This document shows positions 1 to 64,000 of a DNA stretch of 64,000 nt, in pieces. The notes beneath the pieces are model-generated. The model was given only the letters and a program-made list of their open reading frames with translations, was not told the origin of the DNA and made no database searches. The translations under genes and the position numbers were made by a program. Origin of the DNA: Desulfobacteraceae bacterium (GTDB taxonomy: Bacteria; Desulfobacterota; Desulfobacteria; Desulfobacterales; UBA5616). The stretch covers positions 13,415-77,414 of the forward strand of contig VMSV01000204.1 of NCBI GenBank assembly GCA_013791935.1, given 5' to 3'. How positions within the stretch are numbered: the first letter of the stretch is position 1; every line of letters begins with the position of its first letter.

Positions 1-311
1 CTGCTTGATGATCTGTTTCACCAGCAGAGGGTTGGTATTGCCTGCCCGCTCGGGCTCCACATCCCATCCGATGTTGGGTTTGATCACCACGGTCTGGTTG
101 GGCTTCACGAATTTCTTCATGCCGCCCATGGCTGCCATGGCCCGGTCGAACATCACGTCCGGTTCGCCTCCCTTGATGGCCACCAAATCAAAGGCATCGG
201 CCCCGGTTTTTTCTTCTGCGGCCATCAATGCCCTTTTGTCTCCCAGGGCCAGGAAAGCCCCGGCACCCAGGCCGATTTTAAAACTTTTCTTGAAGAATTC
301 TCTTCTTTTCA
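1..311 (-). CDS. DUF362-like protein with twin-arginine (Tat) signal; partial, 3' end lies beyond window start
   Basis: Reverse strand translates as MKRREFFKKSFKIGLGAGAFLALG... (RR Tat motif) then ...FDLVAIKGGEPDVMFDRAMAAMGG...VVIKPNIGWD, typical of DUF362. The ORF runs off the window edge, so it is absent from the ORF track. Confidence 0.5.
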
Positions 312-508
312 TGTTGGCCCCCCGTTGTTTTTCATTGGCGTGGAATCCATAAAACCGGTAAGCTTTCTAAGAGTTATTCCTAATTTTAAATACAAACTTA
401 TATTTTGTAAGGCAAGATTTCAGTTTCAAACAAAAACTTGGATTTTTTATAACCCATGATCCAGGGAACTTGCTGCAAGGTCTTGCCCAGCAGGGTTTCC
501 CCCGGAAT

Positions 509-536
509 TTGATTTTTTCCATGAATCCTGTATAAT
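509..536 (+). promoter_or_regulatory. candidate sigma-70 promoter (-35 TTGATT, 16-nt spacer, -10 TATAAT) upstream of the enoyl-CoA hydratase gene
   Basis: TTGATT at 509-514 and TATAAT at 531-536, about 60 nt upstream of the ATG at 595, which carries an AAGGAGG RBS at 584-590. Confidence 0.3.
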
Positions 537-594
537 GGGCCCATTCATAAGGGATTAAATACACTAAAATATTCAATCTGATAAAGGAGGTTCC

Positions 595-1398
595 ATGGAC
601 TTTGACTGTATCCTCTATGAGAAAAACAACGGGATTGCCACCATTCAACTGAACCGCCCCCGGGTATTAAACGCAATGAACCGGCAATTGTGGCTGGATA
701 TGCAGGTTGCATTAAAAGACGTGGAAAATGACCCCTTCATCAAAGTGCTCATTCTCACGGGAAACGGCCGAGCCTTCTCCACCGGCGCAGATCTTAAGGA
801 ATCCAAAGACCGCAGCTTGGAAGCCTACCGTCTCTATCTTGAAGAGCTTCAGGAAACCACACGAAAGCTCCTGAGGTTTGAAAAACCCATTATCGCAGCC
901 GTGAACGGGTTTGCCCTGGGGTCCGGATATGAACTGGCCCTGGCCTGCGATATTCGCATCGCGGCCCATGATGCCCAGATCGGATCTCCGGAAGCCAGAG
1001 TCTCCTCTTCCGTCACCGGTGGAGCCTTTCAGCTCATTCAGGCCCTCATCGGGCCGGGAAAAGCCAAGGAGCTTTTATTCACGGCAAAAAACATCAGCGG
1101 GCACGAAGCGGAAAGAATCGGCCTGGTCAATCTGTCTGTGCCGGGGGATCAACTCATGTCGACCGCCATGCGGATGGCTAAGGAGATCGCACAAAACTCA
1201 GCCTTATCTTTAAAGCTGATTAAAAAAGGCCTTGCCATGGCCCATGAGGTGAGTCTTGAAGCGTTGATGGATTTTGAAATTGAAGCTTGTCTGGCCTGTG
1301 TTTCAACCGGGGAGCGCCAGTCCTCCCTCAAAACCTTTGAGGAACGAAAAGATAAAACCGGCAAAAAAGAAGGGGAAAGGAGCGCCCATGACGCTTGA
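595..1398 (+). CDS. enoyl-CoA hydratase/isomerase (crotonase) family protein
   Basis: Crotonase-fold motifs: ...VLILTGNGRAFSTGADLKE... and AAVNGFALGSGYELALACDIRIA. Strong RBS AAGGAGG 5 nt upstream. Confidence 0.85.
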   Translation: MDFDCILYEKNNGIATIQLNRPRVLNAMNRQLWLDMQVALKDVENDPFIKVLILTGNGRAFSTGADLKESKDRSLEAYRLYLEELQETTRKLLRFEKPIIAAVNGFALGSGYELALACDIRIAAHDAQIGSPEARVSSSVTGGAFQLIQALIGPGKAKELLFTAKNISGHEAERIGLVNLSVPGDQLMSTAMRMAKEIAQNSALSLKLIKKGLAMAHEVSLEALMDFEIEACLACVSTGERQSSLKTFEERKDKTGKKEGERSAHDA

Positions 1399-3532
1399 AA
1401 GAATTTTAAACGCTGAATCCGTGGCCATTGTTGGCGCTTCCAAGGTGGACACGAAACGCGGGTTTCAAGCCATCCGCTCCCTTCTGGATGAAAAATATGA
1501 AGGCCGGATTTTTCCGGTGAATCCCAAGGAAAAACGCATTCTTGGATTGGAATGCTATTCAAAGATATCGGACATCAAGGAAAATGTGGACCTGGTCCTG
1601 ATCACCACCCCTGCCGGGACCATCCCGAACGTACTTGCGGAGTGCGGGAAAAAAGGCGTGGCCGGAGCCGTCATCATCGCGGGAGGATTTCGGGAAACCG
1701 GGGATACAGGGAAAAAAACCGAGGAAGATCTAATTGCTGCCGCCAACCAATACAATGTCCGAATCATCGGTCCCAATACATCCGGAATGATGAATTTAAA
1801 GACCAACCTCAACCTTGTCGGGCTCAAGGACGCCCCGAAAGGAACCATCGCCCTGATCTCCCAGAGCGGCAACATGGCCCTGAGCCTGTTTACCGAAGCC
1901 AAGCTGAAAAGCCGTGGAGGATTCTCTTATTATGTGGGGGTGGGCAACGAGCTGGACATTAAATTTCATGAATACCTGGAATTCTTCCGGGATGATCCGG
2001 ATACAAAGGTCATCCTCATGTATGTAGAAGGCATGAGGGAAGGACGGCGGTTTCTTCAAGAGGCCTATAAGACCACCCTTCGCAAACCCATTGTCCTGCT
2101 GAAAAGCGGGCGATCTTCCACCGGGCAGATGTCCGCAGGCTCCCATACCGGGGCTCTTGCCGGAATATCCGAGGTGGCCAATACGGCTTTTAAGCGGGCC
2201 GGGATCATTGTGGTGGAGAAATCCGACAATCTCTATTCCGTAGCTGAAACCCTGGCCAGCCAACCGGTCATCAAGAACAACAAAGTGGCGGTCCTGGCCG
2301 ACGGAGGAGGACACGCCACCATCGCCGCAGACATCCTCACAGATCTGGGACTCTCCATTCCGGAGCTCACCACCCGAACCCGGGAAAAACTGATAAAACT
2401 GCTTCCCTTTACTGCTGCTGTGAGAAATCCCGTGGATGTGGCCGGCGGAACGGATTCGGATCCCACGGTGTTTGCGGAATGCGCCCGCATCATTCTTAAA
2501 GACCCGAATATCGGGGGGTTACTCATGGTGGGCTTGTTCGGCGGATACGGCATCCGGTTTGCGGAAAGCCTGGCCTGGAAAGAAGAAGATGCTGCCCATC
2601 AACTGGGAAAACTCATCGGAAAACACAATAAGCCCATCGTTGTCCACAGCCTGTACAGCTCCGTGAAACCCCATGCCCTGGAGCTGCTTCGCTACTACGG
2701 CATTCCGGTGGTGGATTCCCTGGATATCGCATGCAACTGCATGGGCGCGCTGGATCAGAGAGGCCATTACCTAAACGAATACCACGCCAAAGTGAACTTC
2801 ATTTTCAACTGGCGGTCCAAGTCAAAGCCCGAAGGTCGGCGGATCATTGAAAACGTGAAAAAAGAAAATCGAAGGTTCCTCCTGGAAACCGAGGCCAAAA
2901 GGCTGTTTCAGATCCACGGGGCCCCCGTCACTGAGGACAAGCTGGCGGTCACGGCGGACGAGGCTGTAAGAATGGCGGAAGGCATGGGCGGCAAAGTCGC
3001 GCTTAAAATCGTTTCCAAGGACATTCTTCACAAGAGTGATGTGGGCGGGGTTCGGTTGAATGTCGGGACCAAGGATGAAATCAAAAAAGCGTTCAAGCAG
3101 ATTGTGAAAAATGTCAAAGCTCATCATCCCGATGCGGACATTAAAGGCGTGCTGGTTTCTCCCATGGCAAAACCAGGGGTTGAAGTCATCATCGGCACAA
3201 AACTCGATGATCAATTCGGCCCGGTGATCATGTTCGGGCTGGGTGGAATCATGGTGGAAGTCCTGAAAGATGTGTCCTTTCGGGTTTTGCCCATTTCCCC
3301 GCGTTCGGCGCGCCATATGATGGAGGACATTCGCTCGGCGCCCCTGCTGGACGGGGTTCGGGGAAAGGCCCCCCATGACAAGGCCGCGGTGAGAAAACTG
3401 CTGCTCATCTGTTCCGAAATTGTGGAGGCCTATCCTGAGATTGCTGAAATGGACTTGAACCCCGTGATCGTCTATGAAAAGGGCATCAGCGTGGTGGATG
3501 CCCGGGTCATTTTAAAAAAACCGTCCGAATGA
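1388..3532 (+). CDS. acetyl-CoA synthetase (ADP-forming) / NDP-forming acyl-CoA synthetase, fused alpha+beta
   Basis: N-terminal CoA-binding domain (VAIVGASKVDTKRGF), succinyl-CoA-ligase-like ligase domain (GPNTSGMMN, ALISQSGNM) and a C-terminal ATP-grasp domain. ATG at 1388 has a GAAGGGGAAAGG RBS and overlaps the upstream stop by 11 nt. The track ORF 1274 is an upstream extension. Confidence 0.8.
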   Translation: MTLERILNAESVAIVGASKVDTKRGFQAIRSLLDEKYEGRIFPVNPKEKRILGLECYSKISDIKENVDLVLITTPAGTIPNVLAECGKKGVAGAVIIAGGFRETGDTGKKTEEDLIAAANQYNVRIIGPNTSGMMNLKTNLNLVGLKDAPKGTIALISQSGNMALSLFTEAKLKSRGGFSYYVGVGNELDIKFHEYLEFFRDDPDTKVILMYVEGMREGRRFLQEAYKTTLRKPIVLLKSGRSSTGQMSAGSHTGALAGISEVANTAFKRAGIIVVEKSDNLYSVAETLASQPVIKNNKVAVLADGGGHATIAADILTDLGLSIPELTTRTREKLIKLLPFTAAVRNPVDVAGGTDSDPTVFAECARIILKDPNIGGLLMVGLFGGYGIRFAESLAWKEEDAAHQLGKLIGKHNKPIVVHSLYSSVKPHALELLRYYGIPVVDSLDIACNCMGALDQRGHYLNEYHAKVNFIFNWRSKSKPEGRRIIENVKKENRRFLLETEAKRLFQIHGAPVTEDKLAVTADEAVRMAEGMGGKVALKIVSKDILHKSDVGGVRLNVGTKDEIKKAFKQIVKNVKAHHPDADIKGVLVSPMAKPGVEVIIGTKLDDQFGPVIMFGLGGIMVEVLKDVSFRVLPISPRSARHMMEDIRSAPLLDGVRGKAPHDKAAVRKLLLICSEIVEAYPEIAEMDLNPVIVYEKGISVVDARVILKKPSE

Positions 3533-3608
3533 CCCACTTCCCCCGCATGGCAGGATAACGGAAAGGGTCGATCTATCCAATAAAGGCAGCGTTGAATACG
3601 GCTTGGAA

Positions 3609-5012
3609 TTAACAATAGCTGGTTCCGTCCCAGCAATGGGTACAAAGCTTTTCCTTGGGCAGGCCGATGGCCGCAACCAGGTCTTCCAGCCTCTGGTATT
3701 TGAGGGTGGTGAGCCGGAGGCTTTTACGGATTTTTTCGATCATGGCCAGATTCTTTTCGGAGCCTGCCTCGGCATAAAGCTCCAGATCTTTGTCCTCAGT
3801 ACCTTCCAACTCCTGGATGACCTTCCGTCCCGCCAGGTCCAGGGTGGATCGAGAAGTTGAAAAATTGAGGAATTCACATGGATGAATCAGGCAGGGACAA
3901 GCGGGCCGCATATGCACTTCCAGGGCTCCGGCGTCAAAAAGGACTTGGACATTGTCCTTGAGCTGGGTGCCGCGAACAATGGAGTCTTCACAGAAGAGAA
4001 GCCTTTTGCCCTCAATGAGCCTATGCACGGGAATGAGTTTCATCCTGGCCACCAGATCCCGCATCTCCTGGTTCTGGGGCATGAAGCTTCTGGGCCAGGT
4101 GGGGGTATACTTCACGAAGGGACGGCCATAGGGAATTTTTTTCCGGTTCGCATACCCGATGGCATGGCCGATGCCCGAATCGGGGATGCCGGCCACCACA
4201 TCCACTTCCACATCATCACTTGCGGCCAGGGCCGAGCCGCATCGATAGCGGACATCTTCCACATTGATTCCTTCATATTCCGATGCCGGGTATCCATAAT
4301 AGACCCATAAAAAAGAACAGATCTGCATACGGTCTCCGGGGGCAATGCGCTGCTCCCAGCCTTCCGGGGTTAACAACACCACTTCTCCGGGCCCTAAAAA
4401 GTGGTCCTCTTCATAGCCCAGATTTGGGAAAGCGCAGGTTTCAAAGCTAACCGCCGTAGCATCGGGCCGTCGTCCTATAACCAGGGGGGTTCTTCCAAGG
4501 CGATCCCTGGCAGCATAAATCCCGTTTTCCGTGAGCAGAAGAAGGGAGCAGGATCCCTTCAGGGTTTCCTGGGCATAGCGAATTCCCGCCTCAAAACTGT
4601 CTTCCTGGCAGATCAGCATGGCCACCACTTCCGTGGGGTTGATCTCCCCATCGGTGGTGTCGGAAAAGTAACTTTTTCTTAAAAAGGCTTTTTCAACCAG
4701 GTCCTCCATGTTTTTGATCCGACCCACGGTGACAATGCCGAAACTTCCCAGGTGGGAGCCGATGATCAGGGGCTGGGGATCCGTGTCGCTGATCACGCCG
4801 ATTCCCATGTTCCCATGGAATTGGTCCAGTTCGGATTCAAATTTGGACCTGAAATAACTGTTTTCGATATTATGGATGGCGCGATGAATGCCGTTTGCAT
4901 TTCGCACCGCCATACCACCCCTTTTGGTTCCCAGATGGGAGTGATAATCCGTTCCATAGTATAGATCGGATACGCAATCTTTTTTGGATACCACGCCGAA
5001 CATTCCACCCAT
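3609..5012 (-). CDS. amidophosphoribosyltransferase (PurF)-like class-II glutamine amidotransferase/PRTase; N-terminal nucleophile Cys replaced by Phe
   Basis: MFGVVSK aligns with PurF MCGIVGI. GNMGIGVIS matches PurF GNMGIGHVR. Type-I PRTase motif LLFCEDSIVRGTQL present. C-terminal Cys cluster (CPCLIHPC...CTHCWDGTSYC) fits Fe-S type PurF. Start chosen at MGGMFGVV (ATG 5012) with an AAGGAAAA RBS. Confidence 0.7.
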   Translation of the reverse strand: MGGMFGVVSKKDCVSDLYYGTDYHSHLGTKRGGMAVRNANGIHRAIHNIENSYFRSKFESELDQFHGNMGIGVISDTDPQPLIIGSHLGSFGIVTVGRIKNMEDLVEKAFLRKSYFSDTTDGEINPTEVVAMLICQEDSFEAGIRYAQETLKGSCSLLLLTENGIYAARDRLGRTPLVIGRRPDATAVSFETCAFPNLGYEEDHFLGPGEVVLLTPEGWEQRIAPGDRMQICSFLWVYYGYPASEYEGINVEDVRYRCGSALAASDDVEVDVVAGIPDSGIGHAIGYANRKKIPYGRPFVKYTPTWPRSFMPQNQEMRDLVARMKLIPVHRLIEGKRLLFCEDSIVRGTQLKDNVQVLFDAGALEVHMRPACPCLIHPCEFLNFSTSRSTLDLAGRKVIQELEGTEDKDLELYAEAGSEKNLAMIEKIRKSLRLTTLKYQRLEDLVAAIGLPKEKLCTHCWDGTSYC

Positions 5013-5471
5013 TATTTTTTCCTTTTTTTTATAAGGCTTTAAACGAAGTCTATGTTTAAGTGGGTCCTCTGAATTATTCAAGGGTTTTCTGCATCCAGAC
5101 CACATTAAAAATCCGGCCTTTTTTTTTGCCCACCCCTTTTAATTTGAAGATATCCATGACAGGGTTTTGATCTTCTTGGGTCAAGGGGGTTATTGGATGA
5201 ACCATGGCGGTATTTCCTTTTGTCCTTTGAGTTGTAATCGGTCTGATTTTTTTGCTGTGCGCATCATCATGAAGGAATTTTTCCGGATTTTCAATCTGAA
5301 AATGTTATCTGCCGCCCTGCCCTTTTTCCGATTTTTGTGGTTGACTTACGGGAATAAAAACAATAACAAACAGCACTTAACGCCCCTCTGTTCAAGACTA
5401 AAATCACTAACAAGGGATGGGCCACATGACGCGGACAATGGTTTTAAGAATGAACCCTCAAAGGAATCGCC

Positions 5472-7430
5472 ATGGAACTTTATTTCCTGTCGTTGACCCT
5501 GATTTTCTCAGGAGGTTTTTTAGCCCTGATTTTGAACCGGCATTTCACCGCCATGAAACTTGCTGCGGTGATCCCCATCAGTGCCGGGTGCCTTCTGGGT
5601 CTGGCGGATGCCGTTGTCAAGCTGGTCCATGGCGGGTCGGATAAAACCTCTTTTGCCTATCTCAATGCTTTTTCCCTTGATTTTCAGATGGACGCGTTGT
5701 CGGCCTTTTTTTTGATCACCATATTTTTCATCTGCCTGCTGGCATCGATTTACAGCTTCCATTATATAAACAAGCCTGAAAAGACCCTGAAATCTTCGGT
5801 GAGCTATCTTTTCTTTGCCATGCTCATTGTGGCCATGGCCCTGGTGGTGACGGCCAACAACATGATCGCTTTTCTTCTCTCCTGGGAAATCATGTCCATT
5901 TCCTCCTTTTTCCTGGTGATCTACAGCTATACGTCTTCGGAAAACCGATATGCCGGACGTCTTTATTTTATTTTCTCCCAGGTGGGGGCCATGTTCATTT
6001 TTGCCGCTTTCGGCCTGGTGTATCAGGTGACGGGTAATTTTGGATTCACTGATGCGGCAACCCTTTCCCAAGGGGTAAAACTGCTGGTGTTCATTTTTAC
6101 TTTTATCGGATTTGGTTCCAAGGCCGGGGTGTTTCCCCTGCATGTCTGGCTTCCCCACGCCCACCCTGCGGCCCCAAGCCACATCTCGGCGGTGATGTCC
6201 GGGGTCATGATCAAAACCGGCATTTACGGAATTTTAAGAATGTATGCTGTTTTGGACCTGCACACGCCCATTTTGGGGAACATTGTTCTGGCCGCGGGCA
6301 TGGTGTCAGGCATCCTGGGAGTGGTTTACGCACTGGGGCAACATGATCTGAAAAGGCTTCTGGCATACCACAGCGTTGAAAACATCGGCATCATCCTCAT
6401 TGGCCTGGGCATCGGCATGATGGGGGTTTCTTCGGGTAAACCCGTGATGGCGGTGATGGGGTTCGCCGGTGGGCTGCTTCATGTGATGAATCATGCCATT
6501 TTTAAATCCCTTCTGTTTATGGGTGCGGGAATGGTCCTTCAAAAAACCGGCACCGGGACCCTGGACGTTCTTGGTGGGCTACTTAAAAAAATGAAAATCA
6601 CCGGGGCCACGTTTCTGATCGGGTCCATGGCCATTTCGGGGCTTCCGCCCTTTAACGGATTCGTAAGTGAGTTTTTTATCTACCTGGGGGCGTTCAAAGG
6701 AGTCTTGCTCACCGGAAAGCCCCTTGTATTGAGCTTTTTGGGCATTGTGAGCCTGGCGGTCATCGGCGGCCTGGCCCTGGCCTGTTTCACCAAAGTGTTG
6801 GGGGTGGTGTTCCAGGGAGAGCCCAGAAGTGAAGCGGCCAAAGACGTTAATGAGGATGGCTGGTCCATGCTGGTCCCCATGGTGATCCTTGCCGCGTGTT
6901 GTGTGATCATCGGGGTTTACCCAAAATGGTTCATTCTGGCAGCGGTCAAAGCCATCTATTCCCTTAACCCGGGGTACGGTCACATCCCCCTGGATGGTTT
7001 TATTGAGATCACCGGCAATATCTCCCGGGCCGCGTCCCTTTTCTTTGGGGTGATTCTTTTGGTTTTTGCCATTCGTTTCCTGGCGTACAAAAACAAACCC
7101 ATCACCCGGAGAGGGACATGGGGATGCGGTTTTACCCAGCCCACGGCAAGAATGCAGTATACCGGATCATCCTATGCCGCGTCCATTCTAGAATTTTTCA
7201 GGCCGGTGGCTCCTCTGGAAGAACATCATACGGAAATTTCCGGCGTGTTTCCCAAACAGACCCATTATGCCGGCCATGTTCATGACATTGCCGAACGATA
7301 TATGAAAAGGGTGACCGTTTATCCGGTGATGACCCTGTTTGACAAGCTTCGCTTTATTCAGCACGGGGATATCCACCTGTACATCGGGTATATCCTGCTG
7401 GCAATCGTCGTGCTTTTGTTCTTTATATAG
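5472..7430 (+). CDS. complex I NuoL / hydrogenase-4 HyfB / Mrp antiporter-like membrane subunit
   Basis: 652-aa polytopic membrane protein with the proton-pumping antiporter motif WLPHAHPAAPSHISAVMSGVMIKTGIYG. First gene of the six-gene module. Confidence 0.8.
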   Translation: MELYFLSLTLIFSGGFLALILNRHFTAMKLAAVIPISAGCLLGLADAVVKLVHGGSDKTSFAYLNAFSLDFQMDALSAFFLITIFFICLLASIYSFHYINKPEKTLKSSVSYLFFAMLIVAMALVVTANNMIAFLLSWEIMSISSFFLVIYSYTSSENRYAGRLYFIFSQVGAMFIFAAFGLVYQVTGNFGFTDAATLSQGVKLLVFIFTFIGFGSKAGVFPLHVWLPHAHPAAPSHISAVMSGVMIKTGIYGILRMYAVLDLHTPILGNIVLAAGMVSGILGVVYALGQHDLKRLLAYHSVENIGIILIGLGIGMMGVSSGKPVMAVMGFAGGLLHVMNHAIFKSLLFMGAGMVLQKTGTGTLDVLGGLLKKMKITGATFLIGSMAISGLPPFNGFVSEFFIYLGAFKGVLLTGKPLVLSFLGIVSLAVIGGLALACFTKVLGVVFQGEPRSEAAKDVNEDGWSMLVPMVILAACCVIIGVYPKWFILAAVKAIYSLNPGYGHIPLDGFIEITGNISRAASLFFGVILLVFAIRFLAYKNKPITRRGTWGCGFTQPTARMQYTGSSYAASILEFFRPVAPLEEHHTEISGVFPKQTHYAGHVHDIAERYMKRVTVYPVMTLFDKLRFIQHGDIHLYIGYILLAIVVLLFFI

Positions 7431-7445
7431 GGATTGTTTAACACC

Positions 7446-7571
7446 GAAATGGCCAATTTGCCCAATTTCTGCGTTGGACAAAAATTTTAATCCTCAAAAT
7501 ACTATAAGTATTCCTGCGGTTAAAATTTTTGTCCGCCTTGAACTTGAACAAATTTTCTCATTTCTGGATGG
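7446..7571 (+). repeat. MITE-like ~130-bp structured repeat, copy 1, in the intergenic leader before the NuoH-like gene
   Basis: About 90% identical to the reverse complement of 39591-39723. Contains a 15-bp perfect stem GGACAAAAATTTTAA...TTAAAATTTTTGTCC with a nested AATACT/AGTATT hairpin. Ends 37 nt before the ATG at 7609. Confidence 0.6.
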
Positions 7572-7608
7572 GCAATAGGTAGTTTCCATTCAATAAAAAG
7601 GGAACCTG

Positions 7609-8526
7609 ATGATTTCTATTCTTCTTTACATTCTTGCGATTCTTGTTTCACCGTTTTTTGCTGCGGTGATTCTCAAGGTGAAGGCCTTTTTCGGAGGGAA
7701 AAAGGGTCCGCCCCTGCTCATCCATTACTACACCCTGATCAAGCTCTTTAAAAAAGGATCGGTCTACAGCACCAGCACGACCTATATCTTTAAACTAGGG
7801 CCCGTGGTTTCTCTGGGCACGGCGGCAACCGCGTTGATGTTTCTTCCCATCGCCGGTTTTTCACCGCTTATTTCATTCAAGGGCGATATCATTTTTGTTT
7901 TTTACCTTCTGGCCCTGGGCCGGTTTTTCACCATTGCCGCAGCCATGGACACAGCCTCCCCGTTTGAAGGCATGGGGGCGGCTCGGGAAGCCTATTTCCC
8001 CATCATCTGTGAGGCTACCTCCTTCATGATCGTGATCCTGTTCTCCCGGCTTTCCGGAGAATTGAACCTGGCCGCCTATTTTTCCGAGAACCAGCCCATG
8101 GTTCTGTGGCAGAATGCCGGGGCTGCTCTTGTTTTTGTGGTGGTGGCGTTTTTCATTGTACTTCTCACGGAAAACGCCAGGGTTCCCGTGGACGACCCAG
8201 CCACCCATCTGGAGTTGACCATGATCCATGAGGTCATGGTTCTGGACCATAGCGGCCCGGATTTCGGATTGATTGAACTCGGGTCTTTTATAAAATTGTT
8301 TTTTTATTCAACCATCGTGGCGAGACTGGTTTTCCCCTTTGATTTGGGGAGCGGAGTGGCCAACGGCGGGGCTTTTGCCCTTACCCTGTTGTTCCTTTAT
8401 ACGGTGGCAGGGGTGGTTGAGTCGATCATGGCGCGCTACAGAATGGACAAGGTGCCCAAATTTATCCTCACCTCCTTTGCCCTGGCCTTTGTGGCAACCC
8501 TGATCACCCTGGAGGTCATAAGATGA
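7609..8526 (+). CDS. complex I NuoH / formate hydrogenlyase subunit 4 (HycD/HyfC)-like membrane subunit
   Basis: 305-aa membrane protein with NuoH/HycD-like helices. RBS AAAGGGAACC. Confidence 0.75.
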   Translation: MISILLYILAILVSPFFAAVILKVKAFFGGKKGPPLLIHYYTLIKLFKKGSVYSTSTTYIFKLGPVVSLGTAATALMFLPIAGFSPLISFKGDIIFVFYLLALGRFFTIAAAMDTASPFEGMGAAREAYFPIICEATSFMIVILFSRLSGELNLAAYFSENQPMVLWQNAGAALVFVVVAFFIVLLTENARVPVDDPATHLELTMIHEVMVLDHSGPDFGLIELGSFIKLFFYSTIVARLVFPFDLGSGVANGGAFALTLLFLYTVAGVVESIMARYRMDKVPKFILTSFALAFVATLITLEVIR

Positions 8527-9164
8527 CGCAACTTGTTGACATCATATTGTCCCTATCCCTTTTGTCCATCATCTTTTCATTCGGTTCCAGCCGGTTGCAG
8601 GGATTGATCAAGGCCCTGGCCTTTCAGGGCATCGTGGTCTCCATCGTTCCCTTTTTCATGGGGCACGAACTTTCCGGGGGCGACATCATTTTTTCCCTGA
8701 CCACCCTTCTGATTCGGGGCATCGGCATTCCCCTGTATCTTTACTCGGCCATTGAAAAAATAGCCGTCCATCGGGAACTTGAACCCATCATCGGCTACCA
8801 CGGGTCCATTCTCATCGGGCTTCTCATGGTTGTGGCCGCCATGTTCGTGAGCCGAAAGATCAACGTGCCGTCAGCCAGCGACAGCTTACTTCTGCTACCC
8901 ACGGCCATGGTTTTGCTTTCCGGGGGCATGTTTTTGATGATGGCCCGGCGAAAAGCCATCACCATGGTTTTGGGGTACATGACCATGGAAAACGGCATCT
9001 ATCTGGTGGGAACCACATTTTCCGTGCGGGCACATCATATCGTGGAATTCGGCGTGCTTCTGGATGTTCTTGCCGGAGTCATGATCATGGCCGTGATTCT
9101 TCAAAATATGAAACAGGGGGCGGAAGATCCGGACATGGCCCTTAACAAAATTTCCAAGGAGTAG
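8523..9164 (+). CDS. hydrogenase-4 component E (HyfE)-like small membrane subunit
   Basis: 213-aa hydrophobic protein. 4-nt start/stop overlap with the previous gene; size and position match HyfE. Confidence 0.65.
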   Translation: MTQLVDIILSLSLLSIIFSFGSSRLQGLIKALAFQGIVVSIVPFFMGHELSGGDIIFSLTTLLIRGIGIPLYLYSAIEKIAVHRELEPIIGYHGSILIGLLMVVAAMFVSRKINVPSASDSLLLLPTAMVLLSGGMFLMMARRKAITMVLGYMTMENGIYLVGTTFSVRAHHIVEFGVLLDVLAGVMIMAVILQNMKQGAEDPDMALNKISKE

Positions 9165-9171
9165 GTCATTC

Positions 9172-10593
9172 ATGGTGGAAATCCTTTTTCTGGTTCCTTT
9201 TCTTACGGGCGTGCTCTCGTTTTTTCTGCCGAGCAAACCCGGCCGGAGCATGCTGGTGCTGACCGGCGCGATTCACTTCGTACTGACCCTTGTGCTCTGG
9301 ATCATTCGGCCCGGGGCCCTGATGCCCGCCTATTTCATGGTGACACCGGAAGGCCTTTTGTCCCTGTCGGTGATTTCCCTCCTCTTTCTGTTGATCTCCA
9401 TCTACACGACGGCGTATATCGAGAGCGCCCACATCCGCAATGAAAAGGTTTTCATCGGATCCATGCTGCTTTTTTTGTCCACCATGACCATGGTCACCCT
9501 TTCAGACCATATCATGGTCATGTGGATTGCCATAGAATCCACCACCCTGGCCAGTGCACCCTTGATCTACACGTCCGGGTCCCCGAAATCCCTGGAAACC
9601 ACCTGGAAATACGTTTTCATCTGCTCCGTGGGGATTGCTATGGCGCTTTTGGGCTCGGTCCTGATTTCCCTGGCCGTGGATGCGGGTGGTGAAAATGTCC
9701 CCATGTCTTTTTCAGCGCTTTCCGCGCAAGCCCCTCGCCTTGATAGCATGTGGCTCAAAGCCGGTTTTATTTTTATCCTCGTGGGATACGGGACCAAAAT
9801 GGGGCTTGCACCCATGCACACCTGGCTTCCCGATGCCCATAGCGAGGCCCCGAGCCCCGTGTCGGCCCTGCTCTCCGGCGTGCTGCTCAATTGCGCCTAT
9901 CTGGGTATTTTTAAAACCCACAAAATCATGGTCAGCGCCGGGTTGGCTGATTTCTCGGGAACCCTTCTCATGGCCTTCGGGATCGTCTCCATTCTGGCCG
10001 CCGCCACCTTTATTCTCAAACAGGGGGAGTACAAGCGCCTTTTGGCCTATTCCAGCATCGAAAATATGGGGATTATCGCTTTCGGAACCGGGCTGGGGGG
10101 CATCGGGGTTTACGGCGCCATACTCTGTCTGATTCATCACAGCCTGATCAAATCCTCTTTGTTTTTAACCTCGGGCAATATTCTACTGGGGTACGGCAAT
10201 CGTTTGATCGTGCAAACGGGAAACCTGGCCGGTCAAATGCCAAAAACTTTTGTGGCCTTTTTCGCCGGATTTGTGGGAATATCCGGTTTTCCGCCCTTCG
10301 GCATATTCATGGGAGAATTGCTGATCATCGTGGGGGCTTTCCGCACGGGGCATACGATTTGGGCCGGTATCTTCATTGCAAGCCTTTGCATCATCGTCGC
10401 CGGGTTTGTTAATCAGGTCATGCGGATATCCTTTGATGATGCCCCGAAAACCGTTAATTTTAAGGAAAAAGCACGGTTGATCTGGCCCCAGTTTACCTTG
10501 CTTGCGACCTCGGTGGTTTTAAGCTTCTGGATACCCGATGTGGTGTACCTGGAAATCGTCAATGCAGTGGTGTCCGTGGGTGGGGGATTTTAA
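9172..10593 (+). CDS. complex I NuoN/NuoM / HyfF-like antiporter-type membrane subunit
   Basis: 473 aa with the Mrp-type motif WLPDAHSEAPSPVSALLSGVLLNCAYLG. AAGGAG RBS. Confidence 0.8.
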   Translation: MVEILFLVPFLTGVLSFFLPSKPGRSMLVLTGAIHFVLTLVLWIIRPGALMPAYFMVTPEGLLSLSVISLLFLLISIYTTAYIESAHIRNEKVFIGSMLLFLSTMTMVTLSDHIMVMWIAIESTTLASAPLIYTSGSPKSLETTWKYVFICSVGIAMALLGSVLISLAVDAGGENVPMSFSALSAQAPRLDSMWLKAGFIFILVGYGTKMGLAPMHTWLPDAHSEAPSPVSALLSGVLLNCAYLGIFKTHKIMVSAGLADFSGTLLMAFGIVSILAAATFILKQGEYKRLLAYSSIENMGIIAFGTGLGGIGVYGAILCLIHHSLIKSSLFLTSGNILLGYGNRLIVQTGNLAGQMPKTFVAFFAGFVGISGFPPFGIFMGELLIIVGAFRTGHTIWAGIFIASLCIIVAGFVNQVMRISFDDAPKTVNFKEKARLIWPQFTLLATSVVLSFWIPDVVYLEIVNAVVSVGGGF

Positions 10594-12110
10594 TGAAAAC
10601 GAATTTTTTAACACTGGATAACGGCCGGGCCGTCCCAAGGGACAAGATTCCCCATTTGTCCTTTGAGAATTTTCGGGAAGAAGCATTGGCCATCGTGGGG
10701 GACGGCGGCAATGTGGTGCAATTTTTCGCTTACCAGGACACGGATCACACGCTTAAAATGCTGGCTGTTCTAAGATCGAAGGACCATACCCTGCTTGCAG
10801 CGGGTTGTGATGCTCCGCCTTCCTGGCCCGCCCTTTCCGCGATCTGCAGGCCTTTTCATTTGTTTGAACGGGAAATGGCCGAACAGTTCGGCCTTCGGCC
10901 CGAAGGGCACCCCTGGTTGAAAATGGTCCGATACCATGCCAACTGGATGGGGAAGGAAGACATTTTCGGAAACGATTATAGGGAAGATATTCCGGGAAAC
11001 TATGACTATTACTCCGTGACCGGAGATGAGATTCATGAGGTTGCGGTGGGACCGGTTCATGCGGGGGTCATCGAGCCCGGCCATTTCAGGTTCAACTGCA
11101 TCGGCGAAAAGGTGTTGCACCTGGAGATTCAATTGGGCTATCAGCATCGGGGGGTGGAGCTATTGCTTCTCAAGGCCGGGGCTTCCCGTCTGCCCATTAT
11201 TGCTGAAGGCATTGCAGGCGATACCGCCATCGGTCACAGCCTTTGCATGGCCCAGGCCGTGGAGGGACTTGCGGGTATTGAAGTGGATCAGGGGGCCAGA
11301 ATCAGTCGAACCATTGCCCTGGAACTGGAGCGCATTGCAAATCATGTGGGAGATTTGGGCGCCTTGAGCGGAGATGTGGCCTTTCTGCCCGTGGCCAACT
11401 ACTGCGGAAGAATGCGGGGAGATTTTCTCAATATGTCCCTGTGGATGTGCGGAAACCGTTTCGGCAAAGGCCTGGTTCGTCCGGGGGGGGTACGCTTTGC
11501 CTTGACCGATGAAGACAGAAGCGTGCTTCTGGGGCGCATCAACGAGTTGAAACCCCAGGTGGAACATGTCATCGATCTTCTATTCTCAACCTCCAGTGTT
11601 CGCGCCAGGTTTGAAGACTGCGGGGTGGTGCCCACCGAGATTGCCAAAAAACTGGGACTTGTGGGGCCTTCGGGCCGGGCCAGCAGTTTGCCGTATGATG
11701 CTCGACGCTGCTTTCCCACGGAATATTACTCTCAATTGTCGATTCCCGAAAGCGCCCTGGCCGGTTGCGATGTTTATGCCCGGGCCAGAGTCCGCGCCGA
11801 TGAAGTGCTTCAATCCATAGGAATCATTCAATCTTTGCTTTCCCATTCGGTGAATACTCACCCGGTGGAAACAATTGATTTTGCCCTGGCTCCGTCTTCT
11901 TTTACGGTGGCGATCAATGAAGCCTGGCGGGGGGAAGTCTCCCATGCCCTTCTCACCGACGGAAATGGCAAACTGCTTCGGTATAAAATCAAGGATCCGT
12001 CCTTTCACAACTGGAACGGTCTGGCCATGGCCTTAAGGAATACGGGAATTTCGGATTTCCCCTTGAACAACAAGAGCTTTAACCTGTCTTACTGCGGGTT
12101 TGATCTTTGA
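10593..12110 (+). CDS. fused NuoC-NuoD / HycE-like large subunit lacking all four Ni-Fe ligating cysteines (Ehr-type)
   Basis: GPVHAGVIEPGHFRF and YQHRGVE are conserved. The L1 motif RxCGxCxxxH reads EGIAGDTAIGH (Cys to Ala, Cys to Thr) in a gap-free alignment with the EchE sequence written from memory. The C-terminus ends ...NLSYCGFDL with no DPCxxCxxR motif. ATG overlaps the upstream TAA. Confidence 0.8.
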   Translation: MKTNFLTLDNGRAVPRDKIPHLSFENFREEALAIVGDGGNVVQFFAYQDTDHTLKMLAVLRSKDHTLLAAGCDAPPSWPALSAICRPFHLFEREMAEQFGLRPEGHPWLKMVRYHANWMGKEDIFGNDYREDIPGNYDYYSVTGDEIHEVAVGPVHAGVIEPGHFRFNCIGEKVLHLEIQLGYQHRGVELLLLKAGASRLPIIAEGIAGDTAIGHSLCMAQAVEGLAGIEVDQGARISRTIALELERIANHVGDLGALSGDVAFLPVANYCGRMRGDFLNMSLWMCGNRFGKGLVRPGGVRFALTDEDRSVLLGRINELKPQVEHVIDLLFSTSSVRARFEDCGVVPTEIAKKLGLVGPSGRASSLPYDARRCFPTEYYSQLSIPESALAGCDVYARARVRADEVLQSIGIIQSLLSHSVNTHPVETIDFALAPSSFTVAINEAWRGEVSHALLTDGNGKLLRYKIKDPSFHNWNGLAMALRNTGISDFPLNNKSFNLSYCGFDL

Positions 12111-12148
12111 TGGGCAACCATCATGAAAAATGAAAAAGTGAAATCACC

Positions 12149-12892
12149 ATGCTAAGAACCCTGAAAAACAGATTTGAACAAGGCTATCGGACGTCCGCCT
12201 ATCCCAAAACCCCCATTGAATTGCCCCAACGATACCGGGGTCTCCCGAAAGTCCATCAAAAAGTCTCTCAGGAAGTGGCGGACCAATGTGAAGCAGCCTG
12301 CCCCCAAAAGGCCATTGATGGAAAAAACAAACGCATCGACCTGGGCCGATGCGTGTTCTGCGGAACTTGCGAGCGGATTTCAAACGGGGGTTTCGCTTCC
12401 TTTTCCCGGTCTTTTGAGCTGGGAACGGCACAAAGGGACCATCTTTTCACCAACGGCACCCTTCCGTCTTTGGCTGAAAATGCCAAGGACCATTTTAAAA
12501 AACTCTTTGGCCGGTCCCTTCAGTTGCGGCAGGTGTCCGCCGCCGGATGCAATGCCTGTGAAGCGGATCTGAACGTATTGGCAACGCCTTTTTTTGACCT
12601 GGCCCGGTTCGGCATCAATTTTGTGGCTTCCCCCCGCCACGCCGACGGCATTGTGGTCACAGGACCCATTTCAAGAAACATGAAAAAAGCTCTGCTGGAA
12701 ACCTTTGATGCGGTGCCTTCCCCCAAGGTGGTCATTGCCGTGGGGGCCTGCTCCATTTCAGGCGGTCCGTTTCACGGCAGCCCCGAAGTCTCCGAAGGGT
12801 TGGGGGATCTTCTTCCCGTGGATCTCTTCATTCCCGGCTGCCCGCCCCATCCCCTGACCAATCTCCATGCCCTGCTGACGTTTTTCAAATAG
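12149..12892 (+). CDS. fusion of a NuoI/HycF-like 4Fe-4S ferredoxin domain with a NuoB/HycG-like small subunit
   Basis: N-terminus has CEAACP plus CVFCGTCERIS, i.e. 5 Cys, enough for one full cluster only. C-terminus has the NuoB/HycG motifs GCNACEADL, VIAVGACSISGGPF and IPGCPPHP, so N2-cluster ligands are retained. Confidence 0.8.
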   Translation: MLRTLKNRFEQGYRTSAYPKTPIELPQRYRGLPKVHQKVSQEVADQCEAACPQKAIDGKNKRIDLGRCVFCGTCERISNGGFASFSRSFELGTAQRDHLFTNGTLPSLAENAKDHFKKLFGRSLQLRQVSAAGCNACEADLNVLATPFFDLARFGINFVASPRHADGIVVTGPISRNMKKALLETFDAVPSPKVVIAVGACSISGGPFHGSPEVSEGLGDLLPVDLFIPGCPPHPLTNLHALLTFFK

Positions 12893-12897
12893 CCCAA

Positions 12898-14322
12898 TCA
12901 AGGTTTGATGACCAGGGTGGGGTACAACCCCTGCAACCGGCCCTGGGGGTAGGGTTGAAGGGTGTTGAAGGAAATGTTCTGGTTGTTCTGGGCATGGCCC
13001 TTGTTGGCCCCGGAAGCATTGTAAAAGGCTCCGTTGGCTTCCAGAATATGGTGAATCCTGTCCCGGAACGCGTTAACGAACGCCGCGCCGCTTCCTTCAA
13101 AAAACATCCGGCCCTTGGAGAAATGGGCGTTGATGTTTTTAAAATCCACGATGGCCATGCTGTTGGCTTCCAGCTCTTTGGGGTTGGTGATCATCCCCCA
13201 GGCAATATAACCCGCCGGAACAACGATTTTTTCCCTGGCATCGATAATGGTGTGGGGCATGATGATGGACTCTTTTTCAATGGAAAGGCGGCAGTCCGGA
13301 CGACCCCGCAGGAAACTGTTGAAGCCCACGAATACGTTTTTGCCCAGGTCTGCTTCGATGATCTTGGCCCCATGGGCTGTAACATTGTTACCTTCGAGCT
13401 TGCTGTTGATGATATAACAGTTTTCCTGGGCGTTGGCCCCCTGTCCCAGCCAGGCGTTTTGCAGAAAAGCCCTTTGGGACACCAGAACGTTTTCGCCGAT
13501 ATGGGTTTCGGGTTTGGTTACGGCATACCGGTCCAAAGAAGCGCTTTTGGGAACCGGGATGGAAGACGGAACATTCACCTTGTCAAACACCATCTGGAAG
13601 GCCTCCTTGCGGTCTTCCACAAAATCCACGATCTGGCCCTGGGGTGGTTTCCCCCCTGAAAAATAAACAAAATCATTCAGCTGGGCCATGGGATACCGGT
13701 AGAGAAAGTTAAACGTGTCATCTTTCTTCACCCACACGGTTCCCGGCGCCACATTCAAATGGCTGATCTCCCCGGCCTGGACGTATGAAAAGGTTCCCAC
13801 CACGGAATCGGTGACCGTGGTTAAATCCACGGTGGAAAAGGGTCCAAGAAAACACCCGGACGTGGGGGAGCCGTGAATATTGGCGTAGTTCAAGGAAATG
13901 GTGTCGTTGATAAAAAAATTCTCCAGGGTCTCCGGGTCGTGGGAATAGTTGTGAACCAGGGTCTTGTTGAGAAAACTGTCTTCAATGACAATGCCCTCAT
14001 CATCGGTGAGGGGAATTTTTTGATCTTGAAAAGCGAACAGGTCGCCTTTTTTCTTCAATTCGTCACCCCGGATGTCGCTTTTGTACAAAACCGCGTTTTT
14101 GACCCGGCATTTCCCCAGAAAATAACTGCCGGACAGGCAGGAATGGGTGAACTGCATATCCAGGGGGTGGCTGGAGGTAATCCCATAGAAAGCGTAGAAT
14201 TTCATCAGTTTATCATAAGGAAGAAGCTCCTTCAGCATGGGCTGGACATCGATGTTCAGCTCGCGAAGGTTGATGCTGGTCCGCAGGATGATTCTTTCAA
14301 ATAGTTTTTCCAGTTCTTTCAT
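12898..14322 (-). CDS. hypothetical protein with hexapeptide-like (left-handed beta-helix) repeats
   Basis: 474-aa ORF converging on the NuoIB-like gene. The stretch IGENVLVSQRAFLQNAWLGQGANAQENCYIINSKLEGNNVTAHGAKIIEADLGKNVFVGFNSFL has LbH periodicity. No catalytic motif recognised. Confidence 0.5.
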   Translation of the reverse strand: MKELEKLFERIILRTSINLRELNIDVQPMLKELLPYDKLMKFYAFYGITSSHPLDMQFTHSCLSGSYFLGKCRVKNAVLYKSDIRGDELKKKGDLFAFQDQKIPLTDDEGIVIEDSFLNKTLVHNYSHDPETLENFFINDTISLNYANIHGSPTSGCFLGPFSTVDLTTVTDSVVGTFSYVQAGEISHLNVAPGTVWVKKDDTFNFLYRYPMAQLNDFVYFSGGKPPQGQIVDFVEDRKEAFQMVFDKVNVPSSIPVPKSASLDRYAVTKPETHIGENVLVSQRAFLQNAWLGQGANAQENCYIINSKLEGNNVTAHGAKIIEADLGKNVFVGFNSFLRGRPDCRLSIEKESIIMPHTIIDAREKIVVPAGYIAWGMITNPKELEANSMAIVDFKNINAHFSKGRMFFEGSGAAFVNAFRDRIHHILEANGAFYNASGANKGHAQNNQNISFNTLQPYPQGRLQGLYPTLVIKP

Positions 14323-14333
14323 GGAGGAATCCT

Positions 14334-14897
14334 TTATGTCTTTGCGATTTTTTCGTTTTCTCTCATGGCATGAAAAATGGCGGCAAATACATCCGTCATG
14401 CGAAGAATGCCGATGATATCCTTGTCCTGCATAACCATCAGGGATAGATAATTCCCTTTGGAAAGCTGGAAGATGGCTTTGTCCAGGGACGCGTCGGCCG
14501 CAATCAATTCCCCGGCTGACGGTGTTTTCATGAAATCCTCCACCTTCATATTGGCGGGTCCCGAGCAGATTTCATTCAAGGAACGCCCCTTGGGCCGGTA
14601 TTGTTCGTGGACGGATGCAATAAAGGCCGGGCTGAAACCGAACTGGGCTGCTTCCTCCAAGCCTTCCACATGGGTATTTCCAGAAATGATCGCCCGTAAA
14701 ACGTCATTCTGGCTGAGCTTTCCCACCACCCGTTTGTTTTTGTTCATGACGAGCACCGCACGGTGGCGATACTTGGTGTAATCAAATTCCTCCTGGGCTT
14801 TTTCCAGAGCATCAACGGCCTGATAGAGGGTTGACCCCTCGGGAACCGTGGCGTATTCTGAAATAGGAACCATTAAATCTTTTACGATGTATTCCAT
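14334..14897 (-). CDS. CBS-pair domain protein
   Basis: Two CBS motifs (VKDLMVP...VPEGSTLYQAVDAL; VEDFMKTPSAGELIAADASLDKAIFQL). Confidence 0.7.
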   Translation of the reverse strand: MEYIVKDLMVPISEYATVPEGSTLYQAVDALEKAQEEFDYTKYRHRAVLVMNKNKRVVGKLSQNDVLRAIISGNTHVEGLEEAAQFGFSPAFIASVHEQYRPKGRSLNEICSGPANMKVEDFMKTPSAGELIAADASLDKAIFQLSKGNYLSLMVMQDKDIIGILRMTDVFAAIFHAMRENEKIAKT

Positions 14898-15015
14898 TTG
14901 ATCGCTCCTTATAATTTGAAAATGAATTGACAGAATTGATCCTTAAAATCAAGAAAAAGGTTTTTTTCAACAAAATTCACCGCATTAGGATTGAAAAGAT
15001 CCTTCAATTTTCCAA

Positions 15016-15044
15016 TCGACGAAATCTTAAAAAATGGATATAAT
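15016..15044 (+). promoter_or_regulatory. candidate sigma-70 promoter (TCGACG-17-TATAAT) for the CBS/ACT gene
   Basis: TATAATGGG at 15039-15047 is the same extended -10 seen at 531. It lies 35 nt upstream of the ATG at 15080 (RBS AGGAGG). Confidence 0.25.
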
Positions 15045-15079
15045 GGGATAACTTTTCGGGAAAAGCAACAGGAGGCGCC

Positions 15080-15754
15080 ATGCTGGTTCGGGATTGGATG
15101 AGCAAAACGGTTATTACGGCTGATGCGGAAGATTCCATGCAAGACGCGGTCAGACTGTTGAAAGACCACGGAATAAAAATACTACCGGTTTTGGACCACG
15201 GAAAACTCGCAGGAATTGTGACCGACCGGGACCTGAAGCGGGCCTCGGCATCGGACGCCACAACCCTGGAAATCCACGAACTGGTCTATCTTCTTTCCAA
15301 AATAAAAATCAAGGAGGTCATGACCCCCCACCCGGTGACCGTTTCCCTGGACGCAACCATAGAAGAAGCGGCCCAGGCCATGCTTGCCCGTAAAATATCC
15401 GGGGTTCCGGTGGTGGACCCCAATGGTGAAGTCCATGGGATAATCACCCAGAATGACCTGTTCCGGGTCATCATCTCCTTTACGGGCATTGATAAAAAAG
15501 GAATCCAGATCGGCCTTCAAACCTTGGATAGACCCGGAGCCCTCTCCTATTGCCTGGACATGATCCGGCAGCAAAACGGAAGAATCATGAGCGTATTAAG
15601 CTCCAGGGAACAGGCCCCGGAAGGAACTCTGAGAATCTATATCCGGGCTTTTGATATTGAAGGGGATAAACTTGAAGCCCTGAAAAAAGAGTTTCAGTCC
15701 AAGGCGGATATCCTGTACCTCGTAGATCATCAATCGGGCCGCAGAACCTTGTAA
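15080..15754 (+). CDS. CBS-pair + ACT domain protein (AcuB-like)
   Basis: MLVRDWMSKTVITA...GIKILPVLDHGKLAGIVTDRDL CBS pair followed by a C-terminal ACT-like domain. Confidence 0.7.
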   Translation: MLVRDWMSKTVITADAEDSMQDAVRLLKDHGIKILPVLDHGKLAGIVTDRDLKRASASDATTLEIHELVYLLSKIKIKEVMTPHPVTVSLDATIEEAAQAMLARKISGVPVVDPNGEVHGIITQNDLFRVIISFTGIDKKGIQIGLQTLDRPGALSYCLDMIRQQNGRIMSVLSSREQAPEGTLRIYIRAFDIEGDKLEALKKEFQSKADILYLVDHQSGRRTL

Positions 15755-15767
15755 GGATTTATACCTT

Positions 15768-17339
15768 ATGAAAGTCAGCCGCGTTTTCGAAATGCAGCAT
15801 CTGGATAAAATAGCCATGGAGCACTACGGTATTCCGGAATCCCTGTTGATGGAAAATGCGGGGCTGGCCGTTTCCGAAGTCATCCGCAGGACCCCGGGTG
15901 TTTCGGGCAAGCGGTTCTTGATCCTCTGCGGAACCGGCAACAACGGCGGAGACGGCTTTGTGGTGGCCCGAAAGATCCATTCCAACGGCGGGCGGCCCAA
16001 AATCATCCTCACGGGAGATCGAAATCGTTATCAGGGGGCGGCCCGAATAAATCTGAACATTCTGGAAAAATTGCCCGTAGAAATTGCTGATTTTTTTTCC
16101 TTGGATATCCTTCGAATGGATCTGGCCCAAAGCGATGCCATTGTGGATGCCATTTTTGGAACCGGACTGACCCGGAAGGTCGAGGGCAAATACCATGATA
16201 TCATTGACCTCGTCAATCAATCCGGGAAAACCGTTTTCAGTGTGGACATTCCCTCCGGTGTTTCCGGTGATACCGGCCAAGTCATGGGGATCGCGGTGGA
16301 TGCCCACCATACCGTCACCTTCGGGCTTCCCAAGACCGGCAATCTTTTTTATCCGGGGTTCAAACACTGCGGGAAACTCCATGTATCCCATATCTCCTTT
16401 CCACCCGATCTTTACGAACATTTCCAGATTTCCATCAACACACCCCTGGCGCTTCCCGACCGGAATCCCCAAGGCCACAAGGGTGAGTTTGGCCAGATGC
16501 TGGCCATCGCAGGGGCGTTCGGGTATTTTGGCGCCCCGTATTTTGCCGCCATGGCTTTTCTTAAAGCCGGTGGGGGATATTCCCGGTTGGCCTGCCCGAA
16601 AAGCATGGTTCCTTTCCTGGCCCGGAAGGGGCCCGAGATTGTCTTTATTCCCCGGGAAGAAACCCCCAAAGGAAGCATGGCTTTGAGCAACAAAAACGAT
16701 CTTCTGGCCCTCTGTGATAAAATGGACGTAGTGGTGTTGGGCCCCGGCTTGTCCCTTGAGGATGAAACCCTTGAACTTACAAGGCAACTTGCATTGGAAG
16801 TGGATAAACCCTTGATCCTGGACGGTGACGGGATCACGGCTCTTTGTGAGAATCCGGACCTTCTGACGGGAAGAAAAGGCGGCACCATCCTCACCCCCCA
16901 TCTTGGAGAAATGGCGCGGTTAACCGGCAAGACCCTTGCCTTTATTCAAGAGAACAAAATCGACCTGCTTCAGGATACCGCAAAAACCTTGAATTCCGTG
17001 ATTGTTTTAAAAGGGCCCCATTCCCTGATTGGATGCCCGGATGGGAAGGTGTATATCAACCTCAGCGGGAACAGCGGCATGGCAACGGCAGGTTCGGGAG
17101 ATGTGCTGGCCGGAACCATCGGAGCCATGGTGACCTTGGGCCTTTCCGTTGAAGATGCAGCCAGGAAAGGCGTTTTTCTCCACGGCCTTTCAGGGGATCT
17201 TGCGGCCCTGGAAAAAGGGGAAGACGGCATGACAGCCCAAGATATACTGGATTTTTTGCCCCTGGCCTTAAAATCAGACAGGGAAGGGCTACCCGACCCA
17301 TTGAAGGAAAAATACCGTGGGGCGGCGCTGGTTTTGTGA
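15768..17339 (+). CDS. nnr: bifunctional NAD(P)H-hydrate repair enzyme Nnr (epimerase + ADP-dependent dehydratase)
   Basis: YjeF-N motif LILCGTGNNGGDGFVVARKI and a C-terminal carbohydrate-kinase-like domain (GPGLSLEDETLEL...GSGDVLAGTIGAM). Confidence 0.85.
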   Translation: MKVSRVFEMQHLDKIAMEHYGIPESLLMENAGLAVSEVIRRTPGVSGKRFLILCGTGNNGGDGFVVARKIHSNGGRPKIILTGDRNRYQGAARINLNILEKLPVEIADFFSLDILRMDLAQSDAIVDAIFGTGLTRKVEGKYHDIIDLVNQSGKTVFSVDIPSGVSGDTGQVMGIAVDAHHTVTFGLPKTGNLFYPGFKHCGKLHVSHISFPPDLYEHFQISINTPLALPDRNPQGHKGEFGQMLAIAGAFGYFGAPYFAAMAFLKAGGGYSRLACPKSMVPFLARKGPEIVFIPREETPKGSMALSNKNDLLALCDKMDVVVLGPGLSLEDETLELTRQLALEVDKPLILDGDGITALCENPDLLTGRKGGTILTPHLGEMARLTGKTLAFIQENKIDLLQDTAKTLNSVIVLKGPHSLIGCPDGKVYINLSGNSGMATAGSGDVLAGTIGAMVTLGLSVEDAARKGVFLHGLSGDLAALEKGEDGMTAQDILDFLPLALKSDREGLPDPLKEKYRGAALVL

Positions 17340-17384
17340 TGAAAGGCCGGAAAAATTTCGGCATCAGAAAGCATGTTTTCTTGA

Positions 17385-20300
17385 ATGGTTGAACGATTGG
17401 CGAAAGGTCTATTTCACAGCATGCAAAGCGAAACCATCAGCGGGAATCCTGTTCAAAATATACTTGGTCTGTGCCTGGGGGCCACCACCCTTTCCATGGT
17501 TCATCTTCGGGCCCCCCTGGATTCGGAAAAACCCAACGAAGTTTTGCCTGAAATCGTAAACACCCGCTTATACACCCACGAAGGAAATCCTAAAAAAACC
17601 CTTCAACAGGCCCTGGAAGAGATGGATCTTTACCGGTTCGACAAAATTGCGGCCACGGGAAGAAAATTTCGCCATTACGTGAATTTTACTTCCATTTCTG
17701 AATCCGAAGCCGTGGAATATGCATACCGGTTTGTCAAAGCGCCCGGCATTTCCTCCCAGGCCATTGTGTCTGCCGGGGGGGAAACCTTCATGGTGTATGC
17801 TTTGAATCAAAAGGGCCAGATTTCCAATGTCATCACAGGAAATAAATGCGCCTCGGGAACCGGGGAGTTCTTCCTTCAGCAGCTAAGGCGCATGAATGTC
17901 ACCCTTGCGGAGGCCGCTCTTTGGGCTGCTGATGAGACCCCCTATGGGGTTTCCGGGCGATGCAGCGTGTTCTGCAAATCCGACTGCACCCATGCCACCA
18001 ACAAGGGAATCCCCAAGGCCAATGTCACGGCAGGCCTATGCCGCATGATGGCCGGCAAGGTTTTGGAGCTGCTCAAGAACATCGATAGAACAAACATCAT
18101 GATCACCGGGGGCGTTACCCAAAACAAAATGATGGTTGAATACTTAAAACAGGAAATTCCCGGACTGATCATTCCCCGGGAGGCCGCCTGTTTTGAGGCC
18201 CTGGGGGCTGCCCTCTGGGCGACCCGGAACCCCACCGATGCCTTTACCCGGAACATGTCGCTGTTTAATGCCCGTGCAGGCACCACGGACACCCTGGCCC
18301 CCCTTTCGGAGTTTGAACACAGGGTGGAGTTTAAAACCATGGCCAAAGATCAAGTGAAAGCCGGGGACATCTGCATCCTGGGTCTGGACGTCGGTTCCAC
18401 CACCACCAAGGCCGTCCTGATGCGAAAACAGGACCATGCCCTGCTGGCCTCGGTGTATCTCAGAACCAACGGTGATCCTGTGGGGGCCTCCCGGAATTGT
18501 TATGGCGCCATTCTGGAGCAGATCCAACATGCCGGGGTCCTTCCGGAAGACATTCAAATCACGGGGCTCGGGGTCTGCGGTTCGGGTCGGCAGATTGCAG
18601 GCCTTCATGCCCTGACCGACGGGGTGATCAATGAAATCATCGCCCACGCCGAAGCCGCGGTTTTCTTTGATGACAAGGTGGATACGATTCTGGAAATCGG
18701 AGGCCAGGATGCCAAATACACCTATATCGTCAACGGAGTCCCGGCGGATTACGCCATGAACGAGGCCTGTTCCGCCGGAACCGGTTCGTTCCTGGAGGAA
18801 TCCGCCCTGGAAACCCTCGGGATTAAAATGGAAGAGATCGCCCCCATTGCGCTGGCCGCAAAATCCCCCCCCAATTTCAATGACCAGTGCGCGGCCTTCA
18901 TCGCCTCGGATATCAAGAACGCCATTCATGAGGGCGCCTCCCATGAGGATATCGTGGCAGGTCTGGTCTATTCCATCTGCATGAACTACACGAACCGGGT
19001 GAAGGGCAACCGGAAGGTGGGAGAAAAGATCTTCATGCAGGGAGGGGTTTGCTACAACCGCGCTGTGCCCTTGGCCATGGCGTCTCTTCTGGGAAAATCC
19101 ATGGTGGTTCCGCCGGAACCTGGCCTCATGGGGGCTTTCGGAGTGGCCCTGGAAGTTAAAAAAAGACTCCGCCACGGCCTTCTGGAAGAAAAAGCCTTTG
19201 ATCTCAAAAATCTTTATCAACGAGAAGTTCTTTACAAGGAGTCCTTTGTCTGTAAAGGCGGGAAACCCCGCTGCGACCGGAAATGCGACATCGCAAGGAT
19301 TGAAGTGGAGGGCAAAACCTATCCGTTCGGCGGTGCCTGCAACCGGTATTACAACCTGAGAAGCCGGATAGAAGTAAATGTTGAAGAGCTTGACCTGGTC
19401 CAAAAAAGGCAGGACCTGATCTTCCAGGAATACGCCGCTTTCGCGGCCGCAAAAGAGGCTCCTTACAGAGGGGCAGTGGGTATCAACAGGAGCTTCATGA
19501 CCAACACCTACTATCCCTTGTACTCCACCTTTTTTTCCGAACTCGGGATGGAGCCCTTTCTTTCCCGGGAATCCCTGCAGAAAGGCATTGACCGGCGGGG
19601 TTCGGCCTTCTGCTACCCTTCGGAGCTGGCCCACGGCTATCTTTATTCCCTGCTGACGGGTGAAAAGCCCCTGGATTACCTGTTTCTTCCCCATTTCAAG
19701 GCCGTGCCCACCCAGATCGAGAATTTCACTTCCCAGGTCTGCCCCATTGTTCAGGGGGAAAGCTTTTACCTCGCGGCCAGTTTCAAAAAGGAAATCAAAG
19801 CCCTGGAGGCCAAGGGGTTACGGATACTTTCGCCTTTACTGGATCTGTCCCAAGGGGATTTTGAGGCGAAAAAACCCCTGGTTGCCATGGCGATTTCCAT
19901 GGGAATTCCCAAAGCGGAGGCCGCAAGGGCCTTTGAAAAAGCCCTGAAAGTTCAAAAGGACTGCTTTGCCGAGATGAAAGACCTGGGGAAAAAAGCCTTG
20001 ATCACCCTGGAATCCCGGCCGGATAAAACCGGTGTGGTGCTCTTTGCCAGGGCCTACAACGGATTTGTGGAAGAAGCCCACATGGGGATTCCCAATAAAT
20101 TCGCCTCCAGGGGCATTTTAACCCTTCCCTATGATTTTCTGGATTTTGAAGAAGAGGAAGCAAAACATCACATGTACTGGGGCATCGGCCAGCGTCTCAT
20201 GAAGGCCACCCGGATGGTCAAAAAGCATCCCCAACTGTTCGGGGCCTTCATCACAAACTTCTCCTGCGGACCGGATTCCTTTTTAATTACCTATTTCAGG

Positions 20301-21809
20301 GATATCATGGAGCAAAAGCCATCCCTCACCCTGGAGCTGGACAGCCATTCGGCGGATGCCGGTCTTGAGACCCGTATCGAGGCATTTCTGGATATCGTCC
20401 ATGGGTCCCGAAAAATGGGACCGGCCATGAAAAAAGCTGGGGGGGGAAACCATTTTGTTCCCGCCGTCTGCTTCCGGAACAACGGCATCCCCAAAATTCA
20501 GACCGGCAACGGCAAGGTGTTTTCCTTTAGCGATCCTGCGGTGAACATTCTCATCCCTTCCATGGGGAAAATCAGTTCCGAAGCCCTGGCAGCCGCATTC
20601 CGCAGCACAGGGTACAAAACCCTGGCCCATCCTCCGGCGGATGAAGCCATTCTGAAGATGGGAAGGGCCAATACCTCCTGCAAGGAATGCCTTCCCTTGA
20701 TCCTCACCACCGGGACCCTGCTGAACTACATCGAGAACCACAGGAAAAAGGATGAGGTTCTCGTCTACTTCATGCCCACCACCAACGGACCCTGTCGTTT
20801 CGGCCAATACGCGACCTTCATGGAAGACCTGGTCCGCCGAATGCGCATTCCCGATGTGGCGGTCTTCTCCCTGTCCGCCGAAAACACCTACGGTGGACTG
20901 GGCAATGGTTTTGAGAAAAAGGCCTGTTGGGCCATCATGCTGGCGGATATCATGGAGGACATCCGGTCCATGCTTCTTGCCAACGCCCGAGACCCCGAGG
21001 AGGCCATGGAGATTTTCGGCTTACTCTGGAAGGTCACTCTTGAAGAGATGGAGAGGGGTGTGGGACGGTCTTTTCAGGAAAAACTTCGGGGGGTTGCCCG
21101 AGAACTGGGGAAAATTGCCCTTCGGCGACCGGTTTCCGAAGTTCCGGTGATTTCCCTCATCGGCGAAATTTTTGTGCGCCGGGACGGAATTTCAAGGCGG
21201 CACATTACGGAACAGCTGGCCTTGAAGGGTTTTGCCGTAACCTGCTCTCCCGTTATGGAATGGCTGTACTACCTGGACTACCTGGCCTTAAGAAACCAGG
21301 GGAATGAAAACCTCAATTTGAAGGAAAGGATAGGGATTTTCCTCAAAACCCGGTTTAAAAAGAGTTACGAGTTACGGCTCAAATCCATCCTCTCAAAATC
21401 CGGCCTGATTTCTTCCCATCCCATTGAGATTGAGACCATTGTGAAAAACGGCAAAGACCATGTCTCCCTTAACCTCGGAGGCGAGGCCATCCTCACTGTG
21501 GGCAGCGCCCTCACGGACGTGGCCTCCCATGCCTGCGGGGTCATCTCCATCGGTCCCTTCGGATGCATGCCCACACGCATTGCCGAGGCAATTTTAACCG
21601 AAAACATGAACCGCGAAGGCAAATTGGCCACGGTTCCCAAAGATCCCCGTATGGAAAATCTCCTGGCCGACATGGAAGATCTCCCGTTTTTATCCATCGA
21701 AAGCGACGGGTCCCCCTTTCCCCAGCTCATCAACGCCAAGCTCGAAACTTTCTGCCTTCGCGCCCTCAGGCTCAATGAAAAGATGCTGGCCCAAGGGCAG
21801 GGACTCTGA
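17385..21809 (+). CDS. large CoA-substrate-specific enzyme activase-like protein (two BadF/BadG/BcrA/BcrD-type ATPase domains + DUF2229-like C-terminus)
   Basis: Two acetate/sugar-kinase-fold ATPase modules (GLCLGATTLSMVHL...; ICILGLDVGSTTTKAVLM...EIGGQDAKY) and a long Cys-rich C-terminal region. 1474 aa. Exact start uncertain (ATG 17385 or 17421). Confidence 0.7.
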   Translation: MVERLAKGLFHSMQSETISGNPVQNILGLCLGATTLSMVHLRAPLDSEKPNEVLPEIVNTRLYTHEGNPKKTLQQALEEMDLYRFDKIAATGRKFRHYVNFTSISESEAVEYAYRFVKAPGISSQAIVSAGGETFMVYALNQKGQISNVITGNKCASGTGEFFLQQLRRMNVTLAEAALWAADETPYGVSGRCSVFCKSDCTHATNKGIPKANVTAGLCRMMAGKVLELLKNIDRTNIMITGGVTQNKMMVEYLKQEIPGLIIPREAACFEALGAALWATRNPTDAFTRNMSLFNARAGTTDTLAPLSEFEHRVEFKTMAKDQVKAGDICILGLDVGSTTTKAVLMRKQDHALLASVYLRTNGDPVGASRNCYGAILEQIQHAGVLPEDIQITGLGVCGSGRQIAGLHALTDGVINEIIAHAEAAVFFDDKVDTILEIGGQDAKYTYIVNGVPADYAMNEACSAGTGSFLEESALETLGIKMEEIAPIALAAKSPPNFNDQCAAFIASDIKNAIHEGASHEDIVAGLVYSICMNYTNRVKGNRKVGEKIFMQGGVCYNRAVPLAMASLLGKSMVVPPEPGLMGAFGVALEVKKRLRHGLLEEKAFDLKNLYQREVLYKESFVCKGGKPRCDRKCDIARIEVEGKTYPFGGACNRYYNLRSRIEVNVEELDLVQKRQDLIFQEYAAFAAAKEAPYRGAVGINRSFMTNTYYPLYSTFFSELGMEPFLSRESLQKGIDRRGSAFCYPSELAHGYLYSLLTGEKPLDYLFLPHFKAVPTQIENFTSQVCPIVQGESFYLAASFKKEIKALEAKGLRILSPLLDLSQGDFEAKKPLVAMAISMGIPKAEAARAFEKALKVQKDCFAEMKDLGKKALITLESRPDKTGVVLFARAYNGFVEEAHMGIPNKFASRGILTLPYDFLDFEEEEAKHHMYWGIGQRLMKATRMVKKHPQLFGAFITNFSCGPDSFLITYFRDIMEQKPSLTLELDSHSADAGLETRIEAFLDIVHGSRKMGPAMKKAGGGNHFVPAVCFRNNGIPKIQTGNGKVFSFSDPAVNILIPSMGKISSEALAAAFRSTGYKTLAHPPADEAILKMGRANTSCKECLPLILTTGTLLNYIENHRKKDEVLVYFMPTTNGPCRFGQYATFMEDLVRRMRIPDVAVFSLSAENTYGGLGNGFEKKACWAIMLADIMEDIRSMLLANARDPEEAMEIFGLLWKVTLEEMERGVGRSFQEKLRGVARELGKIALRRPVSEVPVISLIGEIFVRRDGISRRHITEQLALKGFAVTCSPVMEWLYYLDYLALRNQGNENLNLKERIGIFLKTRFKKSYELRLKSILSKSGLISSHPIEIETIVKNGKDHVSLNLGGEAILTVGSALTDVASHACGVISIGPFGCMPTRIAEAILTENMNREGKLATVPKDPRMENLLADMEDLPFLSIESDGSPFPQLINAKLETFCLRALRLNEKMLAQGQGL

Positions 21810-21896
21810 ACATCCGCGAACACAGACATCTTGACCCCGTACGGGGGAAGTGGTACTGCACATTTAACGATTCCCTATCCCTTGAAATGAGGCGCC

Positions 21897-23273
21897 ATGA
21901 GCTATCGGGAAGAAAAAGACAGCATGGGCCCGGTCTTGATTCCGGAAACAGCCTATTACGGTGCGCAAACCCGCCGGGCGGTTGAGAATTTTCCCGTGAG
22001 CGGCATTTCCTTTCCTCCGGTTTTCATTCAAACCCTGGGTTTGATCAAAAAACTTGCCGCCGGGGTCAATGAAGAACTCGGACTTCTGGACCCATCCCTT
22101 TCCAGCGCCATCATGGAAGCAGCCAAAGAAGTGGCGGAGGGAAAATTCCATGACCAATTCATCGTAGATATTTTCCAGACCGGGTCCGGAACCTCCACCC
22201 ACATGAACGCCAATGAAGTCATCGCCTCCCGGGCCAATGAAATCCTTACGGGAAAAAGGGGCGGGAAATCCCCGGTTCACCCCAACGACCATGTGAATTT
22301 GGGGCAATCCAGCAATGACGTGATCCCTTCTGCCATTCACATTTCCGCCCTGATGGAAATTCAAAACCGGCTGATTCCCGCACTGTCCACCCTTAAAATC
22401 CGCCTGGCTGAAAAGGCCCTTGAATTCAAGGGTGTGAAAAAGATCGGAAGAACCCATTTGCAGGACGCGGTTCCCGTGACCATGGGCGAGGTGTTTTCCG
22501 GGTATGCCCGGCAGGTGGAGTTGGGAACCAATCACCTGGAACAAGCCAAAAAAGGGTTGTTGGAATTGGCCCTGGGGGGAACCGCCGTGGGCACCGGCGA
22601 AAACACCCACCCGAAATTCGCCCGCCGGGTGATTGAAAAAATCTCCGCAGAAACCGGACAAGCCTTCAGGGAAGCCAAAAACCATTTTGAAGCCCAAGGG
22701 GCCCGGGATGCGGCGGTGGAGGTGAGCGGCGCCCTGAAAGCCCTGGCAGTGCGCTTGATCAAAATCGCAAACGACATCCGCTTTCTGGCCTCCGGCCCGC
22801 GATCCGGTTTGGGGGAACTGGTGTTGCAGGCTTTGCAACCGGGGTCCTCCATCATGCCCGGCAAAGTCAATCCCGTGATTCCCGAGGTGGTGATTCAGGT
22901 GGCCTATCAGGTCATGGGAAACGACACGGTCATTGCCCTGGGAGCCCAAGGCGGATTTTTTGAATTGAACACCAGCTTGCCGTTGATCTGCCACAATCTG
23001 CTCCAATCCATTGCCCTGCTGGCCTCCGGAGTTTGTGTTTTTGAGGAAAAATGCATCCAAGGACTGGGCGTGGATGCCGAAAAATGCGCGTCGACCATTG
23101 AAAAGAGCCTGGCCCTGGCCACAGCCCTGGTTCCCCTTGTGGGCTATGACCGGGCCGCTGAGATCGCAAAAAAGGCCTATGAAACCGGCAAAACCATTCG
23201 TGAAATTGCCCTGGAAGCATCCGTGCTTCCCGAAGATCGCTTGAATGATCTTTTCATGAAATATTTTGTATGA
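21897..23273 (+). CDS. class II fumarate hydratase / aspartate ammonia-lyase family protein (FumC-like)
   Basis: N-terminus EKDSMGPVLIPETAYYGAQTRRAVENF and the signature GSSIMPGKVNPVIPE. Fumarase versus aspartase cannot be told apart by eye. Confidence 0.85.
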   Translation: MSYREEKDSMGPVLIPETAYYGAQTRRAVENFPVSGISFPPVFIQTLGLIKKLAAGVNEELGLLDPSLSSAIMEAAKEVAEGKFHDQFIVDIFQTGSGTSTHMNANEVIASRANEILTGKRGGKSPVHPNDHVNLGQSSNDVIPSAIHISALMEIQNRLIPALSTLKIRLAEKALEFKGVKKIGRTHLQDAVPVTMGEVFSGYARQVELGTNHLEQAKKGLLELALGGTAVGTGENTHPKFARRVIEKISAETGQAFREAKNHFEAQGARDAAVEVSGALKALAVRLIKIANDIRFLASGPRSGLGELVLQALQPGSSIMPGKVNPVIPEVVIQVAYQVMGNDTVIALGAQGGFFELNTSLPLICHNLLQSIALLASGVCVFEEKCIQGLGVDAEKCASTIEKSLALATALVPLVGYDRAAEIAKKAYETGKTIREIALEASVLPEDRLNDLFMKYFV

Positions 23274-23312
23274 TATGAGGGGTAATAAATCTTTACATTA
23301 AGGAGGCGTAAT

Positions 23313-23708
23313 TTGGCACCCGCAAAACTGGAACATTTATTTGATCAAAACCAGATGGATCGTATTTTTCCCGATTCCATTTCCGATCAATTTTTTGACG
23401 CCTTGTTCGGGGATTCCGAGGAAGGGGCCTATGACATTCGTCTGGCATTCAACCGGCAGGAGGGGAATAAGCTTGAGTTTCACTTTGAACTGGCAAGACG
23501 CCCGGAAAAGTGTCTGCGGTGCAGCCTCACTTATGGCCTGCCGGAAGTATTCACACGCCATCCGGTGATCAATTTAAAAGGTCTTACAGGAGAAATGGAC
23601 AAAATCATCCATGGAAAAGAAAAAATAGATCACTGGAAAATCGGCAAAACCATCGAGATAGATGCGGATCTTCACATCATCCCCTTTACCGTCTTTCTGA
23701 AAAATTGA
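23313..23708 (+). CDS. hypothetical protein (131 aa), TTG start, between the fumarase and aconitase genes
   Basis: AAGGAGG RBS 7 nt before TTG at 23313. Same strand and tight spacing (13 nt to the acnA start). No recognisable domain. Confidence 0.5.
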   Translation: MAPAKLEHLFDQNQMDRIFPDSISDQFFDALFGDSEEGAYDIRLAFNRQEGNKLEFHFELARRPEKCLRCSLTYGLPEVFTRHPVINLKGLTGEMDKIIHGKEKIDHWKIGKTIEIDADLHIIPFTVFLKN

Positions 23709-23720
23709 GCCGGGAGAACC

Positions 23721-26507
23721 ATGCAGACCTTCAAAGACAGTTTCAAAACCCTGACCCGCTTATCCGGGGCCCCGGGGGATAACCTTTATTTTGACATTCA
23801 CCGGCTGGAATCCGCTGGTTTTAAAAATATTTCCACCCTGCCCTTCAGCATCAAAATCCTTCTGGAAAATCTCCTGCGGCACGAAAACGGGGAAACCATC
23901 ACCGAAAACCACATCCGCCAAATGGCCGACTGGCAGAACAGCCGGTCGGAAAAAACGGAAATTCCCCTGATGCCCTCCCGAATCCTCTTGCAGGATTTCA
24001 CGGGCGTGCCGGCGGTGGCGGATATCGCCGCCATGCGGAGTGCCGCCAAAAGGCTCTATGGCGATCCCATGCGCGTGAACCTGCTGATCCCTTCGGAACT
24101 GGTCATCGATCATTCCGTTCAGGTGGATCACTACGGCTCCCGAGAGGCACTGGACCTCAATGTCGAAAAAGAATTCCAGCGAAACCATGAGCGGTATGCT
24201 TTTCTTCGGTGGGCCCACGGCAGCATTGAAAATTTCGCGGTGGTTCCCCCCGGCGCAGGCATCTGTCACCAGGTGAACCTGGAATATCTGGCCCGGGGAG
24301 TGTTCACCAAACCCGTAGACGGCGGGACCTTGGTGTTCCCCGATAGTCTTGTGGGTCTGGATTCCCATACCACCATGATCAACGGCATCGGCGTTCTGGG
24401 ATGGGGGGTCGGGGGCATTGAAGCCGAAGCGGTCATGCTGGGACGACCCTATTATTTCACCACCCCCGAAGTGGTGGGATTCAAACTCACCAGAGCACTT
24501 GCAGAAAACGTGACGGCCACGGACCTGGTTCTGGTCATCACCCAGATGCTTCGGGAAAAAGGGGTGGTGGGAAAGTTCGTGGAGTTTTTCGGGCCGGGAT
24601 TGGGCAGCCTTCATTTGGAGGATCGGGCCACCATCGCCAACATGGCCCCGGAATACGGGGCCACCATGGGGTTTTTTCCCGTGGATGACGTGACCCTCAA
24701 CTATTTAAGATTCACCGGGCGCGCAAAAGAGCAGATCGCTCTGATCGAACAATACTTCAAGGCCCAGGGACTTTACCGGACCCCGGAAACACCGGACCCC
24801 GACTATTCGGAAATCATGACCCTGGACATGGCCACAGTGTTGCCCTGCCTGGCCGGACCGAGCCGGCCCCAGGACCGGATTCTTCTTTCAAACATGGCCG
24901 AAACGTTTCTGGAAACGACCAAGGATGCCTGCGAAATCGGGCATCATTTTCTGGATGAAGACGAACCGGAAACCTTCTGGGAGGACGAAGGCGGTTCCCT
25001 CACGCCCGGGCCGGAAACCGCTCCCGAGGATTGCGTGACCCCTGAAAAAACCTTCGGGGTAACGGTTCTTCTTGAAAATCACAAACCCTTCAAGCTCTAT
25101 CACGGGTCCATTCTCATCGCCGCCATCACAAGCTGCACCAACACCTCCAACCCGCATGTGATGATCCAGGCCGGACTTCTGGCCAAAAAGGCGGTTGAAA
25201 AGGGCCTGAAAGTCAAACCCTGGGTGAAAACCAGCCTGGCGCCCGGATCCAAAGCGGTTCGGGACTATCTTGTGGATTCAGGCCTCATGCCGTATCTTGA
25301 GGAGCTGGGATTTCATCTGGTGGCCTTTGGTTGCACCACCTGCATCGGCAACAGCGGCCCCCTTGCGAAACCCATTGCAGCCGCAGTGACGGAACACAAC
25401 CTGGTGGCGGCTTCGGTGCTGAGCGGAAACCGGAATTTCCCGGGGCGGATTTCCCCCTTGACCCAGTCCAACTACCTGGCCTCCCCGCCCCTGGTGGTGG
25501 CCTATGCCCTGGCTGGCAGCGTGGGGTTCAACCTGAATGAAGACCACCTGGGGCACGATGAAAAAGGCCAACCGGTTTATTTAAAGGACCTCTGGCCTTC
25601 CAGGGAAGAAGTGGCACAAACCCTGGCCGCATGCGTCACCCCGGATCTGTATCAAAAGGCCTATCAGGATGTTTTTGAGGGATCCGCCCTGTGGAAAACC
25701 CTGGACACACCCCGGGGAGCCATGTTTCAATGGACGGATTCCTCGACCTATATCAAAGAACCCCCTTTTCTGGAGGACATCACCCGTGAGATTCCGGACC
25801 TGAAAGATATTCACGGAGCCAGGGTTCTGGCCCTTTTCGGGGATTCGGTCACCACAGACCACATCTCCCCTGCCGGAGCCATTCCCGAAGACAGCCCGGC
25901 GGCCCAGTACCTCAAGTCCCTGGGGGTTAAGACTGCGGACTTCAATTCCTACGGCTCCCGCCGGGGAAACCATGAAGTGATGATGCGGGGAACCTTCGGC
26001 AATATTCGTTTGAACAACCGGCTGGTTCCGGACATTGCAGGCGGTTGGACCCGGTACCTTCCGGAAGATCTGCAAATGCCCCTCTATGACGCCGCCATGA
26101 AATACAGGGCCAATGAAACGCCTTTGATTGTGTTGGCGGGAAAATACTACGGGTCCGGAAGCTCCAGGGACTGGGCCGCCAAGGGCACCCTGCTGCTGGG
26201 GATCAAGGCGGTTCTGGCGGAAAGTTTCGAGCGCATTCACCGGAGCAACCTGGTGTGCATGGGGGTGTTGCCCCTGGAATTTATGCCGGGGGAAAGCGCG
26301 CAAAGCCTGGGCCTGGACGGAACCGAAGTCTTTGATGTGGAAGGGATTGGAAAGGATCTGGCTCCCGGAAAAGTTCTTAAGGTTCGGGCCATGAAAACAG
26401 ACGGTTCCCTAAAGGAGTTTCAGGTGATTGCACGGCTGGACGGGCCCATTGAGGTGACCTATTACCGGAACGGCGGGATACTGCCCTACGTGCTAAGAAG
26501 TCTGTAA
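23721..26507 (+). CDS. acnA: aconitate hydratase A
   Basis: 928 aa with aconitase motifs: IAAITSCTNTSNP, FGCTTCIGNSG, VLSGNRNFPGR and the swivel-domain SGSSRDWAAKG. Confidence 0.9.
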   Translation: MQTFKDSFKTLTRLSGAPGDNLYFDIHRLESAGFKNISTLPFSIKILLENLLRHENGETITENHIRQMADWQNSRSEKTEIPLMPSRILLQDFTGVPAVADIAAMRSAAKRLYGDPMRVNLLIPSELVIDHSVQVDHYGSREALDLNVEKEFQRNHERYAFLRWAHGSIENFAVVPPGAGICHQVNLEYLARGVFTKPVDGGTLVFPDSLVGLDSHTTMINGIGVLGWGVGGIEAEAVMLGRPYYFTTPEVVGFKLTRALAENVTATDLVLVITQMLREKGVVGKFVEFFGPGLGSLHLEDRATIANMAPEYGATMGFFPVDDVTLNYLRFTGRAKEQIALIEQYFKAQGLYRTPETPDPDYSEIMTLDMATVLPCLAGPSRPQDRILLSNMAETFLETTKDACEIGHHFLDEDEPETFWEDEGGSLTPGPETAPEDCVTPEKTFGVTVLLENHKPFKLYHGSILIAAITSCTNTSNPHVMIQAGLLAKKAVEKGLKVKPWVKTSLAPGSKAVRDYLVDSGLMPYLEELGFHLVAFGCTTCIGNSGPLAKPIAAAVTEHNLVAASVLSGNRNFPGRISPLTQSNYLASPPLVVAYALAGSVGFNLNEDHLGHDEKGQPVYLKDLWPSREEVAQTLAACVTPDLYQKAYQDVFEGSALWKTLDTPRGAMFQWTDSSTYIKEPPFLEDITREIPDLKDIHGARVLALFGDSVTTDHISPAGAIPEDSPAAQYLKSLGVKTADFNSYGSRRGNHEVMMRGTFGNIRLNNRLVPDIAGGWTRYLPEDLQMPLYDAAMKYRANETPLIVLAGKYYGSGSSRDWAAKGTLLLGIKAVLAESFERIHRSNLVCMGVLPLEFMPGESAQSLGLDGTEVFDVEGIGKDLAPGKVLKVRAMKTDGSLKEFQVIARLDGPIEVTYYRNGGILPYVLRSL

Positions 26508-26520
26508 TTCCTTTAGTTGA

Positions 26521-28509
26521 TCAACCGTCCTTCAACGCCTGGCGTACCTTGACGGCCACATCATGGGTGGAGAAGGGTTTTTGAATAAATTGGACCCCTT
26601 CGTCCAGCACGCCGTGATGGGCGATGACATTGGCCGTGTATCCGGACATGAACAGGCGTTTCAGATTCGGGAAAAGGGACAACAGGGTTTTGGCCAGGTC
26701 CCGGCCGTTCATCTCGGGCATGACCACATCGGTCATGAGCAGGTGAATCTCACCGATGTGCTCACGAGCCATGCGGATGGCTTCCCCCGGCCTGTTCGCC
26801 GTGAGTACGGTATAGCCCAGCTTTTCGAGCATGATCCCAGTGATTCTCAGAATCGCCGGTTCATCCTCCACCAACAGGATGGTTTCACTTCCCTGCACAG
26901 TCGAACGGGTCGGGTCTTTCTTGCCCTCGGGTTTTGCAGCGACTTCGTGAATGGGCAGGTAAGTCTTGAACGTCGTGCCTTTTCCGGGTTCGCTGTACAC
27001 ATTGATGAACCCGTTGTTCTGCTTGATGATCCCATATACCGTGGCCAGGCCCAATCCCGTGCCTTTTCCGGGACCCTTGGTGGTGAAAAAAGGTTCGAAC
27101 AGATGGGCCACGATTTCTTTGTCCATGCCGCACCCGTTGTCGCTCACCGCCATCAGGATGAAGTCTCCGGGGACAAAACCGGCGTGGTCCGCGCAATAGG
27201 CTTCATCAAAGCTAACTTTTGCCGTCTCAATGGTGATCTTTCCCACATCCCCAATGGCATCCCGGGCGTTGACGCAGAGATTGGCCAGGATCTGATCGAT
27301 TTGCGACGGATCCATTCGTACCCACTCCACCCCTTTTCCCGGCAACCAGGCCAGGTCGATATCCTCCCCGAGAAGCCGCCGAAGCATCTTGAGCATGCCC
27401 TCAATGGTTTCGTTCAAGTCCAACACCTTGGGTGCAATGGTCTGTTTCCTGGCAAAAGCCAGGAGCTGCCGGACCACCTCCGTGGAACGCCGGGTGGCGT
27501 TTAAAATTTCCAGAAGATCATCATGAAGGGAATCGGATGGATTCACCTTTTCCAGGGCCAGTTCCGTATACCCCAGGATGACGCCGAGCATGTTGTTGAA
27601 ATCATGGGCCACGCCTCCGGCCAGCCGTCCCACGGATTCCATTTTCTGGGCCTGGTTCAGCTGGGCTTGCAGTTTTGCCCGTTCTTCTTCGGCGTGTTTT
27701 CGCTCGGTGATGTCCAGGGTGAAGCCTGCCAGGTACTGGGGGTTTTCCCCCGAGTGGATGGGAAATTTTATGGTGCTGTAGTGTCTTCCATCAAGTTCCT
27801 CTTCAATCTCAACTGTTTTTCCTTCGCGCAGGATCCGTTTGTCGTCCTCCACCATGGCCCTGGCAAGATCCGACGGGAACAGTTCATCCATGGATTTCCC
27901 CAGCAATTCATCCATGGGTTTGCCCAGCATGGCTTCGTAGTTGGCACTCAATCGGAGGGACCGGAGTTGATCATCCTTGAAGAAAACATAGATGGGGCTG
28001 TATTCCATGAATTGCCTGAATATTTCCTCACTCTCCTCCAGAGCCTCCTCGGCCCGTTTGCGCTCGGTAATGTCCTGAAGGGTTCCAACCACCATTTGAA
28101 GCTCAGGGTCAAACTCGGCCACCGAGTGAATGAACCGTATGGAGTTGTCCGAGGGCCGAAGGATTTTGAATTCAATGTCGTAGGGCGTCCCTTTTTCCAT
28201 GAGATTCTTTAATTCAGCGTTCAGGGACTGGCGGTATTCCTTCAGGGGCAGGGCTTGAACCTGTTCAATCGACCATTCGGTTCCTTCCAGGCCATAGACC
28301 CTGCGGGCCTGATCCGAGGCGGTCACCCTGCGAGTACGAAGGTCCAAGCGCCACGAACCGATTTTGGCGAGGGTTTCTGCCCGCTCAAGGTCCCGCTGGC
28401 TATCCCGCAAACGCTGAATGTTCTCGGTCAATTCCGTCATGGAGGCGTTTTCCTCCAAGTCCAGCAGGCGTTTGAGCTCATCAAGGGTCGGGTCTTGTTC
28501 TCGGGTCAT
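26521..28509 (-). CDS. PAS-domain hybrid sensor histidine kinase/response regulator (HK1 of the tandem array)
   Basis: Coiled coil + 2 PAS, then HisKA ([22 protein letters not shown]), HATPase_c (GxGxG: [18 protein letters not shown]) and a C-terminal REC (ILLVEDE...LLMTDVVMPEMNG). Confidence 0.85.
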   Translation of the reverse strand: MTREQDPTLDELKRLLDLEENASMTELTENIQRLRDSQRDLERAETLAKIGSWRLDLRTRRVTASDQARRVYGLEGTEWSIEQVQALPLKEYRQSLNAELKNLMEKGTPYDIEFKILRPSDNSIRFIHSVAEFDPELQMVVGTLQDITERKRAEEALEESEEIFRQFMEYSPIYVFFKDDQLRSLRLSANYEAMLGKPMDELLGKSMDELFPSDLARAMVEDDKRILREGKTVEIEEELDGRHYSTIKFPIHSGENPQYLAGFTLDITERKHAEEERAKLQAQLNQAQKMESVGRLAGGVAHDFNNMLGVILGYTELALEKVNPSDSLHDDLLEILNATRRSTEVVRQLLAFARKQTIAPKVLDLNETIEGMLKMLRRLLGEDIDLAWLPGKGVEWVRMDPSQIDQILANLCVNARDAIGDVGKITIETAKVSFDEAYCADHAGFVPGDFILMAVSDNGCGMDKEIVAHLFEPFFTTKGPGKGTGLGLATVYGIIKQNNGFINVYSEPGKGTTFKTYLPIHEVAAKPEGKKDPTRSTVQGSETILLVEDEPAILRITGIMLEKLGYTVLTANRPGEAIRMAREHIGEIHLLMTDVVMPEMNGRDLAKTLLSLFPNLKRLFMSGYTANVIAHHGVLDEGVQFIQKPFSTHDVAVKVRQALKDG

Positions 28510-28566
28510 GGCATCCTCGTTGTTTGTTCATTTCCAAATTCTTCAATCCGGCTGCATGCAACGGAT

Positions 28567-31098
28567 TTACGATGGTGGATCCGGGTTTTTGGTGTGGAAC
28601 AGGGTTTCTCTCACCTTCATGGCGATATCCTTTTTAGAGAAGGGTTTCTGAATAAAGTGCACCCCTGCATCCAGCACCCCGTGATGGGCGATGACGTTGG
28701 CCGTGTACCCGGACATGAACAGGACTTTGAGATCCGGATAAAAAAGCATCATTTCTTCAGCAAGATCCCGGCCGTTCATACCGGGCATGACCACATCCGT
28801 GATAAGCAGATGGATTTTTCCAGGGGGAATTTTAGCCAACCGTAAGGCTTCCTCCGGTGTCTTTGCCGTAAAAACGGTATAACCCAGATTTTCCAGCATG
28901 GTTTTGCCCAGGGCCAGGATGGCCCCCTCGTCTTCCACAATCAGGATATGTTCCCCTTGGCCCCGCGGGAGGATTGAGGTGCTCTCCAGTGGCATTGCAG
29001 CGCCTTCGCCCTGGTGCCGGGGCAGGTAGATTTTGAAGGTGGTTCCAATTTGCTGTTCACTGTAGACGTTGATGAATCCGTTGTTCTGTTTGACGATTCC
29101 ATACACCGTGGCCAGTCCCAGGCCGGTGCCTCCCCCCGGCTCCTTGGTGGTGAAAAAAGGCTCGAACAGATGGGCCAGCACCTCTTTGCCCATGCCGCAC
29201 CCTTTGTCGCTCACTGCCAGCAGAACATAGTCTCCGGGGACAAATCCGGCGTGATCTGCACAATACTCCTCATCAAAGCTCGCCTTGCCCGTCTCAATGG
29301 TGATCTTTCCCACATCTGCAATAGCATCCCGTGCGTTCACGCAGAGATTGGCCAAGATCTGATCCATCTGCGACGGGTCCATTCGTACCGGTCCCACCAC
29401 TTTGCCCGGCAACCAGGCCAGGTCGATATCTTCACCTATAAGACGCCTAAGCATCTTGAGCATTCCCTCCACGGTTTCATTCAAGTCCAGGATCTTGGGT
29501 GCAATGGTCTGCTTACGGGCAAAGGCCAGCAGCTGCCGGACAATCGCCGTTGAGCGGCTGGCAGCGTTGAGGATTTCCCGAAGATCTTTATGAAGGGGAT
29601 CGGAGGGGTTCACTTTGTCCATGGCCAATTCCGAATACCCCAGAATGACGCTGAGCATGTTGTTGAAATCGTGGGCCACCCCTCCCGCGAGCCGACCCAC
29701 GGATTCCATCTTCTGGGCCTGGACCAGCTGGGATTGCAGGATTTCCCGATCTTCTTCCGTTTGCTTCCGTTCCGTGATGTCTAAAAAACCAGCCAGGAAA
29801 TTGTCGCCTATTCGGCTGTGGGAAATCAAGACCGTACGGATCTCGCCGTTTTTGCAGGTGATCCGGTACTCGAAGGGTTCTATGCCCATTTTTTCCCCAG
29901 GACCTCGTTGCAAGGCGGCTTCCCAGGTTTCCAACACCCATCCCCGATAGCCGGGGTCCGGGTAGGCCAGTTGCCACCACTCGTTAAGGGTTGGTACTTC
30001 CTCACTTGAATAACCGAAGACTTTGGAAAAAAGGCGACTGGTGTTTACCAGAACGCCCTCCTTATTCACCAAGCACAGGGGGATCGGGGCTACTTCAAAG
30101 AGGTTCCGGAACAGTTCCTCGCTTTTTCCCAAGGCCAATTCAGCCTCTTTTCGATGCTTGATTTCTCTGAAAAGCTTCCGGTTCCAGACCCCCAGCCCGG
30201 AAAGGATCACCACAAACAAGGCCAGGACCTGCCAGAGCAGCCGGTAGTTAATCCCATGCTCATAGCGCACCGGAAGCCATTTTCGGTAAATCTCCGCATG
30301 CTCTTTTTCGGAAATGGAGTCCAACCCTTTCTGCAGAATTCCCGCCAGGATAGGCCAGTCGCTGCGTACCGCCATGGATTGGGCGTTTACGTACGGGGTT
30401 TCCCCGGCGATCTTGATATTGGCCATTTTGAGTTTTGCCATGGAATAGCTGACCACCAGCATATTATCAATGTAGGCAAAGACCTCCCCTCTTTGCAGCA
30501 GTTCAAGGCCTTCCTCAGCATTCTTTGCTTTCACCAGCCGGATTTCGGGAAAGTCTTTCGGAATCCAGTCGTTGACCGCGTAGCCATCCACAATGGCCAC
30601 ACGCTTTCCGGAAAGTTCCCTCATCTTGTCTATGTAGGTCACATCCGCCTGGGCGAAAATGGCGATGGGGATTTTCATGTAAGGCTTTGTGAAGAGCCAG
30701 AATTGGGTTCGCTCAGGGGTTACAGCCACGGAAGTAGTCATGTCGATTTCATGGCGCTGGAGCCGGGTGTAGGCCTCCTGCCAGCTCAAGCCTTTCACCC
30801 GCTCAAAGGCAACCCCCAGGCGATTCTCCAGGAGTTTCAGATAATCCCCGGCCATTCCGGAAGGTTCTCCTCGGGCATCCACAAATTCAATGGGCGGCCA
30901 GCCCGGGTCCTGAACCACCCGAATGACCGGGTGATCCCGCAACCAGGCTCGATCCTCCGCATCCAAAAGTTCCTCGCCATACAGGGGATTGCTGTCCAAA
31001 AAGAGGAGCATCGGAAGGAAAATCCATACGACCCAAAGCATCCCCCTGCTTTTTTCTTGCCCTTTTTTTGGGCTTGGATTTCTCGGGTTTCTTTTCAT
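28567..31098 (-). CDS. hybrid sensor histidine kinase with periplasmic solute-binding (SBP_bac_3-like) sensor domain, PAS, HisKA, HATPase, REC (HK2)
   Basis: Signal/TM, then a type-3 SBP fold, a TM helix and a PAS domain. The kinase+REC core is near-identical to HK1. Start set at MKRNPR (AGAGG RBS); the track ORF extends to 31185. Confidence 0.8.
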
Positions 31099-31162
31099 AA
31101 CCTCTTTCTGATGGACTTTTTCGAAACGATGAATCCTCCAAAACCGCTTTTCCCCAAGGGAG

Positions 31163-33343
31163 CTACTCCTGATCCAGGGCCTCACGAACCTTGGTGGCGA
31201 TATCTTGCATGGAAAAGGGCTTGGGAAGAAAACGCACCCCTTCGTCCAAGACGCCGTGATGGGCTATGGTGGTGGCCGTGTACCCGGACATGAACAGAAC
31301 CTTGATCTCCGGGTAAAGCACGATCAATTGTTCGGCCAGATCCAACCCGTTCATCCCGGGCATGATCACATCCGTGACGAGCAGTTGAATTTCGTCTGTA
31401 TGTTCCCTGGCCAGGGTCAGGGCATCTTCCGGGCTGTTGGCCCCCAGCACGGTGTACCCGAGGTTTTCCAGCATGGTTTTGCCCAGGGTCAAGATGGCCT
31501 TTTCGTCTTCCACCATCAGAACGGTCTCCCCCCGGCCCCGTGAAATGGGCTGGGAACTGTCCACGGAGATCATTCCTGCTTCTCCTTCGTGGCGGGGCAG
31601 ATAGATCTCGAAGGTGGTTCCTTTGCCCGGTTCACTATCCACGTGAATGAACCCGTTGTTCTGCTTTATGATGCCGTACACCGTGGCCAAGCCCAGGCCC
31701 GTGCCTTCTCCCGCCCTTTTGGTGGTGAAAAAGGGCTCGAACAGGTTGGCCAGGATTTCCTTGTCCATTCCGCATCCGTTGTCGTTTACGGTCAACAGGG
31801 CGAAATCACCCGGAGCACAGTCGATATTGTCGGCACAATAGACCTCATCAAAGCTTGCCCGGCCGGTTTCAATGGTGATCTTGCCCACGCCGGCAATGGC
31901 ATCCCGTGCATTCACACAGAGATTGGCCAGGATTTGATCGATTTGGGACGGGTCCATGCGGATCGGCCACAGGCCCGTTTCCGGCAGCCAGGCCAGATCA
32001 ATGTCCTCTCCGATGAGCCTACGGAGCATCTTAAGCATGCCCTCGATGGTTTCGTTCAGGTCCAGAACCTCGGGAACAATGGTCTGTTTCCGGGCAAAGG
32101 CCAGCAGCTGCCGGACAATGGCCGTGGAGCGCTCGGCGGCATTCAGGATTTCACGAAGATCCCCATGAAGGGAATCGGCCGGGTCCATCTTTTCCATGGC
32201 CAGCTCCCCATAACCGATGATCACGCTGAGCATGTTGTTGAAATCATGGGCCACGCCTCCGGCCAGGCGACCCACGGACTCCATTTTCTGGGCCTGGTGA
32301 AACTGACCTTCCAGGAGCTTGTGTTCGGTAATATCCTGGATCAGGCCGTCGTAGCTCACGATCACCCCGTACCCGTCCCGGTGGGGCACCGTGGTGTTTC
32401 TCACCCAGCGGATCTCCTCGTCTTTTCGCAGAATTCGATGTTCCAGGGGTTGGGTCTCTTCACCGGCTGCGGCCCGCTTGGCATGTTCAATGACCCGGTC
32501 ACGGTCCTCGGGCACGACGATTCCCAGCCACAGGAAGGGGTCCTGGGCAAATTCGTTTTCATGATACCCGGTAACGGCCAGGCACCCAGGCCCATGGGCG
32601 GTGGACACGGCCGTGCCGTTTTCCATGTGCACCGTATAGACATAATCCGTGATGGCATGGGTAATTCGCTTGTAACGTTCCTCGCTTTCCCGCAGGGCCA
32701 TCTCCATGCGCTTGTTCTCGGCGATGTCGGACATCACCACTCGGCACACAAGGGTGCCGTCTTCATGCCGGGCGGCAATGGCGTCCAGCCGGACCCAGAG
32801 CGGGAGGTGCCCCGTTTTCACCATCCGCAGCCTGCACACCTGGGGCTCACCGGTTTCAAAAAGCGCCTTGCGATGCCGGTAGTAGATGTCCTGGTCTTCC
32901 TTCAGGATGAACCGGACAATCGGCTGCTTGGCCAGCACACTCCGGGGCACATTCAGTTGATTGGAAGCGGTGAGGTTGGCCTCCAGGATCAGGCCTTGCT
33001 CGCTCAGGGTGACATACCCCACGGGCGCAAGGTCGTAGAGATCGAAATACCTGGCCCGGGAAGCGTCCAGTTCTTCCCGGGCACGGCGCAGCTCCTCGTT
33101 CTGCATGGCCAGCTCGATCTGGTGAACCTCCAAGTCGTGGACCATTTGGCGGATTTCCTCCGGGGAGAGGGTCGTGGGGTCCGCCCCGGTCTTATCTGCT
33201 TTTGGACGGGCTTGGGAAAGTTCTTCCGGTTCAGCGGCCTTATGGGCCTTGATATTTTTGCTGTTCATGGAAGCCTCTTTGGTCATGTTAAAAACCATTT
33301 GTCCCGGACATCGGGCCTTGGTTTTTCCAGCCATGAATGTCAT
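31163..33343 (-). CDS. PAS-domain hybrid sensor histidine kinase/response regulator (HK3)
   Basis: Coiled coil, 2-3 PAS, then the same HisKA/HATPase/REC core. ATGA overlap with HK4. An alternative start at MNSKNIK (33268) has a better RBS (AAAGAGG). Confidence 0.8.
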   Translation of the reverse strand: MTFMAGKTKARCPGQMVFNMTKEASMNSKNIKAHKAAEPEELSQARPKADKTGADPTTLSPEEIRQMVHDLEVHQIELAMQNEELRRAREELDASRARYFDLYDLAPVGYVTLSEQGLILEANLTASNQLNVPRSVLAKQPIVRFILKEDQDIYYRHRKALFETGEPQVCRLRMVKTGHLPLWVRLDAIAARHEDGTLVCRVVMSDIAENKRMEMALRESEERYKRITHAITDYVYTVHMENGTAVSTAHGPGCLAVTGYHENEFAQDPFLWLGIVVPEDRDRVIEHAKRAAAGEETQPLEHRILRKDEEIRWVRNTTVPHRDGYGVIVSYDGLIQDITEHKLLEGQFHQAQKMESVGRLAGGVAHDFNNMLSVIIGYGELAMEKMDPADSLHGDLREILNAAERSTAIVRQLLAFARKQTIVPEVLDLNETIEGMLKMLRRLIGEDIDLAWLPETGLWPIRMDPSQIDQILANLCVNARDAIAGVGKITIETGRASFDEVYCADNIDCAPGDFALLTVNDNGCGMDKEILANLFEPFFTTKRAGEGTGLGLATVYGIIKQNNGFIHVDSEPGKGTTFEIYLPRHEGEAGMISVDSSQPISRGRGETVLMVEDEKAILTLGKTMLENLGYTVLGANSPEDALTLAREHTDEIQLLVTDVIMPGMNGLDLAEQLIVLYPEIKVLFMSGYTATTIAHHGVLDEGVRFLPKPFSMQDIATKVREALDQE

Positions 33344-36300
33344 GGATCAACATAGGTTTTTCTCCCTTCATCCAGGGCCTCACGCACTTTGACGGCGACA
33401 CTTTTCATGGAGAACGGTTTTTGAAGAAAACGCACCCCCTCGTCCAGCACACCGTGATGGGCGATGACATTGGCCGTGTACCCGGACATGAAGAGAACTT
33501 GGATTTCCGGATGAAGCAGGAGCAGTTGTTCGGCCAGATCCCGGCCGTTCATTCCGGGCATGACCACATCGGTGATGAGCAGGTGAATTCGGTCTCCAAC
33601 CTCCCGGGCCAGCGCCATGGCCTCATCCGGTGAGTTTGCCGACAGCACGGTGTAACCCAGTTTTTCCAGCATGGTTTTGATCAAAAGCAGGATGACTTCC
33701 TCGTCTTCCACGATGAGAACCGTCTCCCCTTGGCCCCTCGGGATGGAGGATGCGCTTTCCTCGGGAATGGCCACGACTTTTCCCTCGTGGCGGGTCAGGT
33801 AGATTCTGAAGACGGACCCTTTTTCCGGCTCACTGTAGACATTGATGAACCCGTTGTTCTGCTTGACGATGCCGTACACCGTGGCCAAACCCAAACCCGT
33901 GCCTTCTCCCACGCCCTTGGTGGTGAAAAAAGGCTCGAAAATGCAATCCAGGGTTGCTTTGTCCATGCCGCATCCGCTGTCGCTCACCACCAGCAGGATG
34001 AAATCCCCGGGAGCAAAGCCCGGGTGGCTGGCGCAGTATTCCTGATCCAGGGTCACCCGGTCCGTTTCAATGGTGATTTTTCCAACGCCGGCGATGGCGT
34101 CCCGGGCGTTTACGCAAAGGTTGACCAGAATCTGATCGATCTGGGAAGGATCCATCCTCACCGGGCACACACCGGGTTCCGGAAGCCATGCCAGGTCGAT
34201 GTCCTCGCCGATAACCCGCCGGAGCATTTTGAGCATGCCCTCCACGGTCTCGTTCAGGTCCAGCGACCGGGGGGCGATGGTCTGCTTCCGGGCAAAGGCC
34301 AGCAACTGGCGAACCACTTCCGCGGACCGTTTGGTGGCGTTGAGAATTTCCTGAAGATCCCCTTGAATGGAATCGGACGGGGCCACTTTGTCCATGGCCA
34401 GTTCCGCATACCCCAGAATCACGCCGAGCATATTGTTGAAATCGTGGGCCACGCCCCCGGCGAGCCTGCCCACGGATTCCATCCTTTGGGCTTGGTTCAG
34501 CTGGGCCTCCAGGGCCTTGCGCTCGCTCAAGTCCACACCGATACAGGTCAGATCCAAGAGGTTCCCGTGGGCATCCAGGGAGAGGGCGTTGGACCAGACC
34601 ACATGGTGCCGCTTACCCTTTCGGGACAGGATTTCATTCTCATGGATGGAAAAGCCTGAAAGATTTTCATTGCTCACGGTTTCGAAAAATACCCTTCGGA
34701 TATCTTCTTGGATTTCAGGGGGAATGAACCTCTCGAACCAGTCTTGACCCAGGACTTCTTCTTCGGTCCACCCGGTCAATTGCAGAAAGTGCCGGTTGGC
34801 AAAGGTGATTTGACCTCTGGGGTTCAGGCTGATGCCAATCTGGGGGATGTTGACGAGGATGTTCCGCCATTTCCGTTCGGACCCTATCAACGCATTCTCC
34901 GCTCTTTTTTGCTCCACCACCGGCCAAATCACATCCGCCAGGAAAGCCACGGTTTCGGCGTCCTTTTCCGTATAGTCACAAGGTTTGTTGCCCAACCCCA
35001 GAATCGCCACCACCTTGTCATTTTTCATCACGGGAACCACCAGTTCCCGGATCACCTCGGCATGGCCGTCGGGCATCCCCTTTCTGTTGGGCAGGGATGC
35101 GTAGTCGTTGTGAAGGATTGGCTTGCCCGTGCCCACGCAATCTGCCCAGACCCCGGCCTGGTCTATGTCGTAATGGGTTCCCCGGCCCTGGGCCTGGCAG
35201 AACTCTTGTTGGGTCCGGGTGGACCATTGCTGGAGGGAAAGGGTCCTCTGGTCGGCATCCACAAAGTGATAGAACCCGATGGGGCTGTCCACCAAGGCCC
35301 CGATTTCATCCAGGGCTTTGGTTAATAAATCATCCAGGGAATGCGTTGAAGCGTATTCCACCAGGGTAAGACGCACCTGGTTCAACCGGTTCTGCCAGCG
35401 TTCTTCGGTCCGGTCCCGGAACACCAGCACCACGCCGGTGATCTCGCCAAGGTTGTTGCGGATGGGGGCTGCGGAGTCGGCGATGGGACGTTCTTCCCCG
35501 TTTTTGGCAATGAGCAGGGTGTGGTTGGCCAGACCCACCACCAGGCCATGGCGCAGGACTTTGGCCACCGGGCTTTCTGAAATTTCGCGGGTCTCTTCAC
35601 TGATGATGTGAAAAACCTCTTCCAGGGGTTTGCCCCAGGCCTCCTCATGGTTCCAGCCGGTGAGGGCCTCGGCCACGGGGTTGAGCAATTCCACCCGGCC
35701 CTGAACATCGGTGGCGATCACCGCATCCCCGATGCCCTTGAGGGTGACACTGTGTCGTTCATTGCTGGCTCGCAGCCTGGCTTCACTGTCGAAAAGCTCT
35801 TTGTAGTGGATTTTTCTGCCTCGTTCCCGAACCGCCAGCCAGATCGCTCCGATCACAGCCATGAAGCCCAACCACAGCATAAGCATCAGGATGGAACGGA
35901 AACGCCAAACCGCATAAACCTCCTCCTCATCCTCCTTGGCCACCATGAACCAATCTGAATCGGGTACGGGCAGGATCACCGCCAAGACCTGGACACCCCG
36001 GTAGTCTGTGCCTCGCACCATCCCCTTTTCACCCTGCACGGTCATGACCGCGGGCAAATCCGTCCGGGTGAGGGGAATGCGCAGTTTGAGGGCCGCACCC
36101 GTCTGATGGCGCAGGTCATTGAGAAAAAGCACATGATCGCCATCCCGCCGGATCAGCAGCGTTTCGGCGGTTTTACTCAGCGTGGGCCAGGTCTGAATCA
36201 AAGGATAGAGGAATTTCGACGCATTGAAGATCATGATGACCGCGCCCATGGCATGGGGGCGATACCCGTCCCGGGACAGAATCGGAGCAATCACACTGAT

Positions 36301-36792
36301 ATGGGGCACCGGGTTTTGCTCTTCCATATGCAATTGGGTTAAGGCAGGCTTGCGGCTTTGCAGCGCCTCGGCCAAGCCTTCCGCGTACCCGCTGTTAGGC
36401 TCCATGTTACCGGTCATGCTCATCAGAATCCTGCCCTCGGGACTGGTGAGCAGGATGTCCGTGTAATGTTGGTTGATCATGAGGGTGCGAAAAAAGGCCT
36501 GGATGTCCTTGGCATTCTCTTGGCTCGGATCGGCCATGAAGCGGGTGATCCCGTCGGCTAAAAACGGGTTTCCTGCTACCAAGGCACCGTCCCCCAGCCG
36601 TTCCTTTCGCCAGGCATCAATCTGGTCCACCTTGAGGCTCCCCATGGAAACCAGTCTGTCTTCAGCCGCATGTTGGAGAACCCTCTCCTGGCTTCGGTAA
36701 AATACTGCGCCTCCGGCCAATAGGGCCAGAAGTGCCGCTCCCAGAACCATCGTCATCCACCGAGGGAATGCGCTCCCTTCACTCTTCATCAT
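33340..36792 (-). CDS. hybrid sensor histidine kinase with periplasmic Cache-like sensor, PAS-GAF-PAS, HisKA, HATPase, REC (HK4)
   Basis: Two TM helices flank a periplasmic domain of about 280 aa. The cytoplasmic part carries PAS/GAF/PAS and the conserved kinase-REC core. 1150 aa. Confidence 0.8.
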   Translation of the reverse strand: MMKSEGSAFPRWMTMVLGAALLALLAGGAVFYRSQERVLQHAAEDRLVSMGSLKVDQIDAWRKERLGDGALVAGNPFLADGITRFMADPSQENAKDIQAFFRTLMINQHYTDILLTSPEGRILMSMTGNMEPNSGYAEGLAEALQSRKPALTQLHMEEQNPVPHISVIAPILSRDGYRPHAMGAVIMIFNASKFLYPLIQTWPTLSKTAETLLIRRDGDHVLFLNDLRHQTGAALKLRIPLTRTDLPAVMTVQGEKGMVRGTDYRGVQVLAVILPVPDSDWFMVAKEDEEEVYAVWRFRSILMLMLWLGFMAVIGAIWLAVRERGRKIHYKELFDSEARLRASNERHSVTLKGIGDAVIATDVQGRVELLNPVAEALTGWNHEEAWGKPLEEVFHIISEETREISESPVAKVLRHGLVVGLANHTLLIAKNGEERPIADSAAPIRNNLGEITGVVLVFRDRTEERWQNRLNQVRLTLVEYASTHSLDDLLTKALDEIGALVDSPIGFYHFVDADQRTLSLQQWSTRTQQEFCQAQGRGTHYDIDQAGVWADCVGTGKPILHNDYASLPNRKGMPDGHAEVIRELVVPVMKNDKVVAILGLGNKPCDYTEKDAETVAFLADVIWPVVEQKRAENALIGSERKWRNILVNIPQIGISLNPRGQITFANRHFLQLTGWTEEEVLGQDWFERFIPPEIQEDIRRVFFETVSNENLSGFSIHENEILSRKGKRHHVVWSNALSLDAHGNLLDLTCIGVDLSERKALEAQLNQAQRMESVGRLAGGVAHDFNNMLGVILGYAELAMDKVAPSDSIQGDLQEILNATKRSAEVVRQLLAFARKQTIAPRSLDLNETVEGMLKMLRRVIGEDIDLAWLPEPGVCPVRMDPSQIDQILVNLCVNARDAIAGVGKITIETDRVTLDQEYCASHPGFAPGDFILLVVSDSGCGMDKATLDCIFEPFFTTKGVGEGTGLGLATVYGIVKQNNGFINVYSEPEKGSVFRIYLTRHEGKVVAIPEESASSIPRGQGETVLIVEDEEVILLLIKTMLEKLGYTVLSANSPDEAMALAREVGDRIHLLITDVVMPGMNGRDLAEQLLLLHPEIQVLFMSGYTANVIAHHGVLDEGVRFLQKPFSMKSVAVKVREALDEGRKTYVDP

Positions 36793-36885
36793 GGGGTCCC
36801 CTGTCGTTTATACGGGGGTCTTTCCAAAACCTTCCCGCGGGTTTGCCCAAGCGAAATCGTTCTGTGGGTCTTTTTCACAAACATG

Positions 36886-39564
36886 TCACACTCCCCTTCT
36901 TTCTTCCTTCCCAAGGCCGATCACCTCTTGGATTTTGGCGGCAAGCTCCTGAATGGTAAATGGTTTTTGAATTAAATGCACTCCTGGATCCATCACACCG
37001 TGATGGGCGATGGCATCGGCCGTGTACCCGGACATAAAAAGGACTTTGATCTTCGGGAAAAGGGACGTAAGCTGCCCGGATAGATCCGGTCCGTTCATTT
37101 CCGGCATGATGACATCGGTGATGAGCAGATCAATGGTGCCGGAGCAAGCCTCGGCAAGAATCAAGGCTTCTCCCGGAGCATTGGCCGTCATCACGGTGTA
37201 GCCGAGCTTTTCCAGCATGATCGCCGTCATCTTCAGAATCGCCGCCTCGTCCTCCACCACCAAAACGGTCTCCCCCTTGCCCTGCCGGACGACCGAAGGG
37301 ATTTTGGCAGGAATCATCCCGGTTTCGCCCTGGTAGCGAGGCAGATGGATCTTTACCAAGGTCCCTTTGCCCGGTTCACTGGAAACATGGATGAATCCAT
37401 GGTTCTGCTTGACGATGCCGTACACCGTGGCCAGGCCCAAGCCGGTGCCCTCTCCCACCTCCTTGGTGGTGAAAAAAGGCTCGAATAGATTGTCCATAAT
37501 CTCTTTTTCCATGCCGTGACCATTGTCCCTCACCGTCAGCACGACATAGTCCCCCGGGGAAGCTCCCGAATGCTCGGAACAGTATTCTTCATCCAAACTC
37601 ACCCGGCCGGTTTCGATGGTGATCTTGCCCACCCCGGTGATGGCGTCCCGGGCGTTGATGCACAGATTGGCCAAAATCTGGTCGATTTGCGACGGATCCA
37701 TCCTCACCGGCCAGACTTTCGCGCCGGGCAGCCAGACCAGGTCGATATCCTCATCGATGAGTCGCCGAAGCATCTTGAGCATCCCTTCCACCGTCTCGTT
37801 CAGGTCGAGTACTCGGGGAGATATGGTCTGTTTGCGGGCAAAGGCCAGCAATTGCCGGACCACCTCCGTGGACCGTTTGGCTGCGTTTAAAATTTCTCCA
37901 AGAGCATCATGAACGGGATCATCCGGAGCCACCCTGTCCATGGCCAGCTCCGCATAACCGTTGATGACGCTGAGCATGTTGTTGAAATCGTGTGCCACGC
38001 CGCCTGCGAGCCTTCCCACGGACTCCATCTTCCGGGCCTGCTGAACCTCGGCTTCCAGCCGCAGTTGCCCCGTAATGTCCCGTTTGACGGCAACAAAGCT
38101 GATGATCTTGCCCCCGGAATCCCGAACCGGAGAAATCGTGGTCTCATCCGTGTAGAGGGTTCCGTTCTTCCGTTTGTTGACCATGCGTCCTTGCCATGTT
38201 TCACCGGATTTGATGGTGGTCCAGAGATCCTCGTAAAAAACCCTGTCCTGTTTCCCGCTTTTCAGGAAACGCGGGTTTTTTCCCAGAATTTCTTCTTCGG
38301 CATATCCAGTGGCCCGCTCAAAGGCGGGGTTGACATACTGGATGGCGCCGTGGCCGTCGGTGGTAAAAATGATATCGCCAGCCTGCTCAATGGCGGCCAT
38401 CATCCGTTCCCGCTCCATGGAGGCTTGTTTTTGTTCGGTGATGTCGCTGAAAACCCCCAACACGCCTACAGTATTCCCGTCTTTGTCTCGAATCGGTGTT
38501 TTAATCGTATAGGCCCAGGCAGTCCTGCCGCTTGTCACGTATTGCTCCTCAAGGCTCTCCGTTTTGCCGGAGGTCATGACCCGAAAATCGTCGGCCCGGT
38601 ATTTTTCGGCCAGCTCTCGGGTGAAGAGGTCATAGTCGGTCTTTCCGGCGATTTCCTCCTGCCTGATGCCCAGATCTCGGACAAAGTTCTCGTTGCAGGA
38701 CAGGTAGACCGACTGCCGGTCTTTTGCGAAAATCGCCTGTGGAAGGCTTTCAACCAGGGTGCGGTATTTTCCTTCGCTCGCGCGCAAGGCATCCATCACC
38801 TGTTTGCGTTCGGTGATGTCATGGGCCACTCCGCGAACGATGGGTTCTTCGGCTTCCTTGGAGCGCAGGGTGGTATGGTATTCCCAGATGAGTTTTTTGC
38901 CCGACCTGGATTGAACGGCAAGCAGGCCCTTGACCTCGCCTTGGGTTTCCACCGTTTTGAGGTATTCATCAAACGCACGGGTGGTTTCCGGCATTAGGAT
39001 ATCCCGAAGATTCATCTGCAGCAGGGTGTCCCTGTCAAAACCTAAAACGGTCGCCGCCCATGGATTCACCGAAAGAATGCGGCCTTTGAGATCGTGTGTG
39101 CAGATGAGGTCCCGGCTGTTTTCCACCAGGTCCCGGTATCGGTCTTCGCTCTCGCGCAAGGCCTCCTCGGCTTTCTTGCGGCCGGTGATGTCGCTGATGA
39201 TGTGCACTGCGCCGGAATACTGTCCGGCTGCGTCAAGGATGAGATCTACCGTAACCTGGAACCAGCTCTCGTCGGCTTTCAACTCCATGCTCTCGCGATG
39301 CAGGCTTATTTCTGCCCGCTTCAGGGGGCATTCGGGGATGGGTCGGGCCGTATGGTGTAAGATTTCCCAGCAGTGCCGGCCGATCAAATCCGGAAATGAA
39401 TCCTGGAACATTCGCTTTGCCGTTTTGTTGGCCTGCAGGATGCGCTGGTCCTTGTCGAGAATCCATATGGCGTCATTGGTGGCGTCAAAGGTCGTCCGCC
39501 AGTGACGCAATTCCTCTTCCCGGTTGTCCACGGCCGAAATGCCCGTATTTTCAAAATCCGTCAT
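36886..39564 (-). CDS. multi-PAS hybrid sensor histidine kinase/response regulator (HK5)
   Basis: At least 4 PAS/PAC repeats, then HisKA ([28 protein letters not shown]), HATPase and REC. Start set at MTDFENTG (GAGGTG RBS). The track ORF begins at a TTG inside the repeat element. Confidence 0.8.
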   Translation of the reverse strand: MTDFENTGISAVDNREEELRHWRTTFDATNDAIWILDKDQRILQANKTAKRMFQDSFPDLIGRHCWEILHHTARPIPECPLKRAEISLHRESMELKADESWFQVTVDLILDAAGQYSGAVHIISDITGRKKAEEALRESEDRYRDLVENSRDLICTHDLKGRILSVNPWAATVLGFDRDTLLQMNLRDILMPETTRAFDEYLKTVETQGEVKGLLAVQSRSGKKLIWEYHTTLRSKEAEEPIVRGVAHDITERKQVMDALRASEGKYRTLVESLPQAIFAKDRQSVYLSCNENFVRDLGIRQEEIAGKTDYDLFTRELAEKYRADDFRVMTSGKTESLEEQYVTSGRTAWAYTIKTPIRDKDGNTVGVLGVFSDITEQKQASMERERMMAAIEQAGDIIFTTDGHGAIQYVNPAFERATGYAEEEILGKNPRFLKSGKQDRVFYEDLWTTIKSGETWQGRMVNKRKNGTLYTDETTISPVRDSGGKIISFVAVKRDITGQLRLEAEVQQARKMESVGRLAGGVAHDFNNMLSVINGYAELAMDRVAPDDPVHDALGEILNAAKRSTEVVRQLLAFARKQTISPRVLDLNETVEGMLKMLRRLIDEDIDLVWLPGAKVWPVRMDPSQIDQILANLCINARDAITGVGKITIETGRVSLDEEYCSEHSGASPGDYVVLTVRDNGHGMEKEIMDNLFEPFFTTKEVGEGTGLGLATVYGIVKQNHGFIHVSSEPGKGTLVKIHLPRYQGETGMIPAKIPSVVRQGKGETVLVVEDEAAILKMTAIMLEKLGYTVMTANAPGEALILAEACSGTIDLLITDVIMPEMNGPDLSGQLTSLFPKIKVLFMSGYTADAIAHHGVMDPGVHLIQKPFTIQELAAKIQEVIGLGKEERRGV

Positions 39565-39590
39565 AAGCACCTCTATTTTTTTGATAGTGT

Positions 39591-39723
39591 CCATCCAGAA
39601 ACGAGAAAATTTGTTCAAGTTCAAGGCAGGTAAAAATTTTAACCACAGGAATACTCGACGTATTTTGAGGATTAAAATTTTTGCCTAACACAGAAATTGG
39701 GCAAATTGGCCGTTTCTGGATGG
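39591..39723 (-). repeat. MITE-like ~130-bp structured repeat, copy 2, with 13-bp terminal inverted repeats CCATCCAGAAACG
   Basis: Reverse complement is about 90% identical to 7446-7571. Flanked by CCATCCAGAAACG ... CGTTTCTGGATGG. Ends 27 nt upstream of the HK5 start on the minus strand. Confidence 0.6.
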
Positions 39724-40000
39724 GTACTATATAGAAAGGACCGAATTGAACATGTCTCAAACCCTATGGTGCTCAACCCGCAACGGCTTGCTTCCTTTAG
39801 CGATATGCAGTCCCACTTGGCGGGACAGTGGCTTATAGATACTGGATCAATTCCGGGATGACGCTTGGAGGCAATGTCAACCTATTATTCAACTAAAAGC
39901 CTGGAAAAATCAAGATTCGATTGCGTATTTCCTGAGGTATTGGCAATTCTTTCGGGAAAAGATCAAGGGGTGGATATTTTTTCAGGGGAATGGTTTTGCC

Positions 40001-40036
40001 AAAAAAAAATCAACCGGCCAATTGGCCGGTTGATTT
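40001..40036 (-). terminator. rho-independent terminator (minus strand): perfect 26-bp palindrome ATCAACCGGCCAATTGGCCGGTTGAT followed by a T9 run on the minus strand
   Basis: A9 run at 40001-40009 on the plus strand is a T9 run on the minus strand directly 3' of the GC-rich hairpin. Lies downstream of the FG-GAP gene. Confidence 0.6.
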
Positions 40037-40373
40037 CGGAGAGGAGAAAAAGATGAAGATTTTTTTGGTTTCGCTATGGTGAAATGCAATTCGATTGCCA
40101 AAGTTATTTTTTTGATAATCTTTTTTAAATTTTGAGGTCTATCTGTTTATTATTCAGCAGGTTAAAATTTATAAAATTATTATTTTCAGCCAATTGAATG
40201 GTTTCGCCAGTGCAGGTGGGCAAGGTTTTGTTCACCATATTGAACCCTGAAAATGACGTCATTTGATAAAAAATACTGATATTTAACAATATTTTGCATT
40301 AAATCGCAGAGTTCAAAATTTTGAACCCCGATCATAATTTTGTACACTGGTTTTCGCACCTTCAAATTAGGCA

Positions 40374-41543
40374 CTAATCACCCGATTCAAATCCTGTTGC
40401 GCCGATGAAACAACTGTTGGAGCCGGTTCTTTCCTCCGGATCGAATTTGCTGTTGTTCAGAAATACCGAAACCGTATCTCCGTTGTCATTGGCGGTGGCC
40501 ATATCGGGTTTGTCGTTTCCGTCAAAATCCGCCAGGACGATGCAATGGGGTCCGTTGCCCGAGGCGTAATTCACGGCGGATTCGAAGGTGCCGTCGCCGT
40601 TGCCCAAAAGGACGGAAACATTATTGCCATCATAGTTGGCAATCGCAATGTCCAGGTTCCCGTCTCCTTCAAAATCGTCCACGGCCACCGAGCGGGTGGC
40701 ATCCCCTGCGTTATAACTCACGGCGGCATCAAAGGTTCCGTCGCCGTTGCCCAATAGAACCGACACACGGGTGGCGCCATAGTTTGCAGTCACAATATCG
40801 AGGTTGCCGTCATCATCAAAATCCCCTGTGGCCAACGAACGGGTGCCATTCCCCGCGGCAAAATGGACCGGGGCATCGAAGGTGCCGTTGCCGTTTCCAA
40901 GAAGGATGGAAATATTGTTGCCGAAATAGTTGGCGGTGGCCAAGTCAAGGTTGTTGTCGCCGTCAAAATCATCCACAACCACCTGGTAGGGGCCGTCCCC
41001 CGTGGTAAAGGCGGTAATGGGCTGAAAGGTGCCGTTGCCGTTGCCCGGGAGAACGGAAATCGTATCGTTGTCGGCATTGGCGGTGACAATATCCACATCC
41101 CCGTCCTTGTTAAGATCCTCCACCGCAACCCATCGGGGAGCGGTATTGATCGCATGATGGACCGGGGCCGCAAAGGTTCCGGTTCCGGTTCCCGAAAGCA
41201 CCGAAACACTATTCCCGTTCCGGTTGGCGCACACAATATCCACATGGTCATCCCCGTTTATTTTTCCCATGGCCACGGAATAGGGTCCACTTCCTGCGGT
41301 ATAATCCACAGCAACAGCAAACCCGCCTGATCCATTGCCCAGAAAAACCGAAACCGTATCCGCCCCGTTGTTGGCCGTCACCATATCCGGATCTCCATCG
41401 TTGTTTAAATCTCCTGCCGCCAGGGCATAGGGCGCATCCCCCGATGCAAAATCCGTGGAAGCCATAAAGCTCAGGTCACCGGCATGGGTCACCAAAGGGC
41501 TGCATAATAAGAGTAAAACCAGAATTGTTAATTTGTTTTTCAT
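40374..41543 (-). CDS. secreted FG-GAP/VCBS-type beta-propeller repeat protein
   Basis: Signal peptide MKNKLTILVLLLLCSPLVTHA, then about 7 repeats of the form DxDGDGxxDIxxAN...VSVLLGNGDGTF. Repetitive DNA produces several overlapping ORFs in other frames. Confidence 0.8.
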   Translation of the reverse strand: MKNKLTILVLLLLCSPLVTHAGDLSFMASTDFASGDAPYALAAGDLNNDGDPDMVTANNGADTVSVFLGNGSGGFAVAVDYTAGSGPYSVAMGKINGDDHVDIVCANRNGNSVSVLSGTGTGTFAAPVHHAINTAPRWVAVEDLNKDGDVDIVTANADNDTISVLPGNGNGTFQPITAFTTGDGPYQVVVDDFDGDNNLDLATANYFGNNISILLGNGNGTFDAPVHFAAGNGTRSLATGDFDDDGNLDIVTANYGATRVSVLLGNGDGTFDAAVSYNAGDATRSVAVDDFEGDGNLDIAIANYDGNNVSVLLGNGDGTFESAVNYASGNGPHCIVLADFDGNDKPDMATANDNGDTVSVFLNNSKFDPEERTGSNSCFIGATGFESGD

Positions 41544-42331
41544 GGTTGAATTCTCCTGCTCATCGGGTTTTTTAAAAGGACTTCAGGGAGGTTTTCCCCC
41601 GGGTTGAATGAATGGGCTTCAAAAGGCCTGCCATGACCCGGAAAAACAGTTTTTACCCCCAGGTTCTGAATTTTTTCCCAGCTTTGCATTTGCCGGTCAT
41701 GATTGAAGGAATATTGGGGGAAACAGGGCCCGGACCCGAAGGGGAAGGTGTTCACCGCAAGATCCCCGATAAAGGCCTCGTGGTCCGCAGTGACCAGGGA
41801 GATCGATCCCGGGGTATGGCCGGGGGTGAATACCACGTTGGCTGAAAAGCCCAAACCCTCAAGGGAGAGCTCCTGGTCCAGGATGTATTCGGAATCCACC
41901 GCCTGAAAGCGATAGGTTTTTTCCCTTTGAACCACTCGGAAACCCTGGTGCTCATCCACCGTGGGCAAATGATCCAGTGACGGATCAGCGAGCCTGAATA
42001 CCGGATTTTTTAAAAAAAAGGCCTCAAAGCCGTGGGTCATGACCGGGCAATGGCATGCGGTCTTGATTTCATGGAGGCAACCGGCATGGTCATAATGGGC
42101 ATGGGTGACCACAATCAATTGAATCTGTTCGGGAAGGATGCCGGTTTTTTCAAGCTTTTTAAAAAACAAGTCCGCTGTTCCCATGGGGCCTGCGTCCACA
42201 AGAAGGTAACCGCTTTTTCCGGGAACCAGATAGGTGCTGGTGACCCCCAGCCTGATTTTGCTATGCGTTTCCATGGGTTTTCCCATGATCATTTCTGTCC
42301 TGGTGATGTCTTGGCTGAGGGTGGATCCCAT
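41540..42331 (-). CDS. MBL-fold metallo-hydrolase
   Basis: VVTHAHYDHAGC and TPGHTPGS metal-binding motifs. Stop overlaps the FG-GAP start (ATGA). Confidence 0.75.
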   Translation of the reverse strand: MGSTLSQDITRTEMIMGKPMETHSKIRLGVTSTYLVPGKSGYLLVDAGPMGTADLFFKKLEKTGILPEQIQLIVVTHAHYDHAGCLHEIKTACHCPVMTHGFEAFFLKNPVFRLADPSLDHLPTVDEHQGFRVVQREKTYRFQAVDSEYILDQELSLEGLGFSANVVFTPGHTPGSISLVTADHEAFIGDLAVNTFPFGSGPCFPQYSFNHDRQMQSWEKIQNLGVKTVFPGHGRPFEAHSFNPGENLPEVLLKNPMSRRIQP

Positions 42332-42375
42332 GCGTCATTTTTATTCCATTTTCAGGGATTCATCAAGTTTTTGTT

Positions 42376-44040
42376 TTACTTCAGGCATCCCCTGATTTGA
42401 GTAAAATCCAGTTTTTCTAAAAATTGCGCAGAAAGTTCCCTGGAAATCCGGTGCTCGTAAACCTGGTCCTGCCCTGTAATCCCCCGGATTTCACCGTCCG
42501 ACAAAAACCATTTGAGCAATTGAATGCCAACTGATTTCCGGTTTTCCGGGAGAGGGTTGGTGGCATTGAATTTTTCGGGACCCGGCAGGGTTCCCCCCTC
42601 ATCCACAAGGGATTTCATGAAATTCAGAATCCGGGAGAGCCTCAGGAGAGTGACGGATTCTGTCCGGCTGGTGGTGTGGGTAAGGGGAATGGCACTGGAT
42701 CTCAGCAGGCTGTGGTGATCCGGAAGAAGCCCATTTTCCCGGCATCGGTCATAATCTGCACTGCCGGGGGCTGGGTAGAAAATGGAAAGGCCGGCCAGAA
42801 CCCTTTTATCCGCCAGATAGAGAAGATCCTCCAGCGAATCCTCGGGTTTCTGGTCCGGGGCTCCGGCGATCATGTAGGCCACGGCATCCATGCCCCATTT
42901 TTCCGCCCAGTCCAGGGTTTTTTCAAAGGATGGAGAAACATCGGGCCTGGAAAAGCGTTTCAGTTGAGAAGGGTTTGTGGAAGCCACGGCAAGGTTCAGG
43001 GTTTTGAATCCGGCAGCCTTCATGGCTGCGACGATCTCTTCATCCAGGCTGGGCGGATAGAGACCGTTCATGGCCCGGAATTCCAGATCCTTTCCGCTGA
43101 ATTTTGTATGGATTTCATTCAAAAGTGCCATGAACCATTTTTTATCCAGGGCCAGGTTTTCATCCTCAAAATCCATGAAGCCCGCATCCAGGTTCACAAC
43201 GCCGTTTTGAATTTCTTCTATTATATATGGAACGCTTCGCCTTCGATAGGGAACGGCAGACCCTTTCCCCAGAGAGCAGTAGGAACAGTTCATGGGGCAT
43301 CCCCGGCTTGCGGTAATCACCAGGCTGCCTTTGTTTTTCCTCCTGTAAAAGCTGTTTTTGACCAAGCCCATGGCCGGAATGGGATAATCATCCAGTGCAT
43401 CCATGACTGCGGGCTTGTTGATAAAATATTTTCCGTGATCCAATCGAAAACCGATGCCTGGAATGGAGGCCAGATGATCCGAATCGGCGCCTTGCCCAAG
43501 GGCTTTGGCCAGAAGGGGCATGGACACCTCCCCCTCTCCCCGAAGCACAAAATCCACAGATTCACAGTCCAGAACCTGTTCCGGCATGGCCGTGGGGTGA
43601 TGGCCCCCGAGAACCACTTTGCACCGGGGGGAAGCCTTTTTAACTCGCTCGGCGATTTCCAAAGCTTCTCTGGAGTATGCGGTGAACAGGGAGGAAATCC
43701 CCACCAGAAAAGCTCCGGAATGTTTTACCTGTTGAGCCAGATGCTCAAAGGAATATCCATAATGCTTGTACTTGTGGAACAGACCGAAGGGGGAGATATC
43801 TTCTTGACCATAAAAAGGCTCCAGATAGGCCATTTCCTCCGGCCAATCCAGGACCCTGGATTTTGAAGTGGCCAGGGCATCCAGAATCTCCACGGAAAAC
43901 CCCGCTTTCAGCAATGAAGCCGCAATACAGGAGAGACCGTAAGGGATGGTTCTCTTGGCGGTTAGATAAAAATCGCGAATGGGAGGCTGGATCAAAAGAA
44001 TATGGGGCATGGAATTTGAAATCTCAAATTTGAAATTCAT
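42376..44040 (-). CDS. B12-binding-domain radical SAM protein
   Basis: N-terminal cobalamin-binding-like domain (ILLIQPP...VVLGGHHPT) and radical SAM core CPMNCSYC (CxxxCxxC). Confidence 0.8.
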   Translation of the reverse strand: MNFKFEISNSMPHILLIQPPIRDFYLTAKRTIPYGLSCIAASLLKAGFSVEILDALATSKSRVLDWPEEMAYLEPFYGQEDISPFGLFHKYKHYGYSFEHLAQQVKHSGAFLVGISSLFTAYSREALEIAERVKKASPRCKVVLGGHHPTAMPEQVLDCESVDFVLRGEGEVSMPLLAKALGQGADSDHLASIPGIGFRLDHGKYFINKPAVMDALDDYPIPAMGLVKNSFYRRKNKGSLVITASRGCPMNCSYCSLGKGSAVPYRRRSVPYIIEEIQNGVVNLDAGFMDFEDENLALDKKWFMALLNEIHTKFSGKDLEFRAMNGLYPPSLDEEIVAAMKAAGFKTLNLAVASTNPSQLKRFSRPDVSPSFEKTLDWAEKWGMDAVAYMIAGAPDQKPEDSLEDLLYLADKRVLAGLSIFYPAPGSADYDRCRENGLLPDHHSLLRSSAIPLTHTTSRTESVTLLRLSRILNFMKSLVDEGGTLPGPEKFNATNPLPENRKSVGIQLLKWFLSDGEIRGITGQDQVYEHRISRELSAQFLEKLDFTQIRGCLK

Positions 44041-45080
44041 GGGTCGAGGCAGGATGTTCTTTTGTCCGTCCTCAACCCATGAGGTTAGTCGTTGAAAAAC
44101 CGGGTTGATTGAGCGTCGGTTTCAAAGATTATGAACTAAAAATTCCCAAGGCGTTTTTTTAGTTTGCCCATATAAAATACGGGCAGGATTAAGTCAATGA
44201 GGATATCGCATATATTTTAAGGGATTAAGAATTCAACCCCGAAAAGACTCGCCTTGGGTTTTGGGCTGTGGGGACACAATCCATTTCAAATCTCAAATTT
44301 CAAACTTCAAATTCCCCGGTTCGGACGGTTTATTCTCTAAAGTATTGGACCCTGCAACCGATATATAGGGGTAAGAAGAGAACATATTTGTGGGATCAAA
44401 ATCACCCGGTAAAATAAGGCGAACCATTAATTTCTACCGAGTCATAAGGTAGCTGAATAATAATCTTATTATCTTTCTATTATATATCGCCATGTTATTT
44501 TGATGTCACCAGAAGGAAACCACCAGGCTGCCTTTTTCCCATGCAGCCCAGTAAATTTGCAGAAGCAAATAACGGAGATGATATGCGCCCCTATCAGGAC
44601 GACATTTGGATTATTATAAGAGAAGGTGTTGAAGGTTTAAGCGTTAAAATTTCACCCATAGCCAACATCAACGACTTGTTGATCGCCAGGAATTATTCCA
44701 CTGACCTTGTGGCCCTGGTTCACAATAAGGCCTCGCTTGTGGATGTGATCTTGGAAGTTTCCTATAATTAAAAACGTTTTCACCAAGGCCCGTTCAACTT
44801 TATGCCCGAATTCCAATCAAAAATCAGTCGACATCCATTTTCAATTCCGGGTTAATCCCTAAAATTCCATCCATAATAATACCTCATACCCATGGATATA
44901 TTGTTAATTTCAATACAGAATTCATTGCCAATTATATCTATTGACACGGCACTTTCTCTTTGAGATAGTTCGTTTTTTTGTGGGTGGTAACGTTTGAACA
45001 ATAAGAGAATCATAGGCAGCAGAGGCTTATTGCCTATATAAGATGGAGCAAATAATCTTAAAGGAGGAGTGAGTAGGGAC

Positions 45081-46073
45081 ATGGTTCAAGAAGAATACAG
45101 ACACAAACTGAACAAGGTGATGACGGAACAGGAAGCCGTATCCACGTTTTTAAAGGACGGCGACTGCTTTACCGTGGGCGGGTTTCTTTTAAACCGGGAA
45201 TCGGATTGCGTGTTTCGGGAGATTGCACGGCAAGGAAAAAAACATCTTCAATTTATAGAGGAAAGCTCCACATTCAGCATTGATATGCTGATCGCGATTG
45301 GGGCCATTGACCGGTTTGACACGGCTTACATTCCCCATCGCCAGGTGGGGAAGATGGATGGCTTGCCTGGTCTTCAAAGATGTTTTAACACAGGCGATCC
45401 CCGACCCGTTAAAATGGGAGGCGTAATTCAGACGCCCAATTATACGGGGAATGAAAAACCCATGGAAATTGTGGACTGGTCCAATTTCATGGTGGCCTTA
45501 AGATTTGTTGCTGGAGCCCTGAATGTTCCCTTCATGCCCTGCAAGTCCGGATTCGGAACGGATCTTCTTAAGTACAATACCGAACTCAAGGTGATCAACG
45601 ACCCGTTTGAAAACAAACCCCTGGTCCTGGTTCCGGCCATCAAACCGGATGTAGCCTTTATTTCCGTCCAAAGGGCCGACCGTCGCGGAAATGGCCAGGT
45701 GTTCGGGTATAAAGGCACGGATGAGTGGAAAGCCCGGGCCGCCAAGCACGTGGTGCTGTTTGCGGAAGAGCTGGTTTCCTCGGATAAAATCAAGGAGCAT
45801 CCCTCCCATACCCTCATTCCCTCCTATTGCACCGACGCGGTGGTGGTCCAGCCCTTCTCCAGCCACCCCTTTTCCATGTATGGCTGTCATGGGGGTGACG
45901 GTATCCAAACCTTGAATACCATAGTACCCCACCAGACCAAGGAAGGCTTTACCGCCTGGATGAACGAATGGGTTTACGGGGTGAAGGATCATTTTGAATA
46001 TTGCGAAAAAATCGGCTGGGAAAAACTGGAGCAAATCGCCAAATCCGAGAAGAAAAACAACGTCCTTCCCTGA
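45081..46073 (+). CDS. CoA-transferase subunit A (glutaconate/3-oxoacid CoA-transferase alpha-like)
   Basis: Glutaconate-CoA-transferase GctA-like fold. ATG 45081 with an AAGGAGGAG RBS. The track start at 45069 is a GTG. Confidence 0.75.
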   Translation: MVQEEYRHKLNKVMTEQEAVSTFLKDGDCFTVGGFLLNRESDCVFREIARQGKKHLQFIEESSTFSIDMLIAIGAIDRFDTAYIPHRQVGKMDGLPGLQRCFNTGDPRPVKMGGVIQTPNYTGNEKPMEIVDWSNFMVALRFVAGALNVPFMPCKSGFGTDLLKYNTELKVINDPFENKPLVLVPAIKPDVAFISVQRADRRGNGQVFGYKGTDEWKARAAKHVVLFAEELVSSDKIKEHPSHTLIPSYCTDAVVVQPFSSHPFSMYGCHGGDGIQTLNTIVPHQTKEGFTAWMNEWVYGVKDHFEYCEKIGWEKLEQIAKSEKKNNVLP

Positions 46074-46137
46074 GAGGAAAAATGACGGTGCAAAGACGGT
46101 TTCATATTAATACTAAATACAAATTTGGAAGGTTATT

Positions 46138-47058
46138 ATGACGAATCAAACAGCTTCAAATCAAGCTTCAGAGCTTAAAGGAAAGTTCTCGCCTGTTATA
46201 TTGACATGCTGCGCGGCAGCCCGCCAATTCATTGATAAAGAGGTGGTATTCGGAGGAGTGGGGGTCTCATTTCTGGCCGTTGCCATTTCAAAACTGCGAT
46301 ACACTCCCTGCCTGATCATGGTGACGGAAGCCGGTTACGTGGATTTCGCCGGTGTCAGCTCCATGGGAAGCCCGGCGGACAACCATGGTGCCATCGGGGC
46401 AAGTCTCCATCAGGGTCTTTTTGACACATTCCGGGATCTGCAATCCGGACACATCAATGCAGCGTGCCTGGGGCTGGCCCAGGTGGATAAATTCGGAAAC
46501 GCCAATGTCAGCTATGTGAATCCGAACATTCGCATGAACGGCAGCGGCGGCGGATGCGATATCGCCTCTTCTGCGGGTCGGGTGGTCTATGTGGTGAAAT
46601 ACGCCGCCAGAACCTTCCAGGAAAAACTCGACTACATCACCAATCCGGGATACCTGGACGGAAGTCCGGATGCCCGGAAAAAAGCCGGACTGGTGGGCGG
46701 CGGGCCGGCTTGCTTGGTCACGGACCGGGGGATTTTCCGTTTTGACGAAAAAACCCATGAAATGTATCTGGCGGAAGTGTTCCCCTGGCAGGATGAAAAA
46801 GACATTGAAAGCATCAAAGCGGATGTGCCGTGGGATTTGAAAGTGGCGGACAATCTGAAAATCATCGAGCCCCCCAACCAGGGTGAAATCGATGCCATCG
46901 CTTTGATGGATCCGGGCAAGGCCTATCTCGAGGAATCCATGATGAATCGTCCGGTGGCCCTGATCTCCATGTCTGGCCGCAGGGACCTCAATGCCTATCG
47001 GGAAATCGCAGAGATCTTCCGGGCAAAATTCCAGCAAGCAAAAGATTACCTGCTTTAA
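46138..47058 (+). CDS. CoA-transferase subunit B
   Basis: GctB / 3-oxoacid CoA-transferase beta-like, including the glutamate-containing region SGGGCDIASSAG. GGAAGG RBS. Confidence 0.75.
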   Translation: MTNQTASNQASELKGKFSPVILTCCAAARQFIDKEVVFGGVGVSFLAVAISKLRYTPCLIMVTEAGYVDFAGVSSMGSPADNHGAIGASLHQGLFDTFRDLQSGHINAACLGLAQVDKFGNANVSYVNPNIRMNGSGGGCDIASSAGRVVYVVKYAARTFQEKLDYITNPGYLDGSPDARKKAGLVGGGPACLVTDRGIFRFDEKTHEMYLAEVFPWQDEKDIESIKADVPWDLKVADNLKIIEPPNQGEIDAIALMDPGKAYLEESMMNRPVALISMSGRRDLNAYREIAEIFRAKFQQAKDYLL

Positions 47059-47067
47059 CCTCCATGA

Positions 47068-47098
47068 AAGCCGGGCCCTTCGAGGGCCCGGCTTTTTT
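47068..47098 (+). terminator. rho-independent terminator: GCCGGGCCC-TTCGAG-GGCCCGGC followed by TTTTTT
   Basis: Perfect 9-bp GC stem with a T-run immediately after the CoA-transferase B stop. Lies between convergent genes. Confidence 0.7.
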
Positions 47099-47109
47099 CC
47101 CGGATGAAT

Positions 47110-47886
47110 TCATGCCTTGATCAGGCTTGCCGCAGCTTCCAGATCCTTCAAATCCCGATAGGCGATAATACCTTCATCAAACCCGGCGGCTTCCATTTCC
47201 TGGAATTTTTTTCCAAGGTCTTCCAGGGACTGGATGGTTTGGCCGAAAAATTCTTTTCCGGATAAAGAAAAGGGGACCATGGCCGAGGTTTGAATGGGTT
47301 TCTGTTCCATGGCCCACGCTCTGTTTATCTCAGCTTCCGGATTCCAGAAGGTCACCACCCCGTCGGCCACCCCAAGGGCTTGTTTCCAGGCCTCGCGACC
47401 CACACAAGCCAGGTAAAGAGGAACCGGTGGACCAGGAAGGGTTCTTAACCGGATGCCCTTGATCCGGAACGTCTGGCCCTGAAAATCTGTTTTTTCCCCT
47501 GAGAGAAGACTCCGAAGGATCAGGACGCACTCCTTTTCTGCATAAGGGCTGGGTTCAATGCCCGCTTTTTCAAGGAAGCGTTGAATGCCCTTGCCCAGGG
47601 AAATACTAAGCCGGTTGTTTGAAAACCGCTGCAGGGTAGCGGCCATCTGAGCCATAACCACGGGATGGCGGGTGAAGGGATTGGTAACCCCCAAGCCGAT
47701 GAGGACTTGTTCCGTGTTTTGGGCCAGGATACTTGCCGCCATCCAGGCCTCCCAGGGAGACACCAGGGTATCCGGAACCCATACCCGATAAAAACCCTGG
47801 GAATCAAAGGCCTTGGCATGATCTGTCAATTCATCCAAGGGGCATTGGTGGGACAACTCCACGCTGATTTTCATGGCTGGTTTCAT
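47110..47886 (-). CDS. LLM-class (luciferase-like) flavin/F420-dependent oxidoreductase family protein
   Basis: TIM-barrel LLM family resemblance (methylene-H4MPT reductase-like). 258 aa. Confidence 0.6.
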   Translation of the reverse strand: MKPAMKISVELSHQCPLDELTDHAKAFDSQGFYRVWVPDTLVSPWEAWMAASILAQNTEQVLIGLGVTNPFTRHPVVMAQMAATLQRFSNNRLSISLGKGIQRFLEKAGIEPSPYAEKECVLILRSLLSGEKTDFQGQTFRIKGIRLRTLPGPPVPLYLACVGREAWKQALGVADGVVTFWNPEAEINRAWAMEQKPIQTSAMVPFSLSGKEFFGQTIQSLEDLGKKFQEMEAAGFDEGIIAYRDLKDLEAAASLIKA

Positions 47887-47931
47887 ACAAACCTCCCTTT
47901 GTGAATGGGGTTGGTTTTCCTTTGAATCCCG

Positions 47932-48972
47932 TCAAATGACATGAGTGATGAGCAGAATGATAGTGATGATGCCCAGAAGAATGCGGTAATAGCCGAAAAT
48001 GCGCAATCCGTGTTTTTTCAGGTAGTTCACCAGCCATTTCACGGAAAACCAGGCAGCGATGAAGGCGCTGAATATCCCCATCACAGGGGTGAAGATCCCG
48101 TAGGCTGAAACAATGCCCGCGCCGTGACCGGCAAACTCGTAAACCGTTGCTGCTCCCAAAGTGATCAGGCCCAGAAGAAAGCTGAACTCCACGGCCGCCC
48201 CGAGGCTCAGCCCTGCAAACAATCCCCCCATGATGGTGGCAAGGCTTCGGCTGACCCCCGGCCACATCGCCGCAACCTGGAAAAGGCCGATGACCAGGGC
48301 CACGCGCCAGCTCATGTCCTCAATGGACTTTAATGGGCCGGGATGGTGCTTTTCAGAATCAGTCGGAGCAAAAAAGATGGCCACCCCTCCAAAAATCCAC
48401 CCCATGGCCACGGCCCAAGGACCAAAAAGAATCTGTTTGATCAGGCTCGAAAAAAGGAGCCCCGTGATTGCGGCGGGAAGGAATGCCAGGATCAGCATCC
48501 CGCCGAGTTTAAGACCCTCCGGGGATTTGCCCAGAAACCCCTGAAGAATTTGCATGGACCTCCGGCGGTAAAGCCCGAGAACGGCTATAATAGCCCCGAT
48601 CTGAATCACCACGGCGTAGGAATCCGCCGCATCCTTTTTTTCTTGGGTGTCGTCCAGTCCCATGAGGTGCTGGGTGAGAAGAAGGTGGCCTGTGGAGCTC
48701 ACCGGAAGATATTCCGTGACCCCCTCCACCAGACCCAGGACCAGGGCATGAAAAACGCTGAGTCGTTGGTTTTCTCCGGATGAATTTTCGGAAACCCCGT
48801 GGATCGGGACAGTGAACAAAAAAACAAGCAGCAGAACCATGCATAAAATTTTTACGGGAACTTTTTTATAGGGAAGGCCATGCAGAATCACGAATTCCAA
48901 TCTCCGGCTAAGGTCCTGAAGTACACAAGCAATCCGATTCAGGGATGGCCCCGTTCTCGGCAACACACTCAA
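47932..48972 (-). CDS. uppP: undecaprenyl-diphosphate phosphatase (UppP/BacA)
   Basis: BacA signature LVEGVTEYLPVSSTGHL and the conserved PGVSRSLATIMGG...EFSFLLG motif. True start is probably downstream at MVLLLVF (48840). Confidence 0.8.
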   Translation of the reverse strand: MSVLPRTGPSLNRIACVLQDLSRRLEFVILHGLPYKKVPVKILCMVLLLVFLFTVPIHGVSENSSGENQRLSVFHALVLGLVEGVTEYLPVSSTGHLLLTQHLMGLDDTQEKKDAADSYAVVIQIGAIIAVLGLYRRRSMQILQGFLGKSPEGLKLGGMLILAFLPAAITGLLFSSLIKQILFGPWAVAMGWIFGGVAIFFAPTDSEKHHPGPLKSIEDMSWRVALVIGLFQVAAMWPGVSRSLATIMGGLFAGLSLGAAVEFSFLLGLITLGAATVYEFAGHGAGIVSAYGIFTPVMGIFSAFIAAWFSVKWLVNYLKKHGLRIFGYYRILLGIITIILLITHVI

Positions 48973-49201
48973 GGCAAAATTACTTGAAATTATTAGTAGG
49001 AACAGGGGCTCCTGTCAACAACCGATTGCCATCCCATGACGGATGTCCAGAAATAAAGGTCTAAAATTTAAGTTAATAAAATGGATTAAGCGATGAATCA
49101 AGTTGATTTGCTTTCTCCCCCTGTGCTATAGGAGGTTCCGTCCCATTCGATCCCATGCAATTTTCAATGCCGTTTCCTTAAGATAATTCATCTGTCATAA
49201 G

Positions 49202-49273
49202 GGCGGGGATAAACCCCGCCCCTACAGCGCAGAGTGCGATTTGAACGTAGGGGTGGGGTTTATCCCCACCCGC
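49202..49273 (+). other. 72-bp imperfect palindrome / twin hairpin in the leader of the nfeD-flotillin operon
   Basis: GGCGGGGATAAACCCCGCCCCTAC ... 21 nt ... GTAGGGGTGGGGTTTATCCCCACCCGC. Each arm is itself a GC hairpin. Lies 10 nt before the AAGGAG RBS. Confidence 0.5.
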
Positions 49274-49441
49274 AAATTTGCTTAAGGAGCTGGCATGGAT
49301 ACTAATTGTGCTGAAATCGTGTTCGGGATTTCAGATCAGCCCAAACGCTGGCCGCCCGGCCAGCCTTCACCTTTGAAAAATTCCACAGGTTTCTCGATAG
49401 CGGGTCCGCCTGTGATATTTCACTCTGGAAAGGAGAAGCAA

Positions 49442-50026
49442 ATGAAGAGTTTGTTTTCGCAGTTCAACGGTGTTGAAATCTTTTTTCTGCTCTGTGCCCT
49501 GGTCGGAGGAATGTTCGTTTTTTTCAGGCTCGTCATGCAAATGATGGGTTTCGGTCATGACGGCGACGGGGATTTCGGCGGGGCCAGCCATGGTGTGGAC
49601 GGCCATCACGAGGATTCCGATATCGGTTTTAAACTGCTGTCCCTTCACGGCCTCACTTCCTTTCTCATGATGTTCGGACTGGTGGGTCTGGCGCTATATA
49701 AGCAGAGCGGAAGCGGTATCATGGTTTCCATAGCAGGTGCCGTGATCGCAGGTCTTGCCTCTGTTTGGGCCATAAAGAAGCTTTTTTCGTCTTTTGGAAA
49801 ACTCCAGTCCAGCGGAACCATCTCCATTGAAAATGCCATTGGTTCCCAGGGAAGTGTTTATCTGAACATTCCCAAGGGCGGCACAGGGCGAGTATTGGTG
49901 AAGGTGAACAACAGTTTGAGGGAATTTGATGCGGCTTCAGCGGATGAGACAACGGCAATCCCAACGGATACGCCCATTCGAGTGGTCTGGGTGGATGGAA
50001 ACATTTTGGTTGTTGAAAAAATCTGA
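49442..50026 (+). CDS. NfeD-like membrane protein (short form, C-terminal OB-fold)
   Basis: TM helices followed by a beta-rich C-terminus (GTGRVLVKVNNSLREF...IRVVWVDGNILVVEKI). AAAGGAGAAG RBS. An in-frame upstream ATG at 49295 also has an RBS. Confidence 0.65.
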   Translation: MKSLFSQFNGVEIFFLLCALVGGMFVFFRLVMQMMGFGHDGDGDFGGASHGVDGHHEDSDIGFKLLSLHGLTSFLMMFGLVGLALYKQSGSGIMVSIAGAVIAGLASVWAIKKLFSSFGKLQSSGTISIENAIGSQGSVYLNIPKGGTGRVLVKVNNSLREFDAASADETTAIPTDTPIRVVWVDGNILVVEKI

Positions 50027-50046
50027 CCCCAAGGAAAGGAGTAATT

Positions 50047-51612
50047 ATGATCGATTTAGGATTCTGGATTCTGCCCATTGTGGCGTTTGTCATTCTGGTT
50101 ATCACCACCCTGGCCTTTTTGGCTTCCCGGTACAAAAGATGTCCTTCGGATAAGATTCTGGTGGTCTACGGAAGGGTGGGAACCGGCCAGTCCGCCAACT
50201 GCATCCACGGCGGCGGCGCCCTGATATGGCCCCTGATCCAGGATTACGCCTACATGGACCTTACCCCCATGACCATCAGCATTCCTCTTCAGAAGGCCCT
50301 GTCCATGCAGAATATTCGCATCAATGTTCCCAGTACGTTTACCGTGGGGATCAGCACGGAACCCGGACCCATGAACAATGCGGCGGAAAGGCTGTTGCAC
50401 CTGGAACAAAAGGAAATTGAAGAAATGGCCAAGGAAATCATCTTCGGCCAGCTCCGGCTCACCGTGGCGTCCCTGACCATTGAGCAGATCAATCAGGACC
50501 GGGAAAGCTTTCTGGATTCGATCCGGAAAAACGTATCCCCGGAGTTGAACAAAATCGGTCTTTACCTCATCAACGTGAACATCACGGATATCACCGATGA
50601 GTCGGATTACATTGAAAGCATCGGGAAAAAAGCCGCAGCAGAAGCCATCAACCGGGCCAAAGTGGATGTGGCGGAGCAGGAAAAAGACGGTTCCATCGGT
50701 GAGGCCGAGGCGGTTCGCGTAAAGACCATCCGGGTGGCGGAGAACGTGGCGGAAGCGGATAAAGGCAAGAAAAAAGCCGATGCGGATCGACGGGTTTTTG
50801 TTCAGCAGCAGGAAACCGCAGCCACCATCGGCGAAGCCGAAGCCGACCGGGAAAAAGAAATCCGGGTGGCGGAAAACCTGGCCCAGGCTGAAAAGGGGCG
50901 AAAAAAGGCCGATGCGGATAAGCGGATCTTTGTTCAGGAACAGGAGGCCATGGCCATCACAGGAGAAAACAAGGCCAAGGCGGATATGGCCGATGCCGAT
51001 GCCCAGCTGGCCATAAAACAGGCCGAGGCCCTGAAACTCGGGGAAGTCGCCAAGCGGGAAGCCATGGTGGAAATTCAAAAGGCTCAGTACAGGGCAGAAC
51101 AGGAAAGACTCAATGCCCAGGACGTGGTTCGCCAGGAAATTGAAAAGCGGAAAATTGAAATCGCCGCAGAAGCCGAAGCGGAAAAGATCCGCCGGGAAGC
51201 CAAGGGGAATGCTGATGCTATTCTCATGAAATACGAGGCCGAAGCCAGAGGCATCAAGCAGGTACTGGAAAGCAAAGCGTCGGGGTATGCCGCCCTTGTG
51301 GAGTCTTGCAACGGAGACGCCAAGTCTCTGGCCAGCCTTTTAATCATCGAAAAAATGGAAGAGCTGGTCACCATGCAGGTGGAGGCCATCCGCAACCTCA
51401 AAATAGACAAGATCACGGTTTGGGATTCCGGAAACACAGGAAACGGGGGATCCTCCACAGCCAATTTCATATCCGGGCTGGTGAAAAGTCTTCCGCCCCT
51501 GCATGATATCGCCGAACTCTCGGGCCTGGATCTGCCCAAATTTCTGGGGGAGGTCAGCTCGGCAAAGCCCCTGGAAAAAGCGGAACCCCAGAAAGAACCC
51601 ACAGCCAAATAA
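50047..51612 (+). CDS. flotillin-like SPFH/band-7 protein (YqiK/FloA-type)
   Basis: N-terminal TM, SPFH domain, then a long E/A/K-rich coiled coil with two direct ~37-aa repeats (KKADADRR(V/I)FVQ(Q/E)QE...). Confidence 0.8.
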   Translation: MIDLGFWILPIVAFVILVITTLAFLASRYKRCPSDKILVVYGRVGTGQSANCIHGGGALIWPLIQDYAYMDLTPMTISIPLQKALSMQNIRINVPSTFTVGISTEPGPMNNAAERLLHLEQKEIEEMAKEIIFGQLRLTVASLTIEQINQDRESFLDSIRKNVSPELNKIGLYLINVNITDITDESDYIESIGKKAAAEAINRAKVDVAEQEKDGSIGEAEAVRVKTIRVAENVAEADKGKKKADADRRVFVQQQETAATIGEAEADREKEIRVAENLAQAEKGRKKADADKRIFVQEQEAMAITGENKAKADMADADAQLAIKQAEALKLGEVAKREAMVEIQKAQYRAEQERLNAQDVVRQEIEKRKIEIAAEAEAEKIRREAKGNADAILMKYEAEARGIKQVLESKASGYAALVESCNGDAKSLASLLIIEKMEELVTMQVEAIRNLKIDKITVWDSGNTGNGGSSTANFISGLVKSLPPLHDIAELSGLDLPKFLGEVSSAKPLEKAEPQKEPTAK

Positions 51613-51638
51613 ACAATCCTTTCCTGAAAAAGGCCCCG

Positions 51639-51678
51639 AAAAACCGCAGCCCGTTTCACGGCGTTTGCGGTTTTTTTG
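51639..51678 (+). terminator. rho-independent terminator after the flotillin gene
   Basis: AAACCGCA ... TGCGGTTT stem followed by TTTTTTT at 51671-51677. Confidence 0.6.
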
Positions 51679-51906
51679 GGCCTATCCCCATGAGCAGTTC
51701 CCCCTGTTTGAGCAAATAACCTGTTGACTCGCGTTCCGCAGCCTTGTAATTTCAGAATTCAACAGCCGGAAATCTGAATGCCCGGAGAATGATCGACCAT
51801 GAAGAAGATGACCGTTAGAGAACTCCAGGATACTGTGGATCAATAACTTCCCGAAATTAAGTTAGAACTATATGAAAACCGGTTACATGAAGAAAGGGGT
51901 TTTAAA

Positions 51907-52818
51907 ATGATACGAAAGAAACACGCCTTTCGGCGGGCTGTATTCCTTCCGCTGATTCTGTTCATTTCGATGATTGCGGGAAGTATGCAAGCCGAGGCTT
52001 TGGAGACAAAATCCTTTATTTGGGAAGTCACCTCGGACACCGCCACGGTCTTTGTCATGGGCTCCATCCATGCGGCCAGACCCGACATGTATCCCCTGAG
52101 CCCCGCCATAGAGGGGGCTTTCAATAAATCATCCTGCCTGGTGGTGGAGGTGAACCCCTTCACCATAGATGAGAAAAAAATGCAAGCGATCATCGAGAAA
52201 AAAGGGTATTATCCGGCAAACGATCAAATCGGGAACCACATTCAAACTCCCCTGTATCACGACCTGACAACCTACCTCCAACAAGCGGGAATTCCCCTGG
52301 AGCGGGTTTCCCGAATGAGGCCCGGATTTTTGTCCTTTTCCCTCACCGCCGCCCATATGATAAAACTGGGATATCTCCCGGAAAACGGGGTGGACCTGTA
52401 CTTCCTGAAAAAGGCCAAGGACCGCAAGCAGATCCTTGCACTGGAAACCATGGAAGAACAGCTGAACCTGCTCCTGGACATGCCGGATGAAAACCTTTAC
52501 CTGAAATACACCCTTTCGGATCTTGAAAATGCCGGACAGATTCTTCAGGTTATGACTTCCGCCTGGCTGAACGGCGACGCCCAAGGGATGTATGACAGCG
52601 TGATCGGGCCCTATGTCACAGACCCTGAAATGAGGCCTCTGCTGGACAGGCTTTTCTTCCAGAGAAATCTCAAGATGACGGCGAAAATCAAGGGGTTGTT
52701 AAAAACCGGACTGACCAGCTTTGTGGTGGTGGGGGCCGGGCATCTGGTGGGAGAAAAAGGGATTGTCGAGTTGCTGAAGCAGGATCATTACAAAGTCAGG
52801 CAGTTGGGAAAAAACTGA
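51907..52818 (+). CDS. TraB/GumN family protein, secreted
   Basis: Signal peptide, then the TraB/GumN-like motifs FIWEVTSDTATVFVMGSIHAA and VVVGAGHLVGEKG. Confidence 0.7.
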   Translation: MIRKKHAFRRAVFLPLILFISMIAGSMQAEALETKSFIWEVTSDTATVFVMGSIHAARPDMYPLSPAIEGAFNKSSCLVVEVNPFTIDEKKMQAIIEKKGYYPANDQIGNHIQTPLYHDLTTYLQQAGIPLERVSRMRPGFLSFSLTAAHMIKLGYLPENGVDLYFLKKAKDRKQILALETMEEQLNLLLDMPDENLYLKYTLSDLENAGQILQVMTSAWLNGDAQGMYDSVIGPYVTDPEMRPLLDRLFFQRNLKMTAKIKGLLKTGLTSFVVVGAGHLVGEKGIVELLKQDHYKVRQLGKN

Positions 52819-52831
52819 AGAAAGGCAACAA

Positions 52832-53644
52832 ATGACTTTTATCAATACCCTTCAAACCGCATGGAAAAAACAGGATTCCCTGGTCTGTGTGGGGCTGGAT
52901 TCCGATCTTTCAAGAATTCCGGATCATCTTAAAAAAGAAAAACACCCCTTGTTTGCATTCAACCGGGAAATCATCGATGCCACCGCCGGCCTGGTGTGCG
53001 CCTACAAGCCCCAGATCGCCTATTATTCGGCCGTGGGTGCGGAAAAAGACCTGGAACTCACCATCCACCATATCCATGAACACTACCCCGGGATTCCCGT
53101 GATTCTGGATGCCAAGCGGGGGGACATCGGGTCCACGGCCCAAAAATACGCTGCCGAGGCTTTTGACCGTTATCAGGCGGATGCCGTGACCGTGAACCCC
53201 TACCTGGGAGAAGATTCTTTGCGGCCTTTTTTGAACCGCAAAGACAAGGGTGTGATCATTTTATGCCGGACCTCCAATCCCGGCGCCGGAGATATTCAGG
53301 ATCTTGAGACCGGCGGGAAAAAAATCTTTCGAATCATTGCTGAAAAAGCGGTGAATCAGTGGAACGAAAACGGAAATGTACTGCTGGTGGTGGGGGCCAC
53401 CTGGCCTGAAGAACTGGGCCAAATCCGTTCCCTGGCGAAAGGCATGCCATTTCTGGTGCCGGGGATCGGGGCCCAGGGCGGGGATGTGGAACAGGCGGTG
53501 TTGAGCGGCAAAACCCAAGACGGAACCGGCTTGATCATCAACTCTTCCCGGGGCGTTATTTATGCCGGAAAGGGAGAAGAATTCGCAGAAGCATCCCGTC
53601 ATGCAGCAGAAGCATTGCGGAACGAAATCAATCGGTACCGATGA
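52832..53644 (+). CDS. pyrF: orotidine-5'-phosphate decarboxylase (type 2)
   Basis: ILDAKRGDIGSTA active-site motif. 270 aa. Confidence 0.8.
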   Translation: MTFINTLQTAWKKQDSLVCVGLDSDLSRIPDHLKKEKHPLFAFNREIIDATAGLVCAYKPQIAYYSAVGAEKDLELTIHHIHEHYPGIPVILDAKRGDIGSTAQKYAAEAFDRYQADAVTVNPYLGEDSLRPFLNRKDKGVIILCRTSNPGAGDIQDLETGGKKIFRIIAEKAVNQWNENGNVLLVVGATWPEELGQIRSLAKGMPFLVPGIGAQGGDVEQAVLSGKTQDGTGLIINSSRGVIYAGKGEEFAEASRHAAEALRNEINRYR

Positions 53645-53665
53645 GAACGGATAAAGGAAAAGACC

Positions 53666-55228
53666 ATGAATCGTGATGAAATGATCAGCAGACTGGAAGA
53701 CCGCAAAACCCCGTGGGACATTGTGGTAATCGGCGGCGGGGCCACCGGGGTGGGCATCGCCGTGGATGCGGCCTCACGAGGATATGACATTCTGCTTCTG
53801 GAACAGGGGGATTTCGGAAAGGGAACCTCCTCTCGAAGCACCAAGCTCATCCATGGCGGGGTCCGCTATCTTCAGCAGGGAAACGTGGCCCTGGTCATGG
53901 AAGCCCTGCGGGAGCGGGGAATTTTAAGAAATAACGCGCCTCACCTGGTCCATGACCTGGCCTTTGTGGTGCCCAATTATGACTGGTGGGAGGCCCCGTT
54001 TTACGGCATCGGCCTGAAAGTCTATGACATGCTGGCCGGAAAGTACGGATTCGGTCCTTCAAAGGTCCTGTCCAAGGATGAAACCCTGGAGCGCATTCCC
54101 ACCATCAAGCAGCAGGGCCTAAGGGGCGGTATCATTTACTATGATGGCCAGTTCGACGATGCCAGGCTTCTGATCAATCTGGCTCGCACTGCCAGCCACC
54201 AGGGGGGCTGCCTGATCAACTACGCCGAGGTGTTTTCCCTCACAAAAGATTCCGACGGGTTTGTAACCGGTGTGATTTTCAGGGATGTGGAAACGGAAAA
54301 AGAATACGAAATCAAGGCCAAGGCCGTGATCAACGCCACCGGCCCCTTTACAGACAATGTGTTGCAGATGGATGATCCCAAGGCATCTCCCATTATTTCT
54401 CCCAGCCAGGGGGTTCACATTGTTCTGGACCGGTCCTTTCTTCCGGGGAATTCCGCCATCATGGTTCCTCACACCCGGGACGGCCGAGTGATGTTCGCCA
54501 TTCCCTATCTGGGAGCCACCCTGGTGGGAACCACCGACACGCCCATTGCAAAGGTTTCCCTGGAACCTGTTCCCATGGAGGAAGAAATCCAATTTCTTTT
54601 GGAAACCGCCAACAGCTACCTTGAAAAAACCCCGGCCAGGGAAGATATTTTAAGCATCTTCACCGGTATTCGGCCCCTGGTGAAATCCGAAGAAGAGAAA
54701 AACACAGCCAGCCTTTCCAGGGATCACTACCTTCACATCGGAAAATCCGGCCTGATCACCATGGCCGGGGGTAAATGGACCACCTATCGCCAGATGGCCA
54801 AAATCTGCGTCAACCATGCCATCACCATGGGCAACCTGGAGACCCGGCCCTGCGTGACCAAAGAATTGAATATCCACGGATACCACAAATCCGCCCACAA
54901 ATTTGAAGATTTGGCCCTTTACGGTTCGGACGCCCCGGCCATTATGGATCTCATGCGCGCCACCCCGGAATACAAGGAACTCATTCATCCCGAACTTTCG
55001 GCGCGGGTGGGGGAAATTATCTGGGCGGCAAGACTGGAATGCGCGCGAACCGTGGAGGATTTTCTGGCCCGGCGCTCCAGAAGTCTTCTGCTCAATGCCA
55101 GGGCCTCTGCCGAAGCAGCACCCAAGGTGGCCGAAGTCATGGCCAAAGAGCTGGGCCGGAGCACGGAATGGGAGAACGAGCAAATCGCTTCTTTCCAGGC
55201 TTTAACCCGAATTTATCTTCCCGATTAA
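53666..55228 (+). CDS. FAD-dependent glycerol-3-phosphate dehydrogenase (GlpD/GlpA-like)
   Basis: DIVVIGGGATGVGIAVDAASRGY dinucleotide fold, ...KLIHGGVRYL, and a C-terminal GlpD-type domain. Confidence 0.8.
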   Translation: MNRDEMISRLEDRKTPWDIVVIGGGATGVGIAVDAASRGYDILLLEQGDFGKGTSSRSTKLIHGGVRYLQQGNVALVMEALRERGILRNNAPHLVHDLAFVVPNYDWWEAPFYGIGLKVYDMLAGKYGFGPSKVLSKDETLERIPTIKQQGLRGGIIYYDGQFDDARLLINLARTASHQGGCLINYAEVFSLTKDSDGFVTGVIFRDVETEKEYEIKAKAVINATGPFTDNVLQMDDPKASPIISPSQGVHIVLDRSFLPGNSAIMVPHTRDGRVMFAIPYLGATLVGTTDTPIAKVSLEPVPMEEEIQFLLETANSYLEKTPAREDILSIFTGIRPLVKSEEEKNTASLSRDHYLHIGKSGLITMAGGKWTTYRQMAKICVNHAITMGNLETRPCVTKELNIHGYHKSAHKFEDLALYGSDAPAIMDLMRATPEYKELIHPELSARVGEIIWAARLECARTVEDFLARRSRSLLLNARASAEAAPKVAEVMAKELGRSTEWENEQIASFQALTRIYLPD

Positions 55229-55277
55229 TGGTTTTGCTGGAAGATTCACCATTCATTCACCCTGAAAGGAGAGAACA

Positions 55278-56099
55278 ATGGAACAGGTCACCCCCCATAT
55301 TTTTGCGGAAACGCAATACAGAGGATGCAATCCGGGTTTTGTGGTCACCTCCGAGGGCATTGTGATGGTGGATACTCCCCAGATGCCCACGGATGCTTTG
55401 AAGTATCGGGAAGAAATATTAAAAAAGGGAGAGGTCCGGTACCTGATCAACACGGAACCCCACGGGGACCATTTCATGGGCAATTGTTTTTTCGGGGGCA
55501 TCGGGGTGGCCCATGAGGAAACCCGGAACCGGATTGTTCAGACGGATATGAATGCCATCAAGGAACGCATGTCCATGATGGACCCTGGTTTTAAGGATTT
55601 GGATTCCTTTACCCTTCGCCCTCCTTCCGTCACCTTCACCCAGTCCATGAAAATTTATTCCGGAGACCATGAATTTGTCCTCCTGCATCTCCCCGGCCAT
55701 ACCTTTTCCGAAACCGCGGTTTTTGTTCCCCAAGAACGGGTGGTGTTCACCGGGGACAATATCTTCTATAATTGCCAGACTTTTTTCCAGGAAGCCCTGC
55801 CCAAGGAATGGCTCCAATCCCTGAAAACCTTAAAAACCCTGGAGGCGGATTTCATCATTCCCGGCCACGGGGAAATCTGCAAAATGGATTACATCGACGA
55901 GCAGGCGGCCTTTATTGAAGACTGGATTGCCGCCGTGAAAAATGCCGTTGAAAAAGGATGGAGCCTGGAAGAAGCCCAGGAGAGGATCTCTTTTCTGGAT
56001 CGGTATCCCATGTTAAGCGGCATGGCGGATTTCGGCCCCCAGCTTCAGAAGACCAATGTGGGAAGGCTCTATGCCCTGGCCTTTGAAAACAGGCTTTAA
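55278..56099 (+). CDS. MBL-fold metallo-hydrolase
   Basis: INTEPHGDHFMGN and HLPGHTFSE motifs. Confidence 0.75.
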   Translation: MEQVTPHIFAETQYRGCNPGFVVTSEGIVMVDTPQMPTDALKYREEILKKGEVRYLINTEPHGDHFMGNCFFGGIGVAHEETRNRIVQTDMNAIKERMSMMDPGFKDLDSFTLRPPSVTFTQSMKIYSGDHEFVLLHLPGHTFSETAVFVPQERVVFTGDNIFYNCQTFFQEALPKEWLQSLKTLKTLEADFIIPGHGEICKMDYIDEQAAFIEDWIAAVKNAVEKGWSLEEAQERISFLDRYPMLSGMADFGPQLQKTNVGRLYALAFENRL

Positions 56100-56102
56100 G
56101 TC

Positions 56103-56624
56103 ATGGCAGTCCATACCCCGGTCCTTGAAACCCCAAGGCTTTATCTTCGCAAAATCACTCTGGAGGATACGGATTCCCTGCAGCTGCTTTTTGAAGATCC
56201 AGTGGCCATGCAATATTTTCCCGGCACCAAGGATCGCGCCGAAACCGGAGAATGGATCCACACCATGCGGAGCCGGTATGAATCCGACGGCATGGGTTTT
56301 TATGCCTGCATTTTGAAAGACACGGAAGAATTCATCGGGTATTGCGGATTGTTATTACAGAAGGATGTGGACGGCACGGATGAAACGGAAGTGGGATACG
56401 GCCTGATCAGGAATTACTGGCACCAGGGTTATGCAACGGAAGCTGCAAAGGCATGCATGGAGTACGCCTTTAATCACCTGGGAGCGAAAAGCATCATTTC
56501 CCTCATCCGTCCGGAAAATATTAACTCCATCAATGTTGCGCGCCGCAATCATCTGACCTTTGTGAAAAACGTGGTCCGATTCGGACACCCCCACCGGGTC
56601 TATGGGGCGAAAAGCCCTTTGTGA
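56103..56624 (+). CDS. GNAT family N-acetyltransferase (RimJ/RimL-like)
   Basis: TPRLYLRKITLEDTDSL N-terminus and acetyl-CoA binding region NYWHQGYATEAAKA. Start 4 nt after the upstream stop. Confidence 0.7.
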   Translation: MAVHTPVLETPRLYLRKITLEDTDSLQLLFEDPVAMQYFPGTKDRAETGEWIHTMRSRYESDGMGFYACILKDTEEFIGYCGLLLQKDVDGTDETEVGYGLIRNYWHQGYATEAAKACMEYAFNHLGAKSIISLIRPENINSINVARRNHLTFVKNVVRFGHPHRVYGAKSPL

Positions 56625-56937
56625 CAAACCCGTGTTTCTCTTCAAAGCCATTGTTTTTATTTCCACCGAATTTGAGCGATTTTCGAGTTTGCCGCAGATG
56701 CAAGAAAAATGGCATTTCGCTATAGTCGCCTATGCGGGATGGCATTTGACGCCACAGATACGGTGAAATCGGATATCCAGAAGAGTTTCAATATTTTAGC
56801 ACCTGAAAGATTTGAATCCCCTATGATCATTAAACATTTCTCATGGTTGAAATTTTGAAACGCGCAATTTAGGTTCTAAACTTTATGCCCATGGAGCCGA
56901 TAAAAGCTTCATTGCACCCCTTAAACGGAAGTGACCC

Positions 56938-58302
56938 ATGTCGGATAAAATACAGATCCTGTTTGTGGATGACGAGGAAAACAACTGCAAGGCCTTTGTT
57001 CGCCTCATGCGCCTGGAAAAGGAGTATGAAGTGGCCATCGCCTTGAACGGCCTGGAAGCCCTGGAAAGCCTCAAAAAAAAACCCGCAGACATCGTCATCA
57101 CGGACATGAAAATGCCGGAAATGGACGGTCTATCCCTGTTAAAAGAGATTCGGGAGCGGTATCCCGATGTTTTTGTCATCGTGGTCACCGGCCATGCTTC
57201 GGTGGAAAACGCCGTGAAAGCCATGAAGCTCGGAGCGTATGACTACCTGACCAAACCTTTTGACTTTGATGTCATCAACATGATCCTGGGGAAAATATCA
57301 GAGCATGCCCGGGTGCTCAAAGAGGCGGAGGATTTTGAAGAAGACGCCGGGAAACCCTACCGGTTTGAGAACATCATCGGCCAGGACCGGAAGATGTTCA
57401 AAATCTATGAAATGATCCGGGCCGTGGCCAAAACCAACGCTTCGGTGCTCATTACCGGGGAAAGCGGTTCGGGAAAGGAATTGATTGCCGAAGCCATTCA
57501 TTCTCGAAGCCAGAGAAAGGCAAAACCCTATCACCAGGTGAATTGCGCTGCTTTAACCGAGTCCATCATCAACAGTGAACTTTTCGGCCATGAAAAAGGA
57601 TCGTTTACCGGCGCAAACCAGCAGAAAATAGGCTTGTTTGAACTGGCGGATCAAGGCACGCTTTTTCTGGATGAAATCGGCGACGTACCATTGCAGATCC
57701 AGACCTCCCTTTTGCGGGTTCTTGAATACGGAACCTTCCAGAGGGTGGGGGGCTCTCAAACCCTGAAAGTGGATACCCGCATTGTCTGCGCAACCAATCG
57801 GGACCTTTCCGAAGCCATCCGCAACAAGCAGTTCCGTGAAGATTTGTTCTATCGCATCAATGTGGTGTCCATCGAGGTTCCGCCTTTGCGGGAGAGAAAG
57901 CAGGACATCCCGCTGCTGGCCAAATATTTCCTGGAAAAATACGCCAGGGAGAACGATGTTTCGGCCAAACGCCTGGCCAAATCAGCTGTAAAAATCCTCA
58001 TGCAATACGACTGGCCGGGAAACGTCCGGGAACTGGGCAATATCATCAACCACGCCCTGATTTTCTGCAAAGGCGGCAACATCATCCCCGAAAACCTGCC
58101 CCCGGGAATCCGGGAGAGTGCTTTTCAGAGGGAATTCAGCCTCACCTTTACTTCCACGTCCCTTCCGAAGGCTGAAGAATCCCTGATTCGACGGGTGATT
58201 GAGATGAATAACGGCAATCTCAAGCAGGCCGCGTCAGACCTGGATATCGCCAGGGGAACCCTGTACAGTAAGATGCAGAAGTACGGGATTGAAAAACCAT
58301 AA
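56938..58302 (+). CDS. sigma-54-dependent Fis-family response regulator (NtrC-like: REC + AAA+ + HTH)
   Basis: REC domain (ILFVDDEEN...VITDMKMPEMDG), Walker A GESGSGKE, ESELFGHEKGSFTGA (GAFTGA-type sigma-54 contact motif), C-terminal Fis-type HTH. Confidence 0.85.
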   Translation: MSDKIQILFVDDEENNCKAFVRLMRLEKEYEVAIALNGLEALESLKKKPADIVITDMKMPEMDGLSLLKEIRERYPDVFVIVVTGHASVENAVKAMKLGAYDYLTKPFDFDVINMILGKISEHARVLKEAEDFEEDAGKPYRFENIIGQDRKMFKIYEMIRAVAKTNASVLITGESGSGKELIAEAIHSRSQRKAKPYHQVNCAALTESIINSELFGHEKGSFTGANQQKIGLFELADQGTLFLDEIGDVPLQIQTSLLRVLEYGTFQRVGGSQTLKVDTRIVCATNRDLSEAIRNKQFREDLFYRINVVSIEVPPLRERKQDIPLLAKYFLEKYARENDVSAKRLAKSAVKILMQYDWPGNVRELGNIINHALIFCKGGNIIPENLPPGIRESAFQREFSLTFTSTSLPKAEESLIRRVIEMNNGNLKQAASDLDIARGTLYSKMQKYGIEKP

Positions 58303-58692
58303 AATTTCACGCCGCATTCAAACGCTGCCTTCGTTGGCTGCGTCCAAAACTCCTCGATGTACAAACCCCGTACACCTGCGTCGCGTTTCCCCGGCCGCCT
58401 CGGCATCATTTTGAATGCAACGTGAAATGCGGTTTCCGAATTTCACGGGAGTGATTTTTTTGCCCGAAATTGAACACTTCCAGACCTTCGGGACTTTTGG
58501 CCCGGAAACCCCATGGATACGGCTTTCCACCTAATAAACCGCCCCTTCCTTTTAAATAGAACCCCTTTGGTCTGCCCGATATTGAACAGTTCTCTTCAGG
58601 CTGTCCCCTCAAAATTAAGCCCGAACCGGTATTTGCAGAAAAAATAAGTTCAACATATTGATTTATTTGCAATTATATTTATTCATGGCCAA

Positions 58693-58708
58693 TGGCACGG
58701 GGGTTGCT
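58693..58708 (+). promoter_or_regulatory. sigma-54 promoter: TGGCAC-GGGGG-TTGCT (-24/-12)
   Basis: Exact match to the TGGCAC-N5-TTGC consensus, 72 nt upstream of the ATG at 58780. Downstream of the sigma-54 activator gene. GTGAAAT-N11-ATTTCAC inverted repeats lie 250-390 nt upstream. Confidence 0.6.
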
Positions 58709-58779
58709 ATTCTCATAGGCAAGCCCGGAAAAGCAATTTTCCCTGAATTGATAAATCATCCATTAGAAAGGAACGAATC

Positions 58780-58968
58780 ATGTCCAATAAACTCAGCCAA
58801 AGATTGAAAAGCAGCATTCACCTTACCTGTTATTCATGCAAGCATAAGGAAGCGAGCCATGCCTGCCAGTTTGAATGGGACGGCGTATGCTATCAGCTCT
58901 GCCTTTGTAACGAATGCGCTTCCATGGGAGAAAAACAGCTTTATTCGGATTTCCTGTGTAATTTATAA
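58780..58968 (+). CDS. small cysteine-rich hypothetical protein (62 aa, 8 Cys)
   Basis: GAAAGGAACGAATC-ATG RBS. The Cys pattern CxxC...C...C...CxCxxC...C suggests a metal-binding fold. Placed directly behind a sigma-54 promoter. Confidence 0.5.
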   Translation: MSNKLSQRLKSSIHLTCYSCKHKEASHACQFEWDGVCYQLCLCNECASMGEKQLYSDFLCNL

Positions 58969-59054
58969 TGGGTGGCCCTATGAAAACTCCGGCGTTTCGG
59001 GTGTGTTTGAATGGCCCGAAAACAGGAGATGACGGGGTTGAGTCCATGGGACTG

Positions 59055-61208
59055 TTAACGTTGTTTTAATACCTGTTGAACTTTTTCAAGCAGGGCGTTA
59101 ACGCTGAACGGTTTCTGGATGAACTCAATCCCATCCATGAGAATGCCGTGGTGCACAATCACATTGTCCGTGTACCCGGACATATAAAGTACTTTCATGT
59201 CCGGACGGGTTTCAATGATCTTGGCCCGAACCTCAGGGCCTTTCATTTGAGGCATCACCACATCGGTGAGCAGCAGATGGATGGTCCCTTCATAAGCTTG
59301 GGCCTGTGCAACCGCATCCAGGGGATGGTGCGATTCGATCACCGTGTACCCGCGATCCTTCAGGATCTTCACGCTCATTTCCCTAACCGACGGCTCATCT
59401 TCAACCACCAAAATCGTGGCCGAACCGTTTTCCTTTGGTTGGGATTGCGGTGGCTCCGGCAGGGCTTCGAGTTTTTCATCACATAAGGGCAGGTAAATCT
59501 TAAAGGTGGTTCCCTCCCCCGGTTCGCTGTAAACCCAGATATTGCCGCCATGCTGCTTGACAATCCCGTAGGATGTGGCAAGCCCCAGCCCGGTTCCCTT
59601 GTCTTTGCTTTTTGTGGTAAAAAACGGGTCAAAGATATTTTCCAGCACTTTGGATTCCATGCCGCAACCTGTATCACTAACGCCGATCATGGCGAACAAA
59701 CCCGGCTCAACACCGGGTTTGCGGTCTGTATAAGCCTTATCGAGTTCCACTACCCCGGTTTCAATGGTGAGTTTTCCGCCGTCGGGCATGGCATCCTTGG
59801 CATTGATGGCAAGATTCATCAGCACCTGCTCCAGCTGGGTGGTATCCGCCTTCACCGGAAGCATACTTTCCGACAACACCATGTTCAACTCCACATCTTC
59901 ACCGATCATCCGGCGAAGGAGTTTTTCAAACCCGCATACCACGGTATTGATGTCAATGGCTTTCATCTCAAGAATCTGTTTGCGGCTGTAAGCCAGCAGT
60001 TGCCGGGTCAGGTCCCGGGCGCGGCCCGCGGAAAGATGGATCGCCGTCAGTCCGTCAAAATGGGGATGCCCCTTCCGAATCCCTTCCAACAGCAGCTCGG
60101 AATACCCCAGGATGACGGAAAGAATGTTGTTGAAATCATGGGCCACCCCTCCGGCCAGCCTGCCGATGGATTCCATTTTCTGGGCCTGATGCAGCTGGTT
60201 GACCAGGCTTGCTTTCTCCGTTTCCGCTTGCTTTTGCTGGGTCACATCCCGCGAAATGCCATGAAACCCCACGGGGTTGGCGTTTCGGTCCCGCATCAGA
60301 GAGGCGGACACCGCCATAAACCTCGGGGTCCCGTCCGGAAATGAAGTTTCATATTGCAGCTGCCTCATCGGCTCTCCGGTTTGATAAATGCGGTTGAAGG
60401 CCAGGGTGATGGTTTCCGCAATTTTCGGGGTCATATAGCTTCTGGATTGGGTGGACAGGATGTCACTTCTTTCTCGTCCGAAAGCTCTATAGCCGTATTG
60501 GCTAACATAGGTGTAATTGCCCGCAAGGTCCACTTCAAAATAAATCTCACCGATGTTTTCCAGAACCATGCGATAACGGTCTTCGGTTTGGCGCAGGGCT
60601 TCTTCGGTGGTCCGGAAAGCGGTAATGTCTTCCACCGTGCACCAGACAAATGATTCTTCCCCTTTCTGAATCAGAAGGTAGTGAACCCGCACAGGTACCC
60701 CATGCCCGTCCTTATGGATGAATTCCTTTTCATAGGGGCCGTATTCGCGGTTTTCCATAAGAATGTTCAGTTGCCGGTGTTCTTGCTCAAAATATTTTTC
60801 CGGTGTGATCTCCTTTGTGTTCAAGCTCAGCAGTTCTTCCATGCTTCTTCCGGTCATTTTCCCGAAAGATGCGTTCACATCAAAAATGGTGCCATCCATG
60901 CGGCAGAGGAACAAACCCATGGGGGAAAGGTCAAAAAGCTGGCGGTTATAATGGGCTTCATCGGCGAGATCCATTTCAATCCGCTGCTGCCTTCTTAGCA
61001 TGCTCCTAATGAGGAAATAGAGCAAAACACCCGTAATAACCACATAAAACCAGCCCTTTAAGGTTTGGATCTGATGGATGATATGGGGAGGCAGGGACAT
61101 CATTTGAACCATCTTGTCCGACATAAGGATCCAAACAACGCCTAAAAATGAATACAAGGCGGCAATCCTGAAGGGCGTCCACCCCGGGTTGAATTTTGAT
61201 TTGTTCAT
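59055..61208 (-). CDS. hybrid sensor histidine kinase/response regulator (2 TM, 2 PAS, HisKA, HATPase, REC)
   Basis: His[30 protein letters not shown], HATPase G-boxes, C-terminal REC (ILVVEDEPSV...LLLTDVVMPQMKG). Sixth member of the same kinase family. Confidence 0.85.
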   Translation of the reverse strand: MNKSKFNPGWTPFRIAALYSFLGVVWILMSDKMVQMMSLPPHIIHQIQTLKGWFYVVITGVLLYFLIRSMLRRQQRIEMDLADEAHYNRQLFDLSPMGLFLCRMDGTIFDVNASFGKMTGRSMEELLSLNTKEITPEKYFEQEHRQLNILMENREYGPYEKEFIHKDGHGVPVRVHYLLIQKGEESFVWCTVEDITAFRTTEEALRQTEDRYRMVLENIGEIYFEVDLAGNYTYVSQYGYRAFGRERSDILSTQSRSYMTPKIAETITLAFNRIYQTGEPMRQLQYETSFPDGTPRFMAVSASLMRDRNANPVGFHGISRDVTQQKQAETEKASLVNQLHQAQKMESIGRLAGGVAHDFNNILSVILGYSELLLEGIRKGHPHFDGLTAIHLSAGRARDLTRQLLAYSRKQILEMKAIDINTVVCGFEKLLRRMIGEDVELNMVLSESMLPVKADTTQLEQVLMNLAINAKDAMPDGGKLTIETGVVELDKAYTDRKPGVEPGLFAMIGVSDTGCGMESKVLENIFDPFFTTKSKDKGTGLGLATSYGIVKQHGGNIWVYSEPGEGTTFKIYLPLCDEKLEALPEPPQSQPKENGSATILVVEDEPSVREMSVKILKDRGYTVIESHHPLDAVAQAQAYEGTIHLLLTDVVMPQMKGPEVRAKIIETRPDMKVLYMSGYTDNVIVHHGILMDGIEFIQKPFSVNALLEKVQQVLKQR

Positions 61209-61446
61209 AATAGGCCATTTCTATGGGAAATAAATGATGTGTGCGGAATTTTCATGGGAAAAATTTGTCACCTTACTGTGCAAAAAGAGTGGGGGCAAGT
61301 TTTTTTTTAAAGCCAGAACAATTACATAGACCGGCGAAACCCGGAAGGGCACTTCTTGGCCGAAAGCGATACAAATGCCGTTTTTCCCCGGGTGTTTGGA
61401 TTTCCGGAGTTTCTTAAATCTTCTTTTTGGTGTAACAATCCACGCC

Positions 61447-63186
61447 ATGAAACCCACAGATGAGCAGAAGGCCATCCTGGAATCCTCCCACAGGGTCATT
61501 CGAGTGAATGCCAGGGCCGGAACAGGAAAAACCACCACCCTGAACATGATGGCCCGGAAGCACAGCGGGGAAAAATTGATTTACCTGGTGTTCAACCGGC
61601 GGGGCAAGGAAGAGGCCGATACCCTGTTTCCGAAAAATGTGAAAAGCTATACCCTACACTCCCTGGCCTTTCGTTACGAAGGAAGAAAATGGAAAGACCA
61701 CATCGGCCATTTTTCACCATCGGATGCGCTGGATGCCTTCCGGTCGGATCAACAGGCCTTGGCCAACCTCACCCACGGGTTTTTAACTTTTTTTTTGAAT
61801 TCTCCCCTGGAACGGCTTGAAGAGGCTGCCGGTCCTTTTCAGGTCCATTTAAAAGACGAAGCCCTGGCCCTGTTCAAACTCCGATCCGTGAAAATCGTCC
61901 AGGCGGCCCGGGATATCGCAACTGCCTGGAACCGGAAAGAAATGCCCTGCCCCCATGATTTTTATCTCAAGCTGTTTCATAAATCCGGCGCTTTCCATCG
62001 GGCCCTTCATCAATATGATCGGGTGCTGGTGGATGAAGGCCAGGACCTTTCCCCCATCATGCTGGATGCCCTGGCAAAGTGTAAAAAAAAGGTGGTGATT
62101 GTGGGGGATACCCACCAGCAGATCTACAGCTTCCGCTATGCAACGGACGCCATTCGGCAGCTTGCCTGTGACCGGGAATATGATTTAACCTTAAGCTTTC
62201 GATTCGGAAAACCCATTGCCGATCTGGCCACGTTGTTTATTCGGGAAGCCAAAAAAGAAAAGCACTTCAGAATTGTCGGAAATCCGGAAAAATCCTCCCG
62301 GATCGCGTTTTACCAGACCCTTGAAAATATTAATAAAAATGACGTGGCCATCCTGTCCCGGACCAACTTCTCTTTGTTTGCCAATGCCATGAACTTACGG
62401 TCCCGGGGCAAGGCTTTTTCCTTTGAGCGGGATATCCAATCCATCCTGTGGCGAACCCTGGATGTTTACCGATTGTTCCAGGAGGATCGGGATAAAATCA
62501 AAGACAAGTTCATTGCTTCCTTTGAGGACGGGGCTCGCCTGAAGCAATACGCCGAGGAAATGGATGATTTTCAGCTCAAAGGCATGTGTCAGATTGTGGC
62601 GCGGTTTTCCAGGGAGTTTCCGGAAGTGGCCTTTGAAATGGCCCAATTGTGCAAGGGGGAATCGCCCGCTCAAAACACCATTACCCTTTCCACCATCCAT
62701 TCGGCAAAAGGCCGCCAGTACGCCGACGTTTTTATGGATCCGGACCTGGCTTTGGCCCTGGAATCCGAGGGGATCAAAACCATCCCGGAGGATGAAATCA
62801 ATCTGGTCTATGTGGGATTTACACGGGCCAAGGAGAACCTGTATCTTCCGAATGCTTTCCTGTCCGTGATGACCCCGAAATGGCGAACCGGAATGGAACG
62901 GATCAAGATGTCTCGAGCCAAAAGAAGAAAAATTTCAACCCCGTCAAAAATCCCCGGACATCCTTCCGTGCCTGCCGTGCCTGGCCCTGCAAAAATCATC
63001 CGGCAAGAAGCATCTGTTCCGAGGGTCCAGGATCATCTCGGCTATGAACCGGGAGATCGGGTTAGCACATCCATGGGTTTGGGTACCATCCTGGAAATCC
63101 GGGGCAGGGAATGCCTGGTGGATTTGGAAAATCAAATTGCCAAGGTCTGGCAGCCCTTGCGCGAGATATTAAAAGTATTGAAATGA
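61447..63186 (+). CDS. UvrD/PcrA-like superfamily-1 DNA helicase (short form) with a C-terminal Tudor/KOW-like tail
   Basis: Motif I ARAGTGKTTTL, motif II VLVDEGQD, motif VI-like ITLSTIHSAKGRQYADV. Start set at MKPTDEQKA; the track ORF starts 24 codons earlier. Confidence 0.7.
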   Translation: MKPTDEQKAILESSHRVIRVNARAGTGKTTTLNMMARKHSGEKLIYLVFNRRGKEEADTLFPKNVKSYTLHSLAFRYEGRKWKDHIGHFSPSDALDAFRSDQQALANLTHGFLTFFLNSPLERLEEAAGPFQVHLKDEALALFKLRSVKIVQAARDIATAWNRKEMPCPHDFYLKLFHKSGAFHRALHQYDRVLVDEGQDLSPIMLDALAKCKKKVVIVGDTHQQIYSFRYATDAIRQLACDREYDLTLSFRFGKPIADLATLFIREAKKEKHFRIVGNPEKSSRIAFYQTLENINKNDVAILSRTNFSLFANAMNLRSRGKAFSFERDIQSILWRTLDVYRLFQEDRDKIKDKFIASFEDGARLKQYAEEMDDFQLKGMCQIVARFSREFPEVAFEMAQLCKGESPAQNTITLSTIHSAKGRQYADVFMDPDLALALESEGIKTIPEDEINLVYVGFTRAKENLYLPNAFLSVMTPKWRTGMERIKMSRAKRRKISTPSKIPGHPSVPAVPGPAKIIRQEASVPRVQDHLGYEPGDRVSTSMGLGTILEIRGRECLVDLENQIAKVWQPLREILKVLK

Positions 63187-63193
63187 GTGTCTT

Positions 63194-64000
63194 TCACCTT
63201 GCAGGTTTTTTTGCATAAAAGGGGCTGTTCACCCGATACATCATGGAAGAAAGCACGGCGATGAGGCCCAGGAAAACCAGGAACTGAAAGGTCACGGCCG
63301 CCGAGCCGTTGTCCCGAATGACGGGGTTGTATTTGATCAGGAAAGGGCCGTGGAGGAGGAAAATCTCGTAGGAGTATTTCCCGAGAAACAGCAAGACCCT
63401 GCTCTGGTATCCCCGTTCCACGAGCTTTCCGGAAAGAAGGATCAGGGCCAAACAAAATATGAGGCTGTTTGCATCGGAAAGGTAGGCCATGGAAAGGGGG
63501 GGGACGGTTTGGATCACCGCCCTGTAAACCGGCCAGAAGCTTCTGGAATACCGGTAGATCAAGAGATACAGGGCCAGGGCAATGCCCATGGCCATGAAGA
63601 TTGAGCTTTTGTGCCGATAGGCTGCCGCCAGCTTTTCATAATGGGTTCCTAAAAGACAGCCTGCGGAAAAAGGGAGAAACTGGTACCACCCGAAGTGAAG
63701 ATAACGGAAATTCACCCAAAGCAAAACCACAGCCGCAACCGCTGTGATCAGAGCGGCCTTTTCGGCTTTCCATTGGGAAAAGGCCAGAAAAAAAACCCCA
63801 TACCACACCAGAAGAAAAGTCACGAACCACCGGGTGTAATCCAAGTGCATGAGTTCGATCCGGACGTTGACGCCGCAGAACGTCAGGGCCAGCCAGTCCG
63901 CAGGATAGGTTCTTTTTAAAATAAAAAAATCCAGGCACAGAATCAGAATGGTTGCGATCCAATAGGGGATCATGACCCGCCGGATCCTTCTGGAACAGAA
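63194..64000 (-). CDS. acyltransferase-3 (membrane O-acyltransferase) family protein, partial (N-terminus beyond window end)
   Basis: Polytopic membrane protein with the acyltransferase_3-like C-terminal half. The reading frame stays open to the window edge upstream of the listed Met. Confidence 0.5.
   Translation of the reverse strand, partial: FCSRRIRRVMIPYWIATILILCLDFFILKRTYPADWLALTFCGVNVRIELMHLDYTRWFVTFLLVWYGVFFLAFSQWKAEKAALITAVAAVVLLWVNFRYLHFGWYQFLPFSAGCLLGTHYEKLAAAYRHKSSIFMAMGIALALYLLIYRYSRSFWPVYRAVIQTVPPLSMAYLSDANSLIFCLALILLSGKLVERGYQSRVLLFLGKYSYEIFLLHGPFLIKYNPVIRDNGSAAVTFQFLVFLGLIAVLSSMMYRVNSPFYAKKPAR

Follow-up and report, generated by a model that had tools for sequence, protein, structure and literature searches.

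What is the short inverted-repeat sequence that lies directly upstream of the hybrid sensor kinase gene HK5 in a Desulfobacteraceae genome: a regulatory leader of this gene, or a mobile element? A sequence-only reading had described it as the second copy of a MITE-like element with intact terminal inverted repeats (TIRs). To answer this question we analyzed the whole 64-kb stretch of DNA in which it lies (hereafter the window), which matches a Desulfobacteraceae metagenome-assembled genome (MAG) and an ENA metagenome contig, together with further copies of the sequence in genomes and metagenomes. The sequence, called here copy 2, is very probably one copy of a non-autonomous DNA transposon of the MITE type. 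The element is thus of an ordinary kind, of a family not found described in Rfam or in literature searches, and its hairpin is unusually well conserved.

Position, ends and fold of copy 2

A perfect 13-nt inverted repeat had been claimed for this site, and it is present: read on the plus strand, 39591-39603 is CCATCCAGAAACG and 39711-39723 is CGTTTCTGGATGG, the only zero-mismatch pair of this 13-mer within the 64-kb window. The pairing is therefore as perfect as described, but these two 13-mers are not complete termini; they make up just the perfectly matched segment of a longer terminal repeat. In the same way the proposed element at 39591-39723 holds as to its core, while alignment with the family places its ends 4-5 nt further out. 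This alignment, with 11 copies of subfamily 1 and 54 copies of subfamily 2, sets the ends at G39587 and C39727 (plus T39728). The features of the locus are as follows.

36886-39564, minus strand: HK5 hybrid sensor kinase, with four PAS domains, HisKA, HATPase_c and a receiver
39582-39586: left flank of copy 2, TGATA, the expected site of a 5-bp target-site duplication
39587-39728, plus strand: MITE copy 2, full length, 141 nt GTGTCC...GGGTAC plus a terminal T; the forward strand carries AAATTTGTTCAAGTTCAAGG
39587-39603, plus strand: left terminal inverted repeat or outer stem, GTGTCCATCCAGAAACG, which contains the 13-mer 39591-39603
39607-39626, plus strand: left inner arm, AAATTTGTTCAAGTTCAAGG, a putative transposase-binding part
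39628-39687, plus strand: central hairpin with an A/T-rich stem (39628-39644 / 39671-39687); compensatory changes occur in its stems across the family
39648-39654 / 39660-39666, plus strand: apical stem of the central hairpin, with the loop 39655-39659, from the fold
39687-39705, plus strand: right inner arm, AACACAGAAATTGGGCAAA; family consensus RACGCAGAAATTGGGCAAA
39711-39728, plus strand: right terminal inverted repeat or outer stem, CGTTTCTGGATGGGTACT; GTAC pairs with GTGT via two G.T wobbles

The unit is 141-142 bp long, about 39% G+C and non-coding, and profile HMMs built for the two half-elements match it at 39586-39656 (E 3e-21) and 39659-39727 (E 5e-20). Outward, the pairing reaches 39585/39729 by way of two G.T wobbles (TAGTGT / GTACTA), and inward it spans the whole element, so that the terminal repeats comprise 13 perfectly paired nucleotides, or 17-19 nt counting the wobbles, and some 145 nt are predicted to fold end to end as a single continuous imperfect hairpin. 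As RNA, 39585-39730 has a folding energy of -65.0 kcal/mol on the plus strand (z -10.7) and -50.2 kcal/mol on the minus strand (z -7.9); none of 200 shuffled sequences folded as well. The neighbours of copy 2 are HK5 on one side and an FG-GAP-repeat gene (40374-41543, minus strand) on the other. The latter contains six repeats with a period of 147 nt (40447-41387), which are repeat units of its protein.

The second copy in the hydrogenase operon

The same reading had reported another copy, and this is confirmed: 7446-7577 and 39585-39716 are 89% complementary over 132 nt, in inverted orientation. A relaxed HMM search of the 64-kb window detected no copies beyond these two.

7447-7575, minus strand: MITE copy 1, between the hyfB-like (5472-7430) and hyfC-like (7609-8526) genes

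The flanking genes, coding for a hyfB-like antiporter-type subunit and a hyfC-like NADHdh subunit, belong to a membrane hydrogenase operon. Copy 1 lacks about 10 nt of one terminus (it matches positions 2-62 of the right-half HMM). The hyfB-hyfC junction carries the element in the window and in locus L145 (HyfC 85% identical), and is free of it in two others. One of these, L146 (HyfC 81% identical), has a 57-bp spacer matching the window flanks; in the other, L147 (86%), the spacer is 14 bp and the hyfB stop is directly followed by the hyfC ribosome-binding site. The degenerate-looking TIR of copy 1, GGATTGTTTAACACCG (7431-7446), matches the ancestral hyfB-hyfC spacer in the element-free L146 (2444-2500). 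Since this odd terminus is ancestral spacer, copy 1 appears to be terminally truncated rather than mutated.

Distribution and subfamilies

How widespread is this sequence? The exact left-arm 20-mer AAATTTGTTCAAGTTCAAGG was searched in GTDB species representatives and gave 17 real copies, up to four per MAG, plus three chance matches. The hosts of the 17 copies are Desulfobacterales, Desulfobacteraceae, Desulfosalsimonas, Syntrophaceae, Syntrophobacterales and unclassified Deltaproteobacteria MAGs. An independent right-arm 19-mer was found at at least 120 loci in JGI metagenomes, and among the matches listed nearly all are real elements. Of the 118 full copies listed from the right-arm search, 9 contain the exact left-arm 20-mer, and most differ from it at one or two bases (consensus AATTTTGTTCAAGTTCAAGG). 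The half-element HMMs detected 129 full copies, which lie in 112 loci (0.85 Mb in all) at a density of up to four per 12.9 kb. Many contigs start or stop inside the element, which indicates a repeat that breaks metagenome assemblies.

At least three subfamilies have common inner arms and a common central hairpin, while their outer 20 bp or so (GTGTCCATCC..., GAGACCTTTGC... and CGACAGGTTG...) are unrelated between subfamilies, every subfamily having its own matching pair of tips. Subfamily 1, GTGTCCATCCAGAAATG..., is the type of the window; subfamily 2, GAGACCTTTGCAGAATG..., is the most common and is called here the main subfamily; the third type is CGACAGGTTGTTACA.... Length variants from 101 to 285 bp were found (101, 109, 141, 142, 143, 155, 164-169 ... 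285), including both truncated and expanded copies. In many members of the family, recurrent internal sites hold between one and three additional mini-hairpins that are G+C-rich, e.g., CCCGATCATCGGG and AGCGCTAAAGCTTCACTTCGTGCAAAATG (loci L026, L027, L032, L038, L044, L048, L075, L104, L109, L126 and L139). In addition, two half copies, consisting of the right half from the apical loop onward, are joined to a G+C-rich segment (L033 3179-3247 and L092 5877-5945). A group II intron 3′ end was considered for them and rejected: Rfam gave no match and the adjacent gene codes for a TrkA-type K+ channel.

The window gave nothing at the gathering score of Rfam 15, and 39500-39850 at E <= 10 gave only spurious hits to miRNA-precursor hairpins; no tRNA or tmRNA was found. 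A plasmid search returned no match to the element, and literature searches with the sequence strings and for MITEs in Desulfobacterota or sulfate reducers returned nothing relevant. We therefore regard these sequences as a MITE superfamily not found described, which is very abundant in the sulfate-reducing and syntrophic Deltaproteobacteria of sediments. Its insertion polymorphism could make the family a marker for strain typing.

Evidence for transposition

If the family is mobile, its copies should be flanked by target-site duplications. Of the 94 copies of the main subfamily, 52 have the same 5 nt immediately before GAGACC...GGTCTC as after it, and 77 show at most one mismatch between these two pentamers; random re-pairing of the flanks gives means of 1.0 and 5.2. 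No such signal was detected in this subfamily at k = 3, 4, 6, 7 or 8. The length variants have the 5-bp duplication as well (exact in 12 of 29, with at most one mismatch in 22 of 29), and since variants up to 285 bp still have it, the expanded forms evidently transpose as well. The duplications have a G+C content of 28%, compared with 42% in the flanks. Four of 12 copies of subfamily 1 are bordered by identical 6-mers (TATTTA, TACCTA, TAGTTA); since ...CAC is almost invariably followed by T, we read them as 5 bp plus a terminal T of the element.

The copies are intergenic, and between co-directional neighbours their orientation is unbiased (21 sense, 15 antisense); 15 insertions lie between convergent genes and four between divergent ones. 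Their neighbours are unrelated housekeeping genes, among which oxidoreductases, ABC transporters and the like recur. Prokaryotic MITEs are described as AT-rich elements of less than 500 bp with TIRs, direct repeats that fade with age and stable stem-loop transcripts (PMC10969869). The present element is likewise shorter than 500 bp and non-coding, and has TIRs, a target-site duplication at the level of the family, and dispersed copies with presence or absence at orthologous sites. The MITE-like nature proposed for it is thus borne out by the duplications of the family, the dispersed copies, the truncated and length variants, the empty copy-1 sites, the absence of coding capacity and the absence of an Rfam family.

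How old is copy 2 itself? Its flanks, TGATA and ATATA (39729-39733), agree at three of five positions, so the duplication has probably decayed, as expected of an old insertion. The ortholog locus L142/L143, known from two NCBI MAGs whose kinase is 91% identical to HK5, is syntenic and has the element at the same site, with few substitutions relative to copy 2, one of which gives the perfect terminus GGACAC. The insertion would accordingly be older than the split of these lineages, and copy 2 may be taken as an old insertion predating the divergence of two Desulfobacteraceae lineages. An empty orthologous site was not found for copy 2; the sole close ortholog (91%) is occupied, and the next homologs are at most 56% identical over most of the protein. 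With only three of five flank positions matching and with no empty site, the mobility of copy 2 in particular rests on its membership of the family. The 809-bp intergenic region upstream of HK5 (39565-40373) is about 97% identical between the two genomes, while the HK5 proteins are only 91% identical; this non-coding region is conserved no less than the HK5 gene.

Search for a transposase

The family is probably moved in trans, and we propose that this is done by a DDE-type transposase that would make 5-bp staggered cuts and recognize both the terminal and the inner-arm sequences. No transposase was found among the ORFs scanned in the window or among the recurrent neighbours in about 0.85 Mb of loci, nor was an autonomous partner with the same termini found in these loci, the window, plasmids or viral contigs; the viral contigs gave one marginal match. 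When an autonomous parent was sought through TIR pairs more than 260 bp apart, the sole find was a pair of independent MITEs in L088. We also considered, and rejected, the half copies of L003 and L012, which adjoin a shadow ORF and a DUF4384 protein and no transposases.

The start of HK5 and its leader

The 912-aa ORF 36886-39624 begins at a TTG within copy 2. The sequence-only reading had suggested that the element pushes the apparent start of HK5 upstream and that translation begins at an ATG at 39564. Two NCBI-annotated proteins (100% and 91% identical) both start there (39564-39562), with MTDFEN..., the GAGGTG ribosome-binding site is at 39573-39568, before this in-frame ATG, and the first PAS domain starts at residue 22 counted from it. 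The extension to 39624 is transposon-encoded, so the earlier start-codon call was right. The same reading had dismissed two short ORFs as genes, and we agree: the 69-aa ORF 39551-39760 (minus strand) and the 79-aa ORF 7339-7578 (plus strand) begin in unrelated flanks and have in common only the part encoded by the element, ...PICPIS(V/A)L(G/D)KNFNPQNT(S/I)SIP(V/A)VKIF.... Family members also differ in length by numbers that are not multiples of three (e.g., 141, 142, 143, 155, 164, 166). Because lengths in the family are out of reading register and the ORFs start in unrelated flanks, they are judged non-genic. Together these points support the view that reading through the element creates the TTG extension of HK5 as well as the two ORFs of 69 and 79 aa, all three being artefacts. 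In the corrected annotation HK5 starts at ATG 39564, the two small ORFs are dropped, and a hairpin of -50 kcal/mol stands just upstream of the ribosome-binding site.

What could such an insertion do to HK5? Copy 2 would have entered an AT-rich spacer just upstream of the ribosome-binding site; 22 nt separate its end (39587) from the ATG. The first intrinsic terminator further upstream is a strong one at 40037-40006 (minus strand), and a weak sigma-70-like site is found at 39913-39884 (minus strand); accordingly, transcription of HK5 probably begins between these two. It is plausible, by inference from these positions, that copy 2 is part of an HK5 5′ leader of about 300 nt. It would then be co-transcribed, and its reverse strand would form the hairpin of about -50 kcal/mol ending 13 nt before the Shine-Dalgarno sequence. 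No T run follows the hairpin on either strand, and the minus-strand sequence after it is A-rich; lacking a U tract, the hairpin does not qualify as an intrinsic terminator. Its presence would most likely be neutral for HK5, or else alter the processing or stability of the mRNA.

A conserved hairpin with unequal strands

Across bacterial orders the inner arms and the centre of the element are more conserved than its termini, the opposite of what MITEs usually show. Has the structure itself been preserved? We tested covariation in the main subfamily only, on a gap-free alignment of 52 distinct copies. Standard pairs are formed by 97.7% of the cells, compared with 31-54% when the partners are slid by one to three columns, and there are 15 compensatory pairs against 4.7 +/- 1.5 in shuffles (0 of 500 shuffles as high). 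A tally over the per-pair tables for six covarying pairs counts 41 cells with a G.U intermediate and one with A.C; five G.U pairs are fixed. Between arms, transitions of the G.U type exceed those of the A.C type by only about 2:1 (20 vs 10, counts that are non-independent).

The two strands do not fold equally well. The forward strand (AAATTTGTTCAAG...) is the better RNA fold in each of the 101 distinct copies, by a median of -18.9 kcal/mol, and RNAalifold gives -39.4 for it and -14.7 for the reverse complement. With DNA parameters the strands are nearly equal (-34.5 vs -32.4 and -30.9 vs -24.6). The strand asymmetry is real at the level of the family. Its cause might be a difference in function between the left and right ends, or else a single-stranded (RNA) form of importance to the element; there is a hint of constraint on the single-stranded form beyond simple binding of a transposase. 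Structure-preserving evolution combined with this asymmetry makes the family a useful case for asking why some MITEs retain a hairpin.

Alternative explanations

Could the element belong to a known group of transposons or hairpin-forming sequences? On insertion into AT-rich DNA, Tn3-family transposons and the TIMEs derived from them duplicate 5 bp, sometimes 6 bp; they have IRs of about 38 bp and form long stem-loops (PMC4133298; PMC13367494). TIMEs are usually single-copy, which has been attributed to transposition immunity (PMC4133298). A TIME mobilized by a Tn3-type TnpA would account for the AT-rich 5-bp duplication, for some identical 6-mers in subfamily 1 and for imperfectly matching arm segments of about 40 nt. 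By eye, GCAGAAT and CAGAAA are also placed about as far from the tip as they are in the Tn1721 and Tn21 IRs. Homology to the 38-bp IRs was not recovered, however: six arm consensuses compared with five Tn3-family IRs show 7-16 identities, against 19-31 within the Tn3 family, and the best alignment reaches z +2.6 (14 of 1000 shuffles), a value uncorrected for the 30 comparisons made. Neither the GGGG tip nor the inner TAAG is seen, up to four copies occur in 12.9 kb, and the loci scanned contain no Tn3-type transposase. Because the IR homology is non-significant and TIMEs are typically single-copy, we did not file the element among them and consider such an origin unlikely. Far less probable still is an element of the single-strand-DNA hairpin type (REP/RAYT, IS200/IS605-PATE or integron attC), to which the full-length palindrome, the strand asymmetry and the conservation of structure over sequence at the tips might point. 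The 5-bp duplication speaks against it, as none of these systems is known to leave a target duplication. REPs, moreover, are G+C-rich sequences of 20-40 nt, and any mobilization of them is due to RAYT HUH enzymes. The ends of the element lack the attC core sites RYYYAAC / GTTRRRY, the GTTAAAC in copy 1 being ancestral spacer; cassette arrays are absent, and neither an HUH transposase nor an integrase is encoded nearby.

The remaining alternatives treat the sequence as an RNA. A non-mobile cis-regulatory leader of HK5, such as a riboswitch or attenuator, would agree with the distance of 22 nt to the start codon, with the strong and covarying fold, and with the same orientation of both window copies relative to the downstream gene. 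These downstream genes are unrelated, though (a kinase and a hydrogenase subunit), and over the 129 copies position and orientation to genes vary, so that neither a fixed orientation nor a coherent gene set is seen; with target-site duplications, empty sites, no U tract on either strand and no match to a curated family in Rfam, we give this explanation hardly any credence. It is somewhat less improbable, but still doubtful, that the element mainly carries a strand-specific structured RNA, spread by a new transposon family. Such an RNA, or single-strand module, could be an exapted regulator or a guide or partner RNA for the transposase or another protein, and at HK5 an antisense or leader RNA; the element would then be more than selfish DNA. 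The covariation (97.7% paired, 15 compensatory pairs), the more stable forward strand in 101 of 101 copies and in RNAalifold, an asymmetry that is large with RNA parameters and small with DNA parameters, the G.U rather than A.C intermediates, the core kept across Desulfobacterota orders while the tips turn over, and the extra hairpins inserted at recurrent sites are all in its favour. Against this, orientation shows no bias that would signal selection at the RNA level: with 21 sense and 15 antisense copies, read-through transcripts would carry the forward strand only about half of the time. The element has no promoter or terminator of its own and no conserved protein neighbour, the arm-vs-arm preference for G.U is only about 2:1, and intra-element repair that maintains the palindrome could mimic covariation. 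A non-autonomous transposon of the MITE type accounts best for the duplications and the empty copy-1 sites.

Other features of the window

On the minus strand, 26521-39564 contains five tandem paralogous hybrid histidine-kinase genes, and a sixth relative lies at 59055-61208; the paralogs share 300-nt blocks that are 60-85% identical. An exact sigma-54 consensus, TGGCAatcgaaTTGCA, is found upstream of this array at 40100-40085 (minus strand), one of two matches in the window against 0.41 expected. A sigma-54 promoter inside copy 2 had also been considered, and it was rejected since the spacing is wrong by eye; the sole exact match nearby is this one (40085-40100), outside the element. About 50 nt after it there is a 14-bp G+C-rich terminator hairpin (40037-40006) with a T9 run. 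The predicted transcript of about 75 nt has an unpaired CU-rich stretch, UCUUUUUCUCCUCUCC, and a fold z of -5.2, and the region 39998-40100 is 100% identical in the ortholog locus with the 91%-identical kinase. This region (minus strand) is a candidate for a sigma-54-dependent small RNA adjoining the kinase array. The second match, TGGCACGGGGGTTGCT at 58693-58708 (plus strand), lies shortly downstream of a sigma-54 activator response-regulator gene (56938-58302). At 49201-49271, just upstream of an NfeD-like gene at 49295, there is a pair of 25-nt G+C-rich inverted repeats that are 92% complementary, with a 21-nt spacer and both arms palindromic.

Comparison with known systems

Searches of Rfam, plasmids and literature sequence strings revealed no sequence relationship to known elements. 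In general design the family resembles the prokaryotic MITEs Correia of Neisseria, ERIC/IRU of enterobacteria and Chunjie: all are short, non-coding and AT-rich, with TIRs and fading duplications, and have many dispersed intergenic copies, truncated and length variants and predicted long stem-loop transcripts. Correia and ERIC are associated with TA targets, whereas here the duplication is of 5 bp. The family differs from known MITEs also in the higher conservation of inner arms and centre over tips, and in having one strand that is systematically the better folder.

The TIMEs share with it the 5-bp, occasionally 6-bp, AT-rich duplications, the imperfect terminal repeats of about 40 bp, the stem-loop and the non-autonomous state. 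Here, in contrast, the unit is 142 bp, compared with 209-288 bp in TIMEs, the Tn3 IR signature was not recovered, and the hosts are Desulfobacterota instead of Gammaproteobacteria and their plasmids.

At the level of single insertions, copy 1 lies inside an operon between two genes and disrupts neither of them, as does Chunjie of Geobacter uraniireducens, an element of 178-235 bp (PMC10969869). For copy 2 a parallel would be the transcribed palindromes of REP/BIME and ERIC, in which, as we infer for the HK5 locus, a stable transcript hairpin may change the processing or decay of the mRNA.

Follow-up and report, generated by a model that had tools for sequence, protein, structure and literature searches.

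The closest described systems are the NtrC-glnAp2, ZraR-zraP, and AtoC-atoDAEB units. Their regulators combine a receiver domain, an AAA+ domain with a GAFTGA-type loop, and a Fis-type HTH. Two upstream sites lie more than 100 bp from the -24/-12 element, with an A+T-rich, IHF-like stretch between. I found a similar layout, with candidate sites, in front of a small Cys-rich ORF in a 64,000-nt stretch of DNA from a Desulfobacteraceae bacterium (hereafter the window, meaning the whole stretch analysed). The features of the locus are as follows.

56938-58302, plus strand: NtrC-family response-regulator EBP, 454 aa (Pfam domains and motif positions)
58304-58460, plus strand: structured terminator-like element 3′ of the EBP gene (inverted repeats I1 and I6, RNA fold, terminator-like match)
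58461-58476, plus strand: distal candidate UAS TGCCCGAAATTGAACA, 232 nt upstream of the first base of the -24 element (direct repeat D1/D3)
58573-58588, plus strand: proximal candidate UAS TGCCCGATATTGAACA, 120 nt upstream of the -24 element
58651-58663, minus strand: IHF-consensus-like site AATCAATATGTTG (WATCAANNNNTTR) (pattern match, A+T content)
58693-58708, plus strand: sigma-54 promoter TGGCACGGGGGTTGCT, with GG at 58694-58695 and GC at 58706-58707
58768-58772, plus strand: RBS AAGGA, 7 nt before the ATG at 58780
58780-58968, plus strand: 62-aa Cys-rich protein, 7.1 kDa, pI 6.8 (selection test, family searches, fold prediction)
59055-61208, minus strand: hybrid histidine kinase with two PAS domains, HisKA, HATPase_c, and a receiver (Pfam), convergent and ending 86 nt after the small ORF

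The explanation that I favor, and hold to be quite probable, is that the small ORF encodes a genuine cytoplasmic mini-protein of Desulfobacterales, which is under sigma-54 control throughout its family. At this locus, the control would be exerted by the adjacent EBP through two boxes, and the product would be a Cys4 metal module.

The small gene and its family

Is the 62-aa ORF a real gene? The sequence-only reading had named high dN/dS and frameshifts as signs of an ORF that is not maintained. It was found that dN/dS is 0.07-0.20, with saturated synonymous sites (pS 0.59-1.0 versus pN 0.11-0.14). The differences number 21-37 at third codon positions versus 5-11 at positions 1 and 2, and no frameshift occurs in five orthologs. 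Thus, the ORF is a real, maintained gene.

The protein was also described in that reading as an orphan, which was not borne out. It belongs to a family of unannotated proteins of 60-95 aa that is confined to Desulfobacterales MAGs. An exhaustive profile search gave 34 representatives at 50% identity, two of which (P0027 and P0030) are probably repetitive false positives, and a word-indexed profile search gave 44 family clusters. Loci were found in 26 GTDB species, all of them Desulfatitalea, Desulfosarcinaceae, Desulfobacteraceae, or related MAGs; all organisms carrying the family are uncultured MAGs. A scan of the GTDB species representatives with the close orthologs returned nothing, so that the HACQFEW-type ortholog is in none of these representatives. 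A metagenome scan with the P0006-P0011 subfamily gave no matches. Neither the small protein nor any of 37 family members was matched above noise in Pfam, NCBIfam, PHROGs, or PADLOC, and literature searches returned no description of the family. The orthologs in two of the loci (L039 and L040) had not been called as genes.

The eight Cys residues are at positions 17, 20, 29, 37, 41, 43, 46, and 60, exactly in the pattern reported earlier; their conservation is partial. The family motif is CxxC-x4-A-x15-CLCxxC, in which C17, C20, A25, C41, C43, and C46 are invariant, and thus only five of the eight Cys are family-invariant. The closest orthologs conserve six, with C37 and C60 varying, while H27 and C29 are mostly conserved in the family.

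The sigma-54 promoter and the upstream boxes

The exact -24/-12 element that had been read at 58693-58708 was confirmed. No other site in the 64 kb matches TGGCAC-N5-TTGCW exactly. The element has the correct orientation, its GG and GC doublets are exactly 10 nt apart, and it lies 71 nt before the ATG. By my own estimate, about 0.06 such matches are expected by chance. With up to one mismatch allowed, three sites are observed versus 2.3 expected, and therefore the case for the promoter rests on conservation and not on the match alone. The element is kept in all seven orthologous loci (the window, L001-L004, L039, and L040) while its flanks diverge, and distant members of the family have it at about 30 loci. 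In the main subfamily, all 26 GTDB loci have TGGCAY-N5-TTGCT at 49-81 nt upstream of the ATG. Among 292,510 scanned positions, only 30 sites are as good, and the promoters of these loci account for 26 of the 30. The same promoter precedes the genes of L005, L008-L010, L037, L038, L039, and L040, while L006/L007 have a variant -12 element with TTGAT in place of TTGC. Overall, the canonical TGGCAY-N5-TTGC is found 49-81 nt before the ATG in all but one of the approximately 38 loci examined.

The idea that chance produced the ORF or the promoter can draw on the lone exact match, which is not overwhelming in 64 kb, and on the near-expected number of one-mismatch sites. It is refuted by the conservation analysis: the ORF is under purifying selection, and ORF and promoter are conserved together in the approximately 38 loci, whose contexts differ. 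Its probability is negligible.

From the standard -24/-12 spacing, transcription is predicted to start near 58719. The RBS is well placed, as had been stated, and AAAGGAA is kept in most aligned orthologs. No convincing intrinsic terminator was found after the small ORF (z = -1.5). Because the gene that follows is convergent, the small ORF should have a monocistronic transcript here.

Between the EBP gene and the small ORF lies a gap of 477 nt (58303-58779), in agreement with the earlier description. An Rfam scan of 58200-59100 revealed no RNA family in it. Its first part is the terminator-like element, in which a long stem pairs 58304-58322 with 58410-58428, a small hairpin occupies 58421-58447, and U7 follows at 58454-58460. 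The predicted RNA fold has an energy of -50.9 kcal/mol (z = -3.0), and none of 200 shuffles was equally stable. The GTGAAAT/ATTTCAC repeats, which had been suggested as the UAS of the activator, are located in this element. They are indeed present, as the arms of a 12-nt inverted repeat at 58421-58432 and 58436-58447, and a third copy occupies 58304-58310, a shift of 2 nt from the position given before (58306-58312). The element has no conservation beyond L001, a 98%-identical relative in which 27 nt are missing, and nothing aligns with the repeats in L002-L004. A role as activator sites was rejected: the repeats are partly deleted in L001, absent in L002-L004, and form hairpin stems before U7.

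Two other sequences in the gap fit better. Two conserved copies of TGCCSGAWWTTGAACA are present (58461-58476 and 58573-58588), and the window has no other exact match. They are kept inside a spacer that otherwise cannot be aligned. The distal box has a counterpart at -232 to -365 in 7/7 orthologous loci. The proximal box is found at -112 to -124 in the same seven, and also in L037, L038, and L010, which are unlinked. Nine loci have both boxes (-112 to -124 and -232 to -380), while L010 has the proximal one only, at -124. The box is weakly symmetric; as read off the sequence, TGCCCGA/TTGAACA makes only a TG-N2-C-N-A...T-N-G-N2-CA dyad, and the L010 version extends to a better palindrome. The window-type box is absent upstream of main-subfamily genes, which have instead a clean TATCA-N3-TGATA palindrome at the corresponding position in 15 of 26 loci. 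A third weak copy in the 5′ UTR (58737-58751) is not conserved and was dropped. From their placement and conservation, the two boxes are likely candidate activator sites (UAS), to which the adjacent EBP may bind. The IHF-like site sits in a 65% A+T stretch between the proximal box and the promoter; it is a candidate only, because its sequence is not conserved in L002-L004.

The activator and its neighborhood

The upstream gene had been called an NtrC-type EBP, and its domains agree. There is a receiver domain (Response_reg PF00072, E 1.4e-30, residues 7-113), a sigma-54 AAA+ domain (Sigma54_activat PF00158, E 1.2e-71, full length 1-168 of 168), an AAA_lid_14 domain, and a C-terminal Fis-type HTH (PF02954/HTH_8, E 2.5e-8, residues 409-449; the HTH is placed at residues 426-451). 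The receiver residues D11/D12, D56 (the phospho-acceptor Asp), T84, and K106 are all at standard positions. The AAA+ motifs are Walker A GESGSGKE (174-181), the GSFTGA loop (221-226), and Walker B LFLDEIGD (242-249). The protein scores under every NCBIfam equivalog cut-off (AtoC, 464 bits versus 714; the PEP-CTERM regulator model PEP_resp_reg, 427 versus 503; NtrC, 426 versus 559; ZraR, 406 versus 760). Thus, it is not AtoC, NtrC, or ZraR.

Each of L001-L004, L039, and L040 has an EBP ortholog in the corresponding place (79-98% identity). The arrangement of EBP, boxes, promoter, and small ORF is therefore found in seven genomes, the window included. The seven also share the upstream genes, in the order GlpD-like, metallo-beta-lactamase-fold, GNAT, and EBP. 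The hybrid kinase is present only in the window and the L001 lineage. At the same place, L002-L004, L039, and L040 have SLT (lytic transglycosylase) and/or glycogen phosphorylase and HDOD genes, and no kinase gene was called within about 5 kb in these five loci.

The sequence-only reading had joined the EBP, the small gene, and the convergent kinase into a dedicated circuit, in which the kinase would feed the EBP and the GTGAAAT/ATTTCAC palindromes would be the EBP sites. The kinase is where it was said to be, physically close in the window and in L001, and the palindrome is a good inverted repeat. On the other hand, the kinase is missing from five of the seven orthologous loci and has its own receiver domain, and the palindrome is partly missing in L001, is unaligned in L002-L004, and is structured and followed by U7 as in terminators. 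I regard this version of the circuit as very improbable. The synteny does not support the kinase as a conserved part of the module, and it appears to be a neighbor; what stands of the proposal is the EBP and the small gene as a plausible dedicated pair.

Does the adjacent EBP drive the promoter? Alternatively, another, unlinked activator could do so, with the adjacent EBP being a syntenic neighbor that has another target. Desulfobacteria have very many activator genes (PMC12316311). No activator was found beside the small ORF in the 26 main-subfamily loci, L010, L037, and L038 (approximately 3-5 kb were covered on each side; L038 is a 954-nt contig). Since the seven genomes are related, their shared synteny is a confounder, and the adjacency could be inherited and not selected. 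Against this, the small ORF stays with the EBP while the downstream genes are swapped (a kinase and a helicase in some loci, SLT and glycogen phosphorylase in others), and EBP orthologs of 58-72% identity occur widely in metagenomes of these kinds. Further, the L039 pair is on a 2.43-Mb contig, and a 58%-identical paralog of its small ORF (L037) is located approximately 490 kb away. In front of this paralog are a sigma-54 promoter and, at -122, the same box, but there is no activator nearby. Thus, a genome with one EBP ortholog holds two small-ORF paralogs carrying the same box, which supports the adjacent EBP as the regulator. I consider the unlinked activator unlikely at this locus. In the main subfamily, the largest, the small gene is not beside an activator and has a different upstream palindrome; thus, activator adjacency is specific to this clade.

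Under the favored explanation, a kinase would phosphorylate the NtrC-type response regulator at D56. The EBP would then oligomerise on the two TGCCSGAWWTTGAACA boxes at -120 and -232 from the -24 element, and the DNA would loop across the A+T-rich, IHF-like stretch. The AAA+ domain with its GSFTGA loop would open the sigma-54 closed complex at TGGCAC-N5-TTGCT, and the transcript of the small ORF would start at the predicted position.

The predicted metal finger and the comparison with known systems

In the AlphaFold2 model of the 62-aa protein (pLDDT 70-75), residues 27-33 and 36-42 form strands, and residues 44-49 and 51-61 form helices. The predicted structure is a knuckle, a beta-hairpin, and two helices, resembling a treble-clef metal finger. 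One tetrahedral Cys4 site is most likely, with C17 and C20 on the knuckle and C43 and C46 at the helix N-terminus, and the metal is probably Zn. The spacing C17-x2-C20-x22-C43-x2-C46 fits the C4-finger geometry CxxC-x(18-22)-CxxC, with a hairpin between and a helix at the second CxxC. That the product is a metalloprotein, as had been assumed from the start, is inferred from this fold and the Cys pattern.

It had been asked whether the protein is a zinc ribbon or rubredoxin-like. The latter belongs to a wider alternative, in which the protein has a redox or metal-handling role: it might carry electrons through an Fe(Cys)4 center as rubredoxin and desulforedoxin do, work as a thiol redox switch, or buffer metal. 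Anaerobic sulfate reducers, to which the hosts belong, commonly have small Fe-Cys4 proteins, and the pairing of CxC with CxxC is reminiscent of the zinc redox switch of Hsp33. The five invariant Cys (C41 is outside the proposed site) and the mostly conserved H27 and C29 are more than one Cys4 site needs. In contrast, neither Pfam nor NCBIfam returned rubredoxin, desulforedoxin, or metallothionein at E ≤ 1, and the CxxCG and CPxCG knuckles and the CxxC...CC motif are absent from the sequence. In the model, the second CxxC begins a helix, a treble-clef geometry that usually holds structural Zn. This alternative is unlikely, and the treble-clef-like finger is preferred.

The best resemblance, although unproven, was found with McsA, the activator of protein-arginine kinase: hhalign aligned its N-terminal zinc finger over 38 gapless columns, with 47% probability and a pairwise E of 2e-4. 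Finger 1 of McsA (PDB 8wtb_B) has the identical CxxC-x22-CxxC spacing, and the two have in common C-x2-C-x3-(P)A-T, the hairpin G, and a hydrophobic residue before the second CxxC. A PDB profile search gave E 1.2 for the McsA/ClpX-type finger with no Pfam match, and there was no significant structural match to this type of C4 zinc finger. The zinc-binding domain of ClpX is a weak lead (hhalign probability 2.8%), and the N-terminal domain of ClpG/ClpK gave a weak Foldseek match (probability 0.91, E 0.25). Haloferax HVO_2753 (PDB 6ydh) is likewise free-standing, approximately 60 aa long, and rich in CxxC motifs, with regulatory roles proposed; it differs in Cys spacing and in its archaeal lineage (Foldseek E 1.3, probability 0.11). 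The Lsr2 N-terminal dimerisation domain (PF11774) was considered because of a faint Pfam match (E 0.25; 11.4 bits versus a gathering score of 29.6) and high fold-search ranks, and was rejected with an hhalign probability of 0.13%. Lsr2 has no metal site, unlike the proposed finger, and the likeness is limited to the window subfamily.

The product is expected to be a small protein-binding module (an adaptor or regulator), neither an enzyme nor a DNA binder. A bolder extension, which I think quite unlikely, is that the family is the dedicated output of one conserved Desulfobacterales sigma-54/EBP circuit, where the target of a free-standing McsA/ClpX-like finger, serving as adaptor or feedback regulator, would be an AAA+ machine, a kinase, or the EBP itself. 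The same EBP specificity would also control secreted double-glycine-leader peptides in related bacteria (L041 and L043). If true, it would be a previously unseen sigma-54-governed regulon of small-protein and peptide signaling.

Small proteins are systematically under-annotated, and here the predicted sigma-54 control of one is conserved across an order of environmentally important sulfate reducers. The Desulfobacterales sulfate reducers have the largest known repertoires of sigma-54 activators. The locus offers a testable unit of one response-regulator EBP, two DNA boxes, one perfect sigma-54 promoter, and one 7-kDa product. Once the signal and the partner of the mini-protein are defined, one of the many orphan activators would gain a function, and the family would join the short list of characterised bacterial zinc-finger micro-proteins.

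Compared with the NtrC-family units, the regulatory logic is textbook, while the protein family is previously undescribed. Two differences are that no cognate kinase gene is conserved nearby and that the box TGCCSGAWWTTGAACA is weakly dyadic. As in ZraR-zraP, a single small protein seems to be the only local target. In contrast to ZraP, the target here is cytoplasmic and Cys-rich, and the two proteins are unrelated.

Small gene and its family

All elements named in the sequence-only reading are present. An NtrC-type EBP gene in the window, complete in its domains and motifs (D56, Walker A, GSFTGA and Walker B), is followed after a spacer of 477 nt by a 62-aa ORF with a well-placed RBS. The features are as follows.

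56938-58302 (+): activator ORF, 454 aa, with receiver, sigma-54 interaction, AAA-lid and Fis-type HTH domains
58304-58310: extra ATTTCAC
58421-58447: GTGAAAT/ATTTCAC arms
58461-58476 and 58573-58588: the two copies of the box TGCCSGAWWTTGAACA, at -232 and -120 relative to the -24 element's first base
58651-58663 (-): exact IHF-consensus match, within a 65% A+T stretch of the box-to-promoter interval
58693-58708: sigma-54 promoter TGGCACGGGGGTTGCT
58780-58968 (+): small ORF, ATG at 58780, 62 aa with eight Cys, AAGGA 7 nt 5' of the ATG
59055-61208 (-): hybrid kinase gene, convergent, 86 nt downstream of the small ORF
61375-63186 (+): UvrD-like helicase gene, with only generic GajB-like PADLOC matches

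A search of 5.8 billion proteins returned four homologs of the small protein (73-95% identity), and the orthologous activator gene lies directly upstream of all four. The five sequences compared show saturation at synonymous sites (pS 0.59-1.0 vs pN 0.11-0.14); differences number 21-37 at third codon positions vs 5-11 elsewhere, dN/dS is 0.07-0.20 where computable, and no frameshift was found. Thus, neither the high dN/dS nor the frameshifts that would have spoken against the sequence-only reading were seen. As judged from these substitution patterns, it is a real gene.

The protein had been called an orphan. However, its relatives form a family: 34 clusters at 50% identity when 1.84 billion representatives were searched exhaustively with a profile (of which two are probably spurious, repetitive hits), 44 at 90% identity in a second profile search, and 26 loci in a scan of GTDB species genomes, here the main subfamily. 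The hosts of these 26 loci are all Desulfatitalea, Desulfosarcinaceae, Desulfobacteraceae or loosely labelled deltaproteobacterial MAGs. The window's protein is identical to one listed at NCBI as "hypothetical protein" for a Desulfobacteraceae MAG, and no model in Pfam, NCBIfam, PHROGs or PADLOC matches it. Family members are 60-95 aa in length, the longer called forms being apparently N-terminal over-extensions. Their signature is CxxC-x4-A-x15-CLCxxC; C17, C20, A25, C41, C43 and C46 are invariant family-wide, L42 and L54 nearly so, and H27 and C29 are kept in most members. The window ORF does have eight Cys, but C37 and C60 vary even between close orthologs, so that "8-Cys" overstates the conserved set.

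It was also found that small-ORF orthologs at L039 (~6950-7140) and L040 (~6975-7163), two further activator loci, are absent from the source gene calls. They adjoin, downstream, 80%-identical activators, and at L039 the start of the called transglycosylase gene overlaps the small ORF. Both illustrate small-protein under-annotation.

Promoter and upstream boxes

The promoter scan bore out the exact -24/-12 element, which is the sole exact TGGCAC-N5-TTGCW in 64 kb. When up to one mismatch is allowed, the window has three sigma-54-like sites vs 2.3 expected. One promoter match alone is not decisive, and the argument therefore rests on comparison with related sequences. The one-mismatch sites are TGGCAATCGAATTGCA (40085-40100, -) and TGGCACCATTTTTGAT (60879-60894, -), the latter inside the kinase coding region; their count is within chance expectation.

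The main new result is that predicted sigma-54 control is a trait of the whole small-protein family. TGGCAY-N5-TTGCT lies 49-81 nt 5' of the ATG in 26/26 GTDB loci; equally good sites occur 30 times in the 292,510 scanned positions of these loci, and 26 of the 30 are the small-ORF promoters. The same is true of L005, L008-L010 and L037-L040; L006 and L007 have the variant TGGCAC-N5-TTGAT. The promoter-bearing loci have quite different gene contexts. In the main subfamily, the small ORF comes after genes for ArgJ, a pseudouridine synthase and UDP-glucose dehydrogenase, with no activator gene within ~3 kb. Since the contexts differ and the promoter is constant, the predicted promoter goes with the small gene rather than with its surroundings.

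In a spacer alignment of five orthologs, almost only the promoter, the RBS and the two box copies align; the sequence of the IHF-like site is not conserved. There is no further exact box match in the 64 kb. The other orthologs have the proximal box at -112 to -121 and the distal one at -232 to -365. The box recurs at the same position before small-ORF relatives (27-58% identity) without a nearby activator gene: at L037 (-122, and a weaker copy at -365), L038 (-124 and -380) and L010 (-124). In the main subfamily, a palindrome TATCA-N3-TGATA is present at -110 to -134 in 15 of the 26 loci, with an additional CTATCA half-site near -93 (background, 12 matches per 151,680 nt). At L011-L031 it is a clean palindrome, as far from the promoter as the window-type box is. 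A diverged activator probably binds there, and the TCA...TGA core that both motif types share by eye would fit diverging orthologous activators.

The sequence-only reading had instead proposed the GTGAAAT/ATTTCAC repeats as the activator's upstream site. The repeats exist, the third copy lying 2 nt from where it had been placed, but all three copies form hairpin stems, one hairpin being large (58304-58322 paired with 58410-58428) and the other small (58421-58447), with a U7 run immediately 3'. The folding energy is -50.9 kcal/mol (z = -3.0) for this region. L001, whose activator is 98% identical, lacks 27 nt of it, and the L002-L004 spacers have nothing comparable. The repeats were thus rejected as the binding site; the simplest reading is a lineage-specific terminator of the activator gene.

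The pattern box-N90-115-promoter was also scanned over JGI metagenomes. Four contigs matched, two being of the window's own species. In the other two, L041 958-2462 (Ga0307990_1021974) and L043 1174-1600 in reverse-complement coordinates (Ga0255053_10016532), the box TGCCSGATATTGAACA and a sigma-54 promoter stand in front of small ORFs that have an MNSTK... leader in common; a second box ~91 nt upstream is exact in L041 and weaker in L043. The L041 ORFs number three, in tandem, and combine double-glycine-type leaders (MNSTKxNEVKKTDEDVQEKQELSDEEIEGVVGG) with variable cores of 16-19 aa; they look like exported-peptide or RiPP-like precursors under like activator control. L043 has a single 34-aa ORF without the GG motif. 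This hints that, elsewhere, further small peptides are controlled by activators with such a DNA specificity.

Activator, kinase and downstream genes

Seven genomes have the order activator (79-98% identity), two boxes, promoter and small ORF. They are the window, L001-L004, L039 and L040, the small ORF being uncalled in the last two. The main rival explanation is that this adjacency is inherited synteny only. The 2.43-Mb contig of L039 also bears, ~490 kb off, the paralog P0005 (L037 5001-5189), which is 58% identical to the activator-linked copy and has the same box and its own promoter TGGCATACGGGTTGCA. By these motifs, the contig has one activator ortholog and two matching targets. It is fairly probable, on this comparative evidence, that the adjacent activator regulates the small gene. 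P0005 is preceded by CoA-transferase, ferric-reductase-like and YceI genes.

The hybrid kinase gene does converge on the small ORF. However, a dedicated role in the proposed circuit is unlikely, because the gene is missing from 5/7 orthologous loci and the kinase bears its own receiver domain. This leaves the activator, in effect, as an orphan response regulator. The kinase and the UvrD-like helicase follow the small ORF only in the window and L001; the other five loci have glycogen phosphorylase and HDOD genes, with a lytic transglycosylase (SLT) gene first in four. Since these genes occupy the position elsewhere, the kinase/helicase block is likely an insertion or replacement.

SLT genes lie 3' of the small ORF at L002 (6226-7077), L004 (6096-6887), L010 (5248-5970), L039 (7021-7863) and L040 (7194-8096), loci that span several subfamilies; where both genes are called (L002, L004 and L010), 26-38 nt separate them. 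This suggests that the small ORF and SLT may form an ancestral operon, and that the window lineage lost SLT from this position. At nine main-subfamily loci (L005, L008, L009, L015, L016, L018, L020, L025 and L027), a gene for a ~97-aa PilZ-domain protein lies just 3' of the small ORF and convergent to it, which may be mere synteny.

Protein fold and comparison with known systems

AlphaFold2 gave a pLDDT of 70 with 5 sequences and 75 with 64. The model has a CxxC knuckle, a beta-hairpin (27-42) and helices 44-49 and 51-61, with the second CxxC at a helix N-terminus in treble-clef geometry; a bound metal could be Zn or Fe. The protein has no signal peptide or hydrophobic segment and a pI of 6.8; it is thus probably a cytoplasmic protein and no obvious candidate for binding DNA. 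In sequence it comes closest to the first zinc finger of McsA, with identical spacing (hhalign probability 47%, pairwise E 2e-4), although in a database-wide search the match falls short of significance (E 1.2); the likeness to the ClpX zinc-binding domain is lower still (2.8%). McsA/ClpX-type fingers are protein-interaction modules of AAA+-associated systems, and by this analogy the small protein may be an adaptor or regulator.

"Orphan", "8-Cys" and the kinase link do not survive. What is new is an undescribed small-protein family (literature searches found no description of it), a predicted sigma-54 dependence universal in the family across Desulfobacterales, and a defined candidate activator box. 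Activator genes are most numerous in Desulfobacteria (survey, PMC12316311). The activator here reaches no named equivalog in NCBIfam, and the regulatory architecture is of textbook NtrC type. In its logic it comes closest to ZraR-zraP, where an activator likewise has a single small protein as its target, although the small proteins are unrelated.
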